Assembly (NCBI GenBank): GCA_007376385.1
Contig: VMGC01000002.1
Coordinates: 128,001-192,000, forward strand
Source: Parcubacteria group bacterium Gr01-1014_8
GTDB taxonomy: Bacteria > Patescibacteriota > Minisyncoccia > Phycocordibacterales > UBA2100
Length of the DNA: 64,000 bases
Direction of reading: 5' to 3'
Within the stretch, counting starts at the first letter, position 1. The number at the start of each line of letters is the position of its first letter. The position numbers were made by a program, and so were the translations under genes. The notes beneath the pieces were generated by a model. That model was not told the DNA's origin, did not search any database, and saw only the letters and a list, made by a program, of their open reading frames with translations. Shown piece by piece: positions 1 to 64,000 of the stretch.

Positions 1-239
1 ATCAAAGCATTCAATAAGCAGGAGTGGTATGCCGCAGGGGGAGTACTCGCAGTCGTCATAGGTGCGTATCTGTCCATTGTCGGTTTTGGGATGATGTAAG
101 GACTTACGCAAACGGCGCATTTCGTCGTCGCACCGCAAAAAATGTCGCTCACGGTACTTTCATATGTACCGCTTACTCCATTTTTCTTGTGCTTCTAGAA
201 CTGCATCCATCTGCGTAAGTCCTATGGTACCAGAGACTG

Positions 240-587
240 CTACCTGCTCTTCCCATCGTACGGAGTGAGCGTGAGTTCGGAAAGTTCGACGCCATCCAAA
301 CATCGGACGTTGATCGAAACGGTAGGGCCGTTCTTGCCAGCTCCTTTTCCGAATGCCTGCACGCCGCAGGTCTTGCAGAAAAGGTGGTCTATCAATTTTT
401 TATTGAATCGGTAACTTTGCAATTTGTTTTCTCCAGAGATCAGCTTGAATTGCGTTGCGGGTGAGAAGGTCAAGAGCAGTCCTTTTTTCTGACAGTGGGT
501 GCAGTTGCACTCAATTACTTTCGTCAGATCTGCTTCAACTTCAAATTGCACTGCCTTGCAATGGCAAGCACCTTTGTATTTTTTCAT
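240..587 (-). CDS. Gfa/CENP-V family zinc-binding protein (glutathione-dependent formaldehyde-activating enzyme-like)
   Basis: CxC...CxxC...CxxC cysteine pattern (ACHCKAV..CNCTHCQKKG..CKTCG). ATG at 585-587; the track's TTG start at 635 is less likely. About 115 aa, typical for the family. Confidence 0.6.
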   Translation of the reverse strand: MKKYKGACHCKAVQFEVEADLTKVIECNCTHCQKKGLLLTFSPATQFKLISGENKLQSYRFNKKLIDHLFCKTCGVQAFGKGAGKNGPTVSINVRCLDGVELSELTLTPYDGKSR

Positions 588-596
588 GAACCTCAG

Positions 597-704
597 TATA
601 CCCCATGAGATAAAGCATTTATCGTATCTCTCCAAATAATTTCCAGGCTAAAAGTCTATTAATCGGCTGAAATTGTAGATTTTTTTTATCTCACGGGGTA
701 TACC
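597..704. repeat. Palindromic-arm element copy 1 (arms TATACCCCATGAGATAA / TTATCTCACGGGGTATACC) in a divergent intergenic region
   Basis: 19-nt inverted arms separated by an AT-rich spacer of about 70 bp. The same arms occur at 36203-36310 and 61348-61452. The left arm lies 10 nt from the Gfa ATG on the minus strand. Confidence 0.6.
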
Positions 705-776
705 AATATGACCGTTTTGCGTAAGGTTATCTGAAAAGAAGAGCACATGTACTAAGGGGTGTGTTACAGTACCCCA

Positions 777-1205
777 ATGAAGAAGACGCTGGTTGTCGGC
801 GGGGCGATGCTATTAGCGGGCTTCGGCTTTTATCTCCACGACATTTCGAAGATGACAGAGGCGGCTCCCATCGTTTCTGGCGATGTTATATGGGTTATTG
901 AAGCCGCTGGGGAAGATCCAGAGTCTGCGGCGCCCCTTTCATCTGTAGCCATTAAGAGAGGAGCAAAAACGTATGAACTTGGCACATATGCTGGCTCTTG
1001 CTTTGAAATAGATAATGTATCGTGGAAACTATACGAAGGAGAGCTCACTGGGGTAATTTGCTGGTTTGCGGGAGGCGGCGAGGAATTGGGAGTCTTTGGC
1101 GAGGGAAGCTGGCTTGTCGTCAAGAGAGGACAGCTTGATGAAGGTTCAGCAGAAACACCCGGCGTTCGCGGCAACTTCAAGCAGATTCTTGTTCTCGGCG
1201 AATAG
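777..1205 (+). CDS. Hypothetical membrane-anchored or secreted protein
   Basis: ATG at 777 gives MKKTLVVGGAMLLAGFGFYL, an N-terminal hydrophobic segment. No recognisable domain. Confidence 0.4.
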   Translation: MKKTLVVGGAMLLAGFGFYLHDISKMTEAAPIVSGDVIWVIEAAGEDPESAAPLSSVAIKRGAKTYELGTYAGSCFEIDNVSWKLYEGELTGVICWFAGGGEELGVFGEGSWLVVKRGQLDEGSAETPGVRGNFKQILVLGE

Positions 1206-1214
1206 CCCTACGTC

Positions 1215-1952
1215 ATGTCAGTCCTGAACGTTCAAAACCTCACGAAGGTCTACAAAGATGTGATTGCCGTCGATGGCATTTCTTTTTCAGTATCGAAAGG
1301 AGAGATAGTCGGGTTGCTTGGCCCAAATGGCGCGGGAAAAACATCGACCATCAGCATGATTCTCGGCGTTTTGGAGCCAAGCGGAGGAAATGTTTTTATT
1401 GACGGCAAAGACATTGTAAAAAAAAGAAGCGAAGCGTTAGTACGGACGAATTTTGCGGCCGTGTATGCGCAGCTGCCGGGCAATCTAAGCGTATATCAAA
1501 ATTTGATGTTCTTCGGACTTCTCTACGATGTGCATGGTATTCGCGCGAGGATAGAGACGATGTTGGAAAAATTCGATCTGAAGCATTATAAGAATTCGAA
1601 AGTCGGTTTTCTTTCGTCCGGGGAGCAGACCAGGGTCGGACTCGCGAAAGCGATGCTGAATTCACCCGGCTTGCTCCTATTGGATGAACCCACTGCATCT
1701 CTTGACCCATCGACAGCACGAACTACTCGCGAGTCTATCAAGGAGTATGCTGCGGAAGGCAAGGGCGGAGTAGTATGGACCTCGCATAACATGCAAGAAG
1801 TAGAAGCTGTCTGCGATAGGGTTCTTTTTCTCTCGCACGGCAAAATACTTTTGGAGGGCAATCCAAAAACACTTGCAGCGCAGCACGGAAAAAAAGATCT
1901 GGAGGAATTATTTATTACAGTGGCGCGCGAGCCGCTCTCGCTTGATATCTGA
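1215..1952 (+). CDS. ABC transporter ATP-binding protein
   Basis: Walker A (GPNGAGKTS), ABC signature (LSSGEQTRV) and Walker B (LLLLDEP). Followed by a permease gene. Confidence 0.85.
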   Translation: MSVLNVQNLTKVYKDVIAVDGISFSVSKGEIVGLLGPNGAGKTSTISMILGVLEPSGGNVFIDGKDIVKKRSEALVRTNFAAVYAQLPGNLSVYQNLMFFGLLYDVHGIRARIETMLEKFDLKHYKNSKVGFLSSGEQTRVGLAKAMLNSPGLLLLDEPTASLDPSTARTTRESIKEYAAEGKGGVVWTSHNMQEVEAVCDRVLFLSHGKILLEGNPKTLAAQHGKKDLEELFITVAREPLSLDI

Positions 1953-2015
1953 CCCGAACACACGAAGAGCACAGGCAACGAGCAATATGATGAGCACTAT
2001 GGACAAACACAGAAT

Positions 2016-2195
2016 GAAAGGTTTCAACCTCCGGGGCAAGCCCTGGACTCTGGGAAACGAGCACCGCTCGTTTCCCAAATTCCGCGGCCTGTCTGCGTGC
2101 ATCGCACAGGCAGGCAAGCCGCGGGGTTTTGAACCTTTGCTGTCTGTGTCGCTTCCTCAGGCAAATGTACCTTTTCAGAGGAAGCCCAACCAGGT
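2016..2195 (+). repeat. Stop-codon-associated structured repeat, long variant (copy E)
   Basis: Begins TGAAAGGTTTCAACC. Shares more than 60 nt at near identity with 29920-30010, and a 3' module (GCAAGCCGCGGGGTTTTGAACC..GCTTCCTC) related to copies at 17242, 30611, 38291 and 59684. Contains perfect hairpins, for example GAAACGAGC-ACC-GCTCGTTTC. Confidence 0.6.
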
Positions 2196-2926
2196 ACGTA
2201 CAGCTTTTCGTATGGATAACTGTTGATATTGTTCTTTGGGGGTTCATCACCAAATATTTCACCGAGTCAGTAGGCGCAGAGTTCAGTTTTGTGACGACGC
2301 TTCTTGGCGCAGTCATTTTGTGGGACATATTAAGCAGAGCGCATCAAGGTACGACGATGCCTTTTTTGGAGGATGTGTGGTCGAGGAATTTTCTGAACAT
2401 TTTTGCGACTCCTCTCAAACTTCCGGAGTACTTGCTCGGCTTCATCATGACATCGCTTTTTACGACGGGCCTCGTTGTCGTTGCCATCTCGCTTTTTGCC
2501 GCGGTTGTTTTTGATTATTCGCTATTTTCGCTTGGAATATATCTCGCTCCGTTTCTCGGTATCTTGTTTTTGTTTGGCGCTGCGCTTGGTATTTTGGGCA
2601 TCGGGCTCGTGCTTCGATTCGGTCCTCCGGCCGAGTGGTTCACCTGGCCCCTTGCAGCCGTCCTTAGTCCTTTTGCGGGGGTGTTCTACCCTATCTCTAC
2701 GTTGCCTGACTGGATGCAGACAGTGGCATATCTGTTGCCGCCTGCCTATGTCTTTGAAGGCATGCGGGGAGTCATCTTGACAGGCGTTATCTCCGGCGGG
2801 TCGCTTGTGAAGGGTTTTGTACTAGCGTGTGTATACGTACTCCTCATGTATGCACTCTTCACGTATATGTATAGAATAGCTATACGAAATGGGCTTATTG
2901 CTCGGTACAGCGCCGAAGGGCCATAG
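2165..2926 (+). CDS. ABC-2 family transporter permease
   Basis: Six predicted TM segments downstream of the ABC ATPase. The start is uncertain because the track ORF start at 2129 lies inside a repeat; ATG 2165 was taken. Confidence 0.65.
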   Translation: MYLFRGSPTRYVQLFVWITVDIVLWGFITKYFTESVGAEFSFVTTLLGAVILWDILSRAHQGTTMPFLEDVWSRNFLNIFATPLKLPEYLLGFIMTSLFTTGLVVVAISLFAAVVFDYSLFSLGIYLAPFLGILFLFGAALGILGIGLVLRFGPPAEWFTWPLAAVLSPFAGVFYPISTLPDWMQTVAYLLPPAYVFEGMRGVILTGVISGGSLVKGFVLACVYVLLMYALFTYMYRIAIRNGLIARYSAEGP

Positions 2927-2969
2927 TTTCGACTGTAATCTTTATATGTATTCATCCGTCACACTAAAC

Positions 2970-4181
2970 ATGAGCACATTGCGGCATTTTTTATCCGTAC
3001 CCCGTGTGGCATTTTTGCTGCTTTTCTTTCTGTATGTGTTTTTGCCTCACGCCGCCTCTGCCGCGGTGATATCAAAACCGTTTGAAATATCAGGATGGAT
3101 ACCGTACTGGCGCACCGCAACAGGTACTGCGGACACGCTTGTGCACCTTGAGACATTCACCGAAGTTAATCCATTCGTCTACACGGTCACGAATACCGGC
3201 CGTTTGAATGATGCGGGGAGTCTCCTCACCGACGCTTCTTGGATACAATTGAAGCAAGAGGCGAAGCTAAAAGGGGTGCGGTTTATTCCAACAGTGATGT
3301 GGTCCAACCCTGACGCGATGCATGCAGTACTCAGCGATACGGCCACGCGGCAGCTCTTGGTGAGAATGATAGTGGATGAGGCTGTCGTCAACGAATACGA
3401 CGGCATTGATATCGATTTTGAGGGCAAGTATGCGAAGACCCGCCCGTATTTCTCAAAATTTCTTCAGGAGTTGTATAAGGGAATGGGGAACAAGTGGGTG
3501 CAATGTACCATCGAATCGCGCACGCCTATCGCAGACCGATATTTCGGGACAGAACCGCCTTCTGACGCGGGCGAGTATGCGAACGATTTTGCGGTCATCA
3601 ACAAAAACTGTGACCGCGTACGCTTCATGACGTATGACCAGCAGAATGTCGACCAAAAGCTCGCGTCGGAGACGACAGAGCCATACGGCCCAGTCGCCGA
3701 TACAGACTGGGTCGAGAAAGCAATTCGCGAAGCAATGAAAACAATTCCCAAGCGAAAGATAGTGCTTGGCATTGCCACCTATGGCTACGAGTGGGATGTA
3801 CGGACGTATGCTAACAACGAGCATGTGTATGACCTCTTGTGGACGTTCAATCCGAAATACGGTTTGGAGCTCGCGTCGAAATACAACATTACGCCCGGAA
3901 GAAACGCAGGCGGAGAACTAGGTTTTACATATTTTCCAGAGGGGGCAGCGATTTCTCTCCCTCGTCCCAGCATTCCGTGGCCGTACAACCTTATTGCTTC
4001 CGCCGCTTCCGCTCTTACAACGGCTAACAATTCAAACATGTCGTACAGAATGGTCACATGGAGCGATGCGGAGGCGATAGGAGATAAAGTGGACTTGGCA
4101 AAACGGCTCGGCATTCGGGGGGTAGCCATCTTCAAAATAGACGGAGGCGAGGACCCCGGCATGTGGGAGGCGTTAAAATAA
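2970..4181 (+). CDS. Glycoside hydrolase family 18 (chitinase-like), secreted
   Basis: DGIDIDFEG catalytic motif (DxxDxDxE), YGYEW, and a signal-peptide-like N-terminus after ATG 2970. Confidence 0.75.
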   Translation: MSTLRHFLSVPRVAFLLLFFLYVFLPHAASAAVISKPFEISGWIPYWRTATGTADTLVHLETFTEVNPFVYTVTNTGRLNDAGSLLTDASWIQLKQEAKLKGVRFIPTVMWSNPDAMHAVLSDTATRQLLVRMIVDEAVVNEYDGIDIDFEGKYAKTRPYFSKFLQELYKGMGNKWVQCTIESRTPIADRYFGTEPPSDAGEYANDFAVINKNCDRVRFMTYDQQNVDQKLASETTEPYGPVADTDWVEKAIREAMKTIPKRKIVLGIATYGYEWDVRTYANNEHVYDLLWTFNPKYGLELASKYNITPGRNAGGELGFTYFPEGAAISLPRPSIPWPYNLIASAASALTTANNSNMSYRMVTWSDAEAIGDKVDLAKRLGIRGVAIFKIDGGEDPGMWEALK

Positions 4182-4406
4182 TCGAATGTGGTATGCATTT
4201 GCGGAATCTCTTAAAATGTGTCGGCCTTGTTCTTTTGACTGCCGATCTCAACGAGCTAAGAGAGGTGTGCGCTGCAGTGTCTCGCAGGCTGACGAGCAAA
4301 GAGGCAGCGCTGCCGCAGTAGCGGCGGACAGCGACGGCAGCGCGCACCTGTCTAGCGAGTACCTTTTTTTGACAGGTGCGCGCTCGCGTGGTAGCGTCGA
4401 ACTTCC

Positions 4407-6866
4407 ATGTCTAGCGTACGCGTGCTGAAATTCGGCGGTACTTCTGTTGGTTCGCCGGACGCGATACGGCACATCGTAAAAATAGTTCAACAACGCGGGA
4501 AAACCCGCATTGCCGCTATCGTTGTTTCTGCTTTTTCCGGCGTTACTGACGAACTCATCGCGATAGGCAAACTCGCGGCGAAAAAGGACCAGTCATATAA
4601 AGGGTTTCTCGCTGCGCTAGAAGCACGGCACATCGACGCTGTGAAGGAGCTCATCAGCCGAAAGAATCAGGATGCCTCCATTGCGCAGGTTAAAGTTTTG
4701 TTTAGATTCCTCGAGGGTGCGGTGCAGGGCGTGTCCCTTATTCACGAGTTATCGTCCGGCGCGCTGGACTACATTATGTGTTACGGAGAGCGCCTGTCTG
4801 CGCACATCGTTGCGGACGTACTGAGAGATAAAGGCATTCGTACGGAGTATTTGAATGCACGTAACATCATATTCACCGATGAGAATTTCGGTTCTGCATC
4901 AGTCGATTTTCCAGAGACGAATAAAGCGATAAACGCGTACTTTAAGAAGCATCATTCCGTGCAAGTTGTCACCGGTTTTATTGCCTCTACGCCGGATGGA
5001 AAGACGACGACGCTCGGGCGGGGAGGAAGCGACTATACGGCATCTATTCTAGGGGCAGCGCTTGACGTAGATGTCATCGAGATATGGACTGATGTGAGCG
5101 GTGTGATGACTGCAGATCCGCGTACAGTAAAAGAAGCGTTTCCCATCAAGGAAATGAGCTATACGGAAGCGATCGAGGTATCGTATTTCGGGGCAAAGGT
5201 CATTCATCCGCCGACGATGCAGCCGGCCAGAGAGAAGAATATCCCGATACTCATAAAAAATACGTTCGAACCGGAAGCGCCCGGCACCATCATTAGTTCG
5301 AAGTCAGCGGATAATGGCGCGCTTGCGAAAAGTATTACATCGATCGGAAATGTCGCGCTCTTGAGAGTGCAGGGAAACGACATGCCGAAAATTCGGGGCG
5401 TGCTTTCGCGCTTATTCGGCGCCCTTTCAAAGCACGCGATAAATGTCATTGTCATCACGCAAGCATCTTCGCAGCATTCCATCACGATTGCCGTCCTCGG
5501 CGCGGATGCGGATACCGCGCGAAAGGCGATAGACGAAGAGTTCGAACTCGAACGGCGGACCCACCGGATGGATAGGACGATAGTGGAAACGAAATTGGCA
5601 GTCATTGCACTCGTTGGCGAAGGTATGCGCAACAAGCCCGGAGTCGCGGGCAGGCTTTTCCAGACATTGGGACGCAACGGCATCAACATCGTCGCTCTCG
5701 CGCAAGGTTCTTCAGAATTGAATATTTCGTTCATTGTGCGCGAGAGCGACACGACGAAAGCCCTGAATGCTATCCACACGTCGTTCTTCTATCCGCGCCG
5801 GCGGGATATCAACGTCTTTCTAACAGGCACCGGTCTTATTGGAGGCATGCTCTTGCAACAACTTCTGAAACAGCAGGAATTTCTTGAACGTGAGCGCGGC
5901 GTTCGAATTCGCGTCGCCGGCATCGGAAACCAGCGCACGATGGATCTGGTACAGGACGGCATCTCGCTTTCAACGTGGAAAAAGGACCTCGTGTCTTCAA
6001 AGAAGCGCATGAATATTCGCGCGTTCATACACGAGATGAAGAAGATGGAGCTCCCGAACAAGGTGTTCGTGGATTGCACCGCGAGCGACGATATTGCAGC
6101 CGCATATGGAGACATATTAGCTTCCGGCATATGGGTAGTGACGCCGAACAAAAAAGCGAATTCGGGCACCTATAAGTATTATGAGGAATTACAGCAGTAC
6201 GCGGCATTTCCCGGCGTACAGTTCTTTTACGAGACGAATGTCGGCGCCGGATTGCCTATCGTCAACACGTTGAACGATCTCAGAGACAGCGGCGACAAAC
6301 TTCTTAAAGTGGAAGCCGTATTATCGGGGACACTGAGCTATATCTTCAATAATTTCGTAGAAGGAACGCGGTTCAGCGACATCGTGCGGCAGGCGAAGGA
6401 AAAAGGCTTCACGGAACCGGACCCACGGAACGACCTCTCCGGCGAAGATGTGGCGCGAAAGATACTCATTCTCGCGAGAGAAGCAGGATACAAGTTGGAA
6501 CTGAAAGATGTAGCCTTGAAGGGGCTTCTCGGAAAAAGATTCAGATCTGCCGATACTCCTAAAAAATTCTTTGCGCTTTTGGAAAAAGAAAATACCGCAT
6601 TCGAGAAAATTCGGGCGCATGCGGCAAAAAAAGGCCTTAGACTCCGATATATTGCACGCCTTGAAAAAGGACGTGCGAGCGTATCGCTCGAGGCAGTCCC
6701 GAGCACACATCCGTTCTATGAACTCGCAGAAAGTGATAACATTGTTTCATTCACGACAGAGCGATATAAACGCACCCCGCTCGTTGTGAAAGGTCCCGGC
6801 GCTGGTGCGGAAGTTACGGCGGGAGGCGTCCTCGCGGATATTTTACGGATAGGGATGACGATTTAA
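4407..6866 (+). CDS. thrA: Bifunctional aspartokinase / homoserine dehydrogenase
   Basis: N-terminal LKFGGTSVGS kinase motif, tandem ACT region, and a C-terminal NAD-binding homoserine dehydrogenase domain (FLTGTGLIGG). 819 aa. Confidence 0.85.
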   Translation: MSSVRVLKFGGTSVGSPDAIRHIVKIVQQRGKTRIAAIVVSAFSGVTDELIAIGKLAAKKDQSYKGFLAALEARHIDAVKELISRKNQDASIAQVKVLFRFLEGAVQGVSLIHELSSGALDYIMCYGERLSAHIVADVLRDKGIRTEYLNARNIIFTDENFGSASVDFPETNKAINAYFKKHHSVQVVTGFIASTPDGKTTTLGRGGSDYTASILGAALDVDVIEIWTDVSGVMTADPRTVKEAFPIKEMSYTEAIEVSYFGAKVIHPPTMQPAREKNIPILIKNTFEPEAPGTIISSKSADNGALAKSITSIGNVALLRVQGNDMPKIRGVLSRLFGALSKHAINVIVITQASSQHSITIAVLGADADTARKAIDEEFELERRTHRMDRTIVETKLAVIALVGEGMRNKPGVAGRLFQTLGRNGINIVALAQGSSELNISFIVRESDTTKALNAIHTSFFYPRRRDINVFLTGTGLIGGMLLQQLLKQQEFLERERGVRIRVAGIGNQRTMDLVQDGISLSTWKKDLVSSKKRMNIRAFIHEMKKMELPNKVFVDCTASDDIAAAYGDILASGIWVVTPNKKANSGTYKYYEELQQYAAFPGVQFFYETNVGAGLPIVNTLNDLRDSGDKLLKVEAVLSGTLSYIFNNFVEGTRFSDIVRQAKEKGFTEPDPRNDLSGEDVARKILILAREAGYKLELKDVALKGLLGKRFRSADTPKKFFALLEKENTAFEKIRAHAAKKGLRLRYIARLEKGRASVSLEAVPSTHPFYELAESDNIVSFTTERYKRTPLVVKGPGAGAEVTAGGVLADILRIGMTI

Positions 6867-6877
6867 CCACAGAAGCT

Positions 6878-7975
6878 ATGAATAAAAAGATCCCCGTAGG
6901 GATTTTGGGAGCGACAGGCATGGTCGGACAGCAGTACGTTCACCTGTTAGAGGATCATCCATGGTTCGAGGTGGCGTATGTTGCCGCGTCGCCGCAGTCG
7001 GCAGGACACACATACAAAGACGCCCTAAAGAATGGATGGCAAGTTCACGGCGACATCCCAAAGAACGTCGGGAGCATGGTCGTTGAAGATGTTGCAAGTA
7101 TCGAAAAGGCAGTAAAGAAATGTACACTTGTATTTTCGGCATTTGAAATGCCGGACAAGGACGCTATTCGAACATATGAAGAAGAATATGCAAAGGCAGG
7201 TATGCCCGTATTTTCTAATGCCTCCGCTCACCGTCACACCAACGACGTCCCTATGCTTATTCCAGAAATAAATGCACATCATTTGGCTATAATTCCCGCA
7301 CAGCAAAAAAAGCGCGGGTGGAAAAAGGGATTCATTGTTGTGAAGCCGAATTGCAGTTTGCAGAGCTACCTCGCGCCTATTGTTGCGCTGCAACATGGAG
7401 GATACGAAATATCTGATGTGCTCGTTACCACACTGCAAGCGGTTTCCGGCGCAGGATATCCGGGGGTTGCGTCGCTTGATGTCATTGACAATGTCATTCC
7501 GTTCATTCCGGGTGAGGAAGAAAAAACCGAAGTCGAGCCCATCAAGATCTTGGGACATATAAAAGGCGGCACATTCGCGAATTTTAAGGGAATCAATATT
7601 TCGGCGCAGTGCATGCGTGTACCGGTTTCCGACGGGCACATGGCGTGTGTAAGCGTCAAATTCAGAAGGCAGAGGCCAACCATAGAACAAGTTCGGAGCA
7701 CGTGGATAAATTTCAAGAGCGAGCCGCAAGAGTTGAAGCTTCCATTCGCGCCCGAACAACCGATCATCTATCGCGACGAGCCGAATCGCCCGCAGCCAAA
7801 GCGCGATCGCGACAACGGTAAAGGAATGGCTGTGACCGTTGGCCGTCTTCGTCCGTGCAGCGTCTTTGACTACAAATTCGTTGCCCTTAGCCACAATACT
7901 GTGCGAGGCGCGGCGGGAGGGGGCATTTTGAACGCGGAACTTGCGTATAAAAAAGGTTATCTACAGAATGTGTGA
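6878..7975 (+). CDS. asd: Aspartate-semialdehyde dehydrogenase
   Basis: GILGATGMVGQQ Rossmann motif and the active-site region KPNCSLQS. Immediately downstream of thrA. Confidence 0.85.
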   Translation: MNKKIPVGILGATGMVGQQYVHLLEDHPWFEVAYVAASPQSAGHTYKDALKNGWQVHGDIPKNVGSMVVEDVASIEKAVKKCTLVFSAFEMPDKDAIRTYEEEYAKAGMPVFSNASAHRHTNDVPMLIPEINAHHLAIIPAQQKKRGWKKGFIVVKPNCSLQSYLAPIVALQHGGYEISDVLVTTLQAVSGAGYPGVASLDVIDNVIPFIPGEEEKTEVEPIKILGHIKGGTFANFKGINISAQCMRVPVSDGHMACVSVKFRRQRPTIEQVRSTWINFKSEPQELKLPFAPEQPIIYRDEPNRPQPKRDRDNGKGMAVTVGRLRPCSVFDYKFVALSHNTVRGAAGGGILNAELAYKKGYLQNV

Positions 7976-8012
7976 GCCTGTGAATCATGGGAGTTGAGGT
8001 ATCATATCTACC

Positions 8013-9458
8013 GTGACCCCGGCTCCAGAGACGAACATTCCGACGATACTGGTGGCCCTCGGAGGTACTGGAGACTTAATGAGGCGGAAAGTGATACCCG
8101 CCTTTTTTTATCTCTACAAACAAGGGGCGCTTCCGGACAAATTTCGGCTCGTCGGTTTTTCGAGACGAGATATGACGGATGAGCAGTTCCGTGAATATGT
8201 AAAAGAGGTTATCGTGGCACACGCGGGGGAGCTCATTTTTCCCGAGATGATAGATTCTTTTTTGAAGCTTTTTAAGTTTCAAAAGGGAGAATTCAGCGAC
8301 AAAAAAAGTTACCGCGACCTTAAAAAGACGATTGATGAGTGCGATAAAGAGTGGGGCGTATGCTCAAATAAATTATTTTACCTGGCTGTTGCGCCGGAGT
8401 TTTACGAAACAATATTTAAAAACCTATCTGATTCGAAGTTGTCGGAGCCATGTGATGAAGATGGCGGCTGGACACGCCTTATCATTGAGAAGCCCTTCGG
8501 TGTTGATCTGAAGACGGCTAAAAGCATTGAGCGGCTCCTTACCAAGCTTTTTCTGCCGGAACAGATATATCGTATTGACCATTATCTGGCCAAAGAAATG
8601 TTACAGAATATTCTTACGTTCCGCTTCTCGAATAATTTATTCGAGAAACACTGGGGACGGGACTCAATAGAACGCATTTACATAAAATCGCTTGAGGAGA
8701 TAGGCGTTGAAAAGCGCGGTGCATTCTATGATCCGGTGGGCGCATTTCGCGACGTGGGCCAAAATCACTTTTTGGCGATGATGGCTCTGGTCACCATGGA
8801 ACATCCGATAAGTTTCGATGCAAAGGCGATCCAAAGGAAACGAGCGGATGTGCTAAAGAAATTGAAAATTATCAAAAAAAACGAAATACCGAAAGCCACA
8901 TTTCGTGCGCAGCACGAGGGCTACAGAACCATCGCTGGTGTTGCGAAAAATTCCGCGACGGAAACATACTTCAAAATAAAAGCGGAAGTTGCAACGAAGC
9001 GATGGAAGGGAGTACCGATAATTCTTGAAGGCGGCAAGCGATTGGGGGCGCCAGAGAAGGAAGTCATCATTACCTTCAAGCATCCAAAACAGTGTCTTTG
9101 CCCGAAAGACGGACCACATCACAAGAATGAGATAATCATCCGTTTTGAACCCAGGGAAGAGATTCTCATCGAATTCTGGTCCAAAAAACCCGGCTTCACG
9201 ATGGATACTGCGCCGCGCATGCTCCACTATATTCTAAGGGAACCAAAAGCGCATATTCCGTACATCGAGGAATACGCGAAGCTCCTTTTGGATTGCATTC
9301 GTGGGGATCAGATGCTGTTCGTCTCCACGTCCGAGATACAGGCGATGTGGCGCTTCACCGATCCCATCCTTGACGCATGGAAGAAGGGTTTGGTACCGTT
9401 GCATTCGTACAAACCGGATACAAAAGAAATACTACAAACATCTAACTATATACAATAG
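8013..9458 (+). CDS. zwf: Glucose-6-phosphate 1-dehydrogenase
   Basis: GGTGDLMRRK NADP motif and the signature RIDHYLAKE. GTG start. Confidence 0.85.
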   Translation: MTPAPETNIPTILVALGGTGDLMRRKVIPAFFYLYKQGALPDKFRLVGFSRRDMTDEQFREYVKEVIVAHAGELIFPEMIDSFLKLFKFQKGEFSDKKSYRDLKKTIDECDKEWGVCSNKLFYLAVAPEFYETIFKNLSDSKLSEPCDEDGGWTRLIIEKPFGVDLKTAKSIERLLTKLFLPEQIYRIDHYLAKEMLQNILTFRFSNNLFEKHWGRDSIERIYIKSLEEIGVEKRGAFYDPVGAFRDVGQNHFLAMMALVTMEHPISFDAKAIQRKRADVLKKLKIIKKNEIPKATFRAQHEGYRTIAGVAKNSATETYFKIKAEVATKRWKGVPIILEGGKRLGAPEKEVIITFKHPKQCLCPKDGPHHKNEIIIRFEPREEILIEFWSKKPGFTMDTAPRMLHYILREPKAHIPYIEEYAKLLLDCIRGDQMLFVSTSEIQAMWRFTDPILDAWKKGLVPLHSYKPDTKEILQTSNYIQ

Positions 9459-9460
9459 AT

Positions 9461-10450
9461 ATGCAAAAAGAGATAGGAATGATCGGACTTGGAAAAATGG
9501 GAGGGAACATGGCGCGACAGCTCGTGGAAAAAGGATGGAATGTGCACGGTATGGATGCGGACCCTGCGACAACACAAAAACTCGGAAAGGAGGGTATACA
9601 AGGAGCGTACTCGATACACGAACTTGTCTCGAAACTGAAAGCCCCGCGTGTGGTATGGCTCATGGTACCCGCAGGGAAACCGGAAGACGATCTGCTGTTT
9701 GGCAATGACCGACATCATGACCGACATCGTAAGTCGAACACATTGACCGACTTACGATATCGGTCACGGTCATCCGTAAAAGATGCGGGGCTTGTACGTT
9801 TACTTTCACGGGGCGACGTTATCATTGATGGGGGTAATTCTTATTACAAAGATTCAATATCGCGCGCGAAGAAAGTCGCAACATTCGGCATCAAATTCAT
9901 TGACGTTGGATTTTCTGGCGGCCCCGCGGGGGCTCGAAACGGAGGCTGTCTCATGATCGGCGGGGATGAAAGCTCGTTCAAGCGGCTCGAACCGTTGTTC
10001 AAAGACCTTGCGCGCGACAATGGGTATCAATTCTTCAAAGGTGTTGGAGCGGGCCATTTTGTAAAGATGGTCCACAACGGCATCGAATACGGCATGATGC
10101 AGGCGTTGGGGGAAGGTTTTGCGATGTTAAAAAAGACACCGTTCAAACTGGATCTCACGCGTGTTGCGGATATATACAATAATGGAAGCGTTATCGAGTC
10201 GCGCTTGGTAGGATGGATGAAGAAAGCGTTTCAAGAACATGGAGAAGACTTGAAGCAGGTCTCAGGTTCGGTTGGGCACACTGGCGAGGGCGAATGGACG
10301 GCAAAGACTGCGCGAGAAATGAAAATTCCGGCAAAAATAATTGGGGAATCGTACAAGTTTCGCGTTCAGTCAAAGAAAAAGCCGTCGTTTACCGGCAAAG
10401 TCGTGTCCGCATTGCGTGGACAGTTCGGAGGACATAATATTAAAGAGTAA
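9461..10450 (+). CDS. gnd: 6-phosphogluconate dehydrogenase (short YqeC/Gnd-like form) carrying an 81-nt in-frame insertion
   Basis: GMIGLGKMGGNMA, DGGNSYYKD and GAGHFVKMVHNGIEYG motifs. 27 extra residues (LLFGNDRHHDRHRKSNTLTDLRYRSRS) lie between KPEDD and SVKDAG, relative to homologs. Confidence 0.75.
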   Translation: MQKEIGMIGLGKMGGNMARQLVEKGWNVHGMDADPATTQKLGKEGIQGAYSIHELVSKLKAPRVVWLMVPAGKPEDDLLFGNDRHHDRHRKSNTLTDLRYRSRSSVKDAGLVRLLSRGDVIIDGGNSYYKDSISRAKKVATFGIKFIDVGFSGGPAGARNGGCLMIGGDESSFKRLEPLFKDLARDNGYQFFKGVGAGHFVKMVHNGIEYGMMQALGEGFAMLKKTPFKLDLTRVADIYNNGSVIESRLVGWMKKAFQEHGEDLKQVSGSVGHTGEGEWTAKTAREMKIPAKIIGESYKFRVQSKKKPSFTGKVVSALRGQFGGHNIKE

Positions 10451-10452
10451 CT

Positions 10453-11400
10453 ATGAACAGAAACCTAGCGCTTGAATTTGTGCGAGTGACCGAGGCTGCG
10501 GCATACGCTGCAGCGAAGTGGGTCGGGAAAGGCGACAAAATTGCTGCGGATGGTGCGGCGGTAGACGCGATGCGAGAGCGTTTCAACGAGATAGAGTTCA
10601 GCGGGACCATCGTCATTGGCGAGGGAAGCAAGGACGAGGCGCCAGAATTATATACAGGCGAAAAAGTAGGGAAAGGCAAAGGGCCGGTGATGGACCTTGC
10701 GGTGGACCCATTGGAGTGCACCGACAGCGTTGCCTTTGGACGCTTCAATGCTCTAAGCGTTATTTCAGCAGGAGCTAAGGGAAGCCTTCTTTCAGCGCCT
10801 GATACCTATATGGAAAAGATCGCTGCAGGCCCCGGCGCGGGTAAAGTAATCGATATAGATGCACCTGTCGCAACAAATATTAAAAAGGTGGCAAAGGCGC
10901 TCGGGAAGGATGTCGGGGAGATCACCGTGGTGATTTTAGACAGGGACAGGCATATCGAACTCATCAATGATGTTCGGAAGGCAGGAGCGCGTGTTCGATT
11001 GATAACAGATGGAGATGTGGCAGGAGGTATTGCGCCGTGCATGCCAGAGAGCGGCATTGACCTATTGATGGGCATTGGCGCTTCCGCCGAGGCGGTGCTC
11101 GCGGCGACTGCGATAAAGATTATGGGGGGAGAGCTTCTCTGCCGGTTCAAACCAAAAGACGAGAAACATGCGAAATTGGTTTCGGATCACGGGCACACCA
11201 CGAAGAGGATATTCAAGACGAGCGACCTCGCCAAGGGGAACGAGCTAACGTTCACCGCGACCGGTGTTATTGACGGGCCGCTTCTCCAAGGAGTGAGGAT
11301 TCTAAGGGACATCGCGATAACACATTCCCTCGTCATACAGGGCGTCTCGGGGACACTTCGCTACATAACGACCCATCACAAACTCCCTGCGTATAAATAG
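10453..11400 (+). CDS. glpX: Fructose-1,6-bisphosphatase class II
   Basis: N-terminal LALEFVRVTEAAA..AAKWVGKGDK and overall GlpX-family similarity. Confidence 0.85.
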   Translation: MNRNLALEFVRVTEAAAYAAAKWVGKGDKIAADGAAVDAMRERFNEIEFSGTIVIGEGSKDEAPELYTGEKVGKGKGPVMDLAVDPLECTDSVAFGRFNALSVISAGAKGSLLSAPDTYMEKIAAGPGAGKVIDIDAPVATNIKKVAKALGKDVGEITVVILDRDRHIELINDVRKAGARVRLITDGDVAGGIAPCMPESGIDLLMGIGASAEAVLAATAIKIMGGELLCRFKPKDEKHAKLVSDHGHTTKRIFKTSDLAKGNELTFTATGVIDGPLLQGVRILRDIAITHSLVIQGVSGTLRYITTHHKLPAYK

Positions 11401-11449
11401 ATCTGCTACACTGCAAAAGTGACACTAATTATTTTATTAATATATCTTT

Positions 11450-12445
11450 ATGTCTTTACAATCAATCGCAAAGCAGATGGTCGCAAAGGGAAAGGGCATC
11501 CTCGCAGCGGACGAAAGTTCGGGAACGATAGAGAGGAAGTTTGCGAAAGTCGGACTGACTTCGACAGAAGATAATCGGCGGGCGTATCGCGGAATGCTTT
11601 TTACCTCGCCAGGTATTGGAAACTATATTTCGGGAGCCATCCTTTTTGATGAAACGATAAAGCAAAAGGCGCCCGACGGCCGCACAATGGTCTCCATTCT
11701 GGAAGCGGAAGGAATCCTGCCGGGCATAAAAGTCGACCAAGGTACGAAGGATATGGAGGGTTCGCCGGGCGAGAAGATCACCAAAGGGCTCGACGGACTT
11801 GGCGAACGTCTAAAAGAATATGCAACGTTGGGAGCAAAATTTGCGAAGTGGAGATCGGTCATTACGATAGGAAACGGTATCCCGACCGATGCAAACATCA
11901 AACAGCAAACAAAAGATTTGGCTGCGTACGCGCTGGAGTGCCAGAAAGCCGGCATTGTTCCGATGGTTGAGCCGGAAGTACTCATGGATGGCGGCCACAC
12001 GATTGAAAGATGTGTTGAGGCAAGTGAAAAGACGCTCACTGCACTTTTTGAAGAGCTGAAGGCAGCAGGGGTAGATATATCGGGGACTATTCTCAAGACG
12101 AACATGATGGTTCCCGGCAAGGAGAGCGGTACGAGGGCAACACCAGAACAAGTGGCGGATGCGACTGTCGCCGTATTCAAGAAAGTTCTTCCAAATGATC
12201 TGCCAGGTCAGGCATTCCTATCTGGCGGGCAGGAAGATGTGGAAGCGACAGAGAATTTGAATGCCATCAACAAAAAGGGACCTTTCCCCTGGAATCTTTC
12301 ATTCTCATATGGCCGCGCACTTCAAGATTCGGCGCTCAAGGCATGGAACGGAAAATCAGAAAATATCATCGCTGCGCAACAGGTGTTTCTCAAGCGGGCA
12401 AAAATGAATTCACTTGCGACGGAAGGCAAATATAAAGGAGAGTAG
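11450..12445 (+). CDS. fba: Fructose-bisphosphate aldolase, class I (eukaryote-like type)
   Basis: GKGILAADESSGTIERKF, the hallmark of class I (Schiff-base) aldolases. 331 aa. Confidence 0.75.
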   Translation: MSLQSIAKQMVAKGKGILAADESSGTIERKFAKVGLTSTEDNRRAYRGMLFTSPGIGNYISGAILFDETIKQKAPDGRTMVSILEAEGILPGIKVDQGTKDMEGSPGEKITKGLDGLGERLKEYATLGAKFAKWRSVITIGNGIPTDANIKQQTKDLAAYALECQKAGIVPMVEPEVLMDGGHTIERCVEASEKTLTALFEELKAAGVDISGTILKTNMMVPGKESGTRATPEQVADATVAVFKKVLPNDLPGQAFLSGGQEDVEATENLNAINKKGPFPWNLSFSYGRALQDSALKAWNGKSENIIAAQQVFLKRAKMNSLATEGKYKGE

Positions 12446-12483
12446 TCGCATTTGAAACCTAATTTTTCAGCAATATCGCATGA

Positions 12484-12527
12484 TACCTTAGGTGTGCCGA
12501 CCGGCACACCTAAGGTATTCAGGTTTT
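12484..12527. terminator. Bidirectional intrinsic terminator between convergent fba and HAD genes
   Basis: Perfect 36-nt palindrome ATACCTTAGGTGTGCCGA|CCGGCACACCTAAGGTAT, followed by a T-run. Confidence 0.7.
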
Positions 12528-12534
12528 TGGCGGA

Positions 12535-13182
12535 CTACAATAAAGAATGCCCGTGAAGGACGATAGGAAGAATATCTTCGATTGTGTACACGATGTGGTC
12601 CGGTTCGTACGCGACGAGATCAGCGTGGGGTCCGTATGAAATACCAATAGTCCCGACACCGGCGGCTTTTCCCGCTTGGATGTCGACTGGCGTATCGCCG
12701 ACAAACCACGCGTCTTTCGCCTCTACATCTACCGCTCGGAGGGCTGCAGACACGTGTTCCGGGTCTGGCTTGGCTCGAGTGACATCATCTTGAGACAGCA
12801 AGGCATCAAACATGCTCACTATTTTTACGTGTTGCATGGTGGCGATGGACGATTTTCTCATACGATTTGTCACTGTTGCCAGCTTGATGCCCTTGTCTTT
12901 AAGCGTCTGCAGCGTTTCTTTTACGTTTGGAAATATCATTACTAACTGAAGATTTTTTTCTTGAAAATCGCGATGCGCTTGCATAAGCCGCAGGGCATCT
13001 TTTTCCGGGAACAGCATTTCATAGTTCTCTCTCAGCGTTTTACCCTGGCTTGCGAGAAGCACTGCAGTTGCCCGTGAAATAGGCGCTCCTTCTTCAGTGG
13101 TAACATGCTCGTAAGCACGAATAATGTACTCGTACGTATCAAGCAGAGTCCCATCGACATCAAAAAGTACTGCTTTTGTCAC
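12535..13182 (-). CDS. HAD-IA family hydrolase (phosphatase / beta-phosphoglucomutase-like)
   Basis: Motif I LFDVDGTLLDT, then downstream motif II and a GDT..D motif. GTG start. Confidence 0.7.
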   Translation of the reverse strand: MTKAVLFDVDGTLLDTYEYIIRAYEHVTTEEGAPISRATAVLLASQGKTLRENYEMLFPEKDALRLMQAHRDFQEKNLQLVMIFPNVKETLQTLKDKGIKLATVTNRMRKSSIATMQHVKIVSMFDALLSQDDVTRAKPDPEHVSAALRAVDVEAKDAWFVGDTPVDIQAGKAAGVGTIGISYGPHADLVAYEPDHIVYTIEDILPIVLHGHSLL

Positions 13183-13296
13183 TGGAAGATTATACCTAAC
13201 TTCAGGAGAACTCGTATTTCTCTCACTTTGACAGGAGTCATATATCTCCGTATGATGTTTTTTTCGCCCCTATAATAAGGCACACTTCCTAGGCAC

Positions 13297-15522
13297 ATGA
13301 GGCATATATTCTTAATCGTGCTTGCTGTCGCTTTTGCTGTATCTCTTGCAGCTTCAGTTTTTACGTTGATGCAAGTGAACAAAGAGACAGATGAGTTGTC
13401 GAAGAAGCTCAGGGAGAGGACGCTGCTTCTTGCGGATGGTCTTGCAGAGTCCGCGGCTCCTGCGTACGCGCGATATGCCACGAGTACGCTGGAAAAGTTG
13501 GCGAACACCTTTACGAATCGCGAGCGTCTCATCGGCCTTGCATTTTATGACACGCGCGGTAATAAAATTGCCGGTTCGAGCGGCGTCACAGATGAAATGC
13601 TGAAAAATGCGCCGATTCTCGATACATTCAATAGCACCGAGCCTGACGACGCTTTTGCAATTACCGAAGGGACGAGAAAATATTATTTCGCGCAACCACT
13701 CCACTCTGACGATGCCTATATTGGCTCGCTTGTACTTGTGCAGGATGCCAGTGATATCGATGTGGCAATGAGCAGGATATGGCGAGACACATTTCTGAAA
13801 CTTTTCGTATATTTTCTCCTTTTTGCCGTCGCCATCGCAGCCCTTGTCTACTTTGTGCTTTTCAAACCGCTATCGAATTTAGCTGAATCTATCCGCCAGG
13901 CGCGAATGAATAAAGATGCGCGTGCTCCTCAACCCTCGCACCACAATTTTTTTCTGCAACCTCTTGCGATGGAAGTCTCGAAACTTGCGTCTTCACTCGC
14001 GCAGGCACGAACTGCTGCAAGCGAAGAGGCGCGTATGCGCCTTGAAAAGATTGACACCCCTTGGACGGAGGAGAGGCTAAAGGAATTCATAAAGGCGTAT
14101 CTCAAGGATAGGCCTATCTATGTCGTTTCGAATCGAGAGCCCTACATACACTCCAAGGATCGCGGAGAGGTCACCTACTCGGTGCCTGCGAGCGGCATGG
14201 TGACAGCGCTTGAGTCTGTCATGGCGGCCTGCGGAGGGGAATGGCTCGCTCATGGCAGCGGAAATGCTGACAAAGAAATGGTCGATGCGGAGAGCAAGAT
14301 CCGTGTCCCACCAGATGAGCCGAAATATACCTTGAAGCGTATTTGGCTGAATCCAAAAGAGGTCAAGGGCTATTATGTCGGTTTCTCGAACGAGGCTCTG
14401 TGGCCGCTGTGTCATATAGCGCATACGAGGCCGACCTTCAGAAAGGAAGACTGGCTGATGTACAAGCGCGTGAACGGCAAGTTTGCTGAGGCGCTTCTTG
14501 CGGAATTAAAAGGCGTCGAGCGCCCCATAGTGTTGATACAAGATTTTCATCTTTCTCTTTTGCCGCGGATGATAAAGGAGTCGCGTCCGGACGCACAGGT
14601 CGGTCTTTTTTGGCACATACCCTGGCCGTCCGCAGAAGGCTTCAGTATCTGTCCTTGGAGAAAAGAGATACTGCAGGGAATGCTCGGCGCGGATATAATC
14701 GGTTTTCATACGCAGCAGTTCTGCAATAATTTCCTCGAAACTGTCGGAAAAGAGATCGAATCGCTTATCGATCTGGAGCAATTTGCTGTTACGAGCGATG
14801 AGCACACATCATTCATCAAGCCATTTCCTATAAGTATTTCGTTCACTGACGCAATGGAGGGAAAGACGTCGATAGCGCCTGATCGCGCTGCTCTTGAAGC
14901 GATGGACATTCGAACAGAGTTCGTCGGACTTGGCGTGGACAGGCTCGACTATACGAAGGGAATTCTTGAGCGATTCAGAGGGATCGAATTTTTTCTTGAC
15001 GCTCATCCGGATTTTTATAAACGATTTACGTTCTTGCAGGTCGCACCTCCGAGCCGCGAGGAATCGGAAAAGTATCGGGATTATGCAGTTGCCGTCGAGG
15101 CAGAAGCAGCCCGAGTGAATGCAAAATTCAGAAAGAATGGATGGCAGCCCATTCGTTTTGAAAAAAGGCATTTTTCGCACTCGGAACTTGTGCCGCTCTA
15201 CCAAACAGCGAACTTTTGTCTTGTGACATCTCTGCACGACGGCATGAACTTGGTCGCCAAAGAATACGTGGCAGCAAGAGATGATGAAGCAGGAGCCCTC
15301 ATCTTGAGCAAATTCACCGGCGCTTCTCGCGATTTCAATCGCGGTGCGCTTATCGTCAATCCCTATAGCGCCGAAGAGGTCTCGGAAGCTATCCACCGTG
15401 CTCTCGTCATGCCCGCCACTGAGCAGCATCGTAGAATGAGATCCATGCGAACATCAATACGAGACTACAATGTGTATCGCTGGGCGGCTGAATTTATAAA
15501 AGCAGTTGCAGCGCTCCGATAA
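13297..15522 (+). CDS. otsA: Membrane sensor-like domain fused to trehalose-6-phosphate synthase (GT20, OtsA)
   Basis: C-terminal ~480 aa is a typical OtsA (YVVSNREPY..., GGLVTAL-like and HIPWP motifs). N-terminal ~250 aa has TM1, a ~140-aa extracytoplasmic segment, TM2 and a coiled linker. Confidence 0.8.
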   Translation: MRHIFLIVLAVAFAVSLAASVFTLMQVNKETDELSKKLRERTLLLADGLAESAAPAYARYATSTLEKLANTFTNRERLIGLAFYDTRGNKIAGSSGVTDEMLKNAPILDTFNSTEPDDAFAITEGTRKYYFAQPLHSDDAYIGSLVLVQDASDIDVAMSRIWRDTFLKLFVYFLLFAVAIAALVYFVLFKPLSNLAESIRQARMNKDARAPQPSHHNFFLQPLAMEVSKLASSLAQARTAASEEARMRLEKIDTPWTEERLKEFIKAYLKDRPIYVVSNREPYIHSKDRGEVTYSVPASGMVTALESVMAACGGEWLAHGSGNADKEMVDAESKIRVPPDEPKYTLKRIWLNPKEVKGYYVGFSNEALWPLCHIAHTRPTFRKEDWLMYKRVNGKFAEALLAELKGVERPIVLIQDFHLSLLPRMIKESRPDAQVGLFWHIPWPSAEGFSICPWRKEILQGMLGADIIGFHTQQFCNNFLETVGKEIESLIDLEQFAVTSDEHTSFIKPFPISISFTDAMEGKTSIAPDRAALEAMDIRTEFVGLGVDRLDYTKGILERFRGIEFFLDAHPDFYKRFTFLQVAPPSREESEKYRDYAVAVEAEAARVNAKFRKNGWQPIRFEKRHFSHSELVPLYQTANFCLVTSLHDGMNLVAKEYVAARDDEAGALILSKFTGASRDFNRGALIVNPYSAEEVSEAIHRALVMPATEQHRRMRSMRTSIRDYNVYRWAAEFIKAVAALR

Positions 15523-15523
15523 T

Positions 15524-16300
15524 ATGAGGTATTCCGAGTCGGTGCTTCCGGTGATGAGGGCGATCAGAGACATGCTTCTCCCAGAGTGGGGCGTCGCGAA
15601 AGCCGTCCATCAAAAAACAGCGTCCTCATGGAGCGTCGTTACGGCGCTCGATATCGAAATAGAAAAATTTGTGAGCGCCGAATTGGCGCATCTCCACCCT
15701 GATATTGAATTTGTCGGAGAAGAGCAAGGGGGGAATAGAAGTGCGAAGAAATTCTGGTTGATGGACCCGATAGACGGAACGGCTCACTTTATCCGCGGCC
15801 TGCCGTTCTGCACGTCGATGCTTGCATTGGTCGACAGAGGGCATGTCGTTTTTTCTGCCATATACGATTTTATACACGACGAAATGTATTTTGCTGATAA
15901 GGGGAAAGGAGCGTTCTGCAACGAAAAGAAGCTTTCAGTGAGTTCGCGAACGTTAAAAGATTCTTTCGTCTCGTTCGAGACGGATATTGCAATCGAGAAG
16001 AATGCTAATTTGCGACAAAAAATGCTCTCGCAAACGAACGTAATGACGACATTTTGTGCAGGCTGGGAATTTGCAATGGTCGCATCAGGAAAAATTGATG
16101 CGCGAATATGTCTCGACCCGTTTGGCCAAGATTATGATTTCGCTCCTGGTACGCTATTGGTAATGGAAGCAGGAGGCGTCGTCACGAACCTTGATTCGCA
16201 CGAATTTGACTATACGAATTTGGATCTCATCGCAGCAAATCCGCTTGTGTATAAAGACCTTACGGAGGGAGAATCAGCATTATTCCCTCTCGGGCGCTAG
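15524..16300 (+). CDS. Inositol monophosphatase family phosphatase
   Basis: WLMDPIDGT motif and EE..G metal-binding residues. The start is 1 nt after the otsA stop. Confidence 0.7.
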   Translation: MRYSESVLPVMRAIRDMLLPEWGVAKAVHQKTASSWSVVTALDIEIEKFVSAELAHLHPDIEFVGEEQGGNRSAKKFWLMDPIDGTAHFIRGLPFCTSMLALVDRGHVVFSAIYDFIHDEMYFADKGKGAFCNEKKLSVSSRTLKDSFVSFETDIAIEKNANLRQKMLSQTNVMTTFCAGWEFAMVASGKIDARICLDPFGQDYDFAPGTLLVMEAGGVVTNLDSHEFDYTNLDLIAANPLVYKDLTEGESALFPLGR

Positions 16301-16394
16301 CTATAGAGGGATGTGGACAATTGATTAACTTCTCTGCCTGCAGGGGACTATACTTGCAGGAAGGGTCGATTATACATATTCACTCTATTTTTAT

Positions 16395-16613
16395 ATGAAG
16401 TGGTTACACATGGTCTCCTATATCCTCGTATTTGCTGGAAGCTTGAACTGGCTGCTTTTGGCGCTTACTGGATGGGAAATAGGCTCTCTGTTCGGAGGTA
16501 TGACAGCTCCAATATCGCAGGTGGTCTATGTGCTAGTTGGACTTGCAGCCATCTATCTCATCGCGACCCATAGGAAATACTGCAAAGAGTGCGCAGCAGG
16601 TGCGCCAATGTGA
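16395..16613 (+). CDS. DUF378 family small membrane protein
   Basis: GSLNWLLLALTGWEIGSLFGG resembles the DUF378 NWGLIG core. Two TM helices, 72 aa. Confidence 0.55.
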   Translation: MKWLHMVSYILVFAGSLNWLLLALTGWEIGSLFGGMTAPISQVVYVLVGLAAIYLIATHRKYCKECAAGAPM

Positions 16614-16808
16614 AGCTAGCCACCGCCGTTCGCGACGGTGTACTGGGGCTGGCTTGCTGATAACGTGTCTCTCTGCCGACTTGAGATCAATCTTTGCCAC
16701 CTCACCGTAGTTTGGCGGCAATTCCAGATTATGAAGAGCGTGCGCGGTGGGCCCAAACCAAAACGCTCGAGGAAACTCGGGCGTTTTGCATGCTAAAGTT
16801 TCAAGAAT

Positions 16809-17243
16809 ATGGAAGACAGGCCCTTTGTCGGTATTGGCGTAACGATACTTAAAGATGGAAAAATTCTCCTCGGCAAAAGAGTATCAACGTATGGGACCGG
16901 AGAATATCAAACGCCTGGCGGACATCTTGAGCCTAAAGAAGCTTTTGAGGCATGTGCGCGGCGAGAAACCTTGGAGGAGTGCGGACTCGAAATAGGCTCA
17001 ATCCGTTTTCAATTTGTAGCAAATGCCGTAGGGTATGGTCTCGTGCATTACGTTCATATTGGTTTGATAACGGAATGGAAGGCAGGTGAACCTAAAAATC
17101 TTGAACCTACAAAATGCGAAGGATGGGATTGGTACTCTCTTGACGCATTGCCGGAGCCTCTTTTTGTATACACGAAATGGTCTATAGAGGCACATCAAAC
17201 AGGACTCAATTATTTCGATAGTGAGGCCCGACCAGCGAAATAA
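16809..17243 (+). CDS. NUDIX hydrolase
   Basis: Nudix box GGHLEPKEAFEACARRETLEECGL. Confidence 0.8.
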   Translation: MEDRPFVGIGVTILKDGKILLGKRVSTYGTGEYQTPGGHLEPKEAFEACARRETLEECGLEIGSIRFQFVANAVGYGLVHYVHIGLITEWKAGEPKNLEPTKCEGWDWYSLDALPEPLFVYTKWSIEAHQTGLNYFDSEARPAK

Positions 17244-17397
17244 AGGTTCCTCGGAGCTTGCTCCGAGGTATTATGGAGCTCGCTTCGCTCGCGCAGTCTC
17301 GCAGCAGAGCTGCGAGGTATTGAACCTGTGTTTGCTCCTCGGCACGGAAATGCAACAGAGTACTTTTGCATTTCTCTCGCAATGCTCGCAAATAAAA
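17242..17397 (+). repeat. Stop-codon-associated structured repeat (copy A)
   Basis: Starts at the NUDIX stop codon (TAAAGGTTCC). Contains a CCTCGGAGC-TT-GCTCCGAGG hairpin, then GAACCTGTGTTTGCTCCTCGGCACGGAAATG, and a terminal GAAATGCAA..TTGCATTTC hairpin. Reverse-complement match to 30611-30690. Confidence 0.65.
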
Positions 17398-17447
17398 TGT
17401 GAAGGCATCTTGACTCGATTTCGTGCACGGGTAGAGTATGGGGGTTC

Positions 17448-17642
17448 ATGAACGTCTCAAATAATGTACAGAAATTGCGTATGAATCGTGATCTCACGCA
17501 AGAAGCGCTGGCGGATAAGGTTGGTGTTTCGCGCCAAACGATTATTTCTATAGAGAAGGGGAATTACACACCCTCAGTCTTGCTTGCTTTGAAGATCGCA
17601 CGCATATTTAAAGTGCCTGTTGAGGACGTCTTTTACCTATGA
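17448..17642 (+). CDS. XRE-family helix-turn-helix transcriptional regulator
   Basis: LTQEALADKVGVSRQTIISIEKG HTH motif. Upstream TTGACT-17-TAGAGT promoter at 17410-17438. Confidence 0.8.
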   Translation: MNVSNNVQKLRMNRDLTQEALADKVGVSRQTIISIEKGNYTPSVLLALKIARIFKVPVEDVFYL

Positions 17643-18001
17643 ATTCACTTTTCATTCAGGTTGGTGTTGCTGTCGTTTTCATCGGGCTCCTCGTTGGACT
17701 TACCGATCCTTTTATGTACTGGATGCCCGATATGGCGGCATTAGTGGTACTCGTCGTCGCAGCTGCTCTTTCGGCGACGTGGGTAGGATTTGTTGCTCTT
17801 GAACAGAGGGGAGACGAACGTGAGGCGGGTCACCGACAATTTGCAGGACGTGCGGCGTACCTCTCAGGTATCGCGATACTAACGATCGCGTTGGTTGTTC
17901 AAGGCTTAGCGCACGTTATTGACTCCTGGATTTCGATGGCACTTGGTGCAATGGTTGTTGTGAAGCTTGTAGCTCGCTGGTTTGCGGATCGTTTTTACTA
18001 A
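17639..18001 (+). CDS. Hypothetical membrane protein, translationally coupled to the XRE regulator
   Basis: ATGA overlap with the XRE stop. Four hydrophobic segments. Confidence 0.45.
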   Translation: MNSLFIQVGVAVVFIGLLVGLTDPFMYWMPDMAALVVLVVAAALSATWVGFVALEQRGDEREAGHRQFAGRAAYLSGIAILTIALVVQGLAHVIDSWISMALGAMVVVKLVARWFADRFY

Positions 18002-18109
18002 ATTGGACACCGCGGCTATCCACATGTGCAATGTTAAGTGCACTTTACATATCACGATTTGTATATACACTATTCGTAATTAATCGAAATTCAGAAATAA
18101 CGTAACGTT

Positions 18110-18679
18110 ATGCAATACGGAATTATTGGTCTCATTGTGCTGGCAGTTCTTGGGGGAGGTTTCTATGTTTTTCTAGGCTCATCGCAGGATACGGCAATGG
18201 TGGAGAAAGAAAAGATGGAGAAGGATGCAATGATGCAGCAAGAGGTAATGGAAATGGAAAAGAAAGCTACGATGGAAAAGGAAGCAATGGAAAAAGAAGT
18301 AATGATGAAGGAAGAGGCGATGAAAAAAGATGACTCGATGATGGAGAAAGGTGATGCAATGATGGCGCACGGAGGCACCTATGAGGCGTATGCTCCTGAA
18401 AAGATCTCATGGGCAAAAGATGGTGACGTTGTTCTATTTTTCCGCGCATCGTGGTGCCCAACCTGCAGGGCAGTTGATGCGGACATTCGCTCGCATCTCT
18501 CCTCAATACCTAAGGATCTAACCATTCTCGACGTGAATTACGATAACTCGTCAGCACTGAAACAAAAATACGGCGTGACCTACCAGCACACCTTTGTGCA
18601 AGTGGATGCTTCGGGAAATCAGATCACGAAATGGAGTGGAAGCCCAACTCTTGCGGCACTTGTTTCTAATGTAAAATAG
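18110..18679 (+). CDS. Thioredoxin-fold protein with N-terminal TM anchor and a Met/Glu/Lys-rich low-complexity linker
   Basis: WCPTC redox motif. About 60 aa of M-rich repeats (MEKEAMEKEVMMKEEAMKKDDSMMEKGDAMM). A 15-nt perfect palindrome ATAACGTAACGTTAT overlaps the ATG. Confidence 0.7.
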   Translation: MQYGIIGLIVLAVLGGGFYVFLGSSQDTAMVEKEKMEKDAMMQQEVMEMEKKATMEKEAMEKEVMMKEEAMKKDDSMMEKGDAMMAHGGTYEAYAPEKISWAKDGDVVLFFRASWCPTCRAVDADIRSHLSSIPKDLTILDVNYDNSSALKQKYGVTYQHTFVQVDASGNQITKWSGSPTLAALVSNVK

Positions 18680-18683
18680 AAAC

Positions 18684-20450
18684 ATGGTTTTGCTCATCCT
18701 CTCGTTCGTAGCAGGTGTACTAACAGTACTTGCACCTTGTATACTTCCGCTTCTGCCCGTCATCATTGGCGGCTCACTTGATCCGATGCGACACGTGCGT
18801 TTAAAGCATGCCACAACGGTTGTGCTTTCGCTCGGTGTTTCCGTTATTGTCTTTACGTTTCTTTTGAAAGTGAGCACTGCTCTTATATCTGTCCCGCCGC
18901 AGGTTTGGACGTATCTTTCGGGAGGCATTGTCTTTTTTTTCGGATTGACCTTACTTTTTCCCGGACTCTGGGAACATGTGCCGTTCATCGCAAAACTTAG
19001 CAGCCGTTCGAACCGGCTGGTTTCGACTGGCTATCAGAGGAAGAGTTTTTGGGGAGACATTTTGATAGGCGCAGCACTCGGACCGGTATTTGCGACGTGT
19101 TCTCCCACATATTTCATAGTTCTCGCGACAGTATTGCCGCAAAGTCCTGTCCTCGGCTTTGTGTATGTATTGGCGTACGTTCTCGGACTTTGTCTGATGT
19201 TGCTTCTTATCGGTATCGTCGGCCAGCGTCTTGCGGATAGCCTCGGATTTGCTTCTGATCCGCACGGAAGTTTCAAGCGCATACTTGGCGTCATATTCAT
19301 GATAGTCGGGCTCGTGATCATTATGGGCTTCGATAAGAAATTTCAGATCAAGCTATTGGAGTGGGGTATATTCGATATTACCAAAGTGGAGCAGCGGCTG
19401 TTGCAACTCACTGATCCGAATGCAAAAGGACTTGTTCCGAGCCAATCCATTGCCATTTTGGATGAAGAAATGCGCATCGCGCAGAAAGAGAGGCTGTACG
19501 AACGAGCGCCAGAAATTCAAAATCCCGCTGGCTATGTGAACACTGGCGGCAGACCTGTCACCATCGGTGAATTCCGCGGGAAAAAAGTCGTGCTTCTCGA
19601 CATTTGGACCTACAGCTGCATAAATTGCCAGAGAACCATTCCCTACCTTAAGGCATGGCACGAGACGTACAATGATCAAGGATTACAGATAATCGGTATA
19701 CATACGCCGGAATTTGCGTTCGAGAAGGACGCAAAGAATGTCGAATGGGCAGTTCGGCAATTCGGGATCACGTATCCAAGTGTTCTGGATAACGATTATG
19801 AGACGTGGAAAGCACTCGGTAATAATTACTGGCCGCGAAAATATCTCGTGGACATCGATGGGTTCATTGTATACGACCATATTGGTGAGGGAAATTACGA
19901 GGAAACTGAAGCAGCGATCCAGAGGGCTCTGCAGGAGAGGGCGATGGTGGTGGGTAGTGAAATGCCTGGTAAAAAGATCGTCGCGGAAGAGATCCCTCAA
20001 GCTGATCTATCGGGAGTGCGTTCGCCGGAAACGTATTTTGGAGCTTTGCGAAACGAGAGTTTAGCCAATGGTGATCCGCAGACCATCGGTGTTGAAACGT
20101 ATATACTGCCAGAAAATATCATAGGAAATGCGCTCTATCTGGAAGGGATATGGGATTTGACCCCGGAATACGCGGGATCGAAGGGAAGGACAAAGATAGT
20201 CTACAAATATAATTCGCGGGATGTATACCTTGTGGCGAGTAGCGACAAAGGAGTGAAAATAACTGTCCTTCGAGATGGGAAGCCCGTTGGCGAATTTGCG
20301 GGTGCAGATATTGACCAGACAACAAGCACCGGGACGATCAAAGAAAACAAGCTGTACAAATTGGTGCATGACGATGAGCCAGGACAACATCTACTTGAAA
20401 TAGTCATAGAAGGCGAGGGGGTAAAGGCGTACGCGTTCACATTCGGTTGA
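18684..20450 (+). CDS. DipZ-like disulfide reductase: CcdA/DsbD transmembrane domain, thioredoxin-like (TlpA/ResA) domain and a C-terminal beta-rich domain
   Basis: TM region with APC and ATCSP cysteines, then LLDIWTYSCINCQ (CxxC redoxin), then a ~190-aa C-terminal domain. Confidence 0.75.
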   Translation: MVLLILSFVAGVLTVLAPCILPLLPVIIGGSLDPMRHVRLKHATTVVLSLGVSVIVFTFLLKVSTALISVPPQVWTYLSGGIVFFFGLTLLFPGLWEHVPFIAKLSSRSNRLVSTGYQRKSFWGDILIGAALGPVFATCSPTYFIVLATVLPQSPVLGFVYVLAYVLGLCLMLLLIGIVGQRLADSLGFASDPHGSFKRILGVIFMIVGLVIIMGFDKKFQIKLLEWGIFDITKVEQRLLQLTDPNAKGLVPSQSIAILDEEMRIAQKERLYERAPEIQNPAGYVNTGGRPVTIGEFRGKKVVLLDIWTYSCINCQRTIPYLKAWHETYNDQGLQIIGIHTPEFAFEKDAKNVEWAVRQFGITYPSVLDNDYETWKALGNNYWPRKYLVDIDGFIVYDHIGEGNYEETEAAIQRALQERAMVVGSEMPGKKIVAEEIPQADLSGVRSPETYFGALRNESLANGDPQTIGVETYILPENIIGNALYLEGIWDLTPEYAGSKGRTKIVYKYNSRDVYLVASSDKGVKITVLRDGKPVGEFAGADIDQTTSTGTIKENKLYKLVHDDEPGQHLLEIVIEGEGVKAYAFTFG

Positions 20451-20508
20451 AAAAGTCTGCAGCGCGATCGAAAAAGTGTCTAGTTGAATATTGCTATAAT
20501 GAGTTCAC

Positions 20509-22464
20509 ATGGAATCCGCACGAGCCGAGAAAATACAAAAATCACAAGATGCCGATCTGTCAACTCAACCTGCAGCGGAACCTAAGTCAGTCGGAGATGA
20601 TCAATCTGGCATAGATACGGCTCGAAATGAGGAGGAAAGGAATCGTGAAGAACGAGTTCAGCGAGCCGAGACAATGTCCAAGATGTTGGATGTGTACGTG
20701 GCGAACAGAACTCCATCGTTAGTAGAGGAGGCCCTTAAAGGGATGCCAGAAACAGAGGTCGCTGTAAGAGAGGCGCGTGCGCAAGAAGTCAAAGAGCAGT
20801 CCGAAAGAATAAAGCAATTTTTCGTCAGTGTTGACGCTGGGAAAAGAGAGGAAACGCCGCTAACAAGAATGGCTCAAATTTATGAGTATCTTGATGCTCC
20901 GGAAAATCCTAGCGAACAAGCTGAATTTGAGACTGCGATGTCAGCTCATATGCAAGAATTAGTGGAACGTGCGTTTGATCAGCACCTAGACAACCCTGAG
21001 CAGTATGTGTCTCATGGATTCGATCATTCCCTCAACGTTGCCGATTATGCCAAAAATATAATTGATTTGAATGATGTAATTGTCGACCAGACCGCCCAGA
21101 AATACGGCATAAGTGCGAAGGAGGCAAAATTTATGCTGGAAAATGTTGCACTTTTTCACGACTGCGGCTACCCTCATGTTGGCGCAAAGGCAAAAGCTGT
21201 GCACGGCATTGCCGGTGCAGATCTTATCTCGACCCCGAAAATGCAGGGAATATTTCGGAATCTCATTAGGACCCCGGAGGCTAATTTGGACCTGCTTAGC
21301 CACGATCTGAGGGATTCAATACTTTTCCATTCAGCGGATAAAGTTGAGAATCAATTTTCAGCAAAAATACGGACTACACGCGGGACCTTTTTGTCGGAAG
21401 GTAGGGACGTGTATACGGTCATATCAACTTTTAATGATCCCTCGGAGAATCCGGTTGGAGTTGCGCGAGATATTTTGGAGATTGAGGTTGCTGATGAAGA
21501 AACAAAATTGGACATCGAAGCGCAACTTGCATTGGCGGCCGCTGATACAGCAAGAAAAACAGGTCTGCCACCCGAATCAATTCCGGTTACTGTAGGAGGC
21601 TCCCGATTTAAGGGCAGATACACAGATCTTGCGAGGGCGAAGGATAATCGTTTGGGTTTGGAGTACTCAGAAATCGATGCTTTGCAGACACCATTGCATG
21701 CGATCATTCGATTGGCAGACAATATGGACATGCGCCGCAATCGATTTTCTGCTGTACAGAGGGAGCCAGCGTTTCGTGCAACCTATCAAGCGTTTAGCGA
21801 TGGGGGACAGACGAGCAGAGCCCTTGTAACTTTAGAGGCCGAAAGTAAATTATTCAAAGGTCGCTTGGCAAGTGCGGGTTCAGAGACAGAAAAAGCTCAG
21901 CTTCTGGCAGACTCACCGCAGCTCGTTCAGTCGCAGTTTCAAGCGCTACTGGCGGAAAATCAAAACCTTGTAACAGTCACAACGGAAGAAATAGCGTCGT
22001 TGCAGCAACCTTCAGACGCGGAGAAACTTTGGAGAAAAGGCATAGCGGAACGGATCATCAACAGCGAAGATCAGGTGTTATCGCCGGAGAATAAAAGAAA
22101 AATAATGAGCATGGCTCTTGCGCAAGATTCACAGGGAATGCGGCATTTTGGCGGTTGCGAAGCGGTAACAGATGTCCGAATGGAACGTTTCGGTGAGCGC
22201 GGAGCTGAAGTTTCAATTGTCGTTGTTACAGCAGATAGGGGGCAATTTGAACAGCTCAATCGCACGCGTGTTCAGGATTCAAGCCTCGATAAAGAGGGGA
22301 ACGTCAGCACTGTCGAGCTTGGCATAGGTGAGTATCAAATTTGGCGCGCGCGTGAGGCTTACAAAAGTATCTCGGTTGGTGGGAAAAAGATCGGCATAAG
22401 GGTTCAGGACGAGAATGGCTTGGAACTCCAAACGACTTTTGAACAATTTAGAGAGGAGAAATAG
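20509..22464 (+). CDS. Hypothetical 651-aa protein with an HD-like motif series
   Basis: Acidic, disordered N-terminus, then SHGFDHS..LFHDCGYPH..AVHGIAG..FHSADK (an H...HD...H...H..D spacing). No TM segment. TATAAT lies 8 nt before the ATG, suggesting a near-leaderless transcript. Confidence 0.4.
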   Translation: MESARAEKIQKSQDADLSTQPAAEPKSVGDDQSGIDTARNEEERNREERVQRAETMSKMLDVYVANRTPSLVEEALKGMPETEVAVREARAQEVKEQSERIKQFFVSVDAGKREETPLTRMAQIYEYLDAPENPSEQAEFETAMSAHMQELVERAFDQHLDNPEQYVSHGFDHSLNVADYAKNIIDLNDVIVDQTAQKYGISAKEAKFMLENVALFHDCGYPHVGAKAKAVHGIAGADLISTPKMQGIFRNLIRTPEANLDLLSHDLRDSILFHSADKVENQFSAKIRTTRGTFLSEGRDVYTVISTFNDPSENPVGVARDILEIEVADEETKLDIEAQLALAAADTARKTGLPPESIPVTVGGSRFKGRYTDLARAKDNRLGLEYSEIDALQTPLHAIIRLADNMDMRRNRFSAVQREPAFRATYQAFSDGGQTSRALVTLEAESKLFKGRLASAGSETEKAQLLADSPQLVQSQFQALLAENQNLVTVTTEEIASLQQPSDAEKLWRKGIAERIINSEDQVLSPENKRKIMSMALAQDSQGMRHFGGCEAVTDVRMERFGERGAEVSIVVVTADRGQFEQLNRTRVQDSSLDKEGNVSTVELGIGEYQIWRAREAYKSISVGGKKIGIRVQDENGLELQTTFEQFREEK

Positions 22465-22479
22465 CGTACGCATAAAAGC

Positions 22480-23184
22480 ATGACCAACGAAGCAGATCAA
22501 AGTGGAAAGCATCACATGTCGGAGACGCCTGATTCTGTGCGTTGGAAACAAAGTCTCGCAGGCAAATTGTGTTCACGATTGGAAAAAATTGCAAAAGACA
22601 CAGGTAAAACATTCCGAATGCTCGGGGCAGGGTCATCTGTCGAGGTGTTTGAGTTTGGCGGGGAACGAGCGGAGTTAGTAAAGCACATGGAGAACAGTAC
22701 TGTTGGGGACGTAGGCGGTTCTATACGAAATTACGTAGAATCGTGGGACTACAAACGATTGCCTTGGTGGCGAGACGCACTCATGAGTGAACAGGCACCG
22801 TATGAGTTACTCGACATTCCCGTATCTCGCGCGGCGAGAGATGCCGGGGTTGAGAGGTGGCGAGAGCTTTTTATTCCCGCACAAGTTGTCAATACCTTTG
22901 ATCTTGTTACGCCTGACAATTGGAGAGAAGTGGAGGCAATGAAGGAATGGGTTCGATCTTCGATTACGAACATTCTAGGTCGTATCGTTCGTCCTGATTA
23001 CTCCGTCACATTCTTTGAGAACTCTTTGAGACTCGCGCCTCTCACAGAGGGGGCAATTCTAAGTAAAACAGTCGATAATGAAACATATAGCAGTTTGCTA
23101 AAAAAGATCGAGATCATCGCACCCGCGTTCGAACTGGAATATGCGCGTAAACGTGACAAGCGAAGCAAAACATCTACATCTTGA
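22480..23184 (+). CDS. Hypothetical protein, co-oriented with the HD-like protein
   Basis: ORF with a 15-nt gap after the upstream gene. No recognisable motifs. Confidence 0.4.
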   Translation: MTNEADQSGKHHMSETPDSVRWKQSLAGKLCSRLEKIAKDTGKTFRMLGAGSSVEVFEFGGERAELVKHMENSTVGDVGGSIRNYVESWDYKRLPWWRDALMSEQAPYELLDIPVSRAARDAGVERWRELFIPAQVVNTFDLVTPDNWREVEAMKEWVRSSITNILGRIVRPDYSVTFFENSLRLAPLTEGAILSKTVDNETYSSLLKKIEIIAPAFELEYARKRDKRSKTSTS

Positions 23185-23336
23185 ATGGCAAAAGATCCTA
23201 CGTTCTGTCCGAGTTTGCCGTTGCGTAAAAAAAGTCGGCGTGTTAGCTTGGTGCAATGACGCACATAACAGTCTCAGCACGCCGTCGCGCTGCTTCTACC
23301 TTGAGGCTGTTTGTCAGCGCTTAAACCTTAAACACT

Positions 23337-23372
23337 GACACGCGGCCTTAAGGAAAAGGTCGCGTGTTTTTT
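23337..23372 (+). terminator. Rho-independent terminator
   Basis: ACACGCGGCC..GGTCGCGTGT stem, followed by TTTTTTAAT. Confidence 0.7.
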
Positions 23373-23403
23373 AATTTAATTAATAATTTTTACAATAATT
23401 GCC

Positions 23404-24675
23404 ATGAAAACAGATAATACGTATAAAAAGATCTCATCATATGAGATAGAGCCTGGCGACGTTGATACCGTGCTTCTCCTCTATTCAGGGGGACTTGATA
23501 CGTCGGTGATGTTGAAATGGATACAAGACCACTACAAAGCAGATCTTGTGACTCTTACCCTGGATATCGGCCAGCAAAAGGACGATCTTGAAGCGATACG
23601 AAAGAAAGCACTGCGCCTGGGCGCAAAAAAGGCGATTGTTCTCGATGCGAAAAAAGAATTTGCAGATGAATTTATCGCTAAAGGGATCAAGGCGAATGCG
23701 TCGTATCAGGGCGAGTATCATCTTTCAACTCCTATCGGCAGAGCCGTAACCGCAAAAAAGGGTGTGGAAGTCGCAAAGAAATTGGGGATTACGTGCATTG
23801 CGCATGGGTGCACCGGAAAAGGCAACGATCAAGTCCGGTTTGAAGGATACATCTTAGCCCACGACCCGAATATGAAGGTCATTGCACCGGTCAGAGAGTG
23901 GAACATGGATAGGAACGAGGAGATAGAATACGCGCGAAAAAATAATATCCCTGTCCCGGCCAAAAAAGATTTTCCTTACTCCGTGGATGACAACATGTGG
24001 GGCATGACATGGGAAGGCGGAGAAGTCGAAGATCCTGCATCAGTGCCGAAAGTCGAGAAATTCCTTACCACGTACACATTGCCTGAAAAGGCGCCAAGCA
24101 CTCCGGAAAAGATAACGCTTGCCTTCAAGAATGGTTTGCCGACAAAACTGAACGGCAAGGCCATGCGCTTGTCAGACCTCATCATTAAACTCAATTCCAT
24201 CGGAGGCAGGCACGGTGTCGGAATTGCGTACATGATCGAGGACAGAATGGTCGGCGTGAAAGACAGGGGCGTCTATGAGCAGCCGGGCGGGCACCTGATT
24301 ATCGAGGCCCACAAAGCACTTGAAAGGTACGTATCAACACGCGACTTGAACGAACTCAAGTCGTCGCTCGACATCAAGTGGGGGTACCTTTGCTATGGCG
24401 CAAAATGGTATGACCCTTCCATGGATGCTATCAACGCGTTCAATGATTCGGTGAATGAAAAAGTTGAAGGCACAGTGACCTTAAAGTTACATAAGGGTTC
24501 CGTAACCGTTATCGCACTCACCTCGCCGTTCGGTCTAAAACACGCGTCGTTCAACAACACAGAAGGGTACAACTTCAATGTGAATGCGAGTGCAGGCTTC
24601 ACGGAAATATATACATTGCAAATGAAGATCGCTAATGACTTGGCAAGAAAACATGCAAGTAAGAAAAAGAAGTAG
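23404..24675 (+). CDS. argG: Argininosuccinate synthase
   Basis: VLLLYSGGLDTSV PP-loop and overall ArgG architecture. Confidence 0.9.
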   Translation: MKTDNTYKKISSYEIEPGDVDTVLLLYSGGLDTSVMLKWIQDHYKADLVTLTLDIGQQKDDLEAIRKKALRLGAKKAIVLDAKKEFADEFIAKGIKANASYQGEYHLSTPIGRAVTAKKGVEVAKKLGITCIAHGCTGKGNDQVRFEGYILAHDPNMKVIAPVREWNMDRNEEIEYARKNNIPVPAKKDFPYSVDDNMWGMTWEGGEVEDPASVPKVEKFLTTYTLPEKAPSTPEKITLAFKNGLPTKLNGKAMRLSDLIIKLNSIGGRHGVGIAYMIEDRMVGVKDRGVYEQPGGHLIIEAHKALERYVSTRDLNELKSSLDIKWGYLCYGAKWYDPSMDAINAFNDSVNEKVEGTVTLKLHKGSVTVIALTSPFGLKHASFNNTEGYNFNVNASAGFTEIYTLQMKIANDLARKHASKKKK

Positions 24676-24677
24676 GT

Positions 24678-25967
24678 ATGGCAAAGTTATGGCAAAAATC
24701 CGGTAAAAAACTGCATCCACTTGTAGAGAAATATACTGTCGCAACCGACGATGTATTCGATGTGCTGTTGATGCCGTTCGATATCACGGTGTGCAAGACG
24801 CATGCAAAAGGATTGAAACAGATAGGCATTTTGACAGCGAGGGAGCTTAAAAGTCTGCTTGATGCACTCGCTCAACTCGAGCAAGATTGCAAAGAAGGCG
24901 CAGTGCGGATCACGAAAGCGGACGAAGACAGCCATACAGTCATTGAGAATTATCTTGTGAAGAAGCTCGGCGCCGTGGGGAAGAAGATCCATACAGGACG
25001 GAGCCGGAACGAAGTTATTGTCGCAATGCGGTTGTATATGAAGGATGCGCTTGGTCAGTCGAGAAAGCAGTGTCTCCATCTTGCAAGGGAATTTCTTGAC
25101 ATGGCGGATGAACACAAAAACATTCCTATGGCAGGATATTCGCACACGCAGCAGGCGATGCTTTCAAGTATCGGTCATTATTTTTCCGCTTTTGCGGAAA
25201 GTATGTTGGATGATTCAGACGTGCTTCATCTCGCGAAAATGCACCTCGATAAAAGTCCGCTTGGTTCGGCTGCCGGATTCGGTGTTTCTTTGCCGCTTGA
25301 TCGCGTCTATACGGCAAAAGAGCTAGGCTTTGGCAGTATCCAGATAAATTCACTGTATTGCCAAAACTCGCGCGGCAAGTTCGAGAGCCTGTACATGGAA
25401 GCTCTGGCGCAGGTCATGCTTACATTGGGAAGATTTGCAAACGATATGCTGCTCTTTACCTCGCAGGAATTCGATTTTTTCTTGATAGATGACTCGCTTG
25501 TGACAGGCTCAAGCATCATGCCGCATAAGCGAAATCTAGATGCCATGGAAATACTGCGAGGAAATGTGAGCGTGGTCATTGCAAATCAGCTCATGGTAAA
25601 AGATATCGCAAAAAACTTGCTATCCGGATACAACCGGGACGGACAGCTCATGAAAAAACCGATCTTTGAGTCAACACAGATAGTCTTGGACTCACTAAAG
25701 ATCGTAGAGCTCATATTGAAGGGGCTTACCCCAAAGACGGATCGTATCATCGCCAATATCCGCATGGGTATCTTTACCGCGGATATTGCGAATGACCTGG
25801 TTTCAAAAAAGGGTGTCCCATTTCGAGACGCGTATAGACAAGCTGCAGATACAGATGTCGGAAACATAAACCTCATGGCGAACATCGCCTCAAAAAAGAG
25901 CCTAGGTGCTCCAGGCAATCTTGGATTGAAACTGCTTCGAAAGCGAGTTAGTAAGTTATCGATATGA
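24678..25967 (+). CDS. argH: Argininosuccinate lyase
   Basis: Fumarate-lyase signature GSSIMPHKRNLD. Confidence 0.9.
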   Translation: MAKLWQKSGKKLHPLVEKYTVATDDVFDVLLMPFDITVCKTHAKGLKQIGILTARELKSLLDALAQLEQDCKEGAVRITKADEDSHTVIENYLVKKLGAVGKKIHTGRSRNEVIVAMRLYMKDALGQSRKQCLHLAREFLDMADEHKNIPMAGYSHTQQAMLSSIGHYFSAFAESMLDDSDVLHLAKMHLDKSPLGSAAGFGVSLPLDRVYTAKELGFGSIQINSLYCQNSRGKFESLYMEALAQVMLTLGRFANDMLLFTSQEFDFFLIDDSLVTGSSIMPHKRNLDAMEILRGNVSVVIANQLMVKDIAKNLLSGYNRDGQLMKKPIFESTQIVLDSLKIVELILKGLTPKTDRIIANIRMGIFTADIANDLVSKKGVPFRDAYRQAADTDVGNINLMANIASKKSLGAPGNLGLKLLRKRVSKLSI

Positions 25968-26890
25968 AGCACGTACTTTCAATTGCAGATCTAACATCCA
26001 AGGAAATTACAGAAATACTGAACCTCGCAAAGAAATTGAAGTCAGAGTTGAAGAAAAAGGGAGCAAATTCACCTCTGTTCAAGAATAAAACACTGGTCAT
26101 GATCTTCGAGAAGCCAAGTCTTCGTACACGGCTTTCGTTCGAGATAGGTATGACACAGCTGGGCGGGCATGCTGTCTATCTGGCTCCGAGCGATATCGGG
26201 CTAGGAAAACGCGAATCGATCGCCGATGCGTCGAAAGTCATATCTCGGATGGGTGACATCATCATGGCGCGTGTATTTTCGCATGAGAACGTGAGGGAAA
26301 TGGCCGCGCACTCCTCTGTGCCTGTGATAAACGCACTGTCTGACCTTGAACATCCATGCCAATCTCTCGCGGACGTAATGACGATGTGGGAACACAAGCG
26401 TTACCTCAAGGGGCTGAAAGTCGCATTCATCGGGGATGGTGAGAACAACGTCACGCACTCGCTGGCGCTCATCTCGGGGCTTCTTGGGATGCATTTTGTA
26501 ACCGCATCGCCCAAAGGGTATTGGATGAACAAGGGCATCGTTGCTCAGGCAAAAAAGTTTGCAGCAAAAAGTGGAGGTTCTATTTCTGAAACCACCAAGC
26601 CTGAAGTCGCAGCCAAAAATGCAGATGTGGTCTACACGGATACATGGGTGAGCATGGGAGACGAGGCAGGAAAGGAACAAAGACTTAAGATCTTTCGCCC
26701 ATATCGAGTGACTAAAAGGCTTATGAGTCTGGCAAAGAAGGATGCCCTCTTTATGCACGACCTCCCCGCGTACCGTGACAATGAAGTTGAGGCGGACGTT
26801 ATCGATGGTCCGAAGTCAGTTGTGTTCCAACAAGCGGAAAATAGGTTGCACGTCCAAAAGGCTATACTAGTGCGTTCATTGCAGAAATGA
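25964..26890 (+). CDS. argF: Ornithine carbamoyltransferase
   Basis: SLRTRLSFE carbamoyl-phosphate motif, HPCQSLAD, and a DxxxSMG-like region. Confidence 0.85.
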   Translation: MKHVLSIADLTSKEITEILNLAKKLKSELKKKGANSPLFKNKTLVMIFEKPSLRTRLSFEIGMTQLGGHAVYLAPSDIGLGKRESIADASKVISRMGDIIMARVFSHENVREMAAHSSVPVINALSDLEHPCQSLADVMTMWEHKRYLKGLKVAFIGDGENNVTHSLALISGLLGMHFVTASPKGYWMNKGIVAQAKKFAAKSGGSISETTKPEVAAKNADVVYTDTWVSMGDEAGKEQRLKIFRPYRVTKRLMSLAKKDALFMHDLPAYRDNEVEADVIDGPKSVVFQQAENRLHVQKAILVRSLQK

Positions 26891-26925
26891 CGCTTTGTCG
26901 TAATGCGCGATGATAGAATATCGGT

Positions 26926-27348
26926 ATGTCGAGCCAAGAAAAATCGCTTCGCGTTCAAAATATAGAGATCAGAAAAGAGTGGCTAGAAGATCCAAAAAAT
27001 CTTGCTACCCTACTGCAACGATGGCACAAAAAAGCGCTATCGGATGGCAATGAGGAGATGAAACGAGAACTTGAGCAAATACTCACAGTTATAAATGACA
27101 TGAAAAATCCCAGTTCGCACAACTACCCCATGTTTAGGCGATGGGAAGGCTGGGTGGGCGGGAAGCTTGGCATAGATGCTGATCCTGCAAGTCCGGCTGC
27201 TTTCATCGCAGCGGTGAAAGCGGCTGATGGCCGCCAACCCAACGCTTGGTCGTATATACCTGGTTTTGTTACTTCCACTCGAACTCTTTTGCAATCTATT
27301 TTCGAGCAAGAAGGCCTTCTCAACGCAAAGATTGATCTTAGAAAGTGA
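26926..27348 (+). CDS. Hypothetical protein
   Basis: ORF with no recognisable motifs. Confidence 0.3.
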   Translation: MSSQEKSLRVQNIEIRKEWLEDPKNLATLLQRWHKKALSDGNEEMKRELEQILTVINDMKNPSSHNYPMFRRWEGWVGGKLGIDADPASPAAFIAAVKAADGRQPNAWSYIPGFVTSTRTLLQSIFEQEGLLNAKIDLRK

Positions 27349-27388
27349 GTATTTGGAATGATCGAATGAGAGCCTCTCGACAAAAAAG

Positions 27389-28651
27389 GTGTTCACGGGT
27401 ACGCTAGCTCTCATGTCATACACACCGAACGGTACGATTCTCAAAAAATACGCGGACGTGATGGTCAATTTCGCGCTCGGCAAAGGAAAGGGGATCAAGA
27501 AAGGAGATGTGGTACGGCTCTCCGGCAGCGAATCGTGCAAGCCTCTCTTTATCGCGATACACAATGCCATCATTGATGCAGGCGGGCATGTCATTTCGCA
27601 TTACGGTCCTGATGAAGAAAAAGGCGACAGACGCCGCAACATCAATTTCAGCCGATATTTCTACGAGCACGCGACTGACGAACAGCTGAAGTTTTTTCCG
27701 AAGAATTATCTCAAAGGTGTTGTTGACGACATGGATCACTCGCTGTTCATTTTGGCGGAGAAAGACCCGCACGCGATGGACGGAGTAGACCCAAAGAAGA
27801 TACTGCTCCGCGGGAAGACGATGAAGCCGTTCATGGATTGGCGTCACGAGAAAGAATATAAAGGCAAATTGACCTGGTCCATCTGCATGTACGGAACTGC
27901 TGCGATGGCAAAGGAGGCAGGTCTATCGGAAAAAGAATATTGGAACCAGATAATCAAAGCGTGTTACCTCGATAAGAAAAACCCAATTGCAGTCTGGAAA
28001 AAATTATATCGGGAAATTGAGAGTTACCGGCGAAAACTCTCCGCGCTATCGCCGAAGATCGACCGCCTGCACGTTAAGGGGGTTGACGCTGACCTCTGGA
28101 TACGTTTGGGCGAAAAGCGCCAGTGGCTTGCCGGGCGAGGCTACAACATGCCGTCATTCGAGATATTCACGTCACCCGACTGGCGCGGAACGAACGGATG
28201 GATCCGCTTCAATCAGCCTTTGTATCGTTATGGAACAAAAATGACCGGCATTCAGTTATGGTTCAAAGATGGTCGGGTTATAAAAAGCAAAGCGAAGACG
28301 AACGAAAAATTCTTGAAGCAGATGATAGCCACAGAAAATGCCGATAAGATAGGCGAATACTCCTTGACGGACAGCCGCCACTCTCGCATCACAAAATTCA
28401 TGGCAGAGACTCTGTATGATGAGAACGTCGGTGGACCGCAAGGGAACACACACCTAGCGGTGGGTATGAGCTATCGCGACACATATTCGGGGAATGTTGC
28501 GAAGCTTACTGATGCACAGGCGAAGAAACTCGGATTCAACGATTCTTCTGTACACACGGACATCATCTCCACGACTCGCCGAATTGTAACGGCGCACCTA
28601 AGGAACGGCACACAAAAAGTCATCTACGAAGACGGGAAGTTCGTTTTATAG
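27389..28651 (+). CDS. M29-family aminopeptidase (AmpS/PepS-like)
   Basis: N-terminal LKKYADVMVNFAL..GKGIKKGDVVRL..AIHNAIIDAGGHV pattern and length. GTG start; alternative ATG at 27413. Confidence 0.5.
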   Translation: MFTGTLALMSYTPNGTILKKYADVMVNFALGKGKGIKKGDVVRLSGSESCKPLFIAIHNAIIDAGGHVISHYGPDEEKGDRRRNINFSRYFYEHATDEQLKFFPKNYLKGVVDDMDHSLFILAEKDPHAMDGVDPKKILLRGKTMKPFMDWRHEKEYKGKLTWSICMYGTAAMAKEAGLSEKEYWNQIIKACYLDKKNPIAVWKKLYREIESYRRKLSALSPKIDRLHVKGVDADLWIRLGEKRQWLAGRGYNMPSFEIFTSPDWRGTNGWIRFNQPLYRYGTKMTGIQLWFKDGRVIKSKAKTNEKFLKQMIATENADKIGEYSLTDSRHSRITKFMAETLYDENVGGPQGNTHLAVGMSYRDTYSGNVAKLTDAQAKKLGFNDSSVHTDIISTTRRIVTAHLRNGTQKVIYEDGKFVL

Positions 28652-28703
28652 AAGCTATGGTGGTACCAATGAGGAGCGAAAAACCATGAGATACTAGATC
28701 CTC

Positions 28704-29357
28704 ATGAAAACGATTTATTTTGTGAGGCACGGTGAGACTGAAGGGAATAAAGGTCATTTTTTTCAAGGACCGGATACTCCGCTTACTGATAAAGGCCGCG
28801 CGCAAGCGGCGTTTATTGCCGAACGCGTCTCGAAGCTTCCCATAGAGGTGATATTGTCGAGCGAAATGGAGCGTGCCAAAGATACAGCGGAACATATTTC
28901 CCGCAGCACTGGAAAGTTAGTCGAATTTTCCAAGTTTCTGTTTGAACGAAGAATTCCAAGTGTGCAGGTTGGATCACGGCATAATTCGGAAGAAATGAGG
29001 CATGTCTCGCGCGAGGTCATTGCAAATTTTGGGAAACCAGGCGGACGATATTCGGATGAAGAAAATTTTGACGATCTCAAAGAACGTGCCCGGGATGCTC
29101 TCAATGAACTCGCAGAGCGACCGGAGAACCATATTGTTGCCGTTACTCACGGATTTTTTCTCCGTGTCATTCTAGCGTATGCGCTTTTCGATGAGAAATT
29201 GACACCCGAAATATGCGTCGCATTCTTAAAGGGCGGGCGTGTTGCCAATACGGGACTTACCATTCTTAGATACAAGCATGAAGACCACGAATACTTTGGA
29301 AACTCAGAGAACGGATGGGAGTTTTGGGTCTGGAACGACCATGCGCATTTGGGATAA
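28704..29357 (+). CDS. Histidine phosphatase family protein (phosphoglycerate mutase-like)
   Basis: RHGETEGN motif at the N-terminus and a downstream H in VTHGFF. Confidence 0.7.
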   Translation: MKTIYFVRHGETEGNKGHFFQGPDTPLTDKGRAQAAFIAERVSKLPIEVILSSEMERAKDTAEHISRSTGKLVEFSKFLFERRIPSVQVGSRHNSEEMRHVSREVIANFGKPGGRYSDEENFDDLKERARDALNELAERPENHIVAVTHGFFLRVILAYALFDEKLTPEICVAFLKGGRVANTGLTILRYKHEDHEYFGNSENGWEFWVWNDHAHLG

Positions 29358-29390
29358 ATTGTATGCAAAAGTGTGCGATGATGAGCATGA

Positions 29391-29921
29391 ATGCGTCCTG
29401 ATACTATGGTTGTAGAAAAATACAGAGACGTCATGAAGCTTCCGCACGATATAGAAGCCGAGCTGGACGGTGCGCCTCTGTTTGAAAATTTGGAAGCTGC
29501 AATGGGGACACTTGAGCTCGAGCATAAACGCCGTCGCAACCTTTTAGAGCACGCTGGGAAGGCAGAACGTCTCAACTACCCTGATAAGGCAACTGCGATA
29601 AAAGCAGCGATAATGAATGGAAGGTCAGCAGCAAAAGAAACAGCTGCGTGGGAGGATTTTACGCAGTCGAATCCTTCTGCAGAACAGGCGGCAATAGTTC
29701 TAGCGCACGTCTCTCATTTTAGGTCCGCGAAACCGACGCTGCTCGATATGGCAATTGATTTCTTTCTTCTTCGTATTCAGGAGGTTACTGATGCGAAAAA
29801 ATCAAGAGAGATAGTGGCTCTCGCTGCAAATGCCATTCGCAGCAGGCATCTGGACGATCCCGAAAAAAAAGGATATTTACGGAGACTGCAACTCTTAAAT
29901 GGAGTGGGCGAGGAAAAATGA
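29391..29921 (+). CDS. Hypothetical protein
   Basis: ORF. Its stop is embedded at the start of repeat copy F. Confidence 0.35.
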   Translation: MRPDTMVVEKYRDVMKLPHDIEAELDGAPLFENLEAAMGTLELEHKRRRNLLEHAGKAERLNYPDKATAIKAAIMNGRSAAKETAAWEDFTQSNPSAEQAAIVLAHVSHFRSAKPTLLDMAIDFFLLRIQEVTDAKKSREIVALAANAIRSRHLDDPEKKGYLRRLQLLNGVGEEK

Positions 29922-30058
29922 AAGGTTTCAACCCCCAAGGCAAGCCCTGGACTCTGGAAAACGAGCACCGCTCGTTTCCCAAATTCCGCGGCCTGTCTGC
30001 GTGCATCGCACAGGTACACATATATCGGCGGCATTCACCGTGGTACACTGGCACTCCC
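29920..30058 (+). repeat. Stop-codon-associated structured repeat, long variant, truncated (copy F)
   Basis: TGAAAGGTTTCAACC..GCAAGCCCTGGACTCTGG..AAACGAGCACCGCTCGTTTCCCAAATTCCGCGGCCTGTCTGCGTGCATCGCACAGG, near-identical to 2016-2110. Confidence 0.6.
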
Positions 30059-30610
30059 ATGAACACAACGATTACGACAGGGTGGCTGAAGTTTGTCATA
30101 GGATGGACAGCTGTGTTCCTATTCCGCTTGATACCATTCAGACCGCCGAATTTTGAGCCAATGTTGGCGACGATCATGCCGTTCTCAAAGCGATACGGCG
30201 TTGTGGGGAGCTTTTTGTTCGGATTCCTCGGAATTGTTCTCTACGATGCAGTAACGTCCGGCTGGGGGATATGGACACTTGTAACGTCCGTCTGCTACGG
30301 CCTGTTGGGTGTCGGAGCATATTTTTTCTTTAAGAATCGTGAGGCAACGGCAACACATTTTGTGATGTTCGGCGTCCCGAGTACGGTATTGTACGACGCT
30401 GTAACGATGATGATAGGACCCCTCTTCAATGGACAATCTTTTGCTGCGGCGCTCATAGGGCAAATTCCATTCACCGTCATGCATCTTCTTGGAACCATTG
30501 TATTTGCAACACTTCTCAGTCCCGCTTTATACCGCTGGGTCGTTCAAAATGATGTTTTGGAATTTTCTGTTCTATGGATGCAGGTTCGCTCGTTGATCGG
30601 CACTCGTTGA
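30059..30610 (+). CDS. Small polytopic membrane protein, possibly an ECF/S-component-like transporter subunit
   Basis: Five hydrophobic helices, 183 aa. ATG at 30059 taken because the upstream part of the track ORF is repeat sequence. Confidence 0.4.
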   Translation: MNTTITTGWLKFVIGWTAVFLFRLIPFRPPNFEPMLATIMPFSKRYGVVGSFLFGFLGIVLYDAVTSGWGIWTLVTSVCYGLLGVGAYFFFKNREATATHFVMFGVPSTVLYDAVTMMIGPLFNGQSFAAALIGQIPFTVMHLLGTIVFATLLSPALYRWVVQNDVLEFSVLWMQVRSLIGTR

Positions 30611-30690
30611 AATTACTCCTGCTTTATTTCCGAGCCGAGGAGCAAACACAGGTTCAATACCTCGGAGCTTGCTCCGAAGAACCTTTATCT
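30611..30690 (-). repeat. Stop-codon-associated structured repeat (copy B, inverted)
   Basis: Reverse complement reads AAAGGTTCTTCGGAGCAAGCTCCGAGGTATTGAACCTGTGTTTGCTCCTCGGCTCGGAAAT. Confidence 0.65.
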
Positions 30691-31262
30691 TTGCGAGGGC
30701 GAATAAATACAAATATATCATTCGCCGAGTAGGTGTCATCGGAATTTGCTCGAAGCTCGAGTTGACGTTGTCCCGGAAGAAGAAATCGCATGGGACCAGC
30801 GATAGAAGAAAGTCCAAAAACATGAGACGTATGGGCGCTGACTGGAATAGCTTGCATACCAAGTACCAGGTGTTCGCCAGGAGGTTGATTACGATATTGG
30901 ATACGAAGCAATGGGCCTACTTGAGGTGGACATAATTCGAGCCCATGTGCCACAGCAATTTCACAAATATATTTGTAGAGTCCCGTGCCATGCTTTATTT
31001 TGTCGTAATCGAAACCCAGGCTTCGTGCTGACAGTGTCACTAATTCTACTTCTCTGCTTTTTGGCGCGTCTTGAAATGATGCGGTTTCAAGGAGTTGATG
31101 CGCGTCTTGAGTGATGTAACATCCAGCATCATTGAGCTTCTTCCGGAAAGACGATGCGGATTCCGAATGGGCAGGAAGCATGAGGCGCATGAGAACTGGC
31201 AATTTCTCTATTGATGTATCAGCATGAGCCGTATCCGTATTGGACTTGGGATAGTTTTTCAT
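30654..31262 (-). CDS. Hypothetical protein
   Basis: ORF with an ATG start. Contains Cys, His and Asp candidates but no confident family assignment. Confidence 0.35.
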   Translation of the reverse strand: MKNYPKSNTDTAHADTSIEKLPVLMRLMLPAHSESASSFRKKLNDAGCYITQDAHQLLETASFQDAPKSREVELVTLSARSLGFDYDKIKHGTGLYKYICEIAVAHGLELCPPQVGPLLRIQYRNQPPGEHLVLGMQAIPVSAHTSHVFGLSSIAGPMRFLLPGQRQLELRANSDDTYSANDIFVFIRPRKDKGSSEQAPRY

Positions 31263-31379
31263 TGTGCAAGTGTAAAGCTCCGTATACTTCGTGTCGACTG
31301 CCAGTTATGCTGAGACAGGACGTTGCGCTGGTTTCAACTTGATATATACTTCATTTTTAATGCTCCAACATCTCATCGA

Positions 31380-31437
31380 CCCCAGTACCACAAGCCCTTC
31401 GGGCTTGGCTACGGGGCGAGGTTCATTGCATGAATAT
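31380..31437 (+). promoter_or_regulatory. Conserved 5'-leader hairpin with UUCG tetraloop upstream of pyrB
   Basis: CCCCAGTACCACAAGCCCTTCGGGCTTGGCTACGGGG followed by CGAGGTTCATTGCAT. Near-identical to 61463-61544 upstream of uvrA. Confidence 0.5.
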
Positions 31438-31475
31438 ACTTGCGCGGGCGTGCAGTCCGTGGAGAAAATAATGTT

Positions 31476-32387
31476 ATGCAACATCTGATCGAAACCCAGC
31501 AGTTCGATAGAGAAGCTCTTAGCAAATTGTTTGCGCTTGCGACCACTCTTGAGGGGAAGCGCGAAGAATCACTCAAAGGCAAGATACTTGCCTCTCTTTT
31601 TTACGCACCGTCCACTCGAACGCGGCTTTCATTCGAATCAGCGATGATGCGGCTCGGAGGCAATGTTCTTTCGATGGAAAATGCAAGCGAATCATCGTCG
31701 GCAACAAAAGGCGAGACAATCGAAGACACGATACGCATCGTGGATGATTATGCCGACATTATCGTCCTCAGACACACGGAAGTCGGGACTGCGGCGAAGG
31801 CGGCAGCTGTCTCGGAAGTTCCCATTATCAATGCAGGAGATGGCATTGGACAACACCCGACGCAAGCGTTTCTCGATCTGTATACAATAGAGCGCGAAAT
31901 AGGGCGCACAGACGACTTCCACATTGCATTTGTGGGTAATCTTGCGTATTACCGGACCGCGCGTTCGCTTGCGTATCTTTTGGGAAAATACAATAAAGTA
32001 AAAATGACGTTTGTTTCTGCGCCGGAGCTCCGGATGAAAGATGATGTCAAGGATTATTTGAAGGAAAAAAATGTGCATTTTGAAGAAACGGAAGACTTGG
32101 AAAGCACGATGAAAGTAGCAGATGTGGTGTATCAAACGCGGGTAGCGGAAGAATGGATACCGAACGAGGAGGATTACAAAAAACTTCGCGACAAATACGT
32201 CATCACGCGCCCAATGACCGACGTAATGAAAGAGGGGGCCATCCTCATTCATCCTCTGCCCCGTGCCGGAGAAATAGCACCTGAAGTCGACGATTCGCCT
32301 CACGCTGTCTACTTCAAACAAGCGGGGTATGGTGTGCTTGTGCGCATGGCGCTATTGAAGCTCTTAGCCAATGGCGAGAAGGTGTAA
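31476..32387 (+). CDS. pyrB: Aspartate carbamoyltransferase catalytic subunit
   Basis: STRTRLSFE and HPTQAFLD motifs. GGAG lies 11 nt upstream of ATG 31476. Confidence 0.85.
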   Translation: MQHLIETQQFDREALSKLFALATTLEGKREESLKGKILASLFYAPSTRTRLSFESAMMRLGGNVLSMENASESSSATKGETIEDTIRIVDDYADIIVLRHTEVGTAAKAAAVSEVPIINAGDGIGQHPTQAFLDLYTIEREIGRTDDFHIAFVGNLAYYRTARSLAYLLGKYNKVKMTFVSAPELRMKDDVKDYLKEKNVHFEETEDLESTMKVADVVYQTRVAEEWIPNEEDYKKLRDKYVITRPMTDVMKEGAILIHPLPRAGEIAPEVDDSPHAVYFKQAGYGVLVRMALLKLLANGEKV

Positions 32388-32394
32388 TGCGCGT

Positions 32395-32802
32395 ATGCTT
32401 CGGACCGAAGAAGACTGGCAAAAAAAGCTGACTCCCGAGCAATATAAGATCTTACGCGAAAAGGGGACGGAAATGCCGTTCTCCGGAAAATTGCTGCATG
32501 AAGACCGCGACGGCATCTTTAAGTGTGCCGCTTGCGGCAATGCGCTCTTTGCCTCGGACGCAAAATTTGATTCAGGCACAGGCTGGCCAAGTTTTGACCA
32601 AGCGTTGCCTGGTGCTATCGAGCAGGTTCGCGATACGGCGCATCGGATGGAACGGACCGAGGTCGTATGCGCCCATTGCAAATCTCACTTGGGTCACGTA
32701 TTTGATGATGGTCCCACTAAAACGGGCAAACGGTATTGTTTGAACTCTGTGTGTCTGGGATTCGATACTACAGAAGCTCCATCAAACGGGGAACAAAAAT
32801 AA
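32395..32802 (+). CDS. msrB: Peptide-methionine (R)-S-oxide reductase
   Basis: Two CxxC pairs (CAACGN, CAHCKSH) and the catalytic RTEVVCAHC region. Typical MsrB start MLRTEEDWQKKLTPEQY. Confidence 0.85.
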   Translation: MLRTEEDWQKKLTPEQYKILREKGTEMPFSGKLLHEDRDGIFKCAACGNALFASDAKFDSGTGWPSFDQALPGAIEQVRDTAHRMERTEVVCAHCKSHLGHVFDDGPTKTGKRYCLNSVCLGFDTTEAPSNGEQK

Positions 32803-33178
32803 TTCCAAGAACGACTATCGCGCCGAGCCCGATGAGAGAAGCAGATGCCGCGCCGAGGTCTTTAATGAGACCTATCAAAGGGTCGTTAGACTTCTCGAAC
32901 ATATTGCCGATGCGTTCTATCGCTGTATTGATAAGTTCGACAGAGAGGACCCCCGACAGTGCGAGAATGAGCAGGGCCCACTCGATGGGCGAAATGCTCA
33001 CGTACAGTGCAAGACCAAGAAAAATGATAGAAACAGACACGTGGACGCGGAAGCTGGGCTCCTCATTCCACGTTATGTTGATCGCCTTTAAGGCGCATTT
33101 GAGGTTACGCAGTTTGCGCTCGAAAATCATGTTGGCATTATAGGGTAGGATACGTACTTCTGTTACTATACTGTTCAT
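32768..33178 (-). CDS. dgkA: Diacylglycerol kinase (prokaryotic DgkA family)
   Basis: Three TM helices and a conserved E..NTAIE motif. 136 aa. Confidence 0.7.
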   Translation of the reverse strand: MNSIVTEVRILPYNANMIFERKLRNLKCALKAINITWNEEPSFRVHVSVSIIFLGLALYVSISPIEWALLILALSGVLSVELINTAIERIGNMFEKSNDPLIGLIKDLGAASASLIGLGAIVVLGIIFVPRLMELL

Positions 33179-33302
33179 GCTTCAGCGAATGCCAGTAACG
33201 ATACTCGTAGTTGCGGTATTCACAACACTATTGTTTGGTTCCTTCCAACAGTTGTCTTGGTCTGCGGATAATGGCATAGTCGATGATCGCTATTGAATAG
33301 AT

Positions 33303-33872
33303 ATGCTCATCCTTACTCGCATGTTCTTCCTAGCTCCGCTTTTTGCTCTAACGTTGCTTCTTTTGCCCAGCGCGGTTTTAGCGCACGGCGGCGAATCGCT
33401 CACATTTACCAGCACGACGACAGAAGGATACGTTGTCGACGTTGACATTGAAGATGGATATCTTGAGGCTGACTCTTTTACCCGCATTGATTTCGGGCTC
33501 TTTAAGGATGCCGCGCGCTCCAAAAGCGCAGATTTCACTGATATGTGGGTTCGCATCGTGAAAAAAGACGGGAGCAAAGCCGGCCAGACGCTCTTTGCGG
33601 GCGCAATTGCTAAACAGCAGATCGGGGGCAACGGTTTCTCGTTCGTATTTCCAGAAGGAGGAGTCTATGCGCTCAGCGTTCGGTATAATGATGCAAGCAA
33701 GGAGAAGTATGGTGATATTGTTGGGGAGGCGGAATTCGAGTTTGAAGTTTTGCGCAGCCCTGACGAGAACGCATTCAATGTTGGCATGGAGTTTTGGGTC
33801 GGATTGATGATCGGGGCTTTTGCACTTGCAACCCTCTGTGTACCGCTGTTTCTCAGAAGGAAAGTACCCTGA
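33303..33872 (+). CDS. Secreted protein with C-terminal membrane anchor; possible YcnI/DUF1775-like copper-binding protein
   Basis: Signal peptide predicted to leave an N-terminal His (..AVLA|HGGES). Beta-rich body and a C-terminal TM, an architecture like YcnI. Confidence 0.3.
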   Translation: MLILTRMFFLAPLFALTLLLLPSAVLAHGGESLTFTSTTTEGYVVDVDIEDGYLEADSFTRIDFGLFKDAARSKSADFTDMWVRIVKKDGSKAGQTLFAGAIAKQQIGGNGFSFVFPEGGVYALSVRYNDASKEKYGDIVGEAEFEFEVLRSPDENAFNVGMEFWVGLMIGAFALATLCVPLFLRRKVP

Positions 33873-33931
33873 TCGCAGGCGAGGATGCTTCTTTCTGGTG
33901 CTCTTATCTGCCGTTTTCTGCACATAAACAT

Positions 33932-34360
33932 ATGCTGATCGAGCTGTTCGGACAGAGCATTCTTTGGGGAACGCTTCTGCTGTTCACGCTTGTGTGGAGA
34001 CCGATACATATGGTGGCCGTATGGGATGAGACCTCTGTAAAGAACATCGAACGAATATATTCGTTGCTTATATTTTTCGGCGTCACTACCGGCATACTTG
34101 GAAGTATCGCGACAGTGTCCTGGGGTGTGTTTCTGTTCTCACGTGAAAAAGGGTTTCCGTTCTACGAGGTTTTTGCACAATTCTTAAAGACTGACCTTGC
34201 CTCTATGGCAGTGTATCGCGCGCTTCTTCTTGCACTCCTATTCAGTATATTTATCGTCGGTTGGAAACATATTTTTGGAGCAAAGATCTTCTCTGTGTTT
34301 GAAGCATTGTTATTCGCATGTCTCTTTGCGTCGAGCTATGCGCTCTGGCTTTATTGGTAA
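33932..34360 (+). CDS. Small 4-TM membrane protein (CopD-like?)
   Basis: Hydrophobicity profile and genomic pairing with the upstream secreted protein. No confident family assignment. Confidence 0.3.
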   Translation: MLIELFGQSILWGTLLLFTLVWRPIHMVAVWDETSVKNIERIYSLLIFFGVTTGILGSIATVSWGVFLFSREKGFPFYEVFAQFLKTDLASMAVYRALLLALLFSIFIVGWKHIFGAKIFSVFEALLFACLFASSYALWLYW

Positions 34361-34375
34361 GCAAAGCGAGCTTGC

Positions 34376-35143
34376 CTAGAAGACAAAGAATAGAAAGATC
34401 AGCCCGAGTGCGATGCGATAGATACCGAACGAGATGAATGAGTGACTCTGCACGAAACGAAGGAGCCACATGATACTGGCGGCTGCAACAACAAACGACA
34501 GAACGAATCCGATGGAGAGAGACATTGCTTGGTCGCTCGAGAATGTAGAATAATTTTTCAGCAGGTCGAGGCCCGTTGCGGCAAGCATCGTAGGGACCGC
34601 AAGCAAGAATGAGAATTCGACGATGGTTTTCCGCTTAAGTCCCAGCGCGAGTCCTCCGATGATAGTCGCACCTGAGCGAGAAATGCCCGGGATCATTGCG
34701 ATAGATTGAAACAGGCCTATGAGAACTGACTGTGTGTAGGAAATTGCAGAAACGGCGCCTGTCGCGCTATCAGTTTCATGGTGGAAGTATTCAAACGCAA
34801 TGAGCGCAATACCGCCGAGAAGCAACGTCCACACAACTAACTGTTCGCTGCCCAAGAGATACGTTTTTATTGTGGAATACAGAAGGAGCCCAATAACTGC
34901 AGTCGGAATGAACGCGACAACAAGTCGTTTTAGTATCTCGACATCAAAAAATGACTTCCAATACAATGCGATAACTGCGGCAATTGCTCCCGACTGAATG
35001 ATTATTTCGAAACTTTTTAGAAATTCACTGTCAGGAAGGCCAAGAAGCGAGCTTGCCAGTATCAAGTGTCCGGTAGATGAAATTGGCAAGAACTCAGTCA
35101 GCCCCTCGACGACAGAGAGAATGACCGCATCAAATACGTTCAT
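34376..35143 (-). CDS. uppP: Undecaprenyl-diphosphate phosphatase
   Basis: MNVFDAVILSVVEGLTEFLPISSTGHL (BacA/UppP signature). ATG at 35143. Confidence 0.85.
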   Translation of the reverse strand: MNVFDAVILSVVEGLTEFLPISSTGHLILASSLLGLPDSEFLKSFEIIIQSGAIAAVIALYWKSFFDVEILKRLVVAFIPTAVIGLLLYSTIKTYLLGSEQLVVWTLLLGGIALIAFEYFHHETDSATGAVSAISYTQSVLIGLFQSIAMIPGISRSGATIIGGLALGLKRKTIVEFSFLLAVPTMLAATGLDLLKNYSTFSSDQAMSLSIGFVLSFVVAAASIMWLLRFVQSHSFISFGIYRIALGLIFLFFVF

Positions 35144-35159
35144 GGTAGTGATTCTATCA

Positions 35160-36191
35160 CTACCGCGCTCGCGGGATGCCTCCAGTGTCAACAGACTGCC
35201 CGTCAGTGGATAGAGCAGGCTCTGATACCGATGGTTCGCTCGCCGGCGTTCCGCCGGTTCCTTCTGCGCTGGTCGTCGTTGCTTCGACTATCGAAGGAGT
35301 ACCCACGGTAGAATTTGTGGATCGGTTTGCTTTTGGTGCAGCCTTTGAGGGCGCACTTGGCACTAGAGGCTCATTTATTTCAGGTAATTGCTCTGTCTCC
35401 TCCATCACACGGGATGGATCCATGGGCTCTTCCTCTGGGAGAGCAGTCTGGATGCCGAGCATCAGACCAGCACCGACGAGACCGGCAAGAATGTGCATAT
35501 ATGTGCCTCCGTTGCTCCGAACTGACGCGAGCGCGTGGGGCAAGAGGTCATGCAAGACAACAGACATAAATCCTCCGGCGGCTATACCAGAAAATAGTGC
35601 GACGATCCAAGTCACTGATGACAGTGTGCTTGCAAGGAAAAAGCCGATGAGAATGGTGGAGGAAACGAGAAAACTCCGGGTCAGGGCTCCTTTATTGGAA
35701 TATCCAGCCCCGCGTAGCACAAAGTACTCTGAGACCTCCTGCACCGTCTCATGGAGAACGACGCCGAGCGTTGCTGCAAGGCCGATGTACCAATTCGTCT
35801 CAAAAGCACCCACAAGCAGAATACCGTCCCCAATGTTATGCAGAGCGTCGCTAAAGAGCACGCTACGACCCTCTATGGGAGTGTGAGTGTGACTATTGTC
35901 AACGTCGTGGTGGTGGTGCTTTGTTGGAAAAATATAGTGAATTCCTTCCATAAGCGTTGCACCGATAAGTACCGATATGACAGCGACCACCCAGCCGCCT
36001 GCGCGTACGGCCTCCGATGCAAGGTCAAATGCGACAAGAACAAACACGCCAGCAGAAAAGGTTGCCAAATAGGTCAGATATCGTTGCATCCACTGTCCCA
36101 GTTTTCCTGCGGAAAAGATGACCCCAATAAGAGATATCAGCATGACAAGAAGCGATGCGAGAAAAGCAGCGCTCGCAGCTGAAAAGTCCAT
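35160..36191 (-). CDS. ZIP family metal (zinc) transporter with a long S/T/A/P-rich C-terminal tail
   Basis: His-rich loop HHHHDVDNSHTH and a HNIGDG..E motif in the TM core. About 90 aa of low-complexity C-terminal extension. Confidence 0.7.
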   Translation of the reverse strand: MDFSAASAAFLASLLVMLISLIGVIFSAGKLGQWMQRYLTYLATFSAGVFVLVAFDLASEAVRAGGWVVAVISVLIGATLMEGIHYIFPTKHHHHDVDNSHTHTPIEGRSVLFSDALHNIGDGILLVGAFETNWYIGLAATLGVVLHETVQEVSEYFVLRGAGYSNKGALTRSFLVSSTILIGFFLASTLSSVTWIVALFSGIAAGGFMSVVLHDLLPHALASVRSNGGTYMHILAGLVGAGLMLGIQTALPEEEPMDPSRVMEETEQLPEINEPLVPSAPSKAAPKANRSTNSTVGTPSIVEATTTSAEGTGGTPASEPSVSEPALSTDGQSVDTGGIPRAR

Positions 36192-36202
36192 AATGGGTGT
36201 GA

Positions 36203-36346
36203 GTGTACCCCATGAGATAAGGACCCGCTATAGGCTATTCACAGGAAGCTACTTTTTGAAAGAAGAATTACTCTAGCGAACGCCACCCGGTCTATCTCAC
36301 GGGGTGTACCCCAGAGAGTAAAGACTCGCTACCGGCTATTCACAGA
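36203..36346. repeat. Palindromic-arm element copy 2, with an internal 44-nt direct duplication
   Basis: Arms GTGTACCCCATGAGATAA (36203-36220) and TATCTCACGGGGTGTAC (36293-36309). The unit GTGTACCCCATGAGATAAGGACCCGCTATAGGCTATTCACAGGAAG is repeated at 36303-36346. The left arm lies 13 nt from the ZIP ATG. Confidence 0.6.
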
Positions 36347-36717
36347 AGATATGCTGACAACAAAGTATGCACATCATGCGGACCGTTTGCCTCTATCTAC
36401 TATTGACACAGGGCCGGGTATGTATCCGAGTATTTTCCTTAAAACTTGACGGAACAAGTGAAATGTCCGATAGGAATGTCCATGAGGATGTCTGATGGGA
36501 CAGGTTGATGATCAGAGCTGCCTTAGTAAGGGACAGACCGACAGAATGGACTGGATATAGGACGTCATGTATGCCGGAATTGACAGTCAGTAAAATTGTG
36601 TTGTTTCGGACATTTTATCGTCAACTTTCGTTGACAGGGATTGTACCGCGCGTACTGTTACGGACAGCGCTCTTTTAATTTACGCTATTACTAAAGATTA
36701 ATTATAAATACGAGCAT

Positions 36718-37977
36718 ATGACGTTGTTACGTTTGGCACGTGTGGGAGGTGTTGCGGCTTTTGCTGTTCTCTTGTTCACACTCGTTTCGTTTGTGGGAAA
36801 CCAGCGTCTTGCTTACGCAGATGAGGTGCCCGTTTCGGGCTCTGACATTGTGTGCGACACGTATCGTCAACTGCAGGAACAGGGATTGCCGATCCCTCCA
36901 GGACTCGATGTGAGCGGTTGTGAAGGAGGTGGGGGAGGCGGCGGTGGTGGCGAACCGCCACTACCAACGGTTACAGAGTGCATAGACGGTATTGATAACG
37001 ACGGAGATGGACGTACCGATTTTCTTCCGATATACGGCGACCCCGATTGTGATAACTTCTCTGATGATAGCGAGGCGGCGAGCGGAGGAGGCGGCGGTGG
37101 CGGTTCTACTCCAGCATGTGCCGATGGCATTGATAACGACGGCGATGGGCTCGTAGATAGTGTTGACCCGGGCTGCTCAGACACTTCCGATACTGACGAG
37201 GCCGATCCTACGGGGGGCGGCGTAGGAGGTGGTGGAGGTGGCGGAGGCGGAGGCCCCGCAGCGGCGTGCGAGGACAGCATAGACAATGACCTCGATGGTC
37301 TTAAAGACATGCAAGACCCAGGGTGTGAAAATGCTTCTGACAACGACGAAACCAACGGTTCTGGTGGAGGAGGAGGCGGCGGGGGAGGTGGCGAGGCAGC
37401 GACGACAACGGCACCAACTCCAGAAATTCTCGGCGCATCAACGCCAGCACAGGAACTTTCGTGCGACTCCTACCTGACGGCATTCATTCGCTTCGGCGGA
37501 AAGAATGATGCAGACCAGGTTATGCGCCTCCAGAAAGTACTCAAAGATTACGAGAAGGCGGATGTGAATGAAAATGGTACCTACGATGCTGCAACTCTCA
37601 AGGCAGTACATGCATTCCAAACAAAGTATGCCGATGAAATTCTTACACCATGGGGTATCAAGAGCTCGACAGGCTATGTGTATCTCACGACGCGAAAGAA
37701 AGTGAATGAAATTCGGTGCGAGAATAAGAAGACATTTCCGCTTTCGGAAGAAGAACAGAAGAAAGTCGAGGAAACACGGGTTTCTGCGGCAGTCAGGGAC
37801 ATCGGCACAGACGCATCTCCCGCAAAACCAGCGGAGCCAGCAAAACCTGCAGTAGTAAAAGCTAAAGATGTAACGGACAGGACCGCCGATTCATCGTCAA
37901 AAGACGAGACAGTGCAGGTGAGCGGATTGAAGAGGGTGTGGGATTTCCTCGGCAGAATGTTCAACAGAGCGCGCTAA
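36718..37977 (+). CDS. Secreted protein with poly-Gly spacers, three Ca-binding-like Cys-DxDNDGDG repeats and a C-terminal peptidoglycan-binding-like domain
   Basis: Signal peptide. Repeats CIDGIDNDGDGRTD..DPDC, CADGIDNDGDGLVD..DPGC and CEDSIDNDLDGLKD..DPGC. C-terminal LQKVL..NGTYDAATLKAVHAFQ resembles PG_binding_1. Confidence 0.5.
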   Translation: MTLLRLARVGGVAAFAVLLFTLVSFVGNQRLAYADEVPVSGSDIVCDTYRQLQEQGLPIPPGLDVSGCEGGGGGGGGGEPPLPTVTECIDGIDNDGDGRTDFLPIYGDPDCDNFSDDSEAASGGGGGGGSTPACADGIDNDGDGLVDSVDPGCSDTSDTDEADPTGGGVGGGGGGGGGGPAAACEDSIDNDLDGLKDMQDPGCENASDNDETNGSGGGGGGGGGGEAATTTAPTPEILGASTPAQELSCDSYLTAFIRFGGKNDADQVMRLQKVLKDYEKADVNENGTYDAATLKAVHAFQTKYADEILTPWGIKSSTGYVYLTTRKKVNEIRCENKKTFPLSEEEQKKVEETRVSAAVRDIGTDASPAKPAEPAKPAVVKAKDVTDRTADSSSKDETVQVSGLKRVWDFLGRMFNRAR

Positions 37978-38290
37978 ACGAAATCAAATCGTACAGAAAC
38001 GACGCCATATTCTGGCGTCTTTTTTGTCCTATACCAACTATGACACTCTGTCCTTAGTGGTGCGCATAGATTCTGCAGCGTTGACAATAATGGACGGACT
38101 TTGTACGATGCGCGCCGTTAGAGACAAACATCTCCCGTTCCTTGTCATTTTTTGTAGGAGGTCAGGGCGGGCCCAAAGCCGACAGCTTTCACGCTGGTTT
38201 CCCTAGGTTTTGGGCCCACCCAGGATTCCTACATGATCACGTAAAATATTATACAGGGAAGATAAAAAAGGCCGCGTTGAGCGGTTTTTT

Positions 38291-38404
38291 TATTGGCGAC
38301 GTAGAGCGAGTGAAATGAACGTGTACTCATGTTCATTTCCGAGCCGAGGAGCCAACATAGGGTCGAATGCCCCGCGGCTTGCCCGCGGAATGAATACCCT
38401 TTAT
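38291..38404 (-). repeat. Stop-codon-associated structured repeat (copy D, inverted, not gene-adjacent)
   Basis: Reverse complement reads AAAGGGTATTCATTCCGCGGGCAAGCCGCGGGGCATTCGACCCTATGTTGGCTCCTCGGCTCGGAAATGAAC..GTTCATTTCACTCGCTCTACGTCGCCAATAA. The tail matches copy C (CACTCGCTCTACGTCGC). Confidence 0.65.
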
Positions 38405-38829
38405 TGCAACTCATTATAAAAAAATATCAATGGTGTTTGACAACAAGCATGAATACGTATCGAAATACTTTTCCACATGGCTAATTCATTGACACTCCAC
38501 GAGAACGCGCGATAATTCGCCTACGTTTCGTCGCGTGCGCAAAATGCGATAAAGCGAGGGGAACCAGCGGACAATATGTCCGTTGAGAACATTTTTTTTA
38601 CTCACAGCTGTCTTTTTGAAATGAAGAGACGAGGCATCGCTGACCGTGATGCGTCGTTTTTTATTATGCAAATGGACGACTGAAGTCCATGGAGCGGCTT
38701 ATTTCCATGAAATGAGCCGCTCCGTGAACTGCAAGGTTCATGAGAAAGGTCGAGTTCTGCATTGCGCCGTCCGTACGGAGGCACAATGTCAGGTTTATCA
38801 AAACTTATCAACATGAAAAATTCAAAGAT

Positions 38830-39726
38830 ATGACTAAGACTATGAAAATCGGTGCAGTTCTTGCAACAAGCGCGATGGTTTTGTCGCAGTTCGCAGCAAT
38901 TCCTGCATACGCATGTGAGGACTGGTGCTGGGGCGAAGGAAGCTCTGACGACAACAGCGTCTACATAAAGGTTTCGAACTCAGGCACAATCTACAACGAA
39001 ACTAAAGCTAAGGCAGACACTGGCGACAACGATGCCGGCGGAAGCTACGGCGGCGACGGCGGCTCTGCTGGAGACGGTGGCGACGGCGGCGAAGCTGATG
39101 TGGAAGGCGGTGTTAATTGGTGCGGAGAGTGCAGCGACGGATCGGACAGCGAAGCAAACGGAGGCGACGGCGGCAACGGCGGCGACTCGAACGGCGGCGA
39201 TGCAGGTCCGGGTGGGCTCGTAGACACTGGGGATGCTGACGCAAACGCAGGAACAGTCAACACACTCAACACGACCGATATCGCAGTTGAGGGATGTGGC
39301 TGTGAGGATGACCAGGATGAGTGCGGATGCATTCCTCCATGGCTCCGACGCGACGTTGACAACAGCGTCCGCGTGAAGGTCCACAACGACGGCACGATCA
39401 ACAACGAAACTAAAGCTAAGGCAGACACTGGCGACAACGATGCCGGCGGAAGCTACGGCGGCGATGGTGGCGGCGATTGTCACTGTGACGGCGGTGGCGA
39501 CGGTGGCGACGGCGGTGACGCTGAAGTTGGCGACGACGAAGAGGGCTGTGGTTGTGAATGGGACATCGGTGGCGGCGGCACAGCAAACGGCGGCGACGGC
39601 GGCGACGGCGGAGACGCTGACGGCGGCGACGGCGACGTAGGAGGCACGATCCGAACGGGCGACGCTCGATCGGACGCTGGCACTGTGAACGTGATGAACA
39701 CGACTCTTGTTCGTGTAACTCGCTAG
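38830..39726 (+). CDS. Secreted Gly/Asp-rich repeat protein
   Basis: Signal peptide MTKTMKIGAVLATSAMVLSQFAAIPAYA. Two near-identical ~20-aa repeats (NETKAKADTGDNDAGGSYGGDGG) encoded by exact 60-bp DNA repeats. TGDADANAGTVN motifs shared with the next gene. Confidence 0.45.
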   Translation: MTKTMKIGAVLATSAMVLSQFAAIPAYACEDWCWGEGSSDDNSVYIKVSNSGTIYNETKAKADTGDNDAGGSYGGDGGSAGDGGDGGEADVEGGVNWCGECSDGSDSEANGGDGGNGGDSNGGDAGPGGLVDTGDADANAGTVNTLNTTDIAVEGCGCEDDQDECGCIPPWLRRDVDNSVRVKVHNDGTINNETKAKADTGDNDAGGSYGGDGGGDCHCDGGGDGGDGGDAEVGDDEEGCGCEWDIGGGGTANGGDGGDGGDADGGDGDVGGTIRTGDARSDAGTVNVMNTTLVRVTR

Positions 39727-39787
39727 TTCACGCATCTCTGGAGAGAGAACCTCTGTTCTCTCTCTGGGGTGGGTGGGAGGGAAGTCA

Positions 39788-42634
39788 ATGCTTCCCCCCT
39801 CTCATGAGATCTTGCAATTTAGCCGAGGTCTCATTAGGAGGGAACTAAAGCGTGGCTCTATGTATACATATAAAGATGTTGGAATAGTGTGGGTGACCGC
39901 GTTCGTACTTGCGGGCGTGATTATTTTAACTGGCGGAATGCCTGGAGTGTTGGCATTTGCACAGGAGGCGGAAGCACCGCCTGCATACGCAGAGGCGGCG
40001 TACTACGCCGAAGCGAGCTACTATGCGGAGGCCGCGTATGAGCCAGCGCCCGAGCCTACTCCGGAGGTGCAGGCGCAAACTCAAGAAACAATTAATCCTA
40101 ATGAGAACACAGGCTCGGAAGGAACTGATGGGCAGCCGGATGCTGCACCTCCTCAAGATGGGGAGAACGGCGACGATAGTACGCCGACAGATCCAGCGAC
40201 CGACGGAGAGCCAGGCCAGGACAACAATGCACCAGTGGATCCACCGGCAGCTGATGGAACGCCGACAACAATTAATACGGGTGATGCGTCTGCGGATTCA
40301 ACATCAACGGATGCAGGGAACCTGACAAACATAGACACACCTGCTCCGGACCCGAACACCTATCCGTATGGAAAACCACCAGCATGGTTCATCGCTGCAT
40401 GTGAAAAATATCCGCAACCCAAGTGCGAGAAATACATCGTTAAACCTCCTCCGACAACGGTTGTAGTGAGCGACGATATCGTGCTTGAGAATGGGGGGGA
40501 AGCAGTCGCAGAGACTGGAGAAAATACAGCAGTGGACCCTGAAGGCGTCTCTATCACGACAGGAAATTCTGATGCGTTCGGCTACCTCATCTCGCTCTTT
40601 AACGTTGTTGTGACGAATTCAACCGGCTCGATACTCTTCCTCAAGAACCCGCTTTCGAGCGCCCTCGACTTCACGCAGCGTATCATGGACATTTTCAACA
40701 ATCTTGCCGGAGGAGACGGCGACTGTACGCTCCTTGGCTGCTCAATTTCTGACGCGGTCTTCAATCTCATCACTGATGATACGGCGACAGTCTCGAATGA
40801 GCTTATTGTTCGAGCGGGGACCGGAGCGAACGCCGCGACGTCTACCGACGGCGTAGCAAGCATCGACACGGGAAATGCGAACGCGTTCGGAGGTATCGTG
40901 AACTTCGGCAACCTTCAGATAGTCGATTCGCGCTACATGATAATCCTCATGACCAACCAGGGCGACCTGTCAGGGAACATCGTTCTTCCTGAAGCTGAAT
41001 TTTTCAGGCAGCTCTCCACGGGAGCGAAATTCGGAAGCGCGAGCTCGTTCGATACGACGAACGGCGCTGATGTGACGAACGATGGAACGGCGAATGCGGA
41101 TACGGGAGACAACGCCGCAGTTGCATCCTCAACTGAGGAGATAGCGCAGATACACACCGGAGAGGCGGATGCTGATGCCTCCACGATAAACTTTGTGAAC
41201 CAGATAGGCGCTCCTATCTGCTTTATCGTGAACGTAGGCGGCAGGTGGCGCGGAGATGTAAAGCGTCTCCCAGAAGGCTTCTCTCGCGAGCAGACTGAAT
41301 TCGGCGAGATAATCTGTGGAGCGGGAACAAACACAGATAGACCTGGCGCGCGTGACAACTTCCACGCGACAACGACAAACTATGCAAAAGTATTGAACAA
41401 GGCGATCGTCGAAGCAACGACAGGGGCGAATGCAGCAGCAGGCGCGGCGGCGCGGATCAACACAGGCGACGCTGATGCGTTCGTGCAGATCCTCAACGTC
41501 TTGAACCAGAGCATCATCGGACAAGACTGGATATTCGCTCTTTTCACCGTAACAGGCGATTGGAACGGCAACCTCATATTCGGCGCAGACCCGGCAGTGC
41601 CTGGCAGCGGCGGCGGGGATGTCCTCACGCAGATCGCAGCATCAATGCTCGCAGGCGCAGGCGGCGGCCTGCCTGGTGGATACACATCTGACCCGAAATT
41701 GTCTGTCACAAAAACAGCGAATGTAACGAGCGCAAAGGCTCCTGCGAAAGTCGATTACACGGTCGTGGTGAAGAATGACAAGGGGGGAGGCGCAGCATAC
41801 CGCGCAGTGCTCTCGGATATTCTCGTTGAACCTTCGAAGGGCTCACGGATCTCTACACGCTGGTGGAATCTTGGAACCGTGAAAGAGGGCGAGGAAATAA
41901 CGCTCACCTACACCATCGAGTACAACGAAGAGATACCGTACGGTGTGTATGAAAACACTGCGACTGTCTCGGGCTACAAAAACAGCTCGATCTATGTCGC
42001 GCCAAATCCATTCGACCAAATTTCTGCGACGGCAAGCGTCGAGATAAGCGGAGGAGAGATATTGGGAGTGCAGACAACGAACTCGTGCAAACCTCTTCTC
42101 AAGGGCTTTGTCAAGGTTGGGCAGAAGAATTCTCCTGAGGATGTGCGTAACCTGCAGACATTCCTCTTGGTTTCTGAAGGCGACCAGATAGGGGCTTCGG
42201 GTGTGTACGACCAGAAAACAATAAATGCCGTAAAAAAGTTCCAGCAGAAATATGCCGAGTACATCTTGACGCCATGGGGAGTAACAGAGCCGACAGGAAA
42301 TGTGTACTACACGACACAACACACCATCAACAATATGTACTGCCGAGGTTCGGGCGCGTTCTCGCTCTCCGCGGATCAAGTGAGTGAAATAAACGGGTTC
42401 AAGGCAAAGTACACGAATCCGCTTCCGAATGTTCCTAAGCCGGACCCTATCATCGAGGGAGTGGGACAAATACAGAAAAAGATGAAGCCTCCGGTGACAC
42501 TCGAGCTCCCGAAAATAGTCCCCGCGTCGGCGCTCCTAAAGTCGTTCGCTCCGACTTCTAATGCAGGAAGATCGAATGGGCTTGGCAAGTGGATGAAATC
42601 AATGATGCCGTTCGTCGAGGCGGGAGAAGAATAG
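39788..42634 (+). CDS. Large (about 950 aa) secreted/cell-surface repeat protein with a DUF11-like domain and a C-terminal peptidoglycan-binding-like domain
   Basis: GGGAGG lies 7 nt before ATG 39788 (alternative ATG 39860). N-terminal TM/signal. Repeated I-x-TG-[DN]-A-x-A ... N..N motifs. TVVVKNDKGGGAAYRAVLSD..EGEEITLTYTIEY (DUF11-like). C-terminal LQTFL..GVYDQKTINAVKKFQQKYAEYILTPWG matches the tail of the 36718 protein. Confidence 0.5.
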   Translation: MLPPSHEILQFSRGLIRRELKRGSMYTYKDVGIVWVTAFVLAGVIILTGGMPGVLAFAQEAEAPPAYAEAAYYAEASYYAEAAYEPAPEPTPEVQAQTQETINPNENTGSEGTDGQPDAAPPQDGENGDDSTPTDPATDGEPGQDNNAPVDPPAADGTPTTINTGDASADSTSTDAGNLTNIDTPAPDPNTYPYGKPPAWFIAACEKYPQPKCEKYIVKPPPTTVVVSDDIVLENGGEAVAETGENTAVDPEGVSITTGNSDAFGYLISLFNVVVTNSTGSILFLKNPLSSALDFTQRIMDIFNNLAGGDGDCTLLGCSISDAVFNLITDDTATVSNELIVRAGTGANAATSTDGVASIDTGNANAFGGIVNFGNLQIVDSRYMIILMTNQGDLSGNIVLPEAEFFRQLSTGAKFGSASSFDTTNGADVTNDGTANADTGDNAAVASSTEEIAQIHTGEADADASTINFVNQIGAPICFIVNVGGRWRGDVKRLPEGFSREQTEFGEIICGAGTNTDRPGARDNFHATTTNYAKVLNKAIVEATTGANAAAGAAARINTGDADAFVQILNVLNQSIIGQDWIFALFTVTGDWNGNLIFGADPAVPGSGGGDVLTQIAASMLAGAGGGLPGGYTSDPKLSVTKTANVTSAKAPAKVDYTVVVKNDKGGGAAYRAVLSDILVEPSKGSRISTRWWNLGTVKEGEEITLTYTIEYNEEIPYGVYENTATVSGYKNSSIYVAPNPFDQISATASVEISGGEILGVQTTNSCKPLLKGFVKVGQKNSPEDVRNLQTFLLVSEGDQIGASGVYDQKTINAVKKFQQKYAEYILTPWGVTEPTGNVYYTTQHTINNMYCRGSGAFSLSADQVSEINGFKAKYTNPLPNVPKPDPIIEGVGQIQKKMKPPVTLELPKIVPASALLKSFAPTSNAGRSNGLGKWMKSMMPFVEAGEE

Positions 42635-42670
42635 AGCACCGAGGCGCTTTCAGCGCCCAGTTGTAGTAGA

Positions 42671-43318
42671 ATGCCACCCTATATGAAGTATGTTCTCACA
42701 TCCCTCGTTCTACTCCTCGTTCCAGGCGTCTCGTTTGGGGCGGGGCTTGCGGCGAGTACCGATGGCATCATCTACAGGCAGGCGAGCGTTACTGTCTCCA
42801 ATAGCCTGCCTGCCGCGTCGAGTGCGGCGCAGGCAGGCGGCTCCATCAATAGCAACACAAGTTCGTCGGCATCGAGCGGGGGAAATTCAGTAGGAAGCGG
42901 CCTGCCCGGCCAGGGTGGCTCTGTAACCACCGGAAATGCAAGCGCATCTGCTTCGACTGAAGTTACCAGCGATGGCAGCGGTGGCAGTGTAAAAGTGAAA
43001 GTGGAGACAGACAGTGGAGATGGGAAAAAAGTCGAGGAGTATCAGAAAGACCTAAAGGCTGGGGAATCAATTGATGTAAGCGTCGAAGCGACGTCGAAAA
43101 GCGGAGGAGGGACGTCCGAAAGCAGTGTCAAAGTAACAGCGAACGGCTCCGAGGTCGCAACGTCAAGCGCAACGTCCACTGATGCCGCAACTCCCATGGC
43201 GGAGGCTGTCGCAATGGAAGCTTCGGCCTCGTCCAGTCTAGGTAAGATAACATTCACCAACATATTTGCAGGTATTAAGAGCGCATTCCACGGATTCTTG
43301 AACTTCTTTGGTTTCTAA
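42671..43318 (+). CDS. Secreted Ser/Gly-rich low-complexity protein
   Basis: Signal peptide (MKYVLTSLVLLLVPGVSFGA), then S/G/T-rich sequence. Confidence 0.4.
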   Translation: MPPYMKYVLTSLVLLLVPGVSFGAGLAASTDGIIYRQASVTVSNSLPAASSAAQAGGSINSNTSSSASSGGNSVGSGLPGQGGSVTTGNASASASTEVTSDGSGGSVKVKVETDSGDGKKVEEYQKDLKAGESIDVSVEATSKSGGGTSESSVKVTANGSEVATSSATSTDAATPMAEAVAMEASASSSLGKITFTNIFAGIKSAFHGFLNFFGF

Positions 43319-43337
43319 GCAGGTTACAATAGGGTAC

Positions 43338-44330
43338 ATGGCGCGACCGAGCGTTGAGCGAGGAAGTACTGAGCGTAGCAACGCGAATGTGCGCCCAAAG
43401 CGCAAGAGCCGAAATAAGATATCGCATGTGATCTTGCCGTTGCCGGAAAACGGCCACCATCCGCATCTTCTTCGCGGCCCCACCGTGATGACGGTGCTGG
43501 CCGTTGTGAGCGTTCTCCAAATAGGGTTCTTCGCTTACCAATTCACATTCCTTTCATCGAGCGTGAACATAGCGAGCGTGCTACCGGGGGCCATCGCACT
43601 TCTCTCAAATACTGCGCGTGCAGAAGCAGATAGTTTGCCTCTCGAGATCAGTCCCGTTTTAGCCGGAGCTGCGCAAAAAAAAGCCGAGGATATGGCGCAA
43701 AAAGGCTATTTTGCACACAAAGAGCCCAATGGCGACATGCCATGGCATTGGTTCACAGAGGCCGGATACAACTATGTATACGCAGGCGAGAACTTGGCGG
43801 TGAATTTTTCTGACACGAAACAGCTTGTTGATGCATGGCTAGCGTCTCCGGCGCATCGCGACAATATTTTGAAACCGCAATACACCGAGATAGGCATCGG
43901 CATGGCGACTGGTACATACAAGGGAAAAGAAGCAATATTCGTAGTCCAATTTTTTGGAGCAGAACAAGATTCACGTTATGCAGTTTCAAATACAGATACA
44001 GTTGAAGACGTGGCAAAAATAGATGCCGCAACTTCATCCGTTCTCGGGGAACAGGTCAGCAACGCGAGCTCTGCTGGTTCGCTTTTGGACAATGTGAGAA
44101 TTTCTCCGCGGACGTATGCCATCCGCACGCTGATGTCGCTTATCGCGCTGTTCGCAGCGTTGCTCGCGTTCAGTCTGATGCCCGCGTTCCGTGCGCATCC
44201 TCGGGCGGTTATGAATGGTTTCCTGGTCATTACGGTCCTTGTTTTCTTTTACGCATTCCAAGACGGATTTTTTGGAAGGACAGTGCTCTCGGATGAGGCG
44301 CAAGCAGCAACGGTAGCGTCAGTGTTATGA
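43338..44330 (+). CDS. CAP/SCP (PR-1-like) domain membrane protein
   Basis: YFAHKEPNGDMPWHWFTEAGYNYVYAGENLAVNF..WLASPAHRDNIL (CAP signature). Flanking TM helices. ATG at 43338, after the stop of the Ser-rich gene. Confidence 0.65.
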   Translation: MARPSVERGSTERSNANVRPKRKSRNKISHVILPLPENGHHPHLLRGPTVMTVLAVVSVLQIGFFAYQFTFLSSSVNIASVLPGAIALLSNTARAEADSLPLEISPVLAGAAQKKAEDMAQKGYFAHKEPNGDMPWHWFTEAGYNYVYAGENLAVNFSDTKQLVDAWLASPAHRDNILKPQYTEIGIGMATGTYKGKEAIFVVQFFGAEQDSRYAVSNTDTVEDVAKIDAATSSVLGEQVSNASSAGSLLDNVRISPRTYAIRTLMSLIALFAALLAFSLMPAFRAHPRAVMNGFLVITVLVFFYAFQDGFFGRTVLSDEAQAATVASVL

Positions 44331-45823
44331 TGACCGGCATGAGAGATGAGGGCTTATCGAGCGGCGAGTCTATCCGTGCGGAGCGATTGAAAAAGTTGCA
44401 GGTTCTAAAGGAGACAGGGATGGATGCGTATCCGTCGCATAGTTCGCGCGATACATCGATAGCAGAGTTCGCGGCTGGCTTTGAGGAGAGAATGAAAAGC
44501 GGGAAAGCAGCGACAGTTGCAGGCCGCCTCATGTCGCTTCGCGGGCAAGGGGGCATTATGTTCGCGGATATCTTTGACGGTACAGCTCGCACACAGATAG
44601 TTCTTCAGAAAGCTGAGATGGATGGATCTCTGTTCGATCTATTTGCTGAGACCGTTGACGTGGGCGATTTTGTAGAAGCGACTGGCGTTGCATTCAAAAC
44701 AAAACGAGGCGAGAACTCACTTAAAGTTTCGAAATGGAGAATGCTTGCGAAGTCGTTGATGCCGATACCGAGCGAATGGTACGGAGTAAAGGATGAAGAA
44801 TTGAAGTTGCGCCAGAGATATCTCGACATACTACTGAATGAAGATATCCGCGCGATGTTTGAGCGTCGTGCCAAATTTTGGAAGGCCGCGAGGGATTTTT
44901 ATCTGTCGCGAGGATTCTTGGAAGTCGAGACACCGGTACTCGAGACAACTCCGGGGGGCGCAGACGCGCGTCCATTCATCACGCACCACAATGCGCTCAA
45001 TATGGATGTGTATCTGCGCATCTCATGCGGCGAGTTGTGGCAAAAGAAACTTCTCATGGCCGGATATCCGAAGGTTTTTGAAATAGGCAGGATATTTCGA
45101 AATGAAGGCCAGTCGCGCGAACACTTGCAGGATTACACTCAACTGGAATCGTACGAGGCATATGCTGATGCGGCGTCGGGCATGAAATTTGTTCAGGAGC
45201 TGTATCGGCATGTTGTGAAAGAAACGTACGGACAATACACATTCACGATTGGCGAACACACAGTTGATTTTGCGGAAGTCTGGCCGACAGTGGATTTTTC
45301 AGACGCGATACAAAACAAATTTGGTATCAATCCAATTGCCTGCTCCGACGCCGAAGCGATACACACCGCGCGGAGTGCAGGAATCCAATTCAACATTGTG
45401 GAATCGCCAAACAAAGCGAGGGCGGTAGACCACTTGTGGAAGCTTGTGCGAAAAAGTATCTCTGGGCCGGCATTTTTGGTGGGTGTACCGGTCTTTCTTG
45501 AGCCGCTTGCAAAGAGAAAGTCAGATAATATGGATGTGGTTGACCGCATACAGGTATTGATAGCAGGCAGCGAGATAGGGAAAGGATACAGCGAGCTCAA
45601 TGATCCCTTGGACCAGTACTCACGATTCGAAGAGCAGCAGAAAATGCGCGATGCGGGAGACCCTGAAGCACAGCGGCTGGACAAAGAATACGTCCAAGCT
45701 ATGGAGTACGGCATGCCGCCCGCGTTCGGTTTCGGCGTGTCGGAGCGCCTCTTTGCGTTCCTTGAGAATAGACCAGCGCATGAGACGCAATTGTTTCCAT
45801 TGTTAAGACCGAAGGTAGATTAA
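44327..45823 (+). CDS. lysS: Lysine--tRNA ligase (class II)
   Basis: N-terminal OB anticodon-binding region and class II motifs (FRNEG, GMPPAFGFGVSERL). 498 aa. Confidence 0.9.
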   Translation: MMTGMRDEGLSSGESIRAERLKKLQVLKETGMDAYPSHSSRDTSIAEFAAGFEERMKSGKAATVAGRLMSLRGQGGIMFADIFDGTARTQIVLQKAEMDGSLFDLFAETVDVGDFVEATGVAFKTKRGENSLKVSKWRMLAKSLMPIPSEWYGVKDEELKLRQRYLDILLNEDIRAMFERRAKFWKAARDFYLSRGFLEVETPVLETTPGGADARPFITHHNALNMDVYLRISCGELWQKKLLMAGYPKVFEIGRIFRNEGQSREHLQDYTQLESYEAYADAASGMKFVQELYRHVVKETYGQYTFTIGEHTVDFAEVWPTVDFSDAIQNKFGINPIACSDAEAIHTARSAGIQFNIVESPNKARAVDHLWKLVRKSISGPAFLVGVPVFLEPLAKRKSDNMDVVDRIQVLIAGSEIGKGYSELNDPLDQYSRFEEQQKMRDAGDPEAQRLDKEYVQAMEYGMPPAFGFGVSERLFAFLENRPAHETQLFPLLRPKVD

Positions 45824-45894
45824 TGCATGCAATTTTTTGTCCTGTTCTGACATTCGTCGCCATATAGTGCAGGAGAGAACATTTGCTATACTGT

Positions 45895-46068
45895 CACCAC
45901 TCCTTCGGGGTTGGGTGAAAGTCCCAATCGGCGGTATAGCCCGCGAGTTCTTAGGGACACGATTTGGTGAGATTCCAAAGCCGACCGTACAGTCGGGATG
46001 AAAGAAGGAAGCGAGGCACCCTTGTTGGATGCTTGCGTGGTAACCCCGATGGATCGGGGTTTTTTATT
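45895..46068 (+). ncRNA. FMN riboswitch (RFN element) with an SD-sequestering/terminator hairpin
   Basis: TCCTTCGGGGTTGGGTGAAAGTCCCAATCGGCGGTATAGCCCGCGAG...GGTGAGATTCCAAAGCCGACCGTACAGTCGGGATGAAAGAAGG matches the RFN core. Followed by CCCCGATGGATCGGGGTTTTTT, directly upstream of ribE. Confidence 0.85.
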
Positions 46069-46071
46069 TAT

Positions 46072-46659
46072 ATGTTTACAGGAATTATCACACATACCGG
46101 GACTATCTCTCGTACATCTCCATCAAAGATTGCGATTCGTGCAGATCGCGATTTTGTGCAAAAGTTGGGTTACGGCACCAGCGTTAGTGTGGGCGGAGTA
46201 TGTCTCACCGTTATCTCAAAAAATAGCGATTCGTTTTCGGCGGACATTATGCCGGAAACCGCACGGCGTACTACCTTGGGAAGTCTTCATCGCGGTGACT
46301 TGGTAAATTTAGAGCATCCGGCAACCCCCTTGTCGTTCCTTTCGGGTCACATAGTGCAAGGTCATATCGATGGTATAGGGACATTACGGCAGATCCGTGC
46401 GCACAAGATGGGTTGGATCGTGTCGATCGCCTCTCCGGCAGCTCTCCTGCGCTACATCGTCGCGAAGGGATCGATAGCGGTAAATGGCATTTCACTTACG
46501 GTCATCGGAAGGGGCCGCTCATACTTCACGGTAGGTATAATCCCTCACACATGGAAAACCACGACGTTCCATGAACTCGCGCAGGGGAGCAGTGTCAACA
46601 TTGAAGTGGATGTCCTCGCAAAGTATGTCGAGACATTTGTTCGGGATCGCCGCATATGA
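46072..46659 (+). CDS. ribE: Riboflavin synthase alpha subunit
   Basis: MFTGIITHTGTI N-terminus and an internal repeat of the lumazine-binding half. Confidence 0.85.
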   Translation: MFTGIITHTGTISRTSPSKIAIRADRDFVQKLGYGTSVSVGGVCLTVISKNSDSFSADIMPETARRTTLGSLHRGDLVNLEHPATPLSFLSGHIVQGHIDGIGTLRQIRAHKMGWIVSIASPAALLRYIVAKGSIAVNGISLTVIGRGRSYFTVGIIPHTWKTTTFHELAQGSSVNIEVDVLAKYVETFVRDRRI

Positions 46660-47099
46660 AAAAGATCGGCGATATACGGATCGGCATCATCGGAAGCTCT
46701 TTCCGAGAGAATATCACTGCAGAACTTGAAAAACGTTGCGTGAAAACACTTCGAGTACGAGGGATATCAAAAGAACACATTCACCTTGTACGTGTTCCTG
46801 GTGCCTTCGAGATACCGCTTGTTGCAAAAAAAATGGCAATGCAGAGAACATACGACGCGCTCATAACATTTGGTGCGATCCTTAAAGGAAAAACGTACCA
46901 CTTCGAACAAATAGCGAATGAGTGTGCGCGCGGCTGTGCCGAGGTGTCGCGTGCGTACGATATTCCTATTATCTTCGAGGTGCTCGCGGTCTACGATCTG
47001 AGGGATGCGCTCGAACGCGCAACACGACCACATGAAAACAAAGGCGTCGAAGCGGCTGAATCTGCTTTAGCCATGATCAAGCTCATGTCGTCGCTATGA
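46656..47099 (+). CDS. ribH: 6,7-dimethyl-8-ribityllumazine synthase
   Basis: IGIIGSSFRE..VPGAFEIP..GAILKG motifs. Confidence 0.85.
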   Translation: MKKIGDIRIGIIGSSFRENITAELEKRCVKTLRVRGISKEHIHLVRVPGAFEIPLVAKKMAMQRTYDALITFGAILKGKTYHFEQIANECARGCAEVSRAYDIPIIFEVLAVYDLRDALERATRPHENKGVEAAESALAMIKLMSSL

Positions 47100-48322
47100 A
47101 TCACTTTTCCACCATACCGGAGGCGATCGCTGAAATAAAGAAAGGAAAGCTCCTCATCGTTGCTGATAGTCCAAAGCGGGAGAATGAAGCCGATTTTTTT
47201 ATTCCAGCTGGGGGAGTAACGCCCACAGCCATCACAACCATGGTTACGTACGGCGGCGGCCTTGTCTGTGTTGCTATTACGAGCGCACAAGCCAGGCGTT
47301 TGCACGTACCTCTCATGGTTTCGCCCGGCGAGAATACTGAAAAAACGGGCGTAAATTTTACGGTGTCGGTCAATGCAAGACGAGGTATCACAACGGGAAT
47401 TTCTGCATTCGATCGAGCGAAAACGATCCGCATTCTCGCTGATCCGCACTCGAATGAACAGGACATAGTAAAGCCTGGGCATGTCTTCGGTCTCGTTGCT
47501 CGTGACGGCGGTGTGCTCGAACGGGAGGGACATACTGAAGCTGCAGTCGATCTCTCGCGCCTTGCGGGGAAAATGTCTGCCGGCGTCTTGTGCGAAATTG
47601 TTGGAAGAAACGGACACATGGCGAAACGAGACGAACTCATCCGGCTGTCGCGGAAGCTTGATATAAAGATGATAACAATACGCGACCTTGCGCGCTACCT
47701 TCGTGCACATCCTCTGCCGTTGCTCCCCAAACATCATGGTCTCGTGCGCGTCTCCTCTGCCGCGCTGCCGACCGCATACGGCACGTTTACTGTCGTCGCT
47801 TACAGATCTATTTTGGATAATCGAGAGCATGCAGCTCTCATTCTTGGGGAACCGCGGGGAAACGCCTTGGTGCGCATTCATTCCGGATGTCTTACGGGTG
47901 ATGCTCTGTTTTCACTCCGTTGCGACTGCGGCTCGCAGCTGGCGAAAGCCATGCGAATGGTGCAAAAAGCGAAGCAAGGTGTCATTGTGTATCTAAATCA
48001 GGAAGGCAGGGGGATCGGTCTTGGGAACAAGATCAAAGCATACGCGCTGCAGGATGAGGGATACGATACGGTAGAGGCGAATCACAAGCTGGGGCTGCCT
48101 GCCGATCCGCGCAGCTATGAGGCGGCGGCGGATATTCTCAAAGATCTCGGCATACGCGATGTGCGCCTTCTCACGAATAACCCCGAAAAGGAGAAGCAGC
48201 TTTCACATTTCGGCATAAGAATTACGCAGCGCATTCCGCTCGAGATCCCGCCGAATGGTGTGAATGCAGCATATCTCAAGACGAAGAAGCAGAAACTAGG
48301 GCATACGCTCTCCAATGTGTAG
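47096..48322 (+). CDS. ribBA: Bifunctional 3,4-dihydroxy-2-butanone-4-phosphate synthase / GTP cyclohydrolase II
   Basis: RENEADFF (RibB) in the N-terminus and CDCGSQL..GRGIGL (RibA) in the C-terminus. Confidence 0.9.
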   Translation: MNHFSTIPEAIAEIKKGKLLIVADSPKRENEADFFIPAGGVTPTAITTMVTYGGGLVCVAITSAQARRLHVPLMVSPGENTEKTGVNFTVSVNARRGITTGISAFDRAKTIRILADPHSNEQDIVKPGHVFGLVARDGGVLEREGHTEAAVDLSRLAGKMSAGVLCEIVGRNGHMAKRDELIRLSRKLDIKMITIRDLARYLRAHPLPLLPKHHGLVRVSSAALPTAYGTFTVVAYRSILDNREHAALILGEPRGNALVRIHSGCLTGDALFSLRCDCGSQLAKAMRMVQKAKQGVIVYLNQEGRGIGLGNKIKAYALQDEGYDTVEANHKLGLPADPRSYEAAADILKDLGIRDVRLLTNNPEKEKQLSHFGIRITQRIPLEIPPNGVNAAYLKTKKQKLGHTLSNV

Positions 48323-48325
48323 CGT

Positions 48326-49417
48326 ATGCGCACATCCTCTACCGACTCTACCGACGAACGATTTATGCGCGAGACATTTCGACTCGCAAAGAAAGGCGTC
48401 GGTTGGACAAACCCCAATCCGATGGTTGGCGCCGTGATTGTGAAGAATAGGAAAATAGTAGGAAAGGGTTACCACAGAAAGCTCGGTTTGCCGCATGCAG
48501 AAGTCGAAGCCTTGAGTGACGCGGGTACGGCGGCAAGGGGCGCCGTGCTCTATACGAATCTTGAACCGTGCAGTCATTTTGGCAGAACACCGCCGTGTGC
48601 GAACGCGATCATTCAAGCGGGCATCCGTCGGGTCGTTTGTGCCACGCGGGATCCGAATGCGTTCGCTCGCGGCGGTGTCGAGAAATTGCGGCAAGCTGGT
48701 ATTAAGGTCTCGACTGGTATTCTTGAGAAAGAGGCGCGTGACCTAAATGAGGCATTTTTCACATTCCATGAAAAGCAGCGACCATTCGTGGCTCTCAAAT
48801 TTGCAGCAAGTCTTGACGGAAAATTGGCGACACGGAGAGGAGATTCGAAATGGATCACAAATGAACGTGCTCGCGCGCATGCTCGACGCTTGCGCGGTGC
48901 GTATCAAGCCGTTCTTATCGGGATCGAGACAGTTATTGCGGACGACCCGCATCTTGGTGTACGCACGAGAGGTCTGAGAGATCCGCTTCGTATTGTTCTT
49001 GATTCGGATCTTCGAATTTCACTTTCTGCGCGCGTGCTGCGTGATTCGCATGTCGTCATTGCAACAACAAAGAATGCCTCGGCGCGAAAAAGGAAACAAC
49101 TTACGCATCGTGGCATCCGCGTGCTGACATTCAGCGGCGGCCGCATTTCACCCGAGGCGCTTTTCGCGGCGCTCCGGAAGATGAACGTTATTAGCGTGCT
49201 CGTCGAAGGTGGCGGCGCAGTGTTGGGGAGCATTATTGACGCCGATAGTGCAGACAGGATTTATGTCTTTTATGCTCCTATCCTCATTGGTGGAAAACGC
49301 GCCGTCGTGATCGGCGGGCGGGGAGCTGACCGCATTTCGAATGCGCTTCGCGTTGCACAGGTCTCTGTCCATCATTTTGGTGACAATATTCTCGTGACGG
49401 GGTCTACCCGGTCTTGA
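48326..49417 (+). CDS. ribD: Riboflavin biosynthesis deaminase/reductase
   Basis: HAEVEAL..PCSHFGRTPPCA zinc deaminase motif and a C-terminal reductase domain. Confidence 0.85.
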   Translation: MRTSSTDSTDERFMRETFRLAKKGVGWTNPNPMVGAVIVKNRKIVGKGYHRKLGLPHAEVEALSDAGTAARGAVLYTNLEPCSHFGRTPPCANAIIQAGIRRVVCATRDPNAFARGGVEKLRQAGIKVSTGILEKEARDLNEAFFTFHEKQRPFVALKFAASLDGKLATRRGDSKWITNERARAHARRLRGAYQAVLIGIETVIADDPHLGVRTRGLRDPLRIVLDSDLRISLSARVLRDSHVVIATTKNASARKRKQLTHRGIRVLTFSGGRISPEALFAALRKMNVISVLVEGGGAVLGSIIDADSADRIYVFYAPILIGGKRAVVIGGRGADRISNALRVAQVSVHHFGDNILVTGSTRS

Positions 49418-49448
49418 ATCGCTCGTCGGATCCAATCTAGTCGGAATA

Positions 49449-49946
49449 TTACGGCGTAACTGTAAACGTACCCTTCATTCCCATTGCGCGGTGGTTGCCG
49501 ACGGAGCAGTAGAATTCAAAGGTGCCTTCTTTGTCCGCTGTGAATTCGATCGATTGGGACATGCCGTTTTGCAATACCTCTGTGCCGATGTTGTAGACCT
49601 CGATACGGAAATCGTGCGTGCCGCCTCCGTTTTTGAAGGTTATCTTTACTTTGTCGCCCTTTTTGACGGATATATTTTTTGGGTTGAACGTAAATCCCTG
49701 ATTTGTGACGTTGAACTCCTTCACCACGGCTACGTCGCCGCCGGCTTGGACTCCGATGTTAACAGTTGCGCCGGGCGATGCAGTGCCATTCGTTGACGTG
49801 TTGGCGGCCGGCTCTTCTGGCGGAATAAGGCCGTCTGTTTGAGTTGGATCCGCCCCAAGCATGTTGTTGCTCGAATTCTTGCTCCAATACATATACCCTC
49901 CGCCGATAAGGACGAGAGCGATGAGAATGATAAGTAGTGTTCGCAT
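49449..49946 (-). CDS. Membrane-anchored cupredoxin (type-1 blue copper protein)
   Basis: N-terminal TM. C-terminal ligand set H..C..H..M in THDFRIE..YCSVGNHRAMGM. Confidence 0.65.
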   Translation of the reverse strand: MRTLLIILIALVLIGGGYMYWSKNSSNNMLGADPTQTDGLIPPEEPAANTSTNGTASPGATVNIGVQAGGDVAVVKEFNVTNQGFTFNPKNISVKKGDKVKITFKNGGGTHDFRIEVYNIGTEVLQNGMSQSIEFTADKEGTFEFYCSVGNHRAMGMKGTFTVTP

Positions 49947-50196
49947 GTGTGATAAATGTTAACTCTTATAACGAAGCATTAGGATACCATATGCGAAAGG
50001 GGAAATTGTGAAGAAGTATAGCAACGTTGACAGATTATTCAGAATCTGTTAAAGTGCAGCCATCAACCTTCTCTTTGGTTTTTTGTCTTGAGAGCTTCTC
50101 GGGGCCCGCATGTAGGGATTTGTGCGGAAAACACTCTCGAGACGCGTTGACTTAATAAAAGCCGGAGGGAATCTCTCTGTTTTCAACTTGTCCTGC

Positions 50197-51480
50197 ATGT
50201 ATAGTCGAAACCCACACACATCACGTTCTTCGTCGCATTCCGGACCTTCGCGGTCAGGACAGCGCTCTTCGAGCAGACGACCTTTTCGCAGTTCGTATGG
50301 CCGCTCCTCTCACGGCTACGGAGGCAATCGTCGCGTTTCAAGCGGACGAACTTCACAGGCGGATCGCGGGCGCGGTGCTCACATCCCGCATTCAAAGTTC
50401 ATCAGTAAGGCCGTAGAACCGGAGTCGGTGGAAGTATTTGTGCCGAAGCACACATTTGCTAACTTCGCTATCGATGAACGATTGAAAAAGAACATCGTCA
50501 AGAAAGGATACACGACGCCAACACCAATTCAGGATGCAGCAATTCCTCTTGCCTTGCACGGCCGCGATGTCGTCGGGCTTGCAGAAACAGGGACCGGTAA
50601 AACTGGTGCATTCCTCATTCCTCTTATCGACAAAGTGCTTAAGAATGACAGCGAAAGCGTCCTCATCATGGCGCCGACGCGCGAACTTGCGGTGCAAATA
50701 GACGAGGAATTCCGGGGCTTTGCATCAGGGCTTCCGCTTCGCTCCGCGCTCGTCATAGGCGGCGCCAACATCAATTCGCAAATTCGAAGCCTACGCTACG
50801 GTCCGCAATTCGTCATCGGAACTCCCGGCCGCATCATGGACCTAATGGGCCAGAATGAACTCCGGCTTGCGAAATGCGCAAACGTCGTACTCGATGAGGC
50901 TGATCGTATGCTCGACATGGGGTTCATCGAGAGCGTAAAAAAGATCCTCGCCACAATGCCTGCAAAAAGGCACACGTTGTTTTTTTCTGCGACGCTGGGG
51001 CGGGAGATAGAGCAACTTATTGGTGACTTCCTTACTGAACCTGAACGTATATCCGTCAAAACACAAGACACATCAAAAAATGTTGACCAGGATATTGTAC
51101 GGATTCAGTCTGGAAGGACAAAACTCGACCATCTCTCGGAACTTCTTAAAGACAACAATTTTACAAAAGTGCTCGTCTTTGGACGCACAAAGCACGGCGT
51201 GGAGAAGCTTTCAAAACTTTTGAAACAGACTGGATTCAGCGTCGAATCGATCCATGGGAATAAATCGCACAGCCAGCGCCAGCGGGCACTCCAACTTTTC
51301 AAAGATGAAAAAGTGCAGGTTCTTGTAGCGACGGATGTCGCGGCGCGCGGTTTGGACATTCCGAAGGTATCGCATGTCATCAACTTCGATGTTCCGGGAA
51401 CGTATGACGACTACGTGCACCGCATAGGGCGAACGGGCCGGGCAGGAGAAAGAGGGAAGGCGCTGACGTTTATTGAATAA
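50197..51480 (+). CDS. DEAD-box ATP-dependent RNA helicase with an Arg/Ser-rich N-terminal extension
   Basis: Q motif (TPTPIQ), AETGTGKT, DEAD, SAT and HRIGRTGRAG. The track start is GTG 50122; the first in-frame ATG is 50197. Confidence 0.85.
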   Translation: MYSRNPHTSRSSSHSGPSRSGQRSSSRRPFRSSYGRSSHGYGGNRRVSSGRTSQADRGRGAHIPHSKFISKAVEPESVEVFVPKHTFANFAIDERLKKNIVKKGYTTPTPIQDAAIPLALHGRDVVGLAETGTGKTGAFLIPLIDKVLKNDSESVLIMAPTRELAVQIDEEFRGFASGLPLRSALVIGGANINSQIRSLRYGPQFVIGTPGRIMDLMGQNELRLAKCANVVLDEADRMLDMGFIESVKKILATMPAKRHTLFFSATLGREIEQLIGDFLTEPERISVKTQDTSKNVDQDIVRIQSGRTKLDHLSELLKDNNFTKVLVFGRTKHGVEKLSKLLKQTGFSVESIHGNKSHSQRQRALQLFKDEKVQVLVATDVAARGLDIPKVSHVINFDVPGTYDDYVHRIGRTGRAGERGKALTFIE

Positions 51481-51482
51481 TA

Positions 51483-51644
51483 TGGCAAAAGAAGCGAATA
51501 AAACATCGGTAAGGACAACACCACGAGGCGTGTATGTCTACAAACCGATCAAGAGTGTCATCGTACTCTGCGAGTGCGGCAATAAATACGTCAAAACGCG
51601 GTTGAGACAGGTTGTGTGTATCCGCTGTATCAACGATCGGTAAA
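51483..51644 (+). CDS. Small zinc-ribbon protein (53 aa), absent from the ORF track
   Basis: ATG..TAA ORF MAKEANKTSVRTTPRGVYVYKPIKSVIVLCECGNKYVKTRLRQVVCIRCINDR with CxC...CxxC. Begins 3 nt after the helicase stop. Confidence 0.3.
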
Positions 51645-51770
51645 AACGGGTTTTCCGTCGATCCCCGATGCACGCATCGGGGCATTCTCGGCGTCCGCCC
51701 AGTAAAATACCAACACACTTTGAGTACTCTGGCAAGTTGCGCATAAAACGACTGGAGGTACCATGGGGGC

Positions 51771-52559
51771 ATGAAAACTGCCTTGAGAGTGGGCTTATTG
51801 GTAGCTGCAGGTGTACTGTTTTTTGGCTCATTTGCAGAGGCAGACCATGCATGGGCACCGTATCACTGGGCACGTACAGCGAACCCATTTACGATCCAGT
51901 TGGGCGATAACCTCACATCTGCATGGGATCCATACCTCGTTACCGCGGCCTCTGATTGGAGTATTTCATCGGTTCTCGATGTGACGATTGTCGCGAGTGG
52001 AAAGAACCCTAAGACGTGCCGGCCGACTGCAGGCCGTGGTGAAGTGTGCAACGCGAAATACGGTTCAAACGGCTGGCTCGGTATCGCGCAAATTTGGATA
52101 ATGGGCGACCATATCACGCAGGGCGTCGTCAAATTGAACGATACGTACTTTACGAGGGCAACGTACAATACTGCCGCATGGAAAAATCTCGTCATGTGCC
52201 AAGAGGTTGGTCACGTGTTCGGCCTTGACCACCAAGACGAAAATATGACGAATCCGAACCTGGATACATGCATGGATTACACCAATAACCCTGAATCTAA
52301 TCAGCACCCGAATGCGCACGACTACGAAATGCTTGAAACTATTTATGCACATCTCGATCCAACAACGACGTTAAGCCAATCGGCAGCAGCGAAAGCGCAG
52401 GCGCCCGAGAGTGTGGATGAAGTTCGAGAATGGGGCCGTGAGATACGACGTTCTGCAGACGGTCGCGCATCGCTTTTCGAGCGCGACTTTGGAGGACAGA
52501 AAGTGTTCACGCACGTGTTCTGGGCGGAAGAGGATGGCCGCTTTACGCGCGAACGCTAG
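51771..52559 (+). CDS. Secreted metzincin-like protein with a degenerate zinc motif
   Basis: Signal peptide. QEVGHVFGLDH carries Q in place of the first His of the metzincin motif HExxHxxGxxH. GGAGGT RBS. Confidence 0.45.
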   Translation: MKTALRVGLLVAAGVLFFGSFAEADHAWAPYHWARTANPFTIQLGDNLTSAWDPYLVTAASDWSISSVLDVTIVASGKNPKTCRPTAGRGEVCNAKYGSNGWLGIAQIWIMGDHITQGVVKLNDTYFTRATYNTAAWKNLVMCQEVGHVFGLDHQDENMTNPNLDTCMDYTNNPESNQHPNAHDYEMLETIYAHLDPTTTLSQSAAAKAQAPESVDEVREWGREIRRSADGRASLFERDFGGQKVFTHVFWAEEDGRFTRER

Positions 52560-52567
52560 AGTCGCAC

Positions 52568-52909
52568 ATGACCATTAGTTACGAGGATTTTACGAAAGTC
52601 GATATTCGTGTCGGCAAGATACTAGAAGTATCTGATTTTCCTGAAGCCAGAAAGCCAGCGTTCAAGCTGAAGATAGACTTCGGATTTGAAATCGGCATTA
52701 AGCAATCAAGCGTGCAGGCAGTGGGCGCTCACACGAAAGAGGAACTGCTAGGAATGCTCGTATGCTGTGTTGTGAATTTTCCTCCGAAAAAAGTCGCTGA
52801 CTTTACATCAGAAGTACTGACGCTCGGATTCAAGAATACGGCGGATATCGGCTGGGTTCTCATTACGCCGGGGAAAGACAGCGTGGAGTTAGGGAGTAAA
52901 CTTGCATAG
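52568..52909 (+). CDS. csaA: tRNA-binding (CsaA / EMAP-like OB-fold) protein
   Basis: FTKVDIRVGKILEV..FKLKIDFG pattern typical of the Myf/CsaA tRNA-binding domain. 113 aa. Confidence 0.65.
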   Translation: MTISYEDFTKVDIRVGKILEVSDFPEARKPAFKLKIDFGFEIGIKQSSVQAVGAHTKEELLGMLVCCVVNFPPKKVADFTSEVLTLGFKNTADIGWVLITPGKDSVELGSKLA

Positions 52910-52988
52910 GCAGAGGTTGGATTTTTGACGATTTTGATATACTATGGTGCAACTTGCCTCGCAAGCGAGGCATTTTTCATTCAAGCCT

Positions 52989-54788
52989 ATGGAAATCCGT
53001 AATATCGCAATTATTGCCCATGTTGACCACGGGAAAACGACTCTGACGGATGCAATTTTGCGTCAGACTGGAGCGGCGGAAGCCGGTGTTTCGATGGACT
53101 CCAACAAACTCGAACAGGAGCGAGGTATCACCATCTATGCAAAAAATGCTTCTGTTCAATACAAAGGAACAAAGATAAACATCGTCGATACTCCTGGGCA
53201 CGCGGATTTCGGCTCTGAGGTCGAGCGCGTGCTTCGTTCTATTGATTCGGTCTTGCTCGTCGTTGATGCGCAAGAAGGCCCGATGCCTCAAACCCGATTC
53301 GTTTTGAAAAAGTCTCTTGAACTCGGCCTCAGACCAATAGTCGTCATCAATAAGATAGACAAGCCTGCGGCAGACCCGGCAAAAGCGGAGGAGGGTGTTT
53401 TAGAGCTTTTCCTTGAACTCGGTGCATCTGATGAGCAATCGAATTTTCCCGTCGTCTACGCGATCGGCAAGCAGGGAAGGGCAATGTTGAAATTGGGTGA
53501 TAATTCGACCGATTTAAGGCCGCTTCTGGATGTCATCCTGGAAAAGGTGCCTGTTGCGTCAAATGTTGATGCAAGCAAGCCCCTTCGCGCCCAACCGTTC
53601 AATCTTGCGTATGACAATTTTCTCGGACGTATGGGTATCGCGCGTGTGTATGAAGGGTCACTCAGGGCGGGCTCAAATGTGTTCATAAAGACTCCAACCG
53701 GGGAATCGCGACAAGGAAAAATAACGAAGATGTTCACATTCAACGGCTTGAAGCGTGTCGAAGCTACAGAAGTAGGAGCCGGGGACATCGTGCTCATTGC
53801 TGGTATTCCCGACATCGAAATTGGAGAAACAATTTCGACAAGCGTTGATGTGGATGCACTTCCGGCAATAGCCGTTGATGAGCCTACGATCTCATTGAAT
53901 TTCTTGGTGAACAATTCACCAGTCGGAGGACGCGAAGGAAAGTTTGTCACGTCACGCCAACTTCGAGAGCGGCTCGAACGTGAGCTCGAAGTGAATGTCG
54001 GTCTCCGCGTCGAATTCTCATACGAGGGTGGAGCAGAAGGCATGTTCAAAGTGTCAGGTCGCGGCGAGCTTCACATTGCGATACTTCTCGAGAATATGCG
54101 GCGCGAAGGGTACGAAATGCAGGTATCGCAGCCGAGCGTCATTGTGCATGAGGAGAACGGCGTGAAAACGGAACCGTTCGAAGAGGTTGTGATAGACACG
54201 CCAACAATATACCAGGGCGCCATTATCGAACGCTTAGGGCAGCGCGGATTCGTGATGACGAACCTGCTTCCGCACAGCGAGAGCGTACGCCTGATTTTTG
54301 AAGGTCCGACGAGAGGACTTCTCGGATACCGCAATCAATTTGTGATAGATACAAAAGGCGAGGGTATCATAGCAGCACGGGTGATAGGCTTCAGGCATTT
54401 TGGAGGAGAAATTCGAAAGCGTACGACCGGTTCGATGATATCGATGGCGTCCGGCAAGGCGCTCGGATATTCGCTGTGGAATTTGCAGGATAGGGGAACG
54501 CTGTACATAGGACCAGGAACAGAAGTGTACGAAGGCATGGTGCTTGGCGATACATCCAAAGGCGAAGAAATGGAAGTGAACCCGACGAAGAACAAGAATC
54601 TTACGAACGTGCGTGCTTCGGCTTTGGATGAGGCAATTAACCTTGTGCCGCCGTACACACTCACGATTGAGCGCGGGCTCGAAGTTATGGCGAAGGATGA
54701 ATATTTGGAAGTGACCCCACAGAATGTGCGCCTCCGAAAACAGAAACTTTTGGCGAGTGAGCGTTCCAAAGTGCGGCGGCAGAACTAA
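52989..54788 (+). CDS. typA: Translational GTPase TypA/BipA
   Basis: [18 protein letters not shown]1 motif, [12 protein letters not shown] and EF-G-like C-terminal domains. Confidence 0.9.
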
Positions 54789-54863
54789 AGGGTAATGGCT
54801 CTCCTCCAGCCGGCGGATAGCGCTATGTGAGCTGTTGAATGGTTCAAATGCTATTATTCCGGC

Positions 54864-55400
54864 ATGAAAACGGCTGTGTTTGGCGGCGGATGCTTTTGGT
54901 GCACTGAAGCGGTATTTCAAATGCTGAAGGGGGTAAACAAAGTCGAATCAGGCTATGCGGGTGGGTCAGTCGCGAACCCCTCGTACGAACGGGTTTCAAT
55001 GGGGAATACGGGCCATGCCGAGGTCATACGAGTAACCTATGACCCGGCTGTCATCACGTACGAGGACCTTCTGACGGTTTTTTTCGGTTCGCATGACCCG
55101 ACAACGCCGAATCGGCAGGGGAATGACGTTGGTGAGCAGTATCGTTCAGTGATTTTGTACCAAACGGACGACGAGAAAAATGTCGCAGAACGAGTTGCAA
55201 AAGAAATACAGGAGTCCTTGAAAGATAGTACGCGAGTCATTACGCAAATCAGTCCGCTGAAAGAATTTTATCCTGCGGAGGAATATCACAAGAATTACTA
55301 CAAACAAAATTCCTCCGCGCCGTATTGCATGCTCATCATCGAGCCGAAAGTCGAGAAAGTCCGGAAGCGATTTGCGCAGCTAGTTAACCCAGGCGCATAA
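54864..55400 (+). CDS. msrA: Peptide methionine sulfoxide reductase
   Basis: GGGCFWC active-site motif. Confidence 0.9.
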   Translation: MKTAVFGGGCFWCTEAVFQMLKGVNKVESGYAGGSVANPSYERVSMGNTGHAEVIRVTYDPAVITYEDLLTVFFGSHDPTTPNRQGNDVGEQYRSVILYQTDDEKNVAERVAKEIQESLKDSTRVITQISPLKEFYPAEEYHKNYYKQNSSAPYCMLIIEPKVEKVRKRFAQLVNPGA

Positions 55401-55810
55401 TGCCAGCGATGAAAAGAGAAGACTTTGAAAAATTGGCCGGAGAAGGGTTCGAGCGCCTGCCTGAATGGGTGCGGTTGAAAATTAAGAATGTAGCGCTCTT
55501 GGTGGAAGATGAGCCATCTGACGAGGTGAGAGCGCGAGAAGGACTCTCGCATGAGGAAACACTTCTCGGGTATTACCAGGGGATTCCTCTCTCTGTGAGA
55601 GGCGAAAACTACGGTGTTGGTGCAACAATGCCGGACACGATCACGTTGTACCAGCATCCTATCGAAGATGCTGCAGTCGAAGATGGAATGGACGTTCGCG
55701 ATGTTGTTGCGGATACAATATGGCACGAATTCGCACATCATTTTGGAATGGATGAGCACGAAGTGCGAGAGAGGGAAAAGAATAGAACTGAATCCCATCC
55801 TACGGATTGA
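55400..55810 (+). CDS. Zincin-like metallopeptidase-family protein (DUF1025-like)
   Basis: WHEFAHHFG HExxH-type motif in a ~135-aa protein. ATAATG overlap with msrA. Confidence 0.55.
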   Translation: MPAMKREDFEKLAGEGFERLPEWVRLKIKNVALLVEDEPSDEVRAREGLSHEETLLGYYQGIPLSVRGENYGVGATMPDTITLYQHPIEDAAVEDGMDVRDVVADTIWHEFAHHFGMDEHEVREREKNRTESHPTD

Positions 55811-55882
55811 TCAATAAAAAATGGATTGCAGCCTCTACTTGGTCTGATACACTCACCCTATTAATCCCAACTCAATTGAAAT

Positions 55883-56107
55883 ATGGGCACATTTGGCAAA
55901 GGAGAAGCACCTTCCGATGAAAGTAAATGGTCTCAAGGAATGTTAGATGAGTTCGAAAAGGAATATTGGATTCTATTAGGGAAGGGGCAAAAAAATGAGC
56001 TAAATGACGTAGATGCTAGGCGAAGGGATTATCTGTACGATCAATTTGGGGAAAAAGAGCGAAGAAAAAGAGAGATACCGACTCGAGTCATCAAGCCAAG
56101 AGGGTGA
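55883..56107 (+). CDS. Hypothetical small charged protein
   Basis: ORF only. Confidence 0.3.
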   Translation: MGTFGKGEAPSDESKWSQGMLDEFEKEYWILLGKGQKNELNDVDARRRDYLYDQFGEKERRKREIPTRVIKPRG

Positions 56108-56173
56108 TTTGCAGTCCCAGAAAGGATTAAACGGGAACCGTGAATGATGCACATTTTGTGCTATATTTTTCGT

Positions 56174-57433
56174 ATGACATCGCTTTCAGAAACGCTCCGC
56201 GAACGAGGATATGTATACCAACACTCGTCCGAAAAGCTTGAGGAAATAACTGATGATGATGCAAAGCGCACGCTGTATCTCGGCGTAGACCCGACGGCTG
56301 ATTCGATGCATGTCGGACAGTTGCAAGGAATGTTGGTGTTGCGCAGATTCGTAGAGAACGGCCACAAACTCATCATAATTGTCGGAGGAGGTACAGGCAT
56401 GATAGGAGACCCGGGAGGCAGAAGCGCTGAAAGGAATTTGCTGGACGATGCGACAATAGACAAAAATACTGAAGCGCTTCGCAAGCAATTTAAACAGCTT
56501 CTCGGTGGTGTGGATTTCAAGATGGTCAACAATGCGGAATGGCTTCGCGAACTGAACTTGATGGAATTTTTGCGCGACGTGGGGAAGCATTTTACCGTGA
56601 ACGAAATGATAAAACGTGACAGCGTAAAGCCTCGACTCGAGACGCCCGACGCGAGCATCTCATTTACAGAATTCTCGTACATGCTTCTTCAGGCATACGA
56701 CTATTTGCAATTGCACAAAAAGTATAACTGTGATTTGCAGGTCGGCGGCTCTGACCAGTGGGGAAATATTCTCTCCGGCGTAGAACTTATTCGACGAACG
56801 ACGGGTGATACAGTCTATGCATTTTCGTGGCCGCTTCTCGTTGATAAAGCGACGGGCAAAAAATTCGGCAAAAGCGAAGGGGGTGCAGTGTGGCTGGATG
56901 CAGAGAAGACGTCGCCGTTCAAATTCTACCAATTCTGGCTCAATACGAGCGATGAAGCTGTGGAAGAGTTGTTTTTAAAAATGACGCTTTTACCCAAGGC
57001 GGAAATCAATAAGTGGATGAAAGACCACAAAACGCATCCAGAACAGCGGAATGCTCAACGCGCTCTCGCACATCATGTTACAGAATTGGTACATGGATTG
57101 GAGACTGCGGTCAAAGTCGGGAAAATTTCATCAGTTTTGTTTGTAGGCACTGACAATGCTTTAAAGGAATTAAGTGAAGCGGATACAACACTTTTAAAAC
57201 AGGAAGCTCCTTCATGCTCGGTTTCTTCGGGCACCGCTATTGTAGATGCACTCGTTGGCTCTGGGCTTGCCAGTTCAAAACGAGAAGCCAAGCAGTTTCT
57301 TGCGGACGGCGCTGTGCAATTGAACGGGCAAAGTGTGGATGAAAACAAGGTTGTCGAGAACACAGACTTTTCGAATGGTATTGCGCTCTTAAAACGAGGT
57401 AAAAGAAATGTTTCGGTTATGATACTCTCATAG
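56174..57433 (+). CDS. tyrS: Tyrosine--tRNA ligase
   Basis: Class I HIGH-like region (DPTADSMHVGQL), KFGKSEG (KMSKS) and a C-terminal S4-like domain. Confidence 0.9.
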   Translation: MTSLSETLRERGYVYQHSSEKLEEITDDDAKRTLYLGVDPTADSMHVGQLQGMLVLRRFVENGHKLIIIVGGGTGMIGDPGGRSAERNLLDDATIDKNTEALRKQFKQLLGGVDFKMVNNAEWLRELNLMEFLRDVGKHFTVNEMIKRDSVKPRLETPDASISFTEFSYMLLQAYDYLQLHKKYNCDLQVGGSDQWGNILSGVELIRRTTGDTVYAFSWPLLVDKATGKKFGKSEGGAVWLDAEKTSPFKFYQFWLNTSDEAVEELFLKMTLLPKAEINKWMKDHKTHPEQRNAQRALAHHVTELVHGLETAVKVGKISSVLFVGTDNALKELSEADTTLLKQEAPSCSVSSGTAIVDALVGSGLASSKREAKQFLADGAVQLNGQSVDENKVVENTDFSNGIALLKRGKRNVSVMILS

Positions 57434-57669
57434 GTATGGATAAGCCGGAACAAAAAGGGGGGATTGGCGGATATCCGCATACGAGGGGAACGCCGCCTCG
57501 AGTTCCTGCTCGCATGGAAGGAAAGGTTCGACAAAAAGGGATACGGCCAGTGAAAAAGAAGAAAAGAGACAATAAAGGGTAACCGGAAATACGCTGCCCT
57601 TCTGAGCCATCCAGTCGGCGGGTGTTTCCTTTGGATGGCAGTAACAGTGTATATTGTAGTTTCTTAAGT

Positions 57670-59685
57670 ATGGCAACATTCAAACTCGAATCATCATATA
57701 AGCCTGCTGGGGACCAACCGCAGGCAATACAAGCCCTGTACGATGGGCTGAAAAAAGGTAAGCGGGATCAGACGCTTCTTGGCGTAACTGGGTCCGGCAA
57801 GACGTATACGATGGCGAGTATCATCGAAAAAATCGGCAAGCCAACGCTTGTCATTGCGCACAATAAGACGCTTGCGGCGCAGCTCGCATCCGAATATCGC
57901 GAGTTCTTTCCCACGCATGCGGTCCACTATTTCGTCTCATACTACGACTTCTATCAGCCGGAAGCATATGTGGCAGTTTCCGATACGTACATAGAGAAGG
58001 AAGCGCAGGTAAACGAGGATATCGAACGTTTGCGCCATGCTGCTACGCAGGCACTCTTAACGCGAAAGGACGTTATCGTCGTCGCTTCTGTTTCTTGCAT
58101 TTACGGTCTTGGAAGCCCCATTGAATATGAAAAAGTTAATTTGAAATTGCAGAAGGGAGAAACAATGACGCGGACAGGACTTACAAGAAAACTCGTATCA
58201 ATGCATTTTGAGCGAACCCCTGGGGATCTGTCTCCGGGAACATTTCGGCCACTCGGAGCAGCCGTTGAGATAATGCCGGCGAATGAGCGAGTCATTTATC
58301 GCATCGGCCTCTCGAGCGGAAAAATCGCGAACATCGAGGACATTGACCCGATTACACGTGTTATTAAAGGCGAAGAAGAAGCTGTATTTATTTTTCCCGC
58401 ACGCCACTATGTTACGCCGGAGAATGTCGTGGAAGCGGCGCTTGCGGACATTGAGGCTGAACTCGAGGCACAATTGAAGCATTTGAACGACGGCGGAAAA
58501 ATACTTGAAGCGGAACGTTTGAAGCGGCGCACACGGCAAGATCTCACGATGATACGAGAGTTTGGATTTTGCAGCGGCATCGAGAACTACTCGCGTCATT
58601 TTGATAGGCGAAAACCAGGAGAGCCACCTTACACGTTGCTTTCGTACTTCCCGAAAAAGGCGGACGGTACTCCGGATTTTCTTACGGTCATAGACGAGTC
58701 GCACGTGACGGTGCCGCAGATAGGAGCGATGTATGCAGGGGATAGGGCGAGAAAATTGACCCTTATCGAGCATGGGTTCAGACTTCCCAGCGCAGTAGAT
58801 AATCGTCCGCTTAAATTCGAGGAGTTTTTGGAAAATACCGGACAGACGCTGTATACGAGCGCTACGCCATCTCTGTATGAATTGAATAAAAGCGGGAAGC
58901 CAGTCGAAATGATAGTAAGACCGACTGGCCTCTTGGACCCAGAGATACTAGTGAGACCGATAATAGGGAGAGGAGACTACGAAGGCCAAGTCCGCGATTT
59001 CATCAAAGAAGCAGAGGCGGTAACAAAACGAGGCGCGCGGTCGCTAGTGACCGTCCTCACCAAGAAAATGGCAGAAGACCTTGCGCAATTTCTCGTAGAA
59101 CGCGGAATAAAAGCGCGCTATGTGCATAGCGACGTCCTTACTATCGAGCGCATTGAGATTCTCACAGATTTTAGGAAAGGTGTGTTCGACGTCTTGGTAG
59201 GTGTGAACTTGCTTCGTGAAGGATTGGACCTCCCTGAAGTTGAGCTGGTGGGAATTTTAGATGCTGATAAAGAAGGATTTCTTCGCTCGGAAACCTCACT
59301 TATACAGACCATGGGTCGCGCCGCACGAAATGTGAATGGACGTGTGCTTCTATACGCAGACAATATTACTGGCTCAATGGAGCGGGCAATAGGCGAGACG
59401 AATCGCCGCAGAGGGGTACAGGCAGAGTACAACAAAAAACACGGCATTACGCCGAAAACGATAGAAAAAAAGATACGAGATATCACGGGCGATATTGCGA
59501 GGGTGCGAGAACGCGCAATTAAGGAGCTAGCGGACATGGATACTGCTGCGTACGGCGGCGATAAGAGGAAAATGATAAAGGATAAACGCCGCCAGATGCA
59601 TGAAGCGGCCGATAGATTGGATTTCGAGACGGCGGCACTGCTGCGCGATGAGATACGCATCCTTGAACACGGCGTTTCAAAATAA
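57670..59685 (+). CDS. uvrB: Excinuclease ABC subunit B
   Basis: GVTGSGKT, helicase motifs, beta-hairpin region and a C-terminal UVR domain (DFETAALLRDEI). Confidence 0.95.
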   Translation: MATFKLESSYKPAGDQPQAIQALYDGLKKGKRDQTLLGVTGSGKTYTMASIIEKIGKPTLVIAHNKTLAAQLASEYREFFPTHAVHYFVSYYDFYQPEAYVAVSDTYIEKEAQVNEDIERLRHAATQALLTRKDVIVVASVSCIYGLGSPIEYEKVNLKLQKGETMTRTGLTRKLVSMHFERTPGDLSPGTFRPLGAAVEIMPANERVIYRIGLSSGKIANIEDIDPITRVIKGEEEAVFIFPARHYVTPENVVEAALADIEAELEAQLKHLNDGGKILEAERLKRRTRQDLTMIREFGFCSGIENYSRHFDRRKPGEPPYTLLSYFPKKADGTPDFLTVIDESHVTVPQIGAMYAGDRARKLTLIEHGFRLPSAVDNRPLKFEEFLENTGQTLYTSATPSLYELNKSGKPVEMIVRPTGLLDPEILVRPIIGRGDYEGQVRDFIKEAEAVTKRGARSLVTVLTKKMAEDLAQFLVERGIKARYVHSDVLTIERIEILTDFRKGVFDVLVGVNLLREGLDLPEVELVGILDADKEGFLRSETSLIQTMGRAARNVNGRVLLYADNITGSMERAIGETNRRRGVQAEYNKKHGITPKTIEKKIRDITGDIARVRERAIKELADMDTAAYGGDKRKMIKDKRRQMHEAADRLDFETAALLRDEIRILEHGVSK

Positions 59686-59790
59686 AGGTTCCTTGAAGCA
59701 AGCTCCGAGAGCTCGAACTCGTGTTTGTTCCTCGGCTCGGACATGCATATAAGTACACATGCATATCACTCGCTCTACGTCGCAAATAAG
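59684..59790 (+). repeat. Stop-codon-associated structured repeat (copy C)
   Basis: The uvrB TAA is embedded in TAAAGGTTCCTTGAAGCAAGCTCCGAGAGCTCGAACTCGTGTTTGTTCCTCGGCTCGGACATG..CACTCGCTCTACGTCGCAAATAA. Confidence 0.65.
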
Positions 59791-59821
59791 GCATAATGAA
59801 AAGCAATTTAATACTGGTGCC

Positions 59822-60745
59822 ATGCTTACGATAAAAGAAAACGTGCCGCTCGCCGAACTCTCGACATTCGAGATAGGTGGAAAGGCGAGGTATTTTGTGT
59901 CAGTGAAGACGGAAGAAGATATCAAAGAAGCGCTAGGGTGGGCGAGGGAACATGGCCACCGTTTTATCGTTATGGCCGGTGGGAGCAACGTTGTTGTGCC
60001 GGACGAAGGGCTTGATGCACTCATTATTAAGATATCTGGCGTGAATTTCAGCATCATCGATTCAACCATTGAAATAGACGCTGGCTGTGTTCTTTTACAT
60101 GTGATAAAAGCGGCGGCTGACGAAGGCTTAGGCGGTTGGGAAAAGTTGGCCGGGATACCGGGCACGGTTGGCGGTGCAGTTCGCGGCAACGCTGGTGCTT
60201 TTGGCAACGAAATAAAAGATGTCATCACATGGGTGAGAGCCATCAACACAAAAACGGGAGAAGGCCATGAGTTCGCGAACCCGGAATGTGAATTCGCATA
60301 TCGTATGAGCTATTTTAAGAAGAATCCAGAGTGGATAATCACACGTGTTCATATTTCCCTACAAAAAACCGATGCAATCGAAAGCCAAAGACTGATAACC
60401 GAAACAATAAAGGAGCGCGAAAGGCGGCACATTCAAGACGTTCGCGCAGCCGGCTCATATTTTATAAATCCCGTCGCACCTACTGATATTCGCGAGATGT
60501 ATGAGAAAGAAAAGAAAGCTCAGTCACGCGAGGGAAGAGTACCCGCGGGGTGGCTTATTGAAAAAGCGGGACTGAAGGGCAGGCGCGTCGGCGGCGCAGA
60601 AGCCAGCATGCAACATCCGAATTATATTGTGAATACAGGGAACGCGACCGCATCCGATGTTCGGAGATTAGCCGAACTCATAAAGCGCATCGTGAAGGAA
60701 AAATTTGGAGTTGAACTGCAAGAAGAGGCGGTGGTTTGGAAATGA
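59822..60745 (+). CDS. murB: UDP-N-acetylenolpyruvoylglucosamine reductase
   Basis: FAD-binding N-terminus (LSTFEIGGKARYF..MAGGSNVV) and a MurB C-terminal domain. Confidence 0.85.
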   Translation: MLTIKENVPLAELSTFEIGGKARYFVSVKTEEDIKEALGWAREHGHRFIVMAGGSNVVVPDEGLDALIIKISGVNFSIIDSTIEIDAGCVLLHVIKAAADEGLGGWEKLAGIPGTVGGAVRGNAGAFGNEIKDVITWVRAINTKTGEGHEFANPECEFAYRMSYFKKNPEWIITRVHISLQKTDAIESQRLITETIKERERRHIQDVRAAGSYFINPVAPTDIREMYEKEKKAQSREGRVPAGWLIEKAGLKGRRVGGAEASMQHPNYIVNTGNATASDVRRLAELIKRIVKEKFGVELQEEAVVWK

Positions 60746-60763
60746 GTCAGCGATTGGAGTGAT

Positions 60764-60955
60764 CTACTCCCGGTCAAAGACCCACACGTACAGTACAAAC
60801 CAGCCGATGATGGTCCATGCGATGGCAAGATTGGTAAATATGACGCCGCCAGCGTTCGGATGGCGCCGTATCAAAGCCAGTATTCCGGGGAAAAAATACA
60901 CGTATGTAGCCATAGCCACGTAGAGATAAACCATGAAATGCAAAAAAAGCAACAT
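60764..60955 (-). CDS. Superinfection-immunity-like small membrane protein (Imm_superinfect family), paralog 1
   Basis: YFFPGILALIRRHPNAGGVIFTNLAIAWTIIGWFVLYVWVF matches the YxLPxIIAxxRxH...N...GWTxIGW pattern. Confidence 0.55.
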   Translation of the reverse strand: MLLFLHFMVYLYVAMATYVYFFPGILALIRRHPNAGGVIFTNLAIAWTIIGWFVLYVWVFDRE

Positions 60956-61080
60956 GTTAACGAGTGCCCTGTTCCACGTAGGTCAATGAGGGCAAACGAA
61001 CGTGTTACTGATCTGTAAGCGGATTCTACCAGTCCACCCGGGCAAAGGCAATTTTTTCGGTTGCCCATGAAAAAAATCGG

Positions 61081-61260
61081 CTAATTAGTACTTTGTCTGT
61101 CAAATACCCACGCGAACAAGACAAACCATCCAATGATGGTCCAGCCGATGGCGATGTTCGTAAAGAAAATACCGCCGGGACTAGAATGGCGCAGAATGAC
61201 AGCCAATATTGTGGGGAAGAAATACACGAACAACCCTCCCGCAACGTATGCGTATATCAT
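61081..61260 (-). CDS. Superinfection-immunity-like small membrane protein, paralog 2 (tandem duplicate)
   Basis: YFFPTILAVILRHSSPGGIFFTNIAIGWTIIGWFVLFAWVF. DNA is about 75% identical to paralog 1. Confidence 0.55.
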   Translation of the reverse strand: MIYAYVAGGLFVYFFPTILAVILRHSSPGGIFFTNIAIGWTIIGWFVLFAWVFDRQSTN

Positions 61261-61347
61261 GAGCAATTGTAACCACAAAGTCGAAGGTATCAAATAGACC
61301 ACTGTGAATTAGGGCGAATGGTTGGCTCTTTCGGCAGATACGAGAAA

Positions 61348-61452
61348 TGGTATACCCCGTGAGATAAAAAGGTCTCAAAATTATGCGGCAAGCGCACATG
61401 TACTCAAAATTCCTTTTTTTGCCTATAGTCACGGGCTATCTCATGGGGTATA
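61348..61452. repeat. Palindromic-arm element copy 3
   Basis: Arms GGTATACCCCGTGAGATAAAAAG and CTATCTCATGGGGTATAC flank a ~65-bp spacer. Lies between divergent immunity-like and uvrA genes. Confidence 0.6.
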
Positions 61453-61462
61453 CTCGTCCGTG

Positions 61463-61544
61463 TCCCCGGTACCACAAGTCCTTCGGACTTGACTACGGGG
61501 CAGGTAACCCCTCGGACAAGACGAGGGGCGAGGCTATTTGCATC
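61463..61544 (+). promoter_or_regulatory. Conserved 5'-leader hairpin with UUCG tetraloop upstream of uvrA
   Basis: CCCCGGTACCACAAGTCCTTCGGACTTGACTACGGGG, an extra CCCCTCG..CGAGGGG hairpin, then CGAGGCTATTTGCAT. Paralogous to 31380-31437. Confidence 0.5.
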
Positions 61545-64000
61545 ATGATAGAATCATCAAAAAATTCAGAAGGGCCAGGCAAGATCATCGTAAAGGGGGC
61601 GAGGACGCATAACTTAAAAAATATCAGCGTCGAGATACCTCGTAATAAAATGGTCGTCTTTACGGGGCTCTCGGGAAGCGGGAAATCGTCGCTGGCATTC
61701 GACACAATTTTTGCTGAAGGCCAGCGTAAGTACGTGGAATCGCTTTCCGCTTACGCGAGGCAGTTCTTACGTCAAATGCAAAAGCCCGATGTTGACGAGA
61801 TCAGCGGTCTTTCTCCTGCCATCTCTATCGACCAAAAAAGCCGCTCAAATAATCCGCGCTCTACCGTTGCGACGATAACGGAAATTTACGATTACCTGCG
61901 CGTACTGTACTCGCGTGTCGGACATCCCCACTGTCCCGTCTGCGGCCGAATAGTAAAAAAAATGTCGAATGAGGAAATTCTTGAGACCGTTTTGAAGGTA
62001 GTCGATGCAGCAAAAGCTTCAAAAAATGTCCCCAAGGGTAAGCACACGAAGGGAGTAACGGACGCAAAGGTACGCATAACCGCTCCGGTTGTCGTCGGAC
62101 GAAAGGGTGAATATTACCAGCTTCTGTACGACATGTTGAACAAGGGTTTTGAGAAAGTCATCATCGATGGTGAGGAGAAATCACTACGTGAGCGCATTGA
62201 GCTAAAAAAACATTTCAAGCACGATATAGATGTCGTTGTTGATGAGATATTCGTGAGCGAGTTCAAGGATGATGCGAAAGGCTCTCGCGAACGAGCAAGT
62301 GAATCCATCGAGCGCGCGCTCCATGAAGCCGAGGGTCTCGTAAAAATAATCGATCCTGAGGGCGGTGCGCATATCGTATCCGCAAAATTCATGTGTCCGT
62401 ATGATGGCTTTTCATTTCCCGAAGTTGAACCTCGGCTTTTTTCGTTCAATTCTCCATACGGAGCCTGTCCCACGTGCAATGGCTTAGGAACCAAATATTT
62501 TTTTGGAGATGAGCAGTGCGATACATGTCAGGGCGCACGTCTCCGAAGCGAAGCGTTGCATGTGTTTCTTGGGAGCGAAAAAAAGGAAGGCGCGCGGCAG
62601 AATATCGTGCAAGTAACAAGCATGTCTATAGCGAATGCTCGTAAATTCTTCGACGAGCTGGTATTAACGGAAAAGGAAAAAGAAATATCAAAAGTCGTCA
62701 TAAAAGAAATAGTAAACCGGCTCCAATTCATGCTTGACGTCGGTATCGAATATCTGACGCTTGATAGACGGGCAAATACACTCTCTGGCGGCGAAGCGCA
62801 ACGGATCCGCCTTGCTTCACAGCTTGGGAGCGGGCTTGTGGGTGCGCTCTATGTCCTCGATGAGCCGACCATCGGTCTTCACCAAAAAGATAACGACAGG
62901 CTTATTGAGACGCTTAAACATCTCCGCGAACTGGGAAATACTGTGCTTGTCGTAGAACATGACGAGGATACGATATTTGCCGCCGATTACATTGTTGATC
63001 TGGGACCCGGCGCCGGCACGCACGGCGGGGAAATAGTCGTAGCAGGCTGGCTTGAAGAACTCTTGACCGCCAAGACGAATAAGTCGGGCTCTAGGACCTT
63101 GGCGTATCTTCGCGACGAAACTCGGATCGAAATGCCGGAAAAACGACGTACGAACGACAAGGGAAAAATAAAAATTCGCGGAGCATCAAAATTCAATCTT
63201 GAAAAAGTGAATGTAGACGTGCCGCTTGGAAAATTAGTTGTTATCACCGGCGTTTCCGGTAGCGGGAAATCAACTTTTTTGTACGAAATCATGCATCGGA
63301 ATTTACTCGCCAGATTCGATAAACGATTTCGAAATGCAAAAACCTACAACGCAGCAGAGTTTACTGGAACGGAATACCTGGGCCGTTCGATACTCATTGA
63401 CCAGTCGCCGATAGGCAGGACGCCGCGCTCAAATCCCGCGACCTATACGGGGGCGTTCACGCATATTCGAGACATGTTCGCGATGAGCGAAGAGGCGCGT
63501 GCGCGCGGATGGGGGCCAGGCAGGTTCAGTTTTAACCGCAAGGGCGGGCGATGCGAAGCGTGCGAAGGGAACGGCATGGTCGCCGTTGAGATGCACTTTT
63601 TGCCGACGGTGTATGTCACGTGCGATGTGTGCGCAGGAAGACGTTTTATGAAGGAAACGCTTGAGGTGAAATTCAAGAAAAAAAGCATACACGATATTTT
63701 GAAGATGACCGTCGAGGAAGCGCTTACGTTTTTTACTGACATTCCAGCCATATCAGACCGCCTTAAAACGTTGAGCAATGTTGGACTTGGTTATCTTCAA
63801 TTGGGGCAGAGCGCAACGACACTCTCCGGCGGCGAAGCGCAACGCGTAAAAATAGCGTCGGAGTTGTATCGTCCGCATCAGACAAAAACGATGTACCTCT
63901 TGGACGAACCAACCGTCGGACTTCACTATGACGATGTGCAGAAGCTCATCGAAATTCTCCAACGACTCGTTGAGAGAGGGAACTCGGTAGTCGTTATCGA
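61545..64000 (+). CDS. uvrA: Excinuclease ABC subunit A (5' part; continues beyond the window)
   Basis: GLSGSGKSSLAFDTIFAEGQRKYVESLSAYARQFL, zinc-finger CxxC pairs and a second ABC module (GVSGSGKST). No stop before the window end. Confidence 0.95.
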   Translation, partial: MIESSKNSEGPGKIIVKGARTHNLKNISVEIPRNKMVVFTGLSGSGKSSLAFDTIFAEGQRKYVESLSAYARQFLRQMQKPDVDEISGLSPAISIDQKSRSNNPRSTVATITEIYDYLRVLYSRVGHPHCPVCGRIVKKMSNEEILETVLKVVDAAKASKNVPKGKHTKGVTDAKVRITAPVVVGRKGEYYQLLYDMLNKGFEKVIIDGEEKSLRERIELKKHFKHDIDVVVDEIFVSEFKDDAKGSRERASESIERALHEAEGLVKIIDPEGGAHIVSAKFMCPYDGFSFPEVEPRLFSFNSPYGACPTCNGLGTKYFFGDEQCDTCQGARLRSEALHVFLGSEKKEGARQNIVQVTSMSIANARKFFDELVLTEKEKEISKVVIKEIVNRLQFMLDVGIEYLTLDRRANTLSGGEAQRIRLASQLGSGLVGALYVLDEPTIGLHQKDNDRLIETLKHLRELGNTVLVVEHDEDTIFAADYIVDLGPGAGTHGGEIVVAGWLEELLTAKTNKSGSRTLAYLRDETRIEMPEKRRTNDKGKIKIRGASKFNLEKVNVDVPLGKLVVITGVSGSGKSTFLYEIMHRNLLARFDKRFRNAKTYNAAEFTGTEYLGRSILIDQSPIGRTPRSNPATYTGAFTHIRDMFAMSEEARARGWGPGRFSFNRKGGRCEACEGNGMVAVEMHFLPTVYVTCDVCAGRRFMKETLEVKFKKKSIHDILKMTVEEALTFFTDIPAISDRLKTLSNVGLGYLQLGQSATTLSGGEAQRVKIASELYRPHQTKTMYLLDEPTVGLHYDDVQKLIEILQRLVERGNSVVVI

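Follow-up and report, generated by a model that had tools for sequence, protein, structure and literature searches.

The gene located at positions 13297 to 15522 of the window, the 64-kb stretch of DNA analyzed here, is a single ORF with an ATG start that encodes a sensor-fused trehalose-6-phosphate (T6P) synthase of 741 amino acids, in which a first membrane-spanning helix (TM1), an extracytoplasmic domain of about 140 residues, a second membrane-spanning helix (TM2), a helix-loop-helix segment and a complete GT20 domain of the OtsA type follow each other in one protein. Its product is probably a membrane-integral one-component receptor-enzyme, composed of a WalK-type input module on a competent GT20 synthase and served by a downstream step of an IMPase-family phosphatase, so that synthesis of a protective sugar would be switched directly by an external cue. 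This gene and, unless indicated otherwise, all features described below lie on the forward strand. The corresponding NCBI record, P0035, contains 734 amino acids that are 100% identical to the product of this ORF, with the start assigned to the GTG at codon 8; as M1 is conserved across the family, the ATG at 13297 is favored over this GTG. A promoter-like site, TTGACA-17-TATGAT, with 11 of 12 consensus matches is present at 13228 to 13256, 41 nt 5' of the start codon. The number of such sites found by the consensus scan in the region is no higher than the shuffle expectation, and hence its assignment as the otsA promoter is suggestive only. Rfam and repeat scans around the otsA locus revealed nothing relevant to the gene, and antisense ORFs within 13297-15522 were set aside as genes because the reading frame that they overlap is strongly conserved.

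Membrane helices were assigned from Kyte-Doolittle hydropathy using windows of 19 residues. TM1 (aa 4-26; 13306 to 13374) corresponds to a peak of 2.79 at aa 4-22 and is part of a helix spanning aa 2-58 in the AF2 model, with the N-terminus in the cytoplasm, while TM2 (aa 166-190; 13792 to 13866) corresponds to a peak of 2.75 at aa 169-189 and lies within the continuous AF2 helix 152-204. Both helices are thus present by hydropathy and by AF2, and the alpha/beta domain between them (aa 27-165; 13375 to 13791) counts 139 residues in the AF2 model, in agreement with the original prediction of two TM helices flanking a domain of about 140 residues. Since the GT20 domain is cytoplasmic, this intervening domain is predicted to face the outside of the cell. 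The location between the two helices claimed in that prediction hence stands, but its description as periplasmic does not, because CPR bacteria are generally considered monoderm and extracytoplasmic is the better term. The domain has the arrangement of a PDC or single-Cache-like sensor, with a long N-terminal helix, a central antiparallel sheet and a C-terminal helix that runs into TM2. In the window protein, models of the Pfam Cache clan stay under their gathering scores (sCache_like 15 bits vs 27, dCache_3 13.7 vs 25.7), and matches at the level of the family are weak, with dCache_1 found in 28 of 65 members (best E 5e-7) and Cache_WalK in 16 of 65. NCBIfam models of CreC, AtoS, DgcN and WalK match the N-terminal part, the DgcN model in 5 of 12 N-termini, and the matches to kinases are confined to their input part. 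The N-terminal module is homologous in fold and sequence to the input modules of kinases and cyclases; it is common in the lineage but is sensor-like and not an ordinary N-terminal extension, which was the outcome that would have spoken against the original prediction. Conserved residues of the outside domain are found in the membrane-proximal helices and the distal loops are variable (0.40-0.41 column identity), a pattern which favors either a cue of a general kind (envelope, osmotic or ionic) or ligands that differ between lineages. Variable distal loops also fit a scaffold that binds no ligand.

TM2 is followed by a helix-loop-helix (aa 191-253, with AF2 helices at 152-204 and 221-253), whose first part has a HAMP-like helix-connector-helix organization (13867 to 14016), with AS1 at aa 191-204, the connector at aa 205-220 and AS2 at aa 221-240 according to AF2 secondary structure. 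The layout expected for HAMP, taken as a helix-connector-helix of about 50 residues with a proline directly after TM2 and hydrophobic residues in heptads, can be recognized in KPLSNLAESIRQAR, a connector of 17 residues and then PLAMEVSKLASSLAQAR. Alignment by hhalign to a hand-assembled HAMP reference of 11 sequences, a choice that weakens this result, gave a probability of 77.5% (E 1.9e-5) with 48 columns in register, the NCBIfam CreC HMM aligns to aa 128-235, and the Foldseek alignment to full-length WalK extends over the HAMP-like region. On the other hand, Pfam HAMP (PF00672) has no match in the window protein and is found in only 2 of 65 family members (E 0.02) and, using the segment aa 186-258, in 2 of 28 (E 0.004), and the family profile of aa 186-258 retrieved no HAMP chain among PDB chains, giving chance matches only (e.g., ClpB). 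A search for histidine kinases as a source of HAMP in 80 related loci and in the window identified a single H-box ORF, and AF2 confidence in the full-length model falls to 53-67 across aa 200-260. Because direct HMM matches are weak, the segment is called HAMP-like and not a HAMP member, and its assignment as HAMP by sequence is moderately supported. The likeness to HAMP or signal-transmission segments suggested originally is borne out by the helix layout and hinted at by hhalign, with no support from Pfam HAMP in the window protein or from the PDB profile search.

The most conserved part of the whole protein is the junction ASEEARMRLEKLDTPWTAERLKEF, which connects this segment to the catalytic domain. 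Across 120 sequences, the stretch ASEEARMRLEK(I/L)DTPWT(E/A)ERLKEFIKAYLKDRPI (aa 241-274; 14017 to 14118) is near-invariant, with mean column identities of 0.93 for aa 241-257 and 0.88 for aa 258-270 as compared to 0.76 for the catalytic domain. Structurally, the AS2 helix continues into the junction, is broken at DTPW and is followed by a short helix (aa 258-270) leading into strand beta1 of GT20.

A survey of OtsA homologs for the same N-terminal fusion, as had been proposed along with the original prediction, showed that the module is encoded in at least 180 GTDB species genomes, mostly of CPR/Patescibacteria, plus an Acidobacteria MAG. More than 120 protein clusters (~735-765 aa) align across 100% of the length with 56-67% identity, and an uninterrupted ORF of at least 700 aa is present in 72 of the 80 related loci, the other 8 being cut by contig ends. 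Given more than 120 full-length clusters and 180 genomes, the architecture is no product of chance or of assembly. The claim that it is not a standard one therefore holds for characterized OtsA proteins but not across many CPR lineages, where the fusion is the standard form. Database entries annotate the fused protein plainly as trehalose-6-phosphate synthase, and no description of an OtsA sensor fusion was found in the literature on trehalose synthesis or OtsA in CPR and on HAMP or Cache fusions; a paper on a Parcubacterium merely mentions that trehalose synthesis is encoded (PMC5220378). Five further protein clusters carry the N-terminal module through the end of AS2 (aa 4-237, 31% identity) joined to a GCS2-family ligase, while stand-alone GCS2 relatives (~460 aa) are without it. 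Its occurrence on both GT20 and GCS2 enzymes thus defines a portable unit, and as the part shared with the GCS2 fusion ends at AS2, the module recombines at the boundary between HAMP and output, as receptor input modules do.

The GT20 (OtsA) catalytic domain covers aa 275-737 (14119 to 15507) with a Pfam PF00982 match of 382.7 bits (cut-off 32.5, E 3e-114), confirming the assignment of residues ~255-741 to GT20 OtsA in the original prediction, and the PDB matches to Tps1 and OtsA have E values of 1e-79 to 1e-62. In an alignment with E. coli OtsA from NC_000913.3, residues R10, G23, Y77, W86, D131, H155, R263, K268, R301, D362 and E370 (numbered with Met1) are all invariant, and the key residues of OtsA are likewise invariant across 73 family members. 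We take R9, G22, Y76, D130, H154, R262, K267, R300, D361 and E369 in mature numbering to be the catalytic and the UDP-glucose- and glucose-6-phosphate (G6P)-binding residues of OtsA. The active site of the T6P synthase is thus intact, and the domain is predicted to catalyze the formation of T6P from NDP-glucose and G6P. The NCBIfam OtsA equivalogs TIGR02400 and PRK14501 are the best-scoring families, yet they remain below threshold (425 vs 564.85 and 473.5 vs 634 bits, respectively), and the GgpS model scores 298 bits. With Pfam HisKA and HATPase_c, no matches were obtained in the 741-aa protein, which is not a kinase.

Directly downstream, the gene for the IMPase-family phosphatase (15524 to 16300; Pfam PF00459, E 9e-46, 157 bits, cut-off 27; DPIDGT motif in the translation) begins one base past the stop codon of otsA (TAA-T-ATG), and the two genes are probably translationally coupled. 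The best PDB match of its product is 2p3n, deposited as an inositol-1-monophosphatase, which we take to be the dual IMPase/FBPase of Thermotoga maritima, and SuhB structures match too. A canonical OtsB (PF02358) is located directly downstream of the fused otsA in approximately 37 of the 80 related loci, whereas the IMPase fills this slot in 9 loci and in the window, being adjacent in ~12% of loci; counting the window, 11 loci contain the IMPase and none contains both enzymes. The exchange can be followed in syntenic operons, as the order ROK-OtsA-OtsB-P-ATPase in locus L009 becomes ROK-OtsA-IMPase-P-ATPase in L010 and L047, with the OtsA proteins of L009 and L010 being 86% identical. Such mutual exclusion, together with the swap within syntenic operons, supports the IMPase as a candidate T6P phosphatase in place of OtsB. 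Consistent with the original prediction that canonical OtsB is missing, tblastn with a family OtsB identified no homologue in the window; the contig extends over at least 200 kb and an OtsB could be encoded elsewhere in the same genome. Two neighbors had been put forward as T6P phosphatases, of which the IMPase is retained on the basis of its position in the OtsB slot. The second, a HAD-IA hydrolase of the PpaX/phosphoglycolate-phosphatase type on the reverse strand (12535 to 13182; Pfam HAD_2, E 8e-41), transcribed divergently from otsA, was rejected as the primary T6P phosphatase, since it matches PpaX/PGP-type HAD-IA models and not PF02358, and only 2 others among the 80 loci have a homologue close to otsA (L001 and L048; in L048 a distant HAD with 26% identity overlaps the otsA start). 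To our knowledge, no IMPase-family enzyme acts as a T6P phosphatase, all known enzymes with this activity (OtsB, Tps2) belonging to the HAD superfamily, and no description of an IMPase-type T6P phosphatase was found in the literature.

Taken as a receptor-enzyme, the protein would function as a dimer, by analogy with other Cache/HAMP receptors. TM2 would be moved by a change at the membrane or at the outside domain, and the HAMP-like bundle would make the conserved helix aa 221-253 rotate or shift in response. As this helix is linked by the DTPW turn and by helix 258-270 to strand beta1, the site of the G6P-binding SNR motif, acceptor binding or closure of the GT-B lobes would be altered and T6P output would rise or fall post-translationally. 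The co-translated IMPase, as the presumed replacement of OtsB in the lineage, would then dephosphorylate T6P to trehalose serving as a protectant. The analysis itself shows the architecture, the folds and the conservation, that the module is portable, that the active site is intact and that OtsB and IMPase exchange in one slot; the nature and direction of the signal, the dimerization, the allosteric control and the substrate of the IMPase are inferred.

The same architecture could also arise if the N-terminal module were a membrane anchor or scaffold without any signaling role, tethering T6P synthesis for channeling into envelope glycolipids, to an exporter or to a partner, with the Cache-like domain serving a structural or protein-interaction purpose. 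We hold this to be rather unlikely, even if the variable pocket-side loops and the sub-threshold Pfam Cache and HAMP models of the window protein would suit it, and GT4/GT2 genes and a P-type ATPase often neighbor otsA in relatives. A plain anchor requires neither a HAMP-like segment nor a junction conserved above the catalytic domain, and it does not account for homology to kinase and cyclase input modules or for the intact transfer of the module, at the HAMP/output boundary, onto an unrelated enzyme; furthermore, the dominant partner gene is OtsB rather than a lipid-transfer gene.

A product other than T6P, such as glucosylglycerol-phosphate or another glycosyl-phosphate, with the IMPase acting on that product or in inositol or fructose-bisphosphate metabolism, seems improbable. 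It would fit the OtsA equivalog scores under cut-off with a GgpS match of 298 bits, the MGH1-like hydrolases and GT4 genes found nearby in some relatives and the best matches of the IMPase to generic IMPase/SuhB structures. However, GgpS lies far behind the OtsA models in score, every UDP-glucose- and G6P-binding residue of OtsA is invariant and a canonical trehalose-phosphatase adjoins in nearly half of the loci, and a role of the IMPase as FBPase would be redundant with the GlpX FBPase at 10453-11400 in the window (read from the translation by eye). Finally, the many database entries that are fragmentary or have frameshifted tails might raise the suspicion that the two halves are uncoupled and that the fusion is either an artefact of gene calling or assembly or what is left of a degenerate histidine kinase, but this reading is effectively refuted by the uninterrupted ORFs, the full-length clusters, the missing HisKA and HATPase matches and the near-invariant junction, and we assign it a hardly appreciable probability.

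Receptor input modules such as Cache and HAMP drive kinases, chemoreceptors, cyclases and phosphatases, and if the receptor-enzyme reading is correct, a glycosyltransferase of central osmolyte metabolism would be added to their direct outputs. This would illustrate how stress protection can be controlled in tiny genomes with few transcription factors. More broadly and more tentatively, at somewhat less than even confidence, the family may represent an undescribed receptor class, in which a portable WalK-type Cache-TM-HAMP-like module directly gates primary-metabolic enzymes (GT20 and GCS2) and no kinase or second-messenger cyclase, giving regulator-poor CPR bacteria and some Acidobacteria instant post-translational control of protectant synthesis by an external cue, with the IMPase as the first non-HAD T6P phosphatase. 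This large family is annotated throughout as ordinary OtsA, and its regulatory half has therefore escaped attention. The near-invariant junction would provide a handle for mutagenesis of how a HAMP-type signal reaches a GT-B enzyme, and from the OtsB-to-IMPase exchange one would expect a T6P phosphatase that is new and not homologous to OtsB, relevant to pathway reconstruction in uncultivated bacteria, where a missing OtsB is otherwise read as an incomplete pathway.

Among known systems, the nearest match for the N-terminal part is the input module of WalK (YycG; PDB 4ywz, 5is1, 7dud and the full-length integrative model 9a5d), at a sequence identity of ~13-17%; unlike in WalK, PAS, DHp and ATPase domains are absent, the output is a GT20 glycosyltransferase and there is no sign of YycH/YycI-type partners. 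In its catalytic part, the protein shares the GT-B fold and GT20 signature with E. coli OtsA (33% identity) and fungal Tps1 (1gz5, 1uqt, 5huv, 5hut), and in relatives it has, as OtsA does, an operon partner that dephosphorylates T6P. Characterized OtsA and Tps1 start at the VVSNR strand and are, as far as known, soluble, whereas the fused protein has 274 additional N-terminal residues with two membrane passes and scores below the NCBIfam equivalog cut-off. The downstream gene product shares the IMPase fold and the DPIDGT motif with 2p3n, SuhB and HisN and differs from them in its position in the OtsB slot. We know of no recognized use of GT20 as a receptor output domain, and no such report was found in the literature. 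Plant TPS1 has an auto-inhibitory N-terminal extension directly before its GT20 domain and hence offers a precedent for N-terminal control of TPS activity, although this extension is soluble, unrelated and without a membrane or sensor domain. The DgcN/YfiN diguanylate cyclase and HAMP adenylate cyclases such as Rv3645 combine Cache/PAS-TM-HAMP input with a non-kinase output and follow the same logic, with a sensor, two TM helices and HAMP driving cytoplasmic catalysis in one polypeptide; their output domains make second messengers, whereas that of the fused protein belongs to primary metabolism and supplies the precursor of a compatible solute.

The ORF at 13297-15522 (+) proved to be genuine, as had been predicted: it runs from an ATG to a TAA at 15520-15522, encodes a 741-aa product and includes a complete GT20 domain at aa 275-737 (Pfam, E 3e-114). 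The database record P0035 ('trehalose 6-phosphate synthase', MAG 'Parcubacteria group bacterium Gr01-1014_8') is 100% identical to this product and comprises 734 aa, beginning at GTG codon 8 of the ORF (window 13297-13318); since M1 and the first residues of the fused OtsA are kept in family alignments, ATG 13297 is preferred as the start. A promoter-like TTGACA-17-TATGAT lies at 13228-13256. The ATG of the downstream IMPase-family gene (15524-16300, +) is only one base past the otsA stop, a spacing that points to translational coupling within a two-gene operon. Matches in the PDB were confined to Tps1/OtsA and close GT20 relatives (VldE-type pseudo-glycosyltransferases), with E values from 7e-79 to 1e-28. 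Upon alignment with E. coli OtsA (sequence taken from NC_000913.3), the residues R10, G23, Y77, W86, D131, H155, R263, K268, R301, D362 and E370 (E. coli numbering with Met1) were found to be invariant in the window protein and in family members, and because these are the UDP-glucose-/G6P-binding and catalytic residues of the OtsA crystal structures, the GT20 enzyme should be active. NCBIfam OtsA equivalog models are its top matches, yet under their cut-off (425 vs 565 bits), and the glucosylglycerol-phosphate synthase model scores far lower (298 bits).

Two N-terminal TM helices had been proposed ahead of this domain and are borne out by hydropathy, as Kyte-Doolittle profiles (19-residue windows) reach maxima of 2.79 (aa 4-22) and 2.75 (aa 169-189), defining two strong segments, TM1 at ~aa 4-26 and TM2 at ~aa 166-190. 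When aa 1-275 were modelled with AF2 on a 65-sequence alignment (mean pLDDT 84), a long helix at aa 2-58 led from TM1 into the outside domain, which continues with a short helix and then an antiparallel sheet of five strands accompanied by two small helices; aa 152-204 form a helix that passes through TM2, and after a 16-residue loop come helices at aa 221-253 and aa 258-270, separated by a break at DTPW. Foldseek ranked the full-length WalK integrative model 9a5d first (E 1.8e-10), with an alignment of 270/275 columns reaching across TM2 and the WalK HAMP region. Evidence for a sensor at the sequence level is weaker than that from the fold, but consistent with it: Pfam matches across the family were dCache_1 in 28/65, Cache_WalK in 16/65 and SMP_2 in 50/65, with the window protein itself under the gathering score for all three, and NCBIfam models matched family N-termini for CreC in 10/12, AtoS in 9/12, DgcN/YfiN in 5/12 and WalK in 4/12 (best E 3.4e-10). 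CreC model positions 147-251, which correspond to its TM2 and HAMP, align to aa 128-235 of the window protein. The resemblance of the N-terminus to sensor kinases, claimed in the original prediction, is thus upheld by the WalK fold match and by the sensor-kinase and cyclase models; a histidine kinase identity is ruled out, since Pfam detected neither HisKA nor HATPase domains in the window protein.

The predicted HAMP resemblance of the segment after TM2 held for its topology: a Pro in KPL right after TM2 is followed by AS1 of ~14 aa, a connector of ~17 aa and a heptad-patterned AS2, a modelled helix-connector-helix arrangement that fits HAMP. Direct tests were mixed, and the segment is hence called HAMP-like: hhalign against a hand-assembled set of 11 HAMP sequences gave a probability of 77.5% (E 1.9e-5, 48 columns in register), Pfam HAMP yielded weak matches in 2/65 family members, and a family profile of aa 186-258 retrieved no HAMP chains from the PDB. 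Mean column identity across 120 full-length sequences is 0.93 at the junction (aa 241-257), 0.88 in the helix after the DTPW break (aa 258-270) and 0.79 in the core of outside helix alpha1 (RTxLLADSLKESVEP, aa 38-55) vs 0.76 in the GT20 domain (aa 275-737), with 0.40-0.41 in the distal sensor loops and strand (aa 94-123) and 0.35 in the connector (aa 205-220). Thus, constraint is strongest in the helices near the membrane and in the junction ASEEARMRLEKLDTPWTAERLKEF, which runs directly into strand beta1 bearing the SNR motif (equivalent of E. coli Arg9). The small residues Ala237, Ala241 and Ala245, together with the invariant charged R238, E244, R246 and R248, would suit a signalling coiled coil with tight packing.

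The fusion is widespread. Nearly all of the best 120 clusters of a full-length search have ~735-765 aa, with 96-100% query coverage and 56-67% identity, the exceptions being one of 798 aa and P0035, which is the window protein; among the named sources are Kaiser-, Taylor-, Nomura-, Doudna- and Magasanikbacteria. Scanning one genome per GTDB species revealed the N-terminal module in 180 genomes, the best 80 of which are nearly all CPR-named, from Parcubacteria/Paceibacterota and Microgenomates (Davies-, Gottesmanbacteria), with a few titled just 'bacterium' or 'uncultured Gammaproteobacteria'. Some auto-assigned labels look unreliable, as in the loci L004, L005, L010, L021, L023, L079 and others, TPA_asm MAGs titled 'uncultured Candidatus Saccharibacteria' or 'uncultured Gammaproteobacteria', because gene content and synteny in these loci agree with Parcubacteria. 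An exhaustive profile search yielded 1698 representatives with E<=1e-3, of which 634 reached E<=1e-10; fragments were numerous among them. The fusion is not confined to CPR bacteria, since a 761-aa member cluster (PYV27934.1) comes from an Acidobacteria MAG, on a 60% GC contig (L082) that also encodes an outer-membrane beta-barrel protein and an ECF sigma factor, with OtsB 1.3 kb downstream of the fused otsA. The intervening gap (L082:10286-11608) shows no clear ORF and contains a duplicated stretch whose translation is REEAHGWKGTNRGYRCSQREGLSL and which may be a small repeat element.

Neighbourhoods were counted from clustered ORFs of 80 related loci and the window. In ~37 loci, otsA is followed directly by the gene of a canonical trehalose-phosphatase (PF02358, E 5e-33; median gap 3 bp); in 9 loci and the window an IMPase-family gene takes that place, and in 7 loci a GT4 does; overall, 38 loci carry OtsB and 11 IMPase, with none shared. 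The cleanest case is an exchange of the phosphatase slot inside one syntenic operon, between L009, ordered GT4-MGH1-like hydrolase-ROK-OtsA-OtsB-P-type ATPase, and L010 and L047, ordered ...ROK-OtsA-IMPase-P-type ATPase, with identities between L009 and L010 of 86% for OtsA and 76% for ROK. In a crude NJ tree, IMPase-linked genes are interspersed among OtsB-linked ones within one major clade. No OtsB homologue was found within the 64-kb window, whose IMPase has a DPIDGT motif and, as best PDB match, 2p3n, deposited as an inositol-1-monophosphatase. Occupation of the OtsB slot, mutual exclusion and the L009/L010 exchange support the IMPase as the candidate T6P phosphatase it had been proposed to be. 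The same proposal for the divergent HAD gene (12535-13182, -) found no support: its product is a PpaX/PGP-like HAD-IA with a homologue near otsA in only two other loci of the 80. In L048, a locus without OtsB and IMPase, a distant HAD-IA (26% identity to the window HAD) is co-directional with otsA, immediately upstream and overlapping its start, and may represent a third way of providing the phosphatase step. The conserved clusters around the fused otsA lie at L009:528-12244, L010:4053-13680 and L047:7835-15692; their hydrolase is MGH1-like/trehalase-like (PF22422, E 2e-76), the ROK-family gene (PF00480) possibly encodes a sugar kinase, and the ~890-aa gene is read from sequence motifs as a P-type cation ATPase. 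The GT4/hydrolase/ROK/otsA/phosphatase/ATPase cluster has the appearance of a unit for making and turning over trehalose, tied to an ion pump.

In the window, just upstream at 8013-12445, four co-directional ORFs, syntenic with the Kaiserbacteria locus L001, are read by translation as sugar-phosphate enzymes (G6P dehydrogenase, 6PGDH-like, GlpX-type FBPase and class I aldolase), and as this block adjoins otsA, G6P supply would be its neighbour. The 6-phosphogluconate-dehydrogenase-like ORF, so read by eye (9461-10450), carries at 9707-9784 an in-frame, highly basic 26-aa insertion, DRHHDRHRKSNTLTDLRYRSRSSVKD; the closest orthologue, in L001, lacks this insertion and is ~80% identical elsewhere. 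Where the aldolase and HAD genes converge, positions 12483-12518 form a perfect inverted repeat (17 bp, 2-nt spacer) that probably serves as a bidirectional terminator. Rfam places an FMN riboswitch (RF00050, 104 bits) at 45897-46013, overlapping the predicted start of ORF 45964-46659.

A dimeric receptor-enzyme is the best-supported reading of the fused OtsA, whose architecture, fold, conservation, module portability, active site and gene context are all observed. A cue from outside the cell or from the membrane would be passed by TM2 and the HAMP-like segment to the invariant helix, which would relay the signal to the N-lobe of the GT-B enzyme, setting T6P output, and the coupled phosphatase (OtsB; in the window the IMPase) would turn T6P into trehalose; dimerisation, the stimulus, and the existence and sign of allosteric control we infer. 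The main rival, that the N-terminal module is a non-signalling membrane anchor or scaffold, appears unlikely. The module also occurs on a second enzyme: P0171, a 690-aa protein from a single ORF at L081:3373-5445, carries a TM-Cache-TM-HAMP-like module (205 bits vs the family profile; 31% identity to window aa 4-237) and departs directly past AS2 into a GCS2-family (PF04107) carboxylate-amine ligase domain. This fusion is common to five clusters (P0171, P0320-P0323; 72-100% identity), and more than 100 stand-alone GCS2 relatives of ~460 aa, from Patescibacteria and DPANN archaea where a source is named, are all without the module. Joining to an unrelated enzyme at the HAMP/output boundary is expected of a receptor input module, and is not what an OtsA-specific appendage would show.

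In open-access papers and bioRxiv, no description was found of an OtsA-sensor fusion or of an IMPase-type T6P phosphatase; one Parcubacterium paper states that trehalose synthesis is encoded, with nothing further on it (PMC5220378). As a receptor-enzyme, the fused OtsA would work like the Cache-HAMP receptor-enzymes DgcN and HAMP adenylate cyclases, and its input module most resembles the one in WalK, whereas its output is a GT20 enzyme.

Follow-up and report, generated by a model that had tools for sequence, protein, structure and literature searches.

Six stretches of DNA in a 64,000-nucleotide window of the genome of Parcubacteria group bacterium Gr01-1014_8 (the window being the whole stretch that was analysed) are probably copies of a mobile DNA element that is non-autonomous and non-coding and that, on present sampling, is restricted to the CPR/Patescibacteria. 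We regard the element as a non-autonomous interspersed repeat that is both new and structurally unusual. The genomes of CPR/Patescibacteria measure about 1 Mb, are very gene-dense and are usually described as poor in mobile DNA. The repeat points to a mobilisation machinery, and it rewrites gene ends: stop codons, C-terminal tails and start contexts are added, as are stable hairpins in transcripts.

Copies in the 64-kb window

A first-pass annotation had described six related structured repeats, and all six stretches are present where it placed them, four on the plus strand and two on the minus strand of a window with uniformly positive GC skew. The family is real, but a complete core was found only in copies A, C and D; copy B is truncated, the core of copy E is degenerate and copy F has none, giving three full, one partial and two fragment copies in 64 kb. 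The near-invariant module reported for the family, GCTCCTCGGCTCGGAAATG, matched A, B, C and D within two mismatches (four matches, where shuffles predict 0.00), C and D carry CACTCGCTCTACGTCGC without mismatch, and the variable GC hairpins and the GAAATG..CATTTC hairpin were likewise found. Bit scores for the window copies are from R1, a covariance model of the 77-nt core.

Copy A (17238-17397, plus strand) is complete at 160 nt and scored 85.3 bits at 17322-17397. Its 5' motif, AAATAAA, supplies the stop codon (TAA, 17241-17243) of a NUDIX gene at 16809-17243. Helix P1 pairs 17244-17249 with 17322-17327 and encloses a 5' domain of two clear GC hairpins and a GGAGCTCGCTTCGCTCGC module whose fold is not settled. 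P2 joins 17329-17335 to 17388-17394 (UGUUUGC/GCAAAUA, a compensated variant), and the P3 hairpin occupies approximately 17345-17375. The predicted fold energy was -56.7 kcal/mol (z -2.96).

Copy D (38288-38406, minus strand) is complete at 119 nt, scored 97.4 bits at 38288-38364 and is the window copy nearest the family consensus; its minimum free energy structure (-41.6 kcal/mol, z -4.20) has the consensus architecture. It lies between two plus-strand genes, with no credible gene upstream, just a 25-codon ORF. A TATAAT hexamer stands about 13 nt upstream of its 5' motif, and a hairpin and T-run resembling an intrinsic terminator follow directly 3' (approximately 38262-38287, minus strand).

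Copy C (59680-59791, plus strand) has a complete core within 112 nt, scored 87.8 bits at 59715-59791 and carries a single, decayed 5' hairpin. The whole-element fold was no better than shuffles (z +0.68), consistent with that decay. The element is located between uvrB and murB; the TAA at 59683-59685 is the uvrB stop codon, and the true murB start downstream is probably the ATG at about 59823.

Copy B (30611-30690, minus strand) is truncated at its 3' end, and its partial match to R1 scored 25.2 bits at 30622-30655. What is left runs from the 5' motif through P1 and a single hairpin to GGAAAT, halfway through the core. A minus-strand gene at 30654-31262 runs 11 codons into the copy, in a different frame from the 5' motif, and stops at the TGA of GTATTGAACC inside it (30656-30654). 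A homologue search for the native C-terminus of this gene showed it to be an orphan. On its other side, copy B abuts the stop (30608-30610) of a convergent ECF-S gene.

Copy E (2013-2167, plus strand) has an intact 5' domain and a decayed core. It opens with AATGAAAGG, a TGA variant of the 5' motif, and its P1 (AAAGGUUU/GAACCUUU) encloses three perfect hairpins, with a fold of -77.3 kcal/mol (z -6.33). Of its core, only a degenerate 5' half (GCTTCCTCAGGCAAATG) is left, and R1 did not detect this copy, even with filters off. Copy E lies within an ABC transporter operon, where the ATPase gene stops at 1952, 62 nt upstream of the 5' motif, and the copy's 'AAATG' provides the first ATG of the permease gene (2165). 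A 26-nt arm matches the hairpin region of copy D (repeat I10).

Copy F (29917-30058, plus strand) is a 98-nt 5' fragment without a core. Positions 29917-30014 are 96% identical to copy E (repeat family D5), which upholds the proposed kinship of the two, and 30015-30058 is unrelated spacer. The extra insertion of ~90 nt that had been ascribed to E and F is in reality an ordinary multi-hairpin 5' domain closed by P1. The TGA at 29919-29921 is the stop of a 176-aa ORF (29391-29921), and no intergenic space is left between the stretch and an ECF-S-component gene, which probably starts at ATG 30059. An ORF beginning 'MKGF...' in E and F is a translation of the 5' domain. The idea that the element encodes a small peptide was rejected, as every reading frame is interrupted by stem covariation and indels.

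Known RNAs did not account for the copies. In the whole window, Rfam at gathering threshold matched only an FMN riboswitch elsewhere, so that ribozymes, omega/HEARO-type RNAs, terminators and other Rfam families were set aside, and a permissive search with copy D (E up to 10) gave nothing relevant, with matches of at most 17 bits on the adjacent terminator. ARAGORN found no tRNA or tmRNA in the window, which argues against a tRNA-derived SINE or tRNA-like element.

Conserved fold and extent of the family

The unit is 83-165 nt long and consists, in order, of AATAAA, P1 around 0-3 variable GC hairpins, the 77-nt core and GCCAATAA(A)n. On one strand, this unit adopts a fold of two domains, an optional 5' domain and the obligatory core. 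The 5' domain is a P1-closed loop whose GC hairpins are interchangeable; P1 itself occurs as GGTTC/GAACC, GGGTA/TACCC, GGTGT/GCACC, GGGTC/GACCC, GGATA/TATCC or GATTA/TAATC. In the core, P2 (UGUUGGC/GCCAAUA) pairs the 3' end of the element with an internal UGUUGGC. Invariant internal loops (UCCUC and CUACGUC) and a 3-bp helix accompany the P3 hairpin, which has a conserved base and a freely varying tip. The invariant loops make the core a candidate protein-nucleic-acid recognition module or catalytic RNA.

Covariation in the core is strong. Base pairing was kept in 96.8% of cells, compared to 88.7% in shuffles and 35-62% with slid partners, and double changes were seen in 10 of the 20 core pairs; the observed values were reached by none of 500 shuffles. 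One P2 pair was AU in 35 sequences, GC in 30 and UA in 3. The compensatory changes first noticed among the window copies were also recovered (TTGGC/GCCAA against TTTGC/GCAAA in P2, and many in P3). With strong covariation and nothing matched among tRNAs or Rfam families, the outcomes that the first-pass annotation had named as refuting it did not arise.

When 90 sources were searched, the core covariance model returned 96 matches at 33-102 bits, representing 76 distinct cores, and the titled records among their sources were CPR genomes. A scan of 185,579 species genomes yielded nine loci, eight of them CPR-titled; the ninth was labelled Gammaproteobacteria, and its TyrRS is 98% identical to a Parcubacteria protein. 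The element was found in 103 metagenome stretches. Its density is about one copy per 15-50 kb. As far as sampled, the family is confined to the CPR/Patescibacteria, where its distribution is patchy across deeply diverged lineages. Two of three patterns gave nothing in viral contigs, and the single match to the third was due to chance: it lies in a high-GC coding region where the covariance model scores nothing. Literature searches by exact sequence and by CPR with MITE, REP or RNA motif returned nothing on this element, and a small non-coding mobile element with this two-part hairpin structure is apparently undescribed. The covariance model can serve as a lineage marker and as a handle on strain-level variation.

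Lineages that share just 50% SecY identity have nearly identical cores. Conservation at this distance implies that genes have flowed across the radiation or else that the element is selfish, very old and tightly constrained. The unpaired core nucleotides, invariant across these distant lineages, could equally reflect a host function.

Probable mobility, gene ends and alternative explanations

Copies are gained and lost between relatives and multiplied within genomes. The comparison of orthologous loci that the first-pass annotation had proposed revealed an insertion polymorphism at the junction holding copy C: the closest relative, L013, whose UvrB is 87% identical, has no element there, and its uvrB and murB genes overlap by ATGA. 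A model search of ~69 kb from the three closest relatives gave no matches. Assemblies of the same strain all contain copy C. Independent assemblies of the source genome end at copies A and F; at F, a Logan assembly breaks 25 nt past the upstream gene, inside the repeat. Exact-protein look-ups of flanking genes, made in search of empty-site alleles, returned only filled sites or broken contigs. Metagenome assemblies are interrupted by the repeat at predictable sites, a point that matters for MAG quality.

Copies 96-99% identical over ~160 nt were found in unrelated flanks. Similarity among recent copies begins sharply at AATAAAG and stops at GCCAATAAAAAA, and the sequence upstream of AATAAA differs in every copy, including those that are 96-99% identical. 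Nearly every copy is preceded by ATAAA and ends in AATAA(A/C/G), with deviations at the two ends uncoupled (ATAGA against ATAAC in L065, ATAAA against ATAGA in L026, and ATAAA against ATAAC in five copies). AATAAA may belong to the element, serve as its target or be a target-site duplication, and the form of the ends is compatible with a possible duplication of at most 3-4 bp (TAA/ATAA). A single AATAAA is common to tandem or remnant-adjacent copies (L087, L005/L079 and L045), and truncated and internally deleted copies also exist. Two genomes whose SecY proteins are 72% identical both have an antisense copy between secY and adk, which may go back to an old insertion that was retained. The earlier suggestion of a MITE/REP-like mobile element is thus supported in the broad sense of mobility, given the polymorphism and the near-identical, tandem and truncated copies, but the element lacks terminal inverted repeats and so falls outside the classical MITEs.

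These observations also bear on a DNA-level binding-site repeat, which would serve chromosome organisation by binding a nucleoid, topoisomerase or regulatory protein and would be spread by recombination. REP/BIME sequences bind gyrase and IHF, and the intergenic placement of the CPR repeat independent of gene orientation, its density and the lack of an associated transposase in the window or near copies would suit such a role. However, duplex sites need neither 20 compensated intrastrand pairs nor a freely varying hairpin tip, sharp identical ends and tandem insertion at the element's own 3' end indicate an insertion mechanism, and the element is absent from close relatives. We consider this explanation highly improbable.

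The association with gene ends was narrower than first described. A stop codon had been assigned to five of the six window copies; an in-frame stop of a credible gene coincides with the 5' motif only in A, C and F. Among ~35 sense-oriented copies, the motif TAA was the stop of an ORF of more than 100 codons in ~19 (hand tally). Some genes read through the motif, as at copy B and in L007, where the host gene, which we take from its C-terminal sequence to encode a putative tRNA 2-thiouridylase MnmA, is extended by 29 codons. The 5' ATAAAG motif is kept in antisense and stand-alone copies as well. What had been called a stop-codon target preference is more accurately a preference for AATAAA-type sequence, since the motif is independent of orientation and only about half of the sense copies use its TAA. 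Within the window, 3 AATAAA sites are at stops, 3 are intergenic and 49 are intragenic; with so few non-coding sites, overlap with stops is expected from target choice and purifying selection. The fusion to stop codons is best explained as a by-product of the AATAAA target and not as a dedicated function.

Orientation relative to flanking genes was even: 30:31, 26:28 and 21:23 in greedy gene sets at three ORF-length cut-offs. Terminator-like signals were seen downstream of 9/76 copies in the sense direction and 14/76 in the antisense direction, compared to 5/71 in the control region. The element's own 3' end is an A-run with no T-run. An intrinsic (Rho-independent) terminator was rejected on these grounds, the A-run end and the low number of separate terminator-like hairpins in the sense direction, and a promoter reading was rejected on sequence. 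Host genes were of all kinds, with no functional theme.

The even orientation and scarce terminators weigh against either of two functions that had been offered, a 3'-UTR terminator or stability element and small RNAs, as the primary explanation. A cis-acting 3'-UTR RNA module would be selected for mRNA 3'-end protection, termination or pausing, or a role in translation termination, with its spread incidental. Three window copies and about half of sense copies elsewhere do begin exactly on the upstream stop, and several (D, L082, L051 and L052) lie between a stop codon and an intrinsic terminator. The strongly conserved structure, the invariant unpaired nucleotides of the core and two fixed G-U pairs, which would become A-C mismatches on the opposite strand, also fit a transcribed module, and ERIC, a comparable co-transcribed repeat, affects mRNA stability (PMC2229807). 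However, half of the copies either run antisense to the genes on both sides or are flanked by divergent genes, terminator-like signals are no commoner in the sense direction, and the hosts share no function. With the two fixed G-U pairs set aside, sense-only pairs (17) are not commoner than antisense-only pairs (30). The same uvrB-murB junction exists without the element in the closest relative, and we judge a selected 3'-UTR module unlikely.

Even orientation would be expected of a family of small RNA genes, trans-acting or guide-like, packed as independent units against their neighbours in a compact genome. The setting of copy D, alone on its strand between a TATAAT and a terminator, resembles such a gene, and -10-like hexamers occur just upstream of the motif in L003, L006, L050 and L007 (TAAAAT, TAGAAT, TATAAT and GATAAT, respectively); strong covariation is also consistent with RNA genes. 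Against this, no conserved promoter stands at a fixed distance, the upstream sequence being different in every copy, and most copies have no downstream terminator. Many copies run into coding sequence at one end or the other (B, E, L007 and L028). Truncation, internal deletion and tandem arrangement are common, and copy number and presence vary between close relatives. Small RNA genes are very unlikely to explain the family.

For a mobile element, we propose that insertion would be site-specific, beside an AATAAA-type sequence that the element's own 3' end would recreate; recreation of the target would explain tandem copies sharing one AATAAA. Insertions inside genes would be purged in very compact genomes and, since the target contains TAA, surviving copies would pile up at gene ends. 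There, the TAA of the motif would be or become the stop, or the gene would end at an internal TGA a few codons in. Effects on the host would be secondary: new stop codons, short C-terminal extensions, stable 3' hairpins and, at copy E, a new start context.

Relation to known repeats and possible mobilisation

BOX elements of Streptococcus pneumoniae (boxA-boxB(n)-boxC) resemble the CPR repeat in design. Both are short, non-coding, intergenic and modular, with a conserved end module and variable internal hairpin modules, and both have stable predicted folds and are co-transcribed when in sense orientation. We know of no dedicated transposase for BOX, as for the CPR repeat. The two share no sequence similarity; BOX is confined to streptococci, whereas the CPR repeat spans deeply diverged lineages and, unlike BOX, has an obligatory 77-nt 3' core, an end that pairs internally and the bounds AATAAA...AATAA.

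REP/BIME and REPIN elements are mobilised by RAYT proteins, which are IS200/IS605-like Y1 HUH transposases, and PATEs are derived from IS200/IS605. Like these, the CPR repeat has no terminal inverted repeats, needs a hairpin on one strand, has a short conserved boundary sequence and a 3' end resembling the sequence before its 5' end, and is high-copy and intergenic, often just past stop codons. REP, REPIN and PATE elements are mobilised in trans, and the same is assumed for the CPR repeat. REPs are simple palindromes of 20-40 nt with a GTAG head, in contrast to units of 83-165 nt that lack a GTAG head and have two helices in the core and invariant internal loops. Neither RAYT nor TnpA genes were found in the window or recurrently near copies. 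Membership of the REP/REPIN-RAYT system was rejected on unit length, the missing GTAG head and the lack of a transposase-like gene in these places.

In common with PATEs, recent copies start after or with AATAAA and end in AATAA(A)n, with no terminal inverted repeats. The sequence is compatible with PATE-type insertion 3' of a short target resembling the element's own 3' end. The similar subterminal hairpins that PATEs carry at both ends were not seen: the right end is conserved, and the left hairpins are variable (0-3) or absent (L061, L076, L057 and L028). Such variation at the left end is unlike an end recognised by a transposase.

Classical MITEs such as Correia/NEMIS, RUP, ERIC/RU-1 and YPAL have terminal inverted repeats, usually a TA terminal dinucleotide, and target-site duplications (PMC2229807). 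They share with the CPR repeat a length below 200 bp, non-coding content and multiple intergenic copies, as well as long stem-loops formed in transcripts by pairing of 5' and 3' ends, fusion to or termination of reading frames, and the ability to alter mRNA stability (PMC2229807). The CPR repeat differs in having just GG...CC at its ends and A-rich direct repeats. Its 5' end, GGTTCCTCGG (or GGGTATT...), shares just GG with the reverse complement of the 3' end, (T)TGGCGACGTAG, and the ends, AATAAA...AATAA, are direct and not inverted repeats; a DDE-derived MITE was rejected accordingly.

MIRUs (mycobacterial interspersed repetitive units) overlap stop and start codons of operon genes and are tandem, minisatellite-like and operon-oriented, and RPEs (Rickettsia palindromic elements) insert in frame and are translated. 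Copy B, which provides a C-terminal extension and stop, and copy E, which provides a start context, are reminiscent of both; the CPR repeat differs in its random orientation and in that most copies lie outside coding sequence. Integron attC sites were rejected, as UGUUGGC (5') and GCCAAUA (3') have the wrong order and consensus on either strand and the flanks are not cassettes but housekeeping genes whose synteny is conserved (such as tyrS-uvrB-murB and secY-adk-map).

Pfam analysis of 30 window proteins found no transposase or recombinase in the window. All-against-all clustering of 660 ORFs from 89 loci, with Pfam on recurrent clusters, found no transposase recurrent near 82 distinct copies; both searches found housekeeping families only. 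Mobilisation in trans is thus an assumption, under which an enzyme would recognise the conserved core. A single-strand mechanism (HUH/Y1-type, IS200/IS605- or RAYT-like) is our preferred guess and the weakest step of the proposal. It is suggested by the lack of terminal inverted repeats, the direct AATAAA...AATAA ends and the pairing of the end with an internal guide.

A single-strand mechanism predicts an orientation bias linked to replication. With gene orientation as a proxy for replication direction, based on the 59:16 strand bias of window genes, this bias was not seen.

It is also conceivable, although we give it little credence, that the 77-nt core is an active nucleic acid, a small ribozyme or self-guiding single-stranded DNA or RNA, and not a mere protein-binding end. 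Group I introns use an internal guide, and IS200/IS605 ends pair a guide with the cleavage site. The internal UGUGUU of the CPR repeat can pair with the preceding AAUAAA or with its own 3' AAUAA, and such pairing would choose both the target and the element's own boundary. If so, the repeat would be a minimal nucleic-acid-guided mobile element, kept across the CPR without a linked protein gene.

Architecture of the repeat and selection on its structure

All six stretches that the first-pass annotation had grouped as related elements (copies A, 17242-17397; C, 59684-59790; E, 2016-2195; and F, 29920-30058, on the plus strand; copies B, 30611-30690, and D, 38291-38404, on the minus strand) were present as described. 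The core string GCTCCTCGGCTCGGAAATG, allowing up to two mismatches, occurred at four sites in the window (A, 17334; B, 30625; C, 59727; D, 38334), where dinucleotide shuffles gave an expectation of none, and CACTCGCTCTACGTCGC was matched exactly in copies C and D. A core covariance model run over the window with all filters off returned D, C and A as full copies (97.4, 87.8 and 85.3 bits), B as a partial match (25.2 bits), and nothing besides these four. As the model gives only A, C and D as full, the window holds three complete family members. Copy B ends after GGAAAT, with the rest of the core missing; in copy E the 5' domain is intact and the half-core decayed; copy F is a 98-nt fragment of the 5' part. 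Copies E and F have 98 nt in common at 96% identity, and their supposed extra insertion is a 5' domain with three hairpins.

The architecture was read from copies in other genomes as well as those in the window. The 5' boundary is (A)ATAAA, followed by a stem, P1 (for example GGUUC...GAACC), which closes a loop with zero to three GC-rich hairpins; their loops are often C/UAAG or CUUG, and a GGUAUU spacer recurs. A linker of two bases leads to stem P2, in which UGUUGGC pairs with GCCAAUA, the 3' end of the element. Within P2 lie an invariant UCCUC, a 3-bp helix (GGC/GCU) and hairpin P3 (GAAAU...AUUUC), whose base is conserved and whose distal part is free to vary and tolerates insertions. An invariant CUACGUC follows P3, and the 3' terminus is AATAA plus an A-run of variable length. 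The architecture was recovered when copies A, D, B and E were folded singly (z-scores from -2.8 to -6.3); decayed copy C and fragment F folded no better than shuffles.

Covariation was assessed in 76 distinct cores against 500 shuffles. Standard pairs filled 96.8% of cells, compared to 88.7% in shuffles and 35-62% with slid partners, the paired percentage being inflated by the fitting of the alignment to the covariance model. Changes on both sides were seen in 10 of 20 pairs (129 cells), bearing out the compensatory stem changes reported earlier; double changes were present in a MAFFT alignment and so are free of that inflation. None of the 500 shuffles reached the observed covariation measures. 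One P2 pair was seen as AU (35 sequences), GC (30) and UA (3), and P1 occurred in at least eight complementary versions. The core structure is under selection. Two G-U pairs were fixed, a hint that the fold is important on the written strand; among the other pairs, sense-only and antisense-only pairing were equally rare.

Distribution and signs of mobility

A scan of one genome per species (185,579 species) found the core at nine loci, eight of them titled as members of the Patescibacteria radiation, or CPR (Paceibacterota, Kaiserbacteria, Saccharibacteria, Patescibacteria group and CG10_46_32). The ninth, L006 (CAZSGI010000003.1), is titled 'uncultured Gammaproteobacteria bacterium'; its TyrRS and a Parcubacteria protein share 98% identity, its remaining named matches are almost all to CPR, and to judge from these sequences the bin or label is probably wrong. 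A metagenome scan gave 103 stretches with the core, and the viral contigs scanned gave nothing real. SecY is only 50% identical between some lineages, yet the cores are near-identical outside P3. Loci were chosen for having the core, which biases densities outside the window and would miss autonomous relatives with diverged ends.

No Rfam family matched the element, and none of the papers searched describes it. In behaviour, it groups with bacterial small non-autonomous repeats (PMC2229807). The inverted repeats of classical MITEs are absent from this family, and it fits IS200/IS605-derived elements only partly. It lacks the defining features of REP/RAYT, of attC sites, of intrinsic terminators and of tRNA-derived elements, and a tRNA model search gave no match. 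The modular build is similar to that of the BOX elements of pneumococcus, and the role at gene ends to that of MIRU and RPE.

The order tyrS-uvrB-murB is conserved among relatives. Of the relatives found, the closest, whose UvrB is 87% identical, has uvrB and murB overlapping at an ATGA with no gap; in the window the two genes lie 137 nt apart, with copy C filling most of the space. The first-pass annotation had asked for insertion polymorphism at orthologous loci, and at this junction, the one compared, the element is missing from the closest relative. About 69 kb from three relatives contained no copy. In one metagenome, copies were 96-99% identical over ~160 nt with unrelated flanks, the similarity running from AATAAAG through GCCAATAAAAAA. 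Tandem or remnant-adjacent copies (loci L087, L005/L079 and L045) have a single AATAAA in common, and some copies had internal deletions, while others were 5'-only, core-only or tail-to-tail. The family has definite boundaries and a definite fold, has been gained and lost between relatives, has multiplied within genomes, and has inserted beside copies already in place, at their 3' end. Three further assemblies of the window's genome (L011, L012 and L123) break off within copies A and F or directly behind them, 24-53 nt past the genes preceding them; the repeat family thus fragments short-read assemblies of this organism, and breaks at A and F are as expected of a dispersed repeat. The genes beside copies are housekeeping genes unrelated to each other.

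In two further relatives a small ORF, different in each, takes the element's place in the uvrB-murB spacer, of 92 aa on the same strand (L014, 12093-12371) and of 83 aa on the opposite strand (L015, 12228-12479), and extra DNA seems to arrive at this junction repeatedly. The ribosomal-protein operon carries an antisense copy in its secY-adk spacer in two genomes whose SecY proteins are 72% identical (L028, 4227-4303, minus strand; L049, 10968-11040, and L056, 3463-3535, plus strand). In L028 the element's 3' end, read as its reverse complement, supplies the TGA that stops secY. These copies may descend from a single old insertion that was kept, or the spot may have been hit twice independently.

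Gene ends and a possible insertion mechanism

The motif had been described as providing the stop codon in five of six copies; we found only three in which its TAA or TGA closes a credible gene in frame. It ends a NUDIX gene (16809-17243) at copy A, uvrB (gene end 59685) at copy C and an ORF (29391-29921) at copy F. At copy B the upstream gene is in another frame and continues for 11 codons within the element before ending at the TGA of GTATTGAACC. At copy E an ABC ATPase gene stops 62 nt before the motif, and the core remnant contains the first ATG (2165) of the downstream permease. Copy D, preceded by a mere 25-codon ORF, stands alone on the minus strand with TATAAT on one side and a terminator-like hairpin on the other. 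Nor do copies always abut stop codons: by our own tally of locus listings, the motif TAA is the stop of a long ORF in ~19 of ~35 sense-oriented copies. In several others the upstream gene reads into the element; at L007 a gene extended by 29 codons, to the TGA of UAUUGAACC, is presumably that of the tRNA 2-thiouridylase MnmA, from the look of its C-terminal sequence. AATAAA sites in the window, including the elements' own motifs, were intragenic in 49 cases, at stops in 3 and intergenic in 3. As a plausibility argument, if the element needs AATAAA and may not break genes, it would often come to lie on a stop codon, and the overlap would be expected.

Retention of the element for a dedicated sense-RNA role is argued against by its orientation. 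Using our own greedy ORF sets rather than a trained gene finder, with three cut-offs for ORF length, we counted same-strand against opposite-strand upstream genes as 30 to 31, 26 to 28 and 21 to 23; genes downstream gave a similarly even split. The 5' ATAAAG motif was retained in antisense and stand-alone copies, and its persistence regardless of orientation makes it a property of the element or target, not a result of stop-codon use. A terminator-like hairpin with a T-run followed 9 of 76 copies in sense and 14 of 76 in antisense, compared to 5 of 71 in the control region.

The element would insert site-specifically adjoining AATAAA, its conserved core being recognised by an enzyme supplied in trans. 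Our preferred guess is a single-strand, HUH/Y1-type reaction, because terminal inverted repeats are absent, the two termini repeat in direct orientation, the 3' boundary is fixed by pairing with an internal strand, and this strand, UGUGUU, has an alternative partner in the 5' AAUAAA, as predicted in the fold of truncated copy B. Against this guess, no HUH/Y1-type enzyme was found among window proteins or genes near copies, left-end hairpins are variable or absent, and orientation showed no bias relative to a replication proxy. No empty site was recovered in assemblies or contigs carrying the flanking genes, and AATAAA may therefore be the target, a short duplication or an integral motif. Deviations in the 5' and 3' motifs did not occur together, evidence against a duplication of more than 3-4 bp.

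Other features of the window

The genes flanking copy D (36718-37977 and 38740-39726, both plus strand) encode low-complexity, secreted-looking proteins with G runs and repeated DNDGDG or GGDGGDG units, and contain internal DNA repeats of 408 nt and 48 nt. A domain search of these genes gave nothing beyond a weak peptidoglycan-binding domain match. The ~3 kb past murB (60750-64000) has no plus-strand ORF of at least 80 aa, which is unusual in an otherwise dense genome. A 130-nt direct repeat here (60773-60902 and 61099-61228, 75% identity) has the look of a pair of small paralogous minus-strand genes, and a 32-nt repeat occurs at 62772 and 63813. An FMN riboswitch (45897-46013, plus strand, 104 bits) lies upstream of the riboflavin operon, with two ORFs between it and ribBA (47096-48322), which is followed by ribD (48326-49417; both by Pfam).

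The short repeat TATCTCAYGGGGTRTAC, unrelated to the family of copies A to F, has six sites in the window against 0.01 expected. These form three divergent intergenic pairs, each ~90 nt apart: 596-612 (minus) and 687-703 (plus), 36203-36219 (minus) and 36293-36309 (plus), and 61350-61366 (minus) and 61437-61453 (plus). It looks like a paired operator/promoter motif, since it contains a -10-like TATAC, or another small structured element.

Follow-up and report, generated by a model that had tools for sequence, protein, structure and literature searches.

What is the function of a block of four genes that encodes an XRE-type DNA-binding protein, a small membrane protein, a methionine-rich thioredoxin (referred to here as TrxM) and a DipZ-like protein in the genome of Parcubacteria group bacterium Gr01-1014_8, and what might control the expression of these genes? 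The answer that we favor, and to which we assign a probability of about one half, is that the region is a self-contained stress cassette with two promoters, which would encode an extracytoplasmic antioxidant and methionine-sulfoxide relay and would be derepressed by stress. The most likely role of the cassette is protection of the cell surface from oxidants.

The cassette and its conservation

The stretch of DNA analyzed here (the window) is 64 kb long. All four genes proposed in the first-pass annotation are real and lie where they were first placed (Table 1), and the suggestion that they form one module is borne out by synteny. Their order, XRE > membrane protein > TrxM > DipZ, is kept in ~67 of 80 related genomes. 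In this sample of 80 related loci, TrxM is accompanied in the same order and on the same strand by the XRE gene directly upstream in 67/80 species, by the membrane-protein gene in 68/80 and by the DipZ gene in 76/80. The outer flanking genes vary between related genomes, and the four-gene arrangement is kept across hundreds of ultra-small Parcubacteria.

Table 1. Positions within the 64-kb window of the cassette genes, their domains, the putative control sites and the two msr genes
Feature	Positions	Strand	Remarks
Operator copy 1	17397..17416	.	ATGTGAAGGCATCTTGACTC; degenerate consensus copy; overlaps -35 box of XRE promoter
XRE promoter	17410..17437	+	-35 TTGACT (17410-17415), 16-nt spacer, -10 TAGAGT (17432-17437)
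XRE/Cro-type HTH protein, 64 aa	17448..17642	+	CylR2-like; PF01381, E=5.6e-16
Membrane partner, 120 aa	17639..18001	+	Four-helix, DUF2178 type
Operator copy 2	18031..18050	.	ATGTTAAGTGCACTTTACAT; 17/18 specified consensus positions; overlaps trxM-dipZ -35 box
trxM-dipZ promoter	18044..18071	+	-35 TTTACA (18044-18049), 16-nt spacer, -10 TACACT (18066-18071); from promoter scan
Palindrome	18097..18111	.	ATAACGTAACGTTAT; two 7-nt arms around central A; 2-nt overlap with trxM ATG
TrxM, 189 aa	18110..18679	+	PF00085; WCPTC; one N-terminal TM helix
TrxM TM anchor, residues 4-22	18119-18175	+	
TrxM Met-rich Lys/Glu/Asp tether, residues 29-88	18194-18373	+	
TrxM classical thioredoxin domain, residues 89-189	18374-18676	+	
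TrxM W-C116-P-T-C119	18455-18466	+	
TrxM Gln159-His160-Thr161	His at 18587-18589	+	At cis-Pro loop position
DipZ-like protein, 588 aa	18684..20450	+	Starts 5 nt past trxM stop codon
DipZ CcdA membrane domain, ~residues 1-215	18684-19328	+	Cys19, Cys139
DipZ TlpA/ResA-like Trx domain, residues 275-410	19506-19913	+	S-C312-I-N-C315; cis-Pro kept (YWP)
DipZ C-terminal Thioredoxin_10 domain, residues 447-588	20022-20447	+	Cys-free
msrB	32371-32802		Elsewhere in window
msrA	54864-55400		Elsewhere in window

A candidate repressor and a conserved inverted repeat

Both CylR2 (PDB 1utx, E=2e-11) and a PbsX-family protein (9k3w, E=5e-14) match the XRE protein over its full length. The XRE gene and the membrane-protein gene, described earlier as translationally coupled, overlap in an ATGA sequence, in which the ATG of the second gene overlaps the stop codon of the first. 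AlphaFold2 places the helices of the membrane partner at residues 3-22, 32-52, 63-91 and 96-119 (pLDDT 64). The outside loops are DPFMYWMPDM and QGLAHVIDSW and the cytoplasmic loop is GDEREAGHRQFAGR; the conserved columns are P24, W28, M29, D59-E60-R61, R71, D95 and W97, and PF09946 is precomputed for many of its homologues. The Enterococcus faecalis protein CylR2 is a promoter-binding repressor whose induction requires the membrane protein CylR1 (PMC3709268). Because the XRE protein resembles this repressor, with its membrane-protein-dependent induction, we presume that it is likewise a repressor, one that binds an inverted repeat, and that the membrane partner serves as a signal sensor or anti-repressor. 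The two systems share an HTH-only protein of ~65 residues, an inverted repeat at the promoter (bound by CylR2 in Enterococcus) and a small multi-pass membrane protein encoded alongside. They differ in that the partner is of the four-helix DUF2178 type here and has three helices in CylR1 (as compared by description), in their reversed gene order, in the Enterococcus signal, which is a lantibiotic subunit, and in the putative targets, which are redox and chaperone genes here.

The site of action first proposed for the XRE protein was a 15-nt palindrome at the trxM start codon. The palindrome does exist over this start codon, and a similar ACGT-rich sequence occupies the same position in one relative (L051), but it is absent from the ~66 other aligned upstream regions and from the DNA upstream of the XRE gene, and its frequency in the window is that of chance, with 5 palindromes of the 7-1-7 type as against 3.5 +/- 1.4 in shuffled sequences. 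What is conserved at both promoters instead is a 20-bp inverted repeat, ATGTAAAGT-NN-ACTTTACAT, which co-occurs with XRE homologues across phyla. We regard repression of trxM through the palindrome as highly improbable, and the palindrome itself probably has no operator role; judging from the sequence comparisons, the 20-bp repeat is the real operator and the candidate binding site of the XRE protein.

The consensus of the repeat was drawn from 102 sites, which are the exact matches to the pattern GTNAAG-N4-CTTNAC in the 80 related loci plus the window, nearly all of them upstream of XRE or TrxM genes. Only two such matches, i.e., copies 1 and 2, occur in the window, and 70 of the 80 related loci contain at least one; the flanking positions outside the search pattern are 85-92% conserved. 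Most related loci have a repeat ahead of the XRE gene, and in most there is also one at the position of copy 2, with ~60-100 nt between it and the start codon of the Trx gene; in 92 of the 102 sites a -10 sequence of the form TAnnnT follows 16-17 nt past the embedded -35. Copy 1 is likely to be an autoregulation site. The exact operator 20-mer also adjoins XRE homologues elsewhere, in contigs whose GC content ranges from 25 to 68%. In other CPR bacteria the operator heads dnaK (6), hsp20 (3) and groES (2), and one of these dnaK genes belongs to Patescibacteria/Berkelbacteria. Some of the operator matches in metagenomes may be due to chance, the 20-mer being AT-rich. The operator is centred near -40, a position that would be compatible with activation also.

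For the XRE promoter, the two hexamers that had been described are present, but the spacer between them measures 16 nt and not the 17 nt first given. Only 10 nt separate its -10 from the ATG, and the mRNA leader should therefore be very short or absent. As a bare consensus match this promoter is no better than chance, since the region has 4 promoter-like sites where 5.0 are expected, but its -35/-10 layout is conserved in related loci, which supports its assignment despite the chance-level score.

The methionine-rich thioredoxin and its proposed electron supply

TrxM answers to its earlier description as a membrane-anchored, extracytoplasmic thioredoxin. The net charges flanking its TM helix are +0.84 on the N-terminal and -0.87 on the C-terminal side, a lipoprotein box is present in 18 of 150 relatives, and the thioredoxin domain is accordingly predicted to face outward. 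AlphaFold2 assigns a pLDDT of at least 96 to residues 90-189 and of ~50 to the tether, and the Foldseek matches are classical thioredoxins. In an alignment of 70 sequences, W115, C116, P117, C119, Y144, Q159, H160, T161, K174 and W175 are invariant. The invariant His stands where thioredoxins have the cis-proline ('vtyqhtf' of TrxM is aligned by HMMER to 'VTAMPTF' of thioredoxin 2vim), and in multi-domain relatives this position is taken by Ser or Thr. The loss of the cis-proline had been missed in the first-pass annotation; the reading that we favor does not explain the His, which we count against it.

Methionine typically makes up roughly 2% of the residues in proteins. It accounts for 15 of the 60 tether residues in TrxM, the 25% that had been claimed, and the tether composition of 21% Met, 16% Lys, 14% Glu, 11% Asp and 0.2% His brings the range for Met to 21-25% and charged residues to over 40%. 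The TrxM tether consists of repeats of the form (D/E)(A/S/T)-M-M-(K/E)-K, and MM doublets recur every 5-7 residues in the linkers of the family with strict spacing (z up to +20). Tether lengths and sequences vary among relatives; the Met-rich composition is conserved, with at least 10% Met in the linkers of ~60% of the family representatives. Another ~23% have Ser/Thr/Glu/Pro-rich linkers with less than 6% Met, and the Trx domain can therefore do without the Met tract.

A similar composition (20% Met, 44% charged residues) is found in MrpX, a proven hypochlorite sink that is recycled by a periplasmic Msr (PMC4436054). The MrpX - YedY/MsrP - SigF/NrsF system of Azospira suillum (PMC4436054) features an exported polypeptide of ~20% Met and >40% charged residues that is a sacrificial oxidant sink and is re-reduced enzymatically, and its likeness to the TrxM tether is one of composition. 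Both systems also pair a regulator gene with a multi-pass membrane partner and have a small, dedicated regulon. In contrast to MrpX, the Met-rich module here shares one polypeptide with a membrane anchor and a thioredoxin, its reducing power would come from CcdA/DipZ thiols rather than from a molybdoenzyme with YedZ, and control would be exerted by a repressor where Azospira uses a sigma/anti-sigma pair.

The CcdA-thioredoxin-C-terminal-domain fusion encoded downstream matches PF17991 (2.3e-31), Redoxin (1.6e-13) and DsbD_2 (7.6e-07). The mycobacterial dipZ gene is not known to lie beside a Met-rich thioredoxin gene or an XRE/DUF2178 pair. The protein itself, which had been called reminiscent of DipZ, is a true relative of Mycobacterium tuberculosis DipZ (Rv2874; PDB 2hyx, 5cyy), with an E value of 6e-57 against 2hyx, the same CcdA, Trx-like and C-terminal domain architecture and an identical YSCINCQR active-site motif. 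Homologous Trx-like domains, with a related C-I-N-C motif (CCINC), occur in Arabidopsis SOQ1 and human NHLRC2 (PDB 7djj and 6gc1; E=2e-21 and 4e-20). In SOQ1, this DipZ-type domain is reported to feed a Met-sulfoxide reductase activity, for which CcdA is the proposed electron source (bioRxiv 10.1101/2024.11.01.621559). Unlike SOQ1 and NHLRC2, the protein in the window has no NHL propeller, and its C-terminal domain is Cys-free, so that the Cys-pair mechanism proposed for the C-terminal domain of SOQ1 is not directly transferable to it.

Methionine-sulfoxide reduction and rival explanations

The analogy that had been drawn with Etrx/CcdA-MsrAB systems gains support from the relatives. Among the ORFs immediately downstream (n=145), SelR/MsrB (17) and PMSR/MsrA (12) far outnumber every other family; DipZ is replaced by a CcdA-MsrA-MsrB fusion in three loci (L037, L057, L069), two cassettes (L012, L062) include a TM-anchored MsrAB, preceded by a third operator in L012, and a TM-anchored MsrB adjoins TrxM in L046. 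The msrA and msrB genes that had been noted elsewhere in the window are present, but they make poor outside partners: neither has signal or TM segments or an operator, and both products are predicted to be cytoplasmic. The cassette of this genome encodes no recognizable exported Msr; a clearly exported Msr occurs in only 6 of the 80 related loci, and most adjacent msr genes look cytoplasmic. In the Streptococcus pneumoniae CcdA1/2 - Etrx1/2 - MsrAB2 relay (PMC3914529), to which the Trx-MsrA-MsrB fusion PilB of Neisseria is related, a CcdA conduit feeds a surface thioredoxin-fold protein linked to extracytoplasmic MsrA/MsrB, much as we envisage for the cassette; some related Parcubacteria even have CcdA and MsrA-MsrB in a single protein or a membrane-anchored MsrAB within the cassette. 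The differences are that TrxM is a TM-anchored classical thioredoxin and not a TlpA/ResA-type lipoprotein, that it has a Met-rich tether and no cis-Pro, that CcdA is fused here to a DipZ ectodomain, that an exported Msr is missing from this cassette and that the putative regulator is an XRE/DUF2178 pair.

As we envisage the working of the cassette, the XRE repressor and its four-helix DUF2178-type partner would be made from one transcript, and a repressor dimer would bind the 20-bp repeat, whose right arm holds the -35 box, at both its own promoter and that of trxM-dipZ. Envelope damage might be sensed by the membrane partner, perhaps through its two conserved loops on the outside, with Trp-Met-Pro and His/Asp/Trp, and repression would be lifted. 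TrxM and DipZ would then be produced, with the TrxM domain held outside the cell on its one-helix anchor and the ~60-residue tether absorbing oxidants as methionine sulfoxide. Electrons from cytoplasmic thioredoxin would travel by way of the CcdA cysteines of DipZ both to the CINC domain of that protein and to TrxM, and the reduced thiols would repair oxidized surface proteins. With an exported MsrA/B, as in many relatives, they might also drive methionine-sulfoxide reduction, that of the tether included.

General thiol reduction is a common role of CcdA/Trx pairs of the CcdA/DsbD family. DipZ and TrxM might be a generic extracytoplasmic disulfide reductase/isomerase pair, comparable to CcdA-ResA or TlpA, that maintains cysteines in surface or pilus proteins in the reduced state, while a flexible or helical tether whose Met residues have no redox role merely holds the Trx domain away from the membrane. 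The variable length and sequence of the linker, the nearly Met-free linkers of ~23% of the representatives and the long, low-confidence helix that AlphaFold2 predicts for the tether would suit such a spacer. We nevertheless consider this explanation unlikely, given the Met-rich linkers of most representatives, the regular spacing of MM doublets, the dominance of Msr genes among the neighbours and the replacement of the DipZ ectodomain by MsrAB in some genomes; a plain reductase would also be expected to keep its cis-Pro (PMC2757866).

Binding of Cu(I) by the Met-rich arm had also been raised. The cassette might then handle copper much as ScsB/ScsC do, with the site kept reduced by DipZ. Methionine-rich tracts are well known to bind Cu(I), and in a few loci there are P-type ATPase or DUF305-like genes, recognized by motif matches only, at a distance of up to 7 kb. 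The CxxC pair and the His might further form a Sco-like Cys2His metal site, since TrxM has His in place of the cis-Pro, which is reported to prevent metal binding by CxxC thiolates (Su et al. 2007, cited in both PMC2757866 and PMC2665069). Against this, the Cu(I) spacings MxM, MxxM and MxxxM hardly occur in the tethers (45, 9 and 29 observed, with ~410 expected), His is scarce in them, the frequent immediate neighbours include no copper family, multi-domain relatives have Ser or Thr for the His, and the motif is CxxC here and CxxxC in Sco; the proposal seems to us improbable.

It is also doubtful that TrxM is a new enzyme, whose cis-Pro-less domain would itself reduce methionine sulfoxide or sulfenates at a candidate active site of Cys116/Cys119 with Gln159-His160, Tyr144 and Trp175, and would recycle the tether in cis with electrons from DipZ and no need for MsrA/B outside. 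Such an enzyme would account for the conservation of the Met tether in this and most other genomes whose cassettes lack an exported Msr; the invariant Tyr, His, Gln and Trp appear to line the active site when TrxM is aligned to E. coli thioredoxin, and non-canonical Msr activity is reported for the Trx-like plus C-terminal module of SOQ1, which has a DipZ-type Trx domain. To our knowledge, however, a thioredoxin-fold Msr would be without precedent, and multi-domain relatives dispense with the His. TrxM moreover persists where MsrAB is fused to CcdA, which fits an electron carrier or substrate better than a redundant reductase.

Conservation of the four-gene cassette

Relatives of the thioredoxin encoded in the window (TrxM, 100% identical to the Gr01-1014_8 protein G01um10148_545) were detected in at least 540 genomes when one genome per species was scanned by alignment, and 80 loci, all from Patescibacteria and mostly from Parcubacteria/Paceibacteria, were kept for comparison. 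By tblastn with the proteins of the window, the XRE regulator, the membrane protein and DipZ were matched in 67, 68 and 76 of these 80 loci, respectively, and the order and strand of the genes were invariably XRE > membrane protein > thioredoxin > DipZ. The genes that lie outside this group in the window (for an IMPase, a DUF378 protein, a NUDIX protein and an HD-like protein) are missing from the related loci or occur in no more than two of the 80. Since the inner order is conserved and the outer neighbours are not, the grouping of the four genes in the first-pass annotation was correct. The spacer between trxM and dipZ measures 5 nt, and these two genes are syntenic in 76 of the 80 loci.

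The cells of Parcubacteria and other CPR bacteria are tiny, few of these organisms are in culture, and the long-standing view of them is of fermenting anaerobes poorly equipped with stress systems. With its occurrence in at least 540 species-level genomes, the cassette would represent a widespread defence of the exposed cell surface against oxidants, and bears on the persistence of CPR bacteria in oxic groundwater and soils. Our literature search, an incomplete one that does not prove absence, found no account of the cassette in these bacteria.

Positions and properties of the cassette and of other features in the window
Feature	Position	Strand	Size	Properties
Cassette	17448-20450	+		four genes, all co-directional
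XRE HTH protein		+	64 aa	PF01381, E=5.6e-16
Membrane protein (partner)		+	120 aa	ATG overlaps XRE stop codon (ATGA)
TrxM	18110-18679	+	189 aa	thioredoxin, WCPTC, PF00085
DipZ		+	588 aa	CcdA + Trx-like + Thioredoxin_10 fusion
Operator copy 1	17397-17416			overlaps TTGACT of XRE promoter
Operator copy 2	18031-18050			overlaps -35 of trxM promoter
Second promoter	18044-18071			TTTACA-16-TACACT
Leader heptamer	18085-18091			TAATTAA, trxM 5' untranslated region
Palindrome of first-pass annotation	18097-18111		15 nt	at trxM ATG
Hairpin region	17240-17400	+		NUDIX gene to XRE operator spacer
Operator-like site	63052-63067			TTGAAGAACTCTTGAC, one mismatch
msrB	32371-32802			no export signal
msrA	54864-55400			no export signal
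FMN riboswitch	45897-46013	+		RF00050, 104 bits, E=4e-23

The last gene of the cassette had been compared to mycobacterial DipZ, and all three of the DipZ features that we tested are present in its product: an N-terminal CcdA/DsbD-type membrane domain (PF13386, 7.6e-07; PF02683, 1.1e-04) with two conserved cysteines in PC and CSP contexts (Cys19 in LAPCILP and Cys139 in FATCSPTY), a presumably extracytoplasmic TlpA/ResA-like thioredoxin domain (Redoxin, 1.6e-13) and a beta-rich C-terminal Thioredoxin_10 domain that covers model positions 1-142 of 142 (PF17991, E=2.3e-31). Residues 246-535 match M. tuberculosis DipZ (2hyx) with E=6.3e-57, including an identical YSCINCQR. A DipZ-type thioredoxin domain also occurs in SOQ1 (7djj, E=2e-21), where it is reported to feed a Met-sulfoxide reductase activity (preprint, bioRxiv 10.1101/2024.11.01.621559). 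The C-terminal domain of the DipZ in the window has no Cys, and for that reason the mechanism of the SOQ1 C-terminal domain was rejected for this protein.

Association with methionine-sulfoxide reductases

The msrA and msrB genes that had been noticed elsewhere in the window were both confirmed (Table). They lie 12-35 kb from the cassette, their products exhibit no signal or TM segment, and no site was detected when the two genes were searched as targets of the operator described below. In other genomes, the two ORFs next to the cassette on its downstream side (145 proteins in the Pfam census) belong most often to SelR/MsrB (17) and PMSR/MsrA (12), followed by DM13 (5) and Gmad2 (4), with all other families at 3 or fewer; the upstream census contained nothing comparable to the Msr enrichment. 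Most of the msr genes beside the cassette in these genomes look cytoplasmic.

Several of the related loci depart from the arrangement seen in the window. In three of them (L037:7548-9359, L057:7554-9359 and L069:7530-9338) TrxM is followed directly by a CcdA-MsrA-MsrB fusion of ~600 aa instead of DipZ, an architecture that joins a membrane electron conduit directly to both types of Msr. At L012:3439-6878, three genes that are preceded by a third copy of the operator stand between the xre-membrane unit and trxM, and encode a TM-anchored MsrA-MsrB fusion (435 aa), a VTT/DedA membrane protein and a pyridine-nucleotide disulfide oxidoreductase; the DipZ of L012 is without its C-terminal domain, and a DM13 protein comes next. 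A TM-anchored MsrAB is encoded downstream of DipZ in locus L062, and a TM-anchored MsrB immediately after TrxM in locus L046. Because of the arrangements in these six loci, we consider TrxM and CcdA to be connected to extracytoplasmic Met-sulfoxide reduction. The variant arrangements resemble that of the pneumococcal CcdA-Etrx-MsrAB2 system (PMC3914529), and the likeness to Etrx/CcdA-MsrAB that the first-pass annotation had drawn holds in part: trxM-dipZ encodes CcdA together with an exported thioredoxin-fold partner, whereas surface-exposed MsrA/MsrB are absent from the window and present in the six related loci.

Proteins with the DM13 ("electron transfer") domain recur near the cassette, at three upstream positions as well as the five downstream (for example L012:9034-9609), and L057:10029-11036 encodes an MsrA-TM-DM13 fusion.

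Operator, promoters and a possible stress regulon

The TTGACT and TAGAGT hexamers proposed for the XRE promoter were identified correctly, but the spacer between them is 16 nt and not 17. The palindrome at the trxM start codon, which had been offered as the operator, was rejected for its chance frequency and its lack of conservation: palindromes of the 7-1-7 type occur five times in the window versus 3.5 +/- 1.4 times in shuffled sequences, and the one in question is not conserved in the relatives. A model of regulation that is built on this palindrome is very improbable.

Alignment of the related loci upstream of the Trx and XRE start codons revealed one inverted repeat common to both regions. 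The loose pattern GTNAAG-N4-CTTNAC has 102 matches when the window is counted with the 80 loci, nearly all at these two positions, and at least one match in 70 of the 80 loci. At positions beyond those used in the search, conservation among the 102 sites is 85-92%, and the consensus of the operator is therefore ATGTAAAGT-NN-ACTTTACAT, a 9-2-9 repeat. A -35 hexamer (TTTACA or TTGACA) lies within the right arm, and a TAnnnT -10 is located 16-17 nt further on in 92 of the 102 sites. Exact matches to the loose pattern in the window number two (Table). From these two operator/promoter sites the cassette is predicted to be divided into an xre-membrane and a trxM-dipZ transcription unit, with an operator over the -35 of each.

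Other elements in the noncoding DNA were noted as well. The operator-like site with one mismatch is probably meaningless, with 1.4 such sites expected by chance. Of 68 related Trx leaders, 18 share the TAATTAA of the trxM leader, and at most three of the 68 contain a Shine-Dalgarno-like GGAG, AGGA or GAGG; the heptamer might act as a further element of control or be a mere sign of AT-rich leaders. The spacer ahead of the XRE operator has several predicted hairpins (MFE -56.7 kcal/mol, z = -2.6 versus shuffles), including CCTCGGAGC-TTG-CTCCGAGG immediately past the NUDIX stop codon; these have no Rfam match and are probably terminators. The Rfam scan detected nothing in the cassette region, and the FMN riboswitch is the only family in the window to reach its gathering score.

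The XRE protein most resembles the cytolysin repressor CylR2 (1utx, E=2.1e-11, residues 3-62, full length), which binds a promoter and depends on the membrane protein CylR1 for its induction (PMC3709268). Its ~65-aa HTH homology and the inverted repeat over the -35 at both promoters would place it among the CylR2-like regulators. Its membrane partner has four predicted helices, with conserved outward loops (NPFxFWMPDM and QGxxHxxDPW) and a conserved cytoplasmic loop, DERDxxHRxxAGR, represented by GDEREAGHRQFAGR in the window. Neither Pfam nor NCBIfam gave a significant match to the partner from the window; PF09946 (DUF2178) did not match it or 20 of its relatives in our Pfam scan, many close homologues are precomputed as PF09946, and two membrane partners of operator-linked XRE genes match this family at 4e-13. 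By analogy with CylR1/CylR2 and SigF/NrsF, the membrane partner might sense a signal and free the repressor.

Metagenome contigs were scanned for the exact 20-mer of the operator, and at least 120 stretches were recovered. By rough estimate, tens of chance matches to such an AT-rich 20-mer would be expected. Only recurrent gene categories were used, since some of these sites may be chance matches. Among the matches listed, at least 23 sites adjoin XRE homologues and at least 20 adjoin TrxM, and at least several precede other pairs of membrane-protein and XRE genes, in contigs of 25% to 68% GC. In at least seven loci (L088, L103, L134, L144, L157, L158 and L182) the operator is followed by an unrelated small membrane-protein gene and then by an XRE homologue, as it is in L093 (68% GC) and L139 (61% GC). 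The XRE homologues of such pairs are 44-56% identical to that of the window, and the order of the two genes, membrane gene first, is that of cylR1-cylR2. Because an AT-rich 20-mer adjoins an XRE homologue in a contig of 68% GC, which is hard to ascribe to chance, the operator appears to travel with the regulator.

The recurrent families among the longer ORFs that flank the sites listed are Thioredoxin (at least 16), HSP70 (at least 6), HSP20 (at least 3) and Cpn10 (at least 2). Such neighbours suggest that this type of XRE protein might be a heat-shock-like regulator in CPR bacteria, and the common theme of the genes it would regulate is the repair of damaged proteins. A 20-bp operator and its cognate small repressor with a membrane partner would make stress regulons predictable from sequence in unculturable organisms, including those of dnaK, groES and hsp20 in other CPR lineages. 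Chaperone genes were also looked for within the window, in order to test for a wider regulon, and none is present there. The exact 20-mer occurs upstream of dnaK in at least four metagenome contigs (L142, L145, L161 and L169) and of groES in at least two (L135 and L179), usually right behind TTGACA, and hsp20 genes too have a flanking operator among the matches listed. The L145 dnaK product has relatives in Berkelbacteria and shows 100% identity to a protein of Patescibacteria.

The thioredoxin, its methionine-rich tether and their likely function

TrxM has one hydrophobic helix (residues 4-22), and the next 60 residues hold 15 Met, in agreement with the linker content of about 25% reported earlier. 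AlphaFold2 renders this tether as a low-confidence helix. Its presence in orthologs was borne out for the closest homologues, all 120 of which have a Met-rich tether of varying length and sequence, but not throughout the family: among 117 single-domain representatives, Met makes up at least 10% of the linker in ~60% but less than 6% in ~23%. Such a distribution suggests that the Met tract is under selection in many lineages and is inessential to the thioredoxin domain.

The composition of 151 Met-rich tethers is M 21%, K 16%, E 14%, D 11%, A 11% and His 0.2%, with K+E+D+R at 42%. In composition only, and not by homology, they resemble MrpX, a periplasmic hypochlorite scavenger with 20% Met and 44% charged residues that is recycled by a Met-sulfoxide reductase (PMC4436054), the shared traits being (predicted) export, low complexity, ~20% Met and >40% charged residues. 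Met-Met spacings of i+1, i+6/7 and i+11/12 are enriched in these tethers (z up to +20), and spacings of i+2, i+3 and i+4 were observed 45, 9 and 29 times versus ~410 expected (z about -23). This pattern excludes the MxM/MxxM motifs that are typical of Cu(I) sites and agrees with (D/E)(A/S/T)-M-M-(K/E)-K as the repeat unit. For protein design, TrxM would be a natural example of a sacrificial methionine sink and its own reductant joined in one chain.

The domain that follows has a thioredoxin fold (PF00085, 8.8e-10) with WCPTC as its active site; AlphaFold2 predicts a classical thioredoxin with pLDDT >=96, and the top Foldseek matches are thioredoxins, with a TM-score to the target of up to 0.77. 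The cis-proline of classical thioredoxins, at the start of beta-strand 3, is absent. HMMER aligns His160 to this position ("vtyqhtf" versus "VTAMPTF"), and Gln159-His160-Thr161 is invariant both among 20 and among 70 aligned homologues. The family comprises 2423 representative clusters at E<=1e-10, and among the best 150 of these the position is occupied mostly by H, by S/T in some tandem relatives, and never by Pro. The DipZ thioredoxin domain, unlike TrxM, retains its cis-Pro (YWP). This residue has been called more conserved than the CxxC motif (PMC2757866), and it is reported to keep the thiolates from binding metal (PMC2757866, PMC2665069). The cis-proline is otherwise nearly universal among thioredoxins, and a large family that naturally lacks it offers a test of ideas on the role of that residue.

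The best-supported reading of the cassette is a stress-derepressed extracytoplasmic antioxidant and Met-sulfoxide relay, to which we assign a probability of about one half; the repressor and its membrane partner would control both the tethered Met-rich thioredoxin and its electron supplier, DipZ. This reading is weakened by the lack of an exported Msr in the window, by the mostly cytoplasmic appearance of the adjacent msr products and by the missing Met tract in a minority of relatives. Beside it stands the rather unlikely reading of a generic disulfide reductase with a spacer.

The His in place of cis-Pro leaves two further minority readings, a metal site and a new catalytic activity. Copper handling, which the first-pass annotation had proposed in the form of a Cu(I)-binding arm, is improbable in view of the scarcity of His in the tethers and of the depletion of the Mets-motif spacings (MxM, MxxM and MxxxM) that, often together with His, mark Cu(I)-binding domains of the Ctr1, CopA/PcoA and CusF type, and is disfavoured also by the census of neighbour genes. 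The Sco/SenC copper chaperones combine CxxxC and a distal His on a peroxiredoxin-like Trx fold that bears an insertion; a relationship to them is opposed by the motif, CxxC and not CxxxC, and by Foldseek, which matches classical thioredoxins and places no Sco protein in its top 50, so that a Sco-like fold is unsupported. We attach similarly little weight to the reading of TrxM as a hitherto unrecognised thioredoxin-fold sulfoxide or sulfenate reductase that regenerates its own tether in cis with electrons from DipZ, for which Cys116/Cys119 together with the invariant Gln159-His160, Tyr144 and Trp175 would be the candidate site. If true, it would mean that these minimal cells have a complete membrane-tethered catalytic oxidant sink that operates without outside MsrA, MsrB or MsrP.

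The family includes variations in domain content. The Met-rich tether of some TrxM proteins (L068:6515-7411, P0088, P0134 and P0206) contains an inserted extra domain of ~110 residues marked by PAHIHxGxC; this motif had raised the suspicion of a CHRD or Cu/Zn-SOD-like domain, and Pfam matches the domain to no family. Some other members, in a set that includes P0121-P0130, have two or three tandem TrxM-type domains and are in some cases lipoproteins, with active sites that vary (CGTC, CPSC and CSSC) and, in several, Ser or Thr in place of the His.
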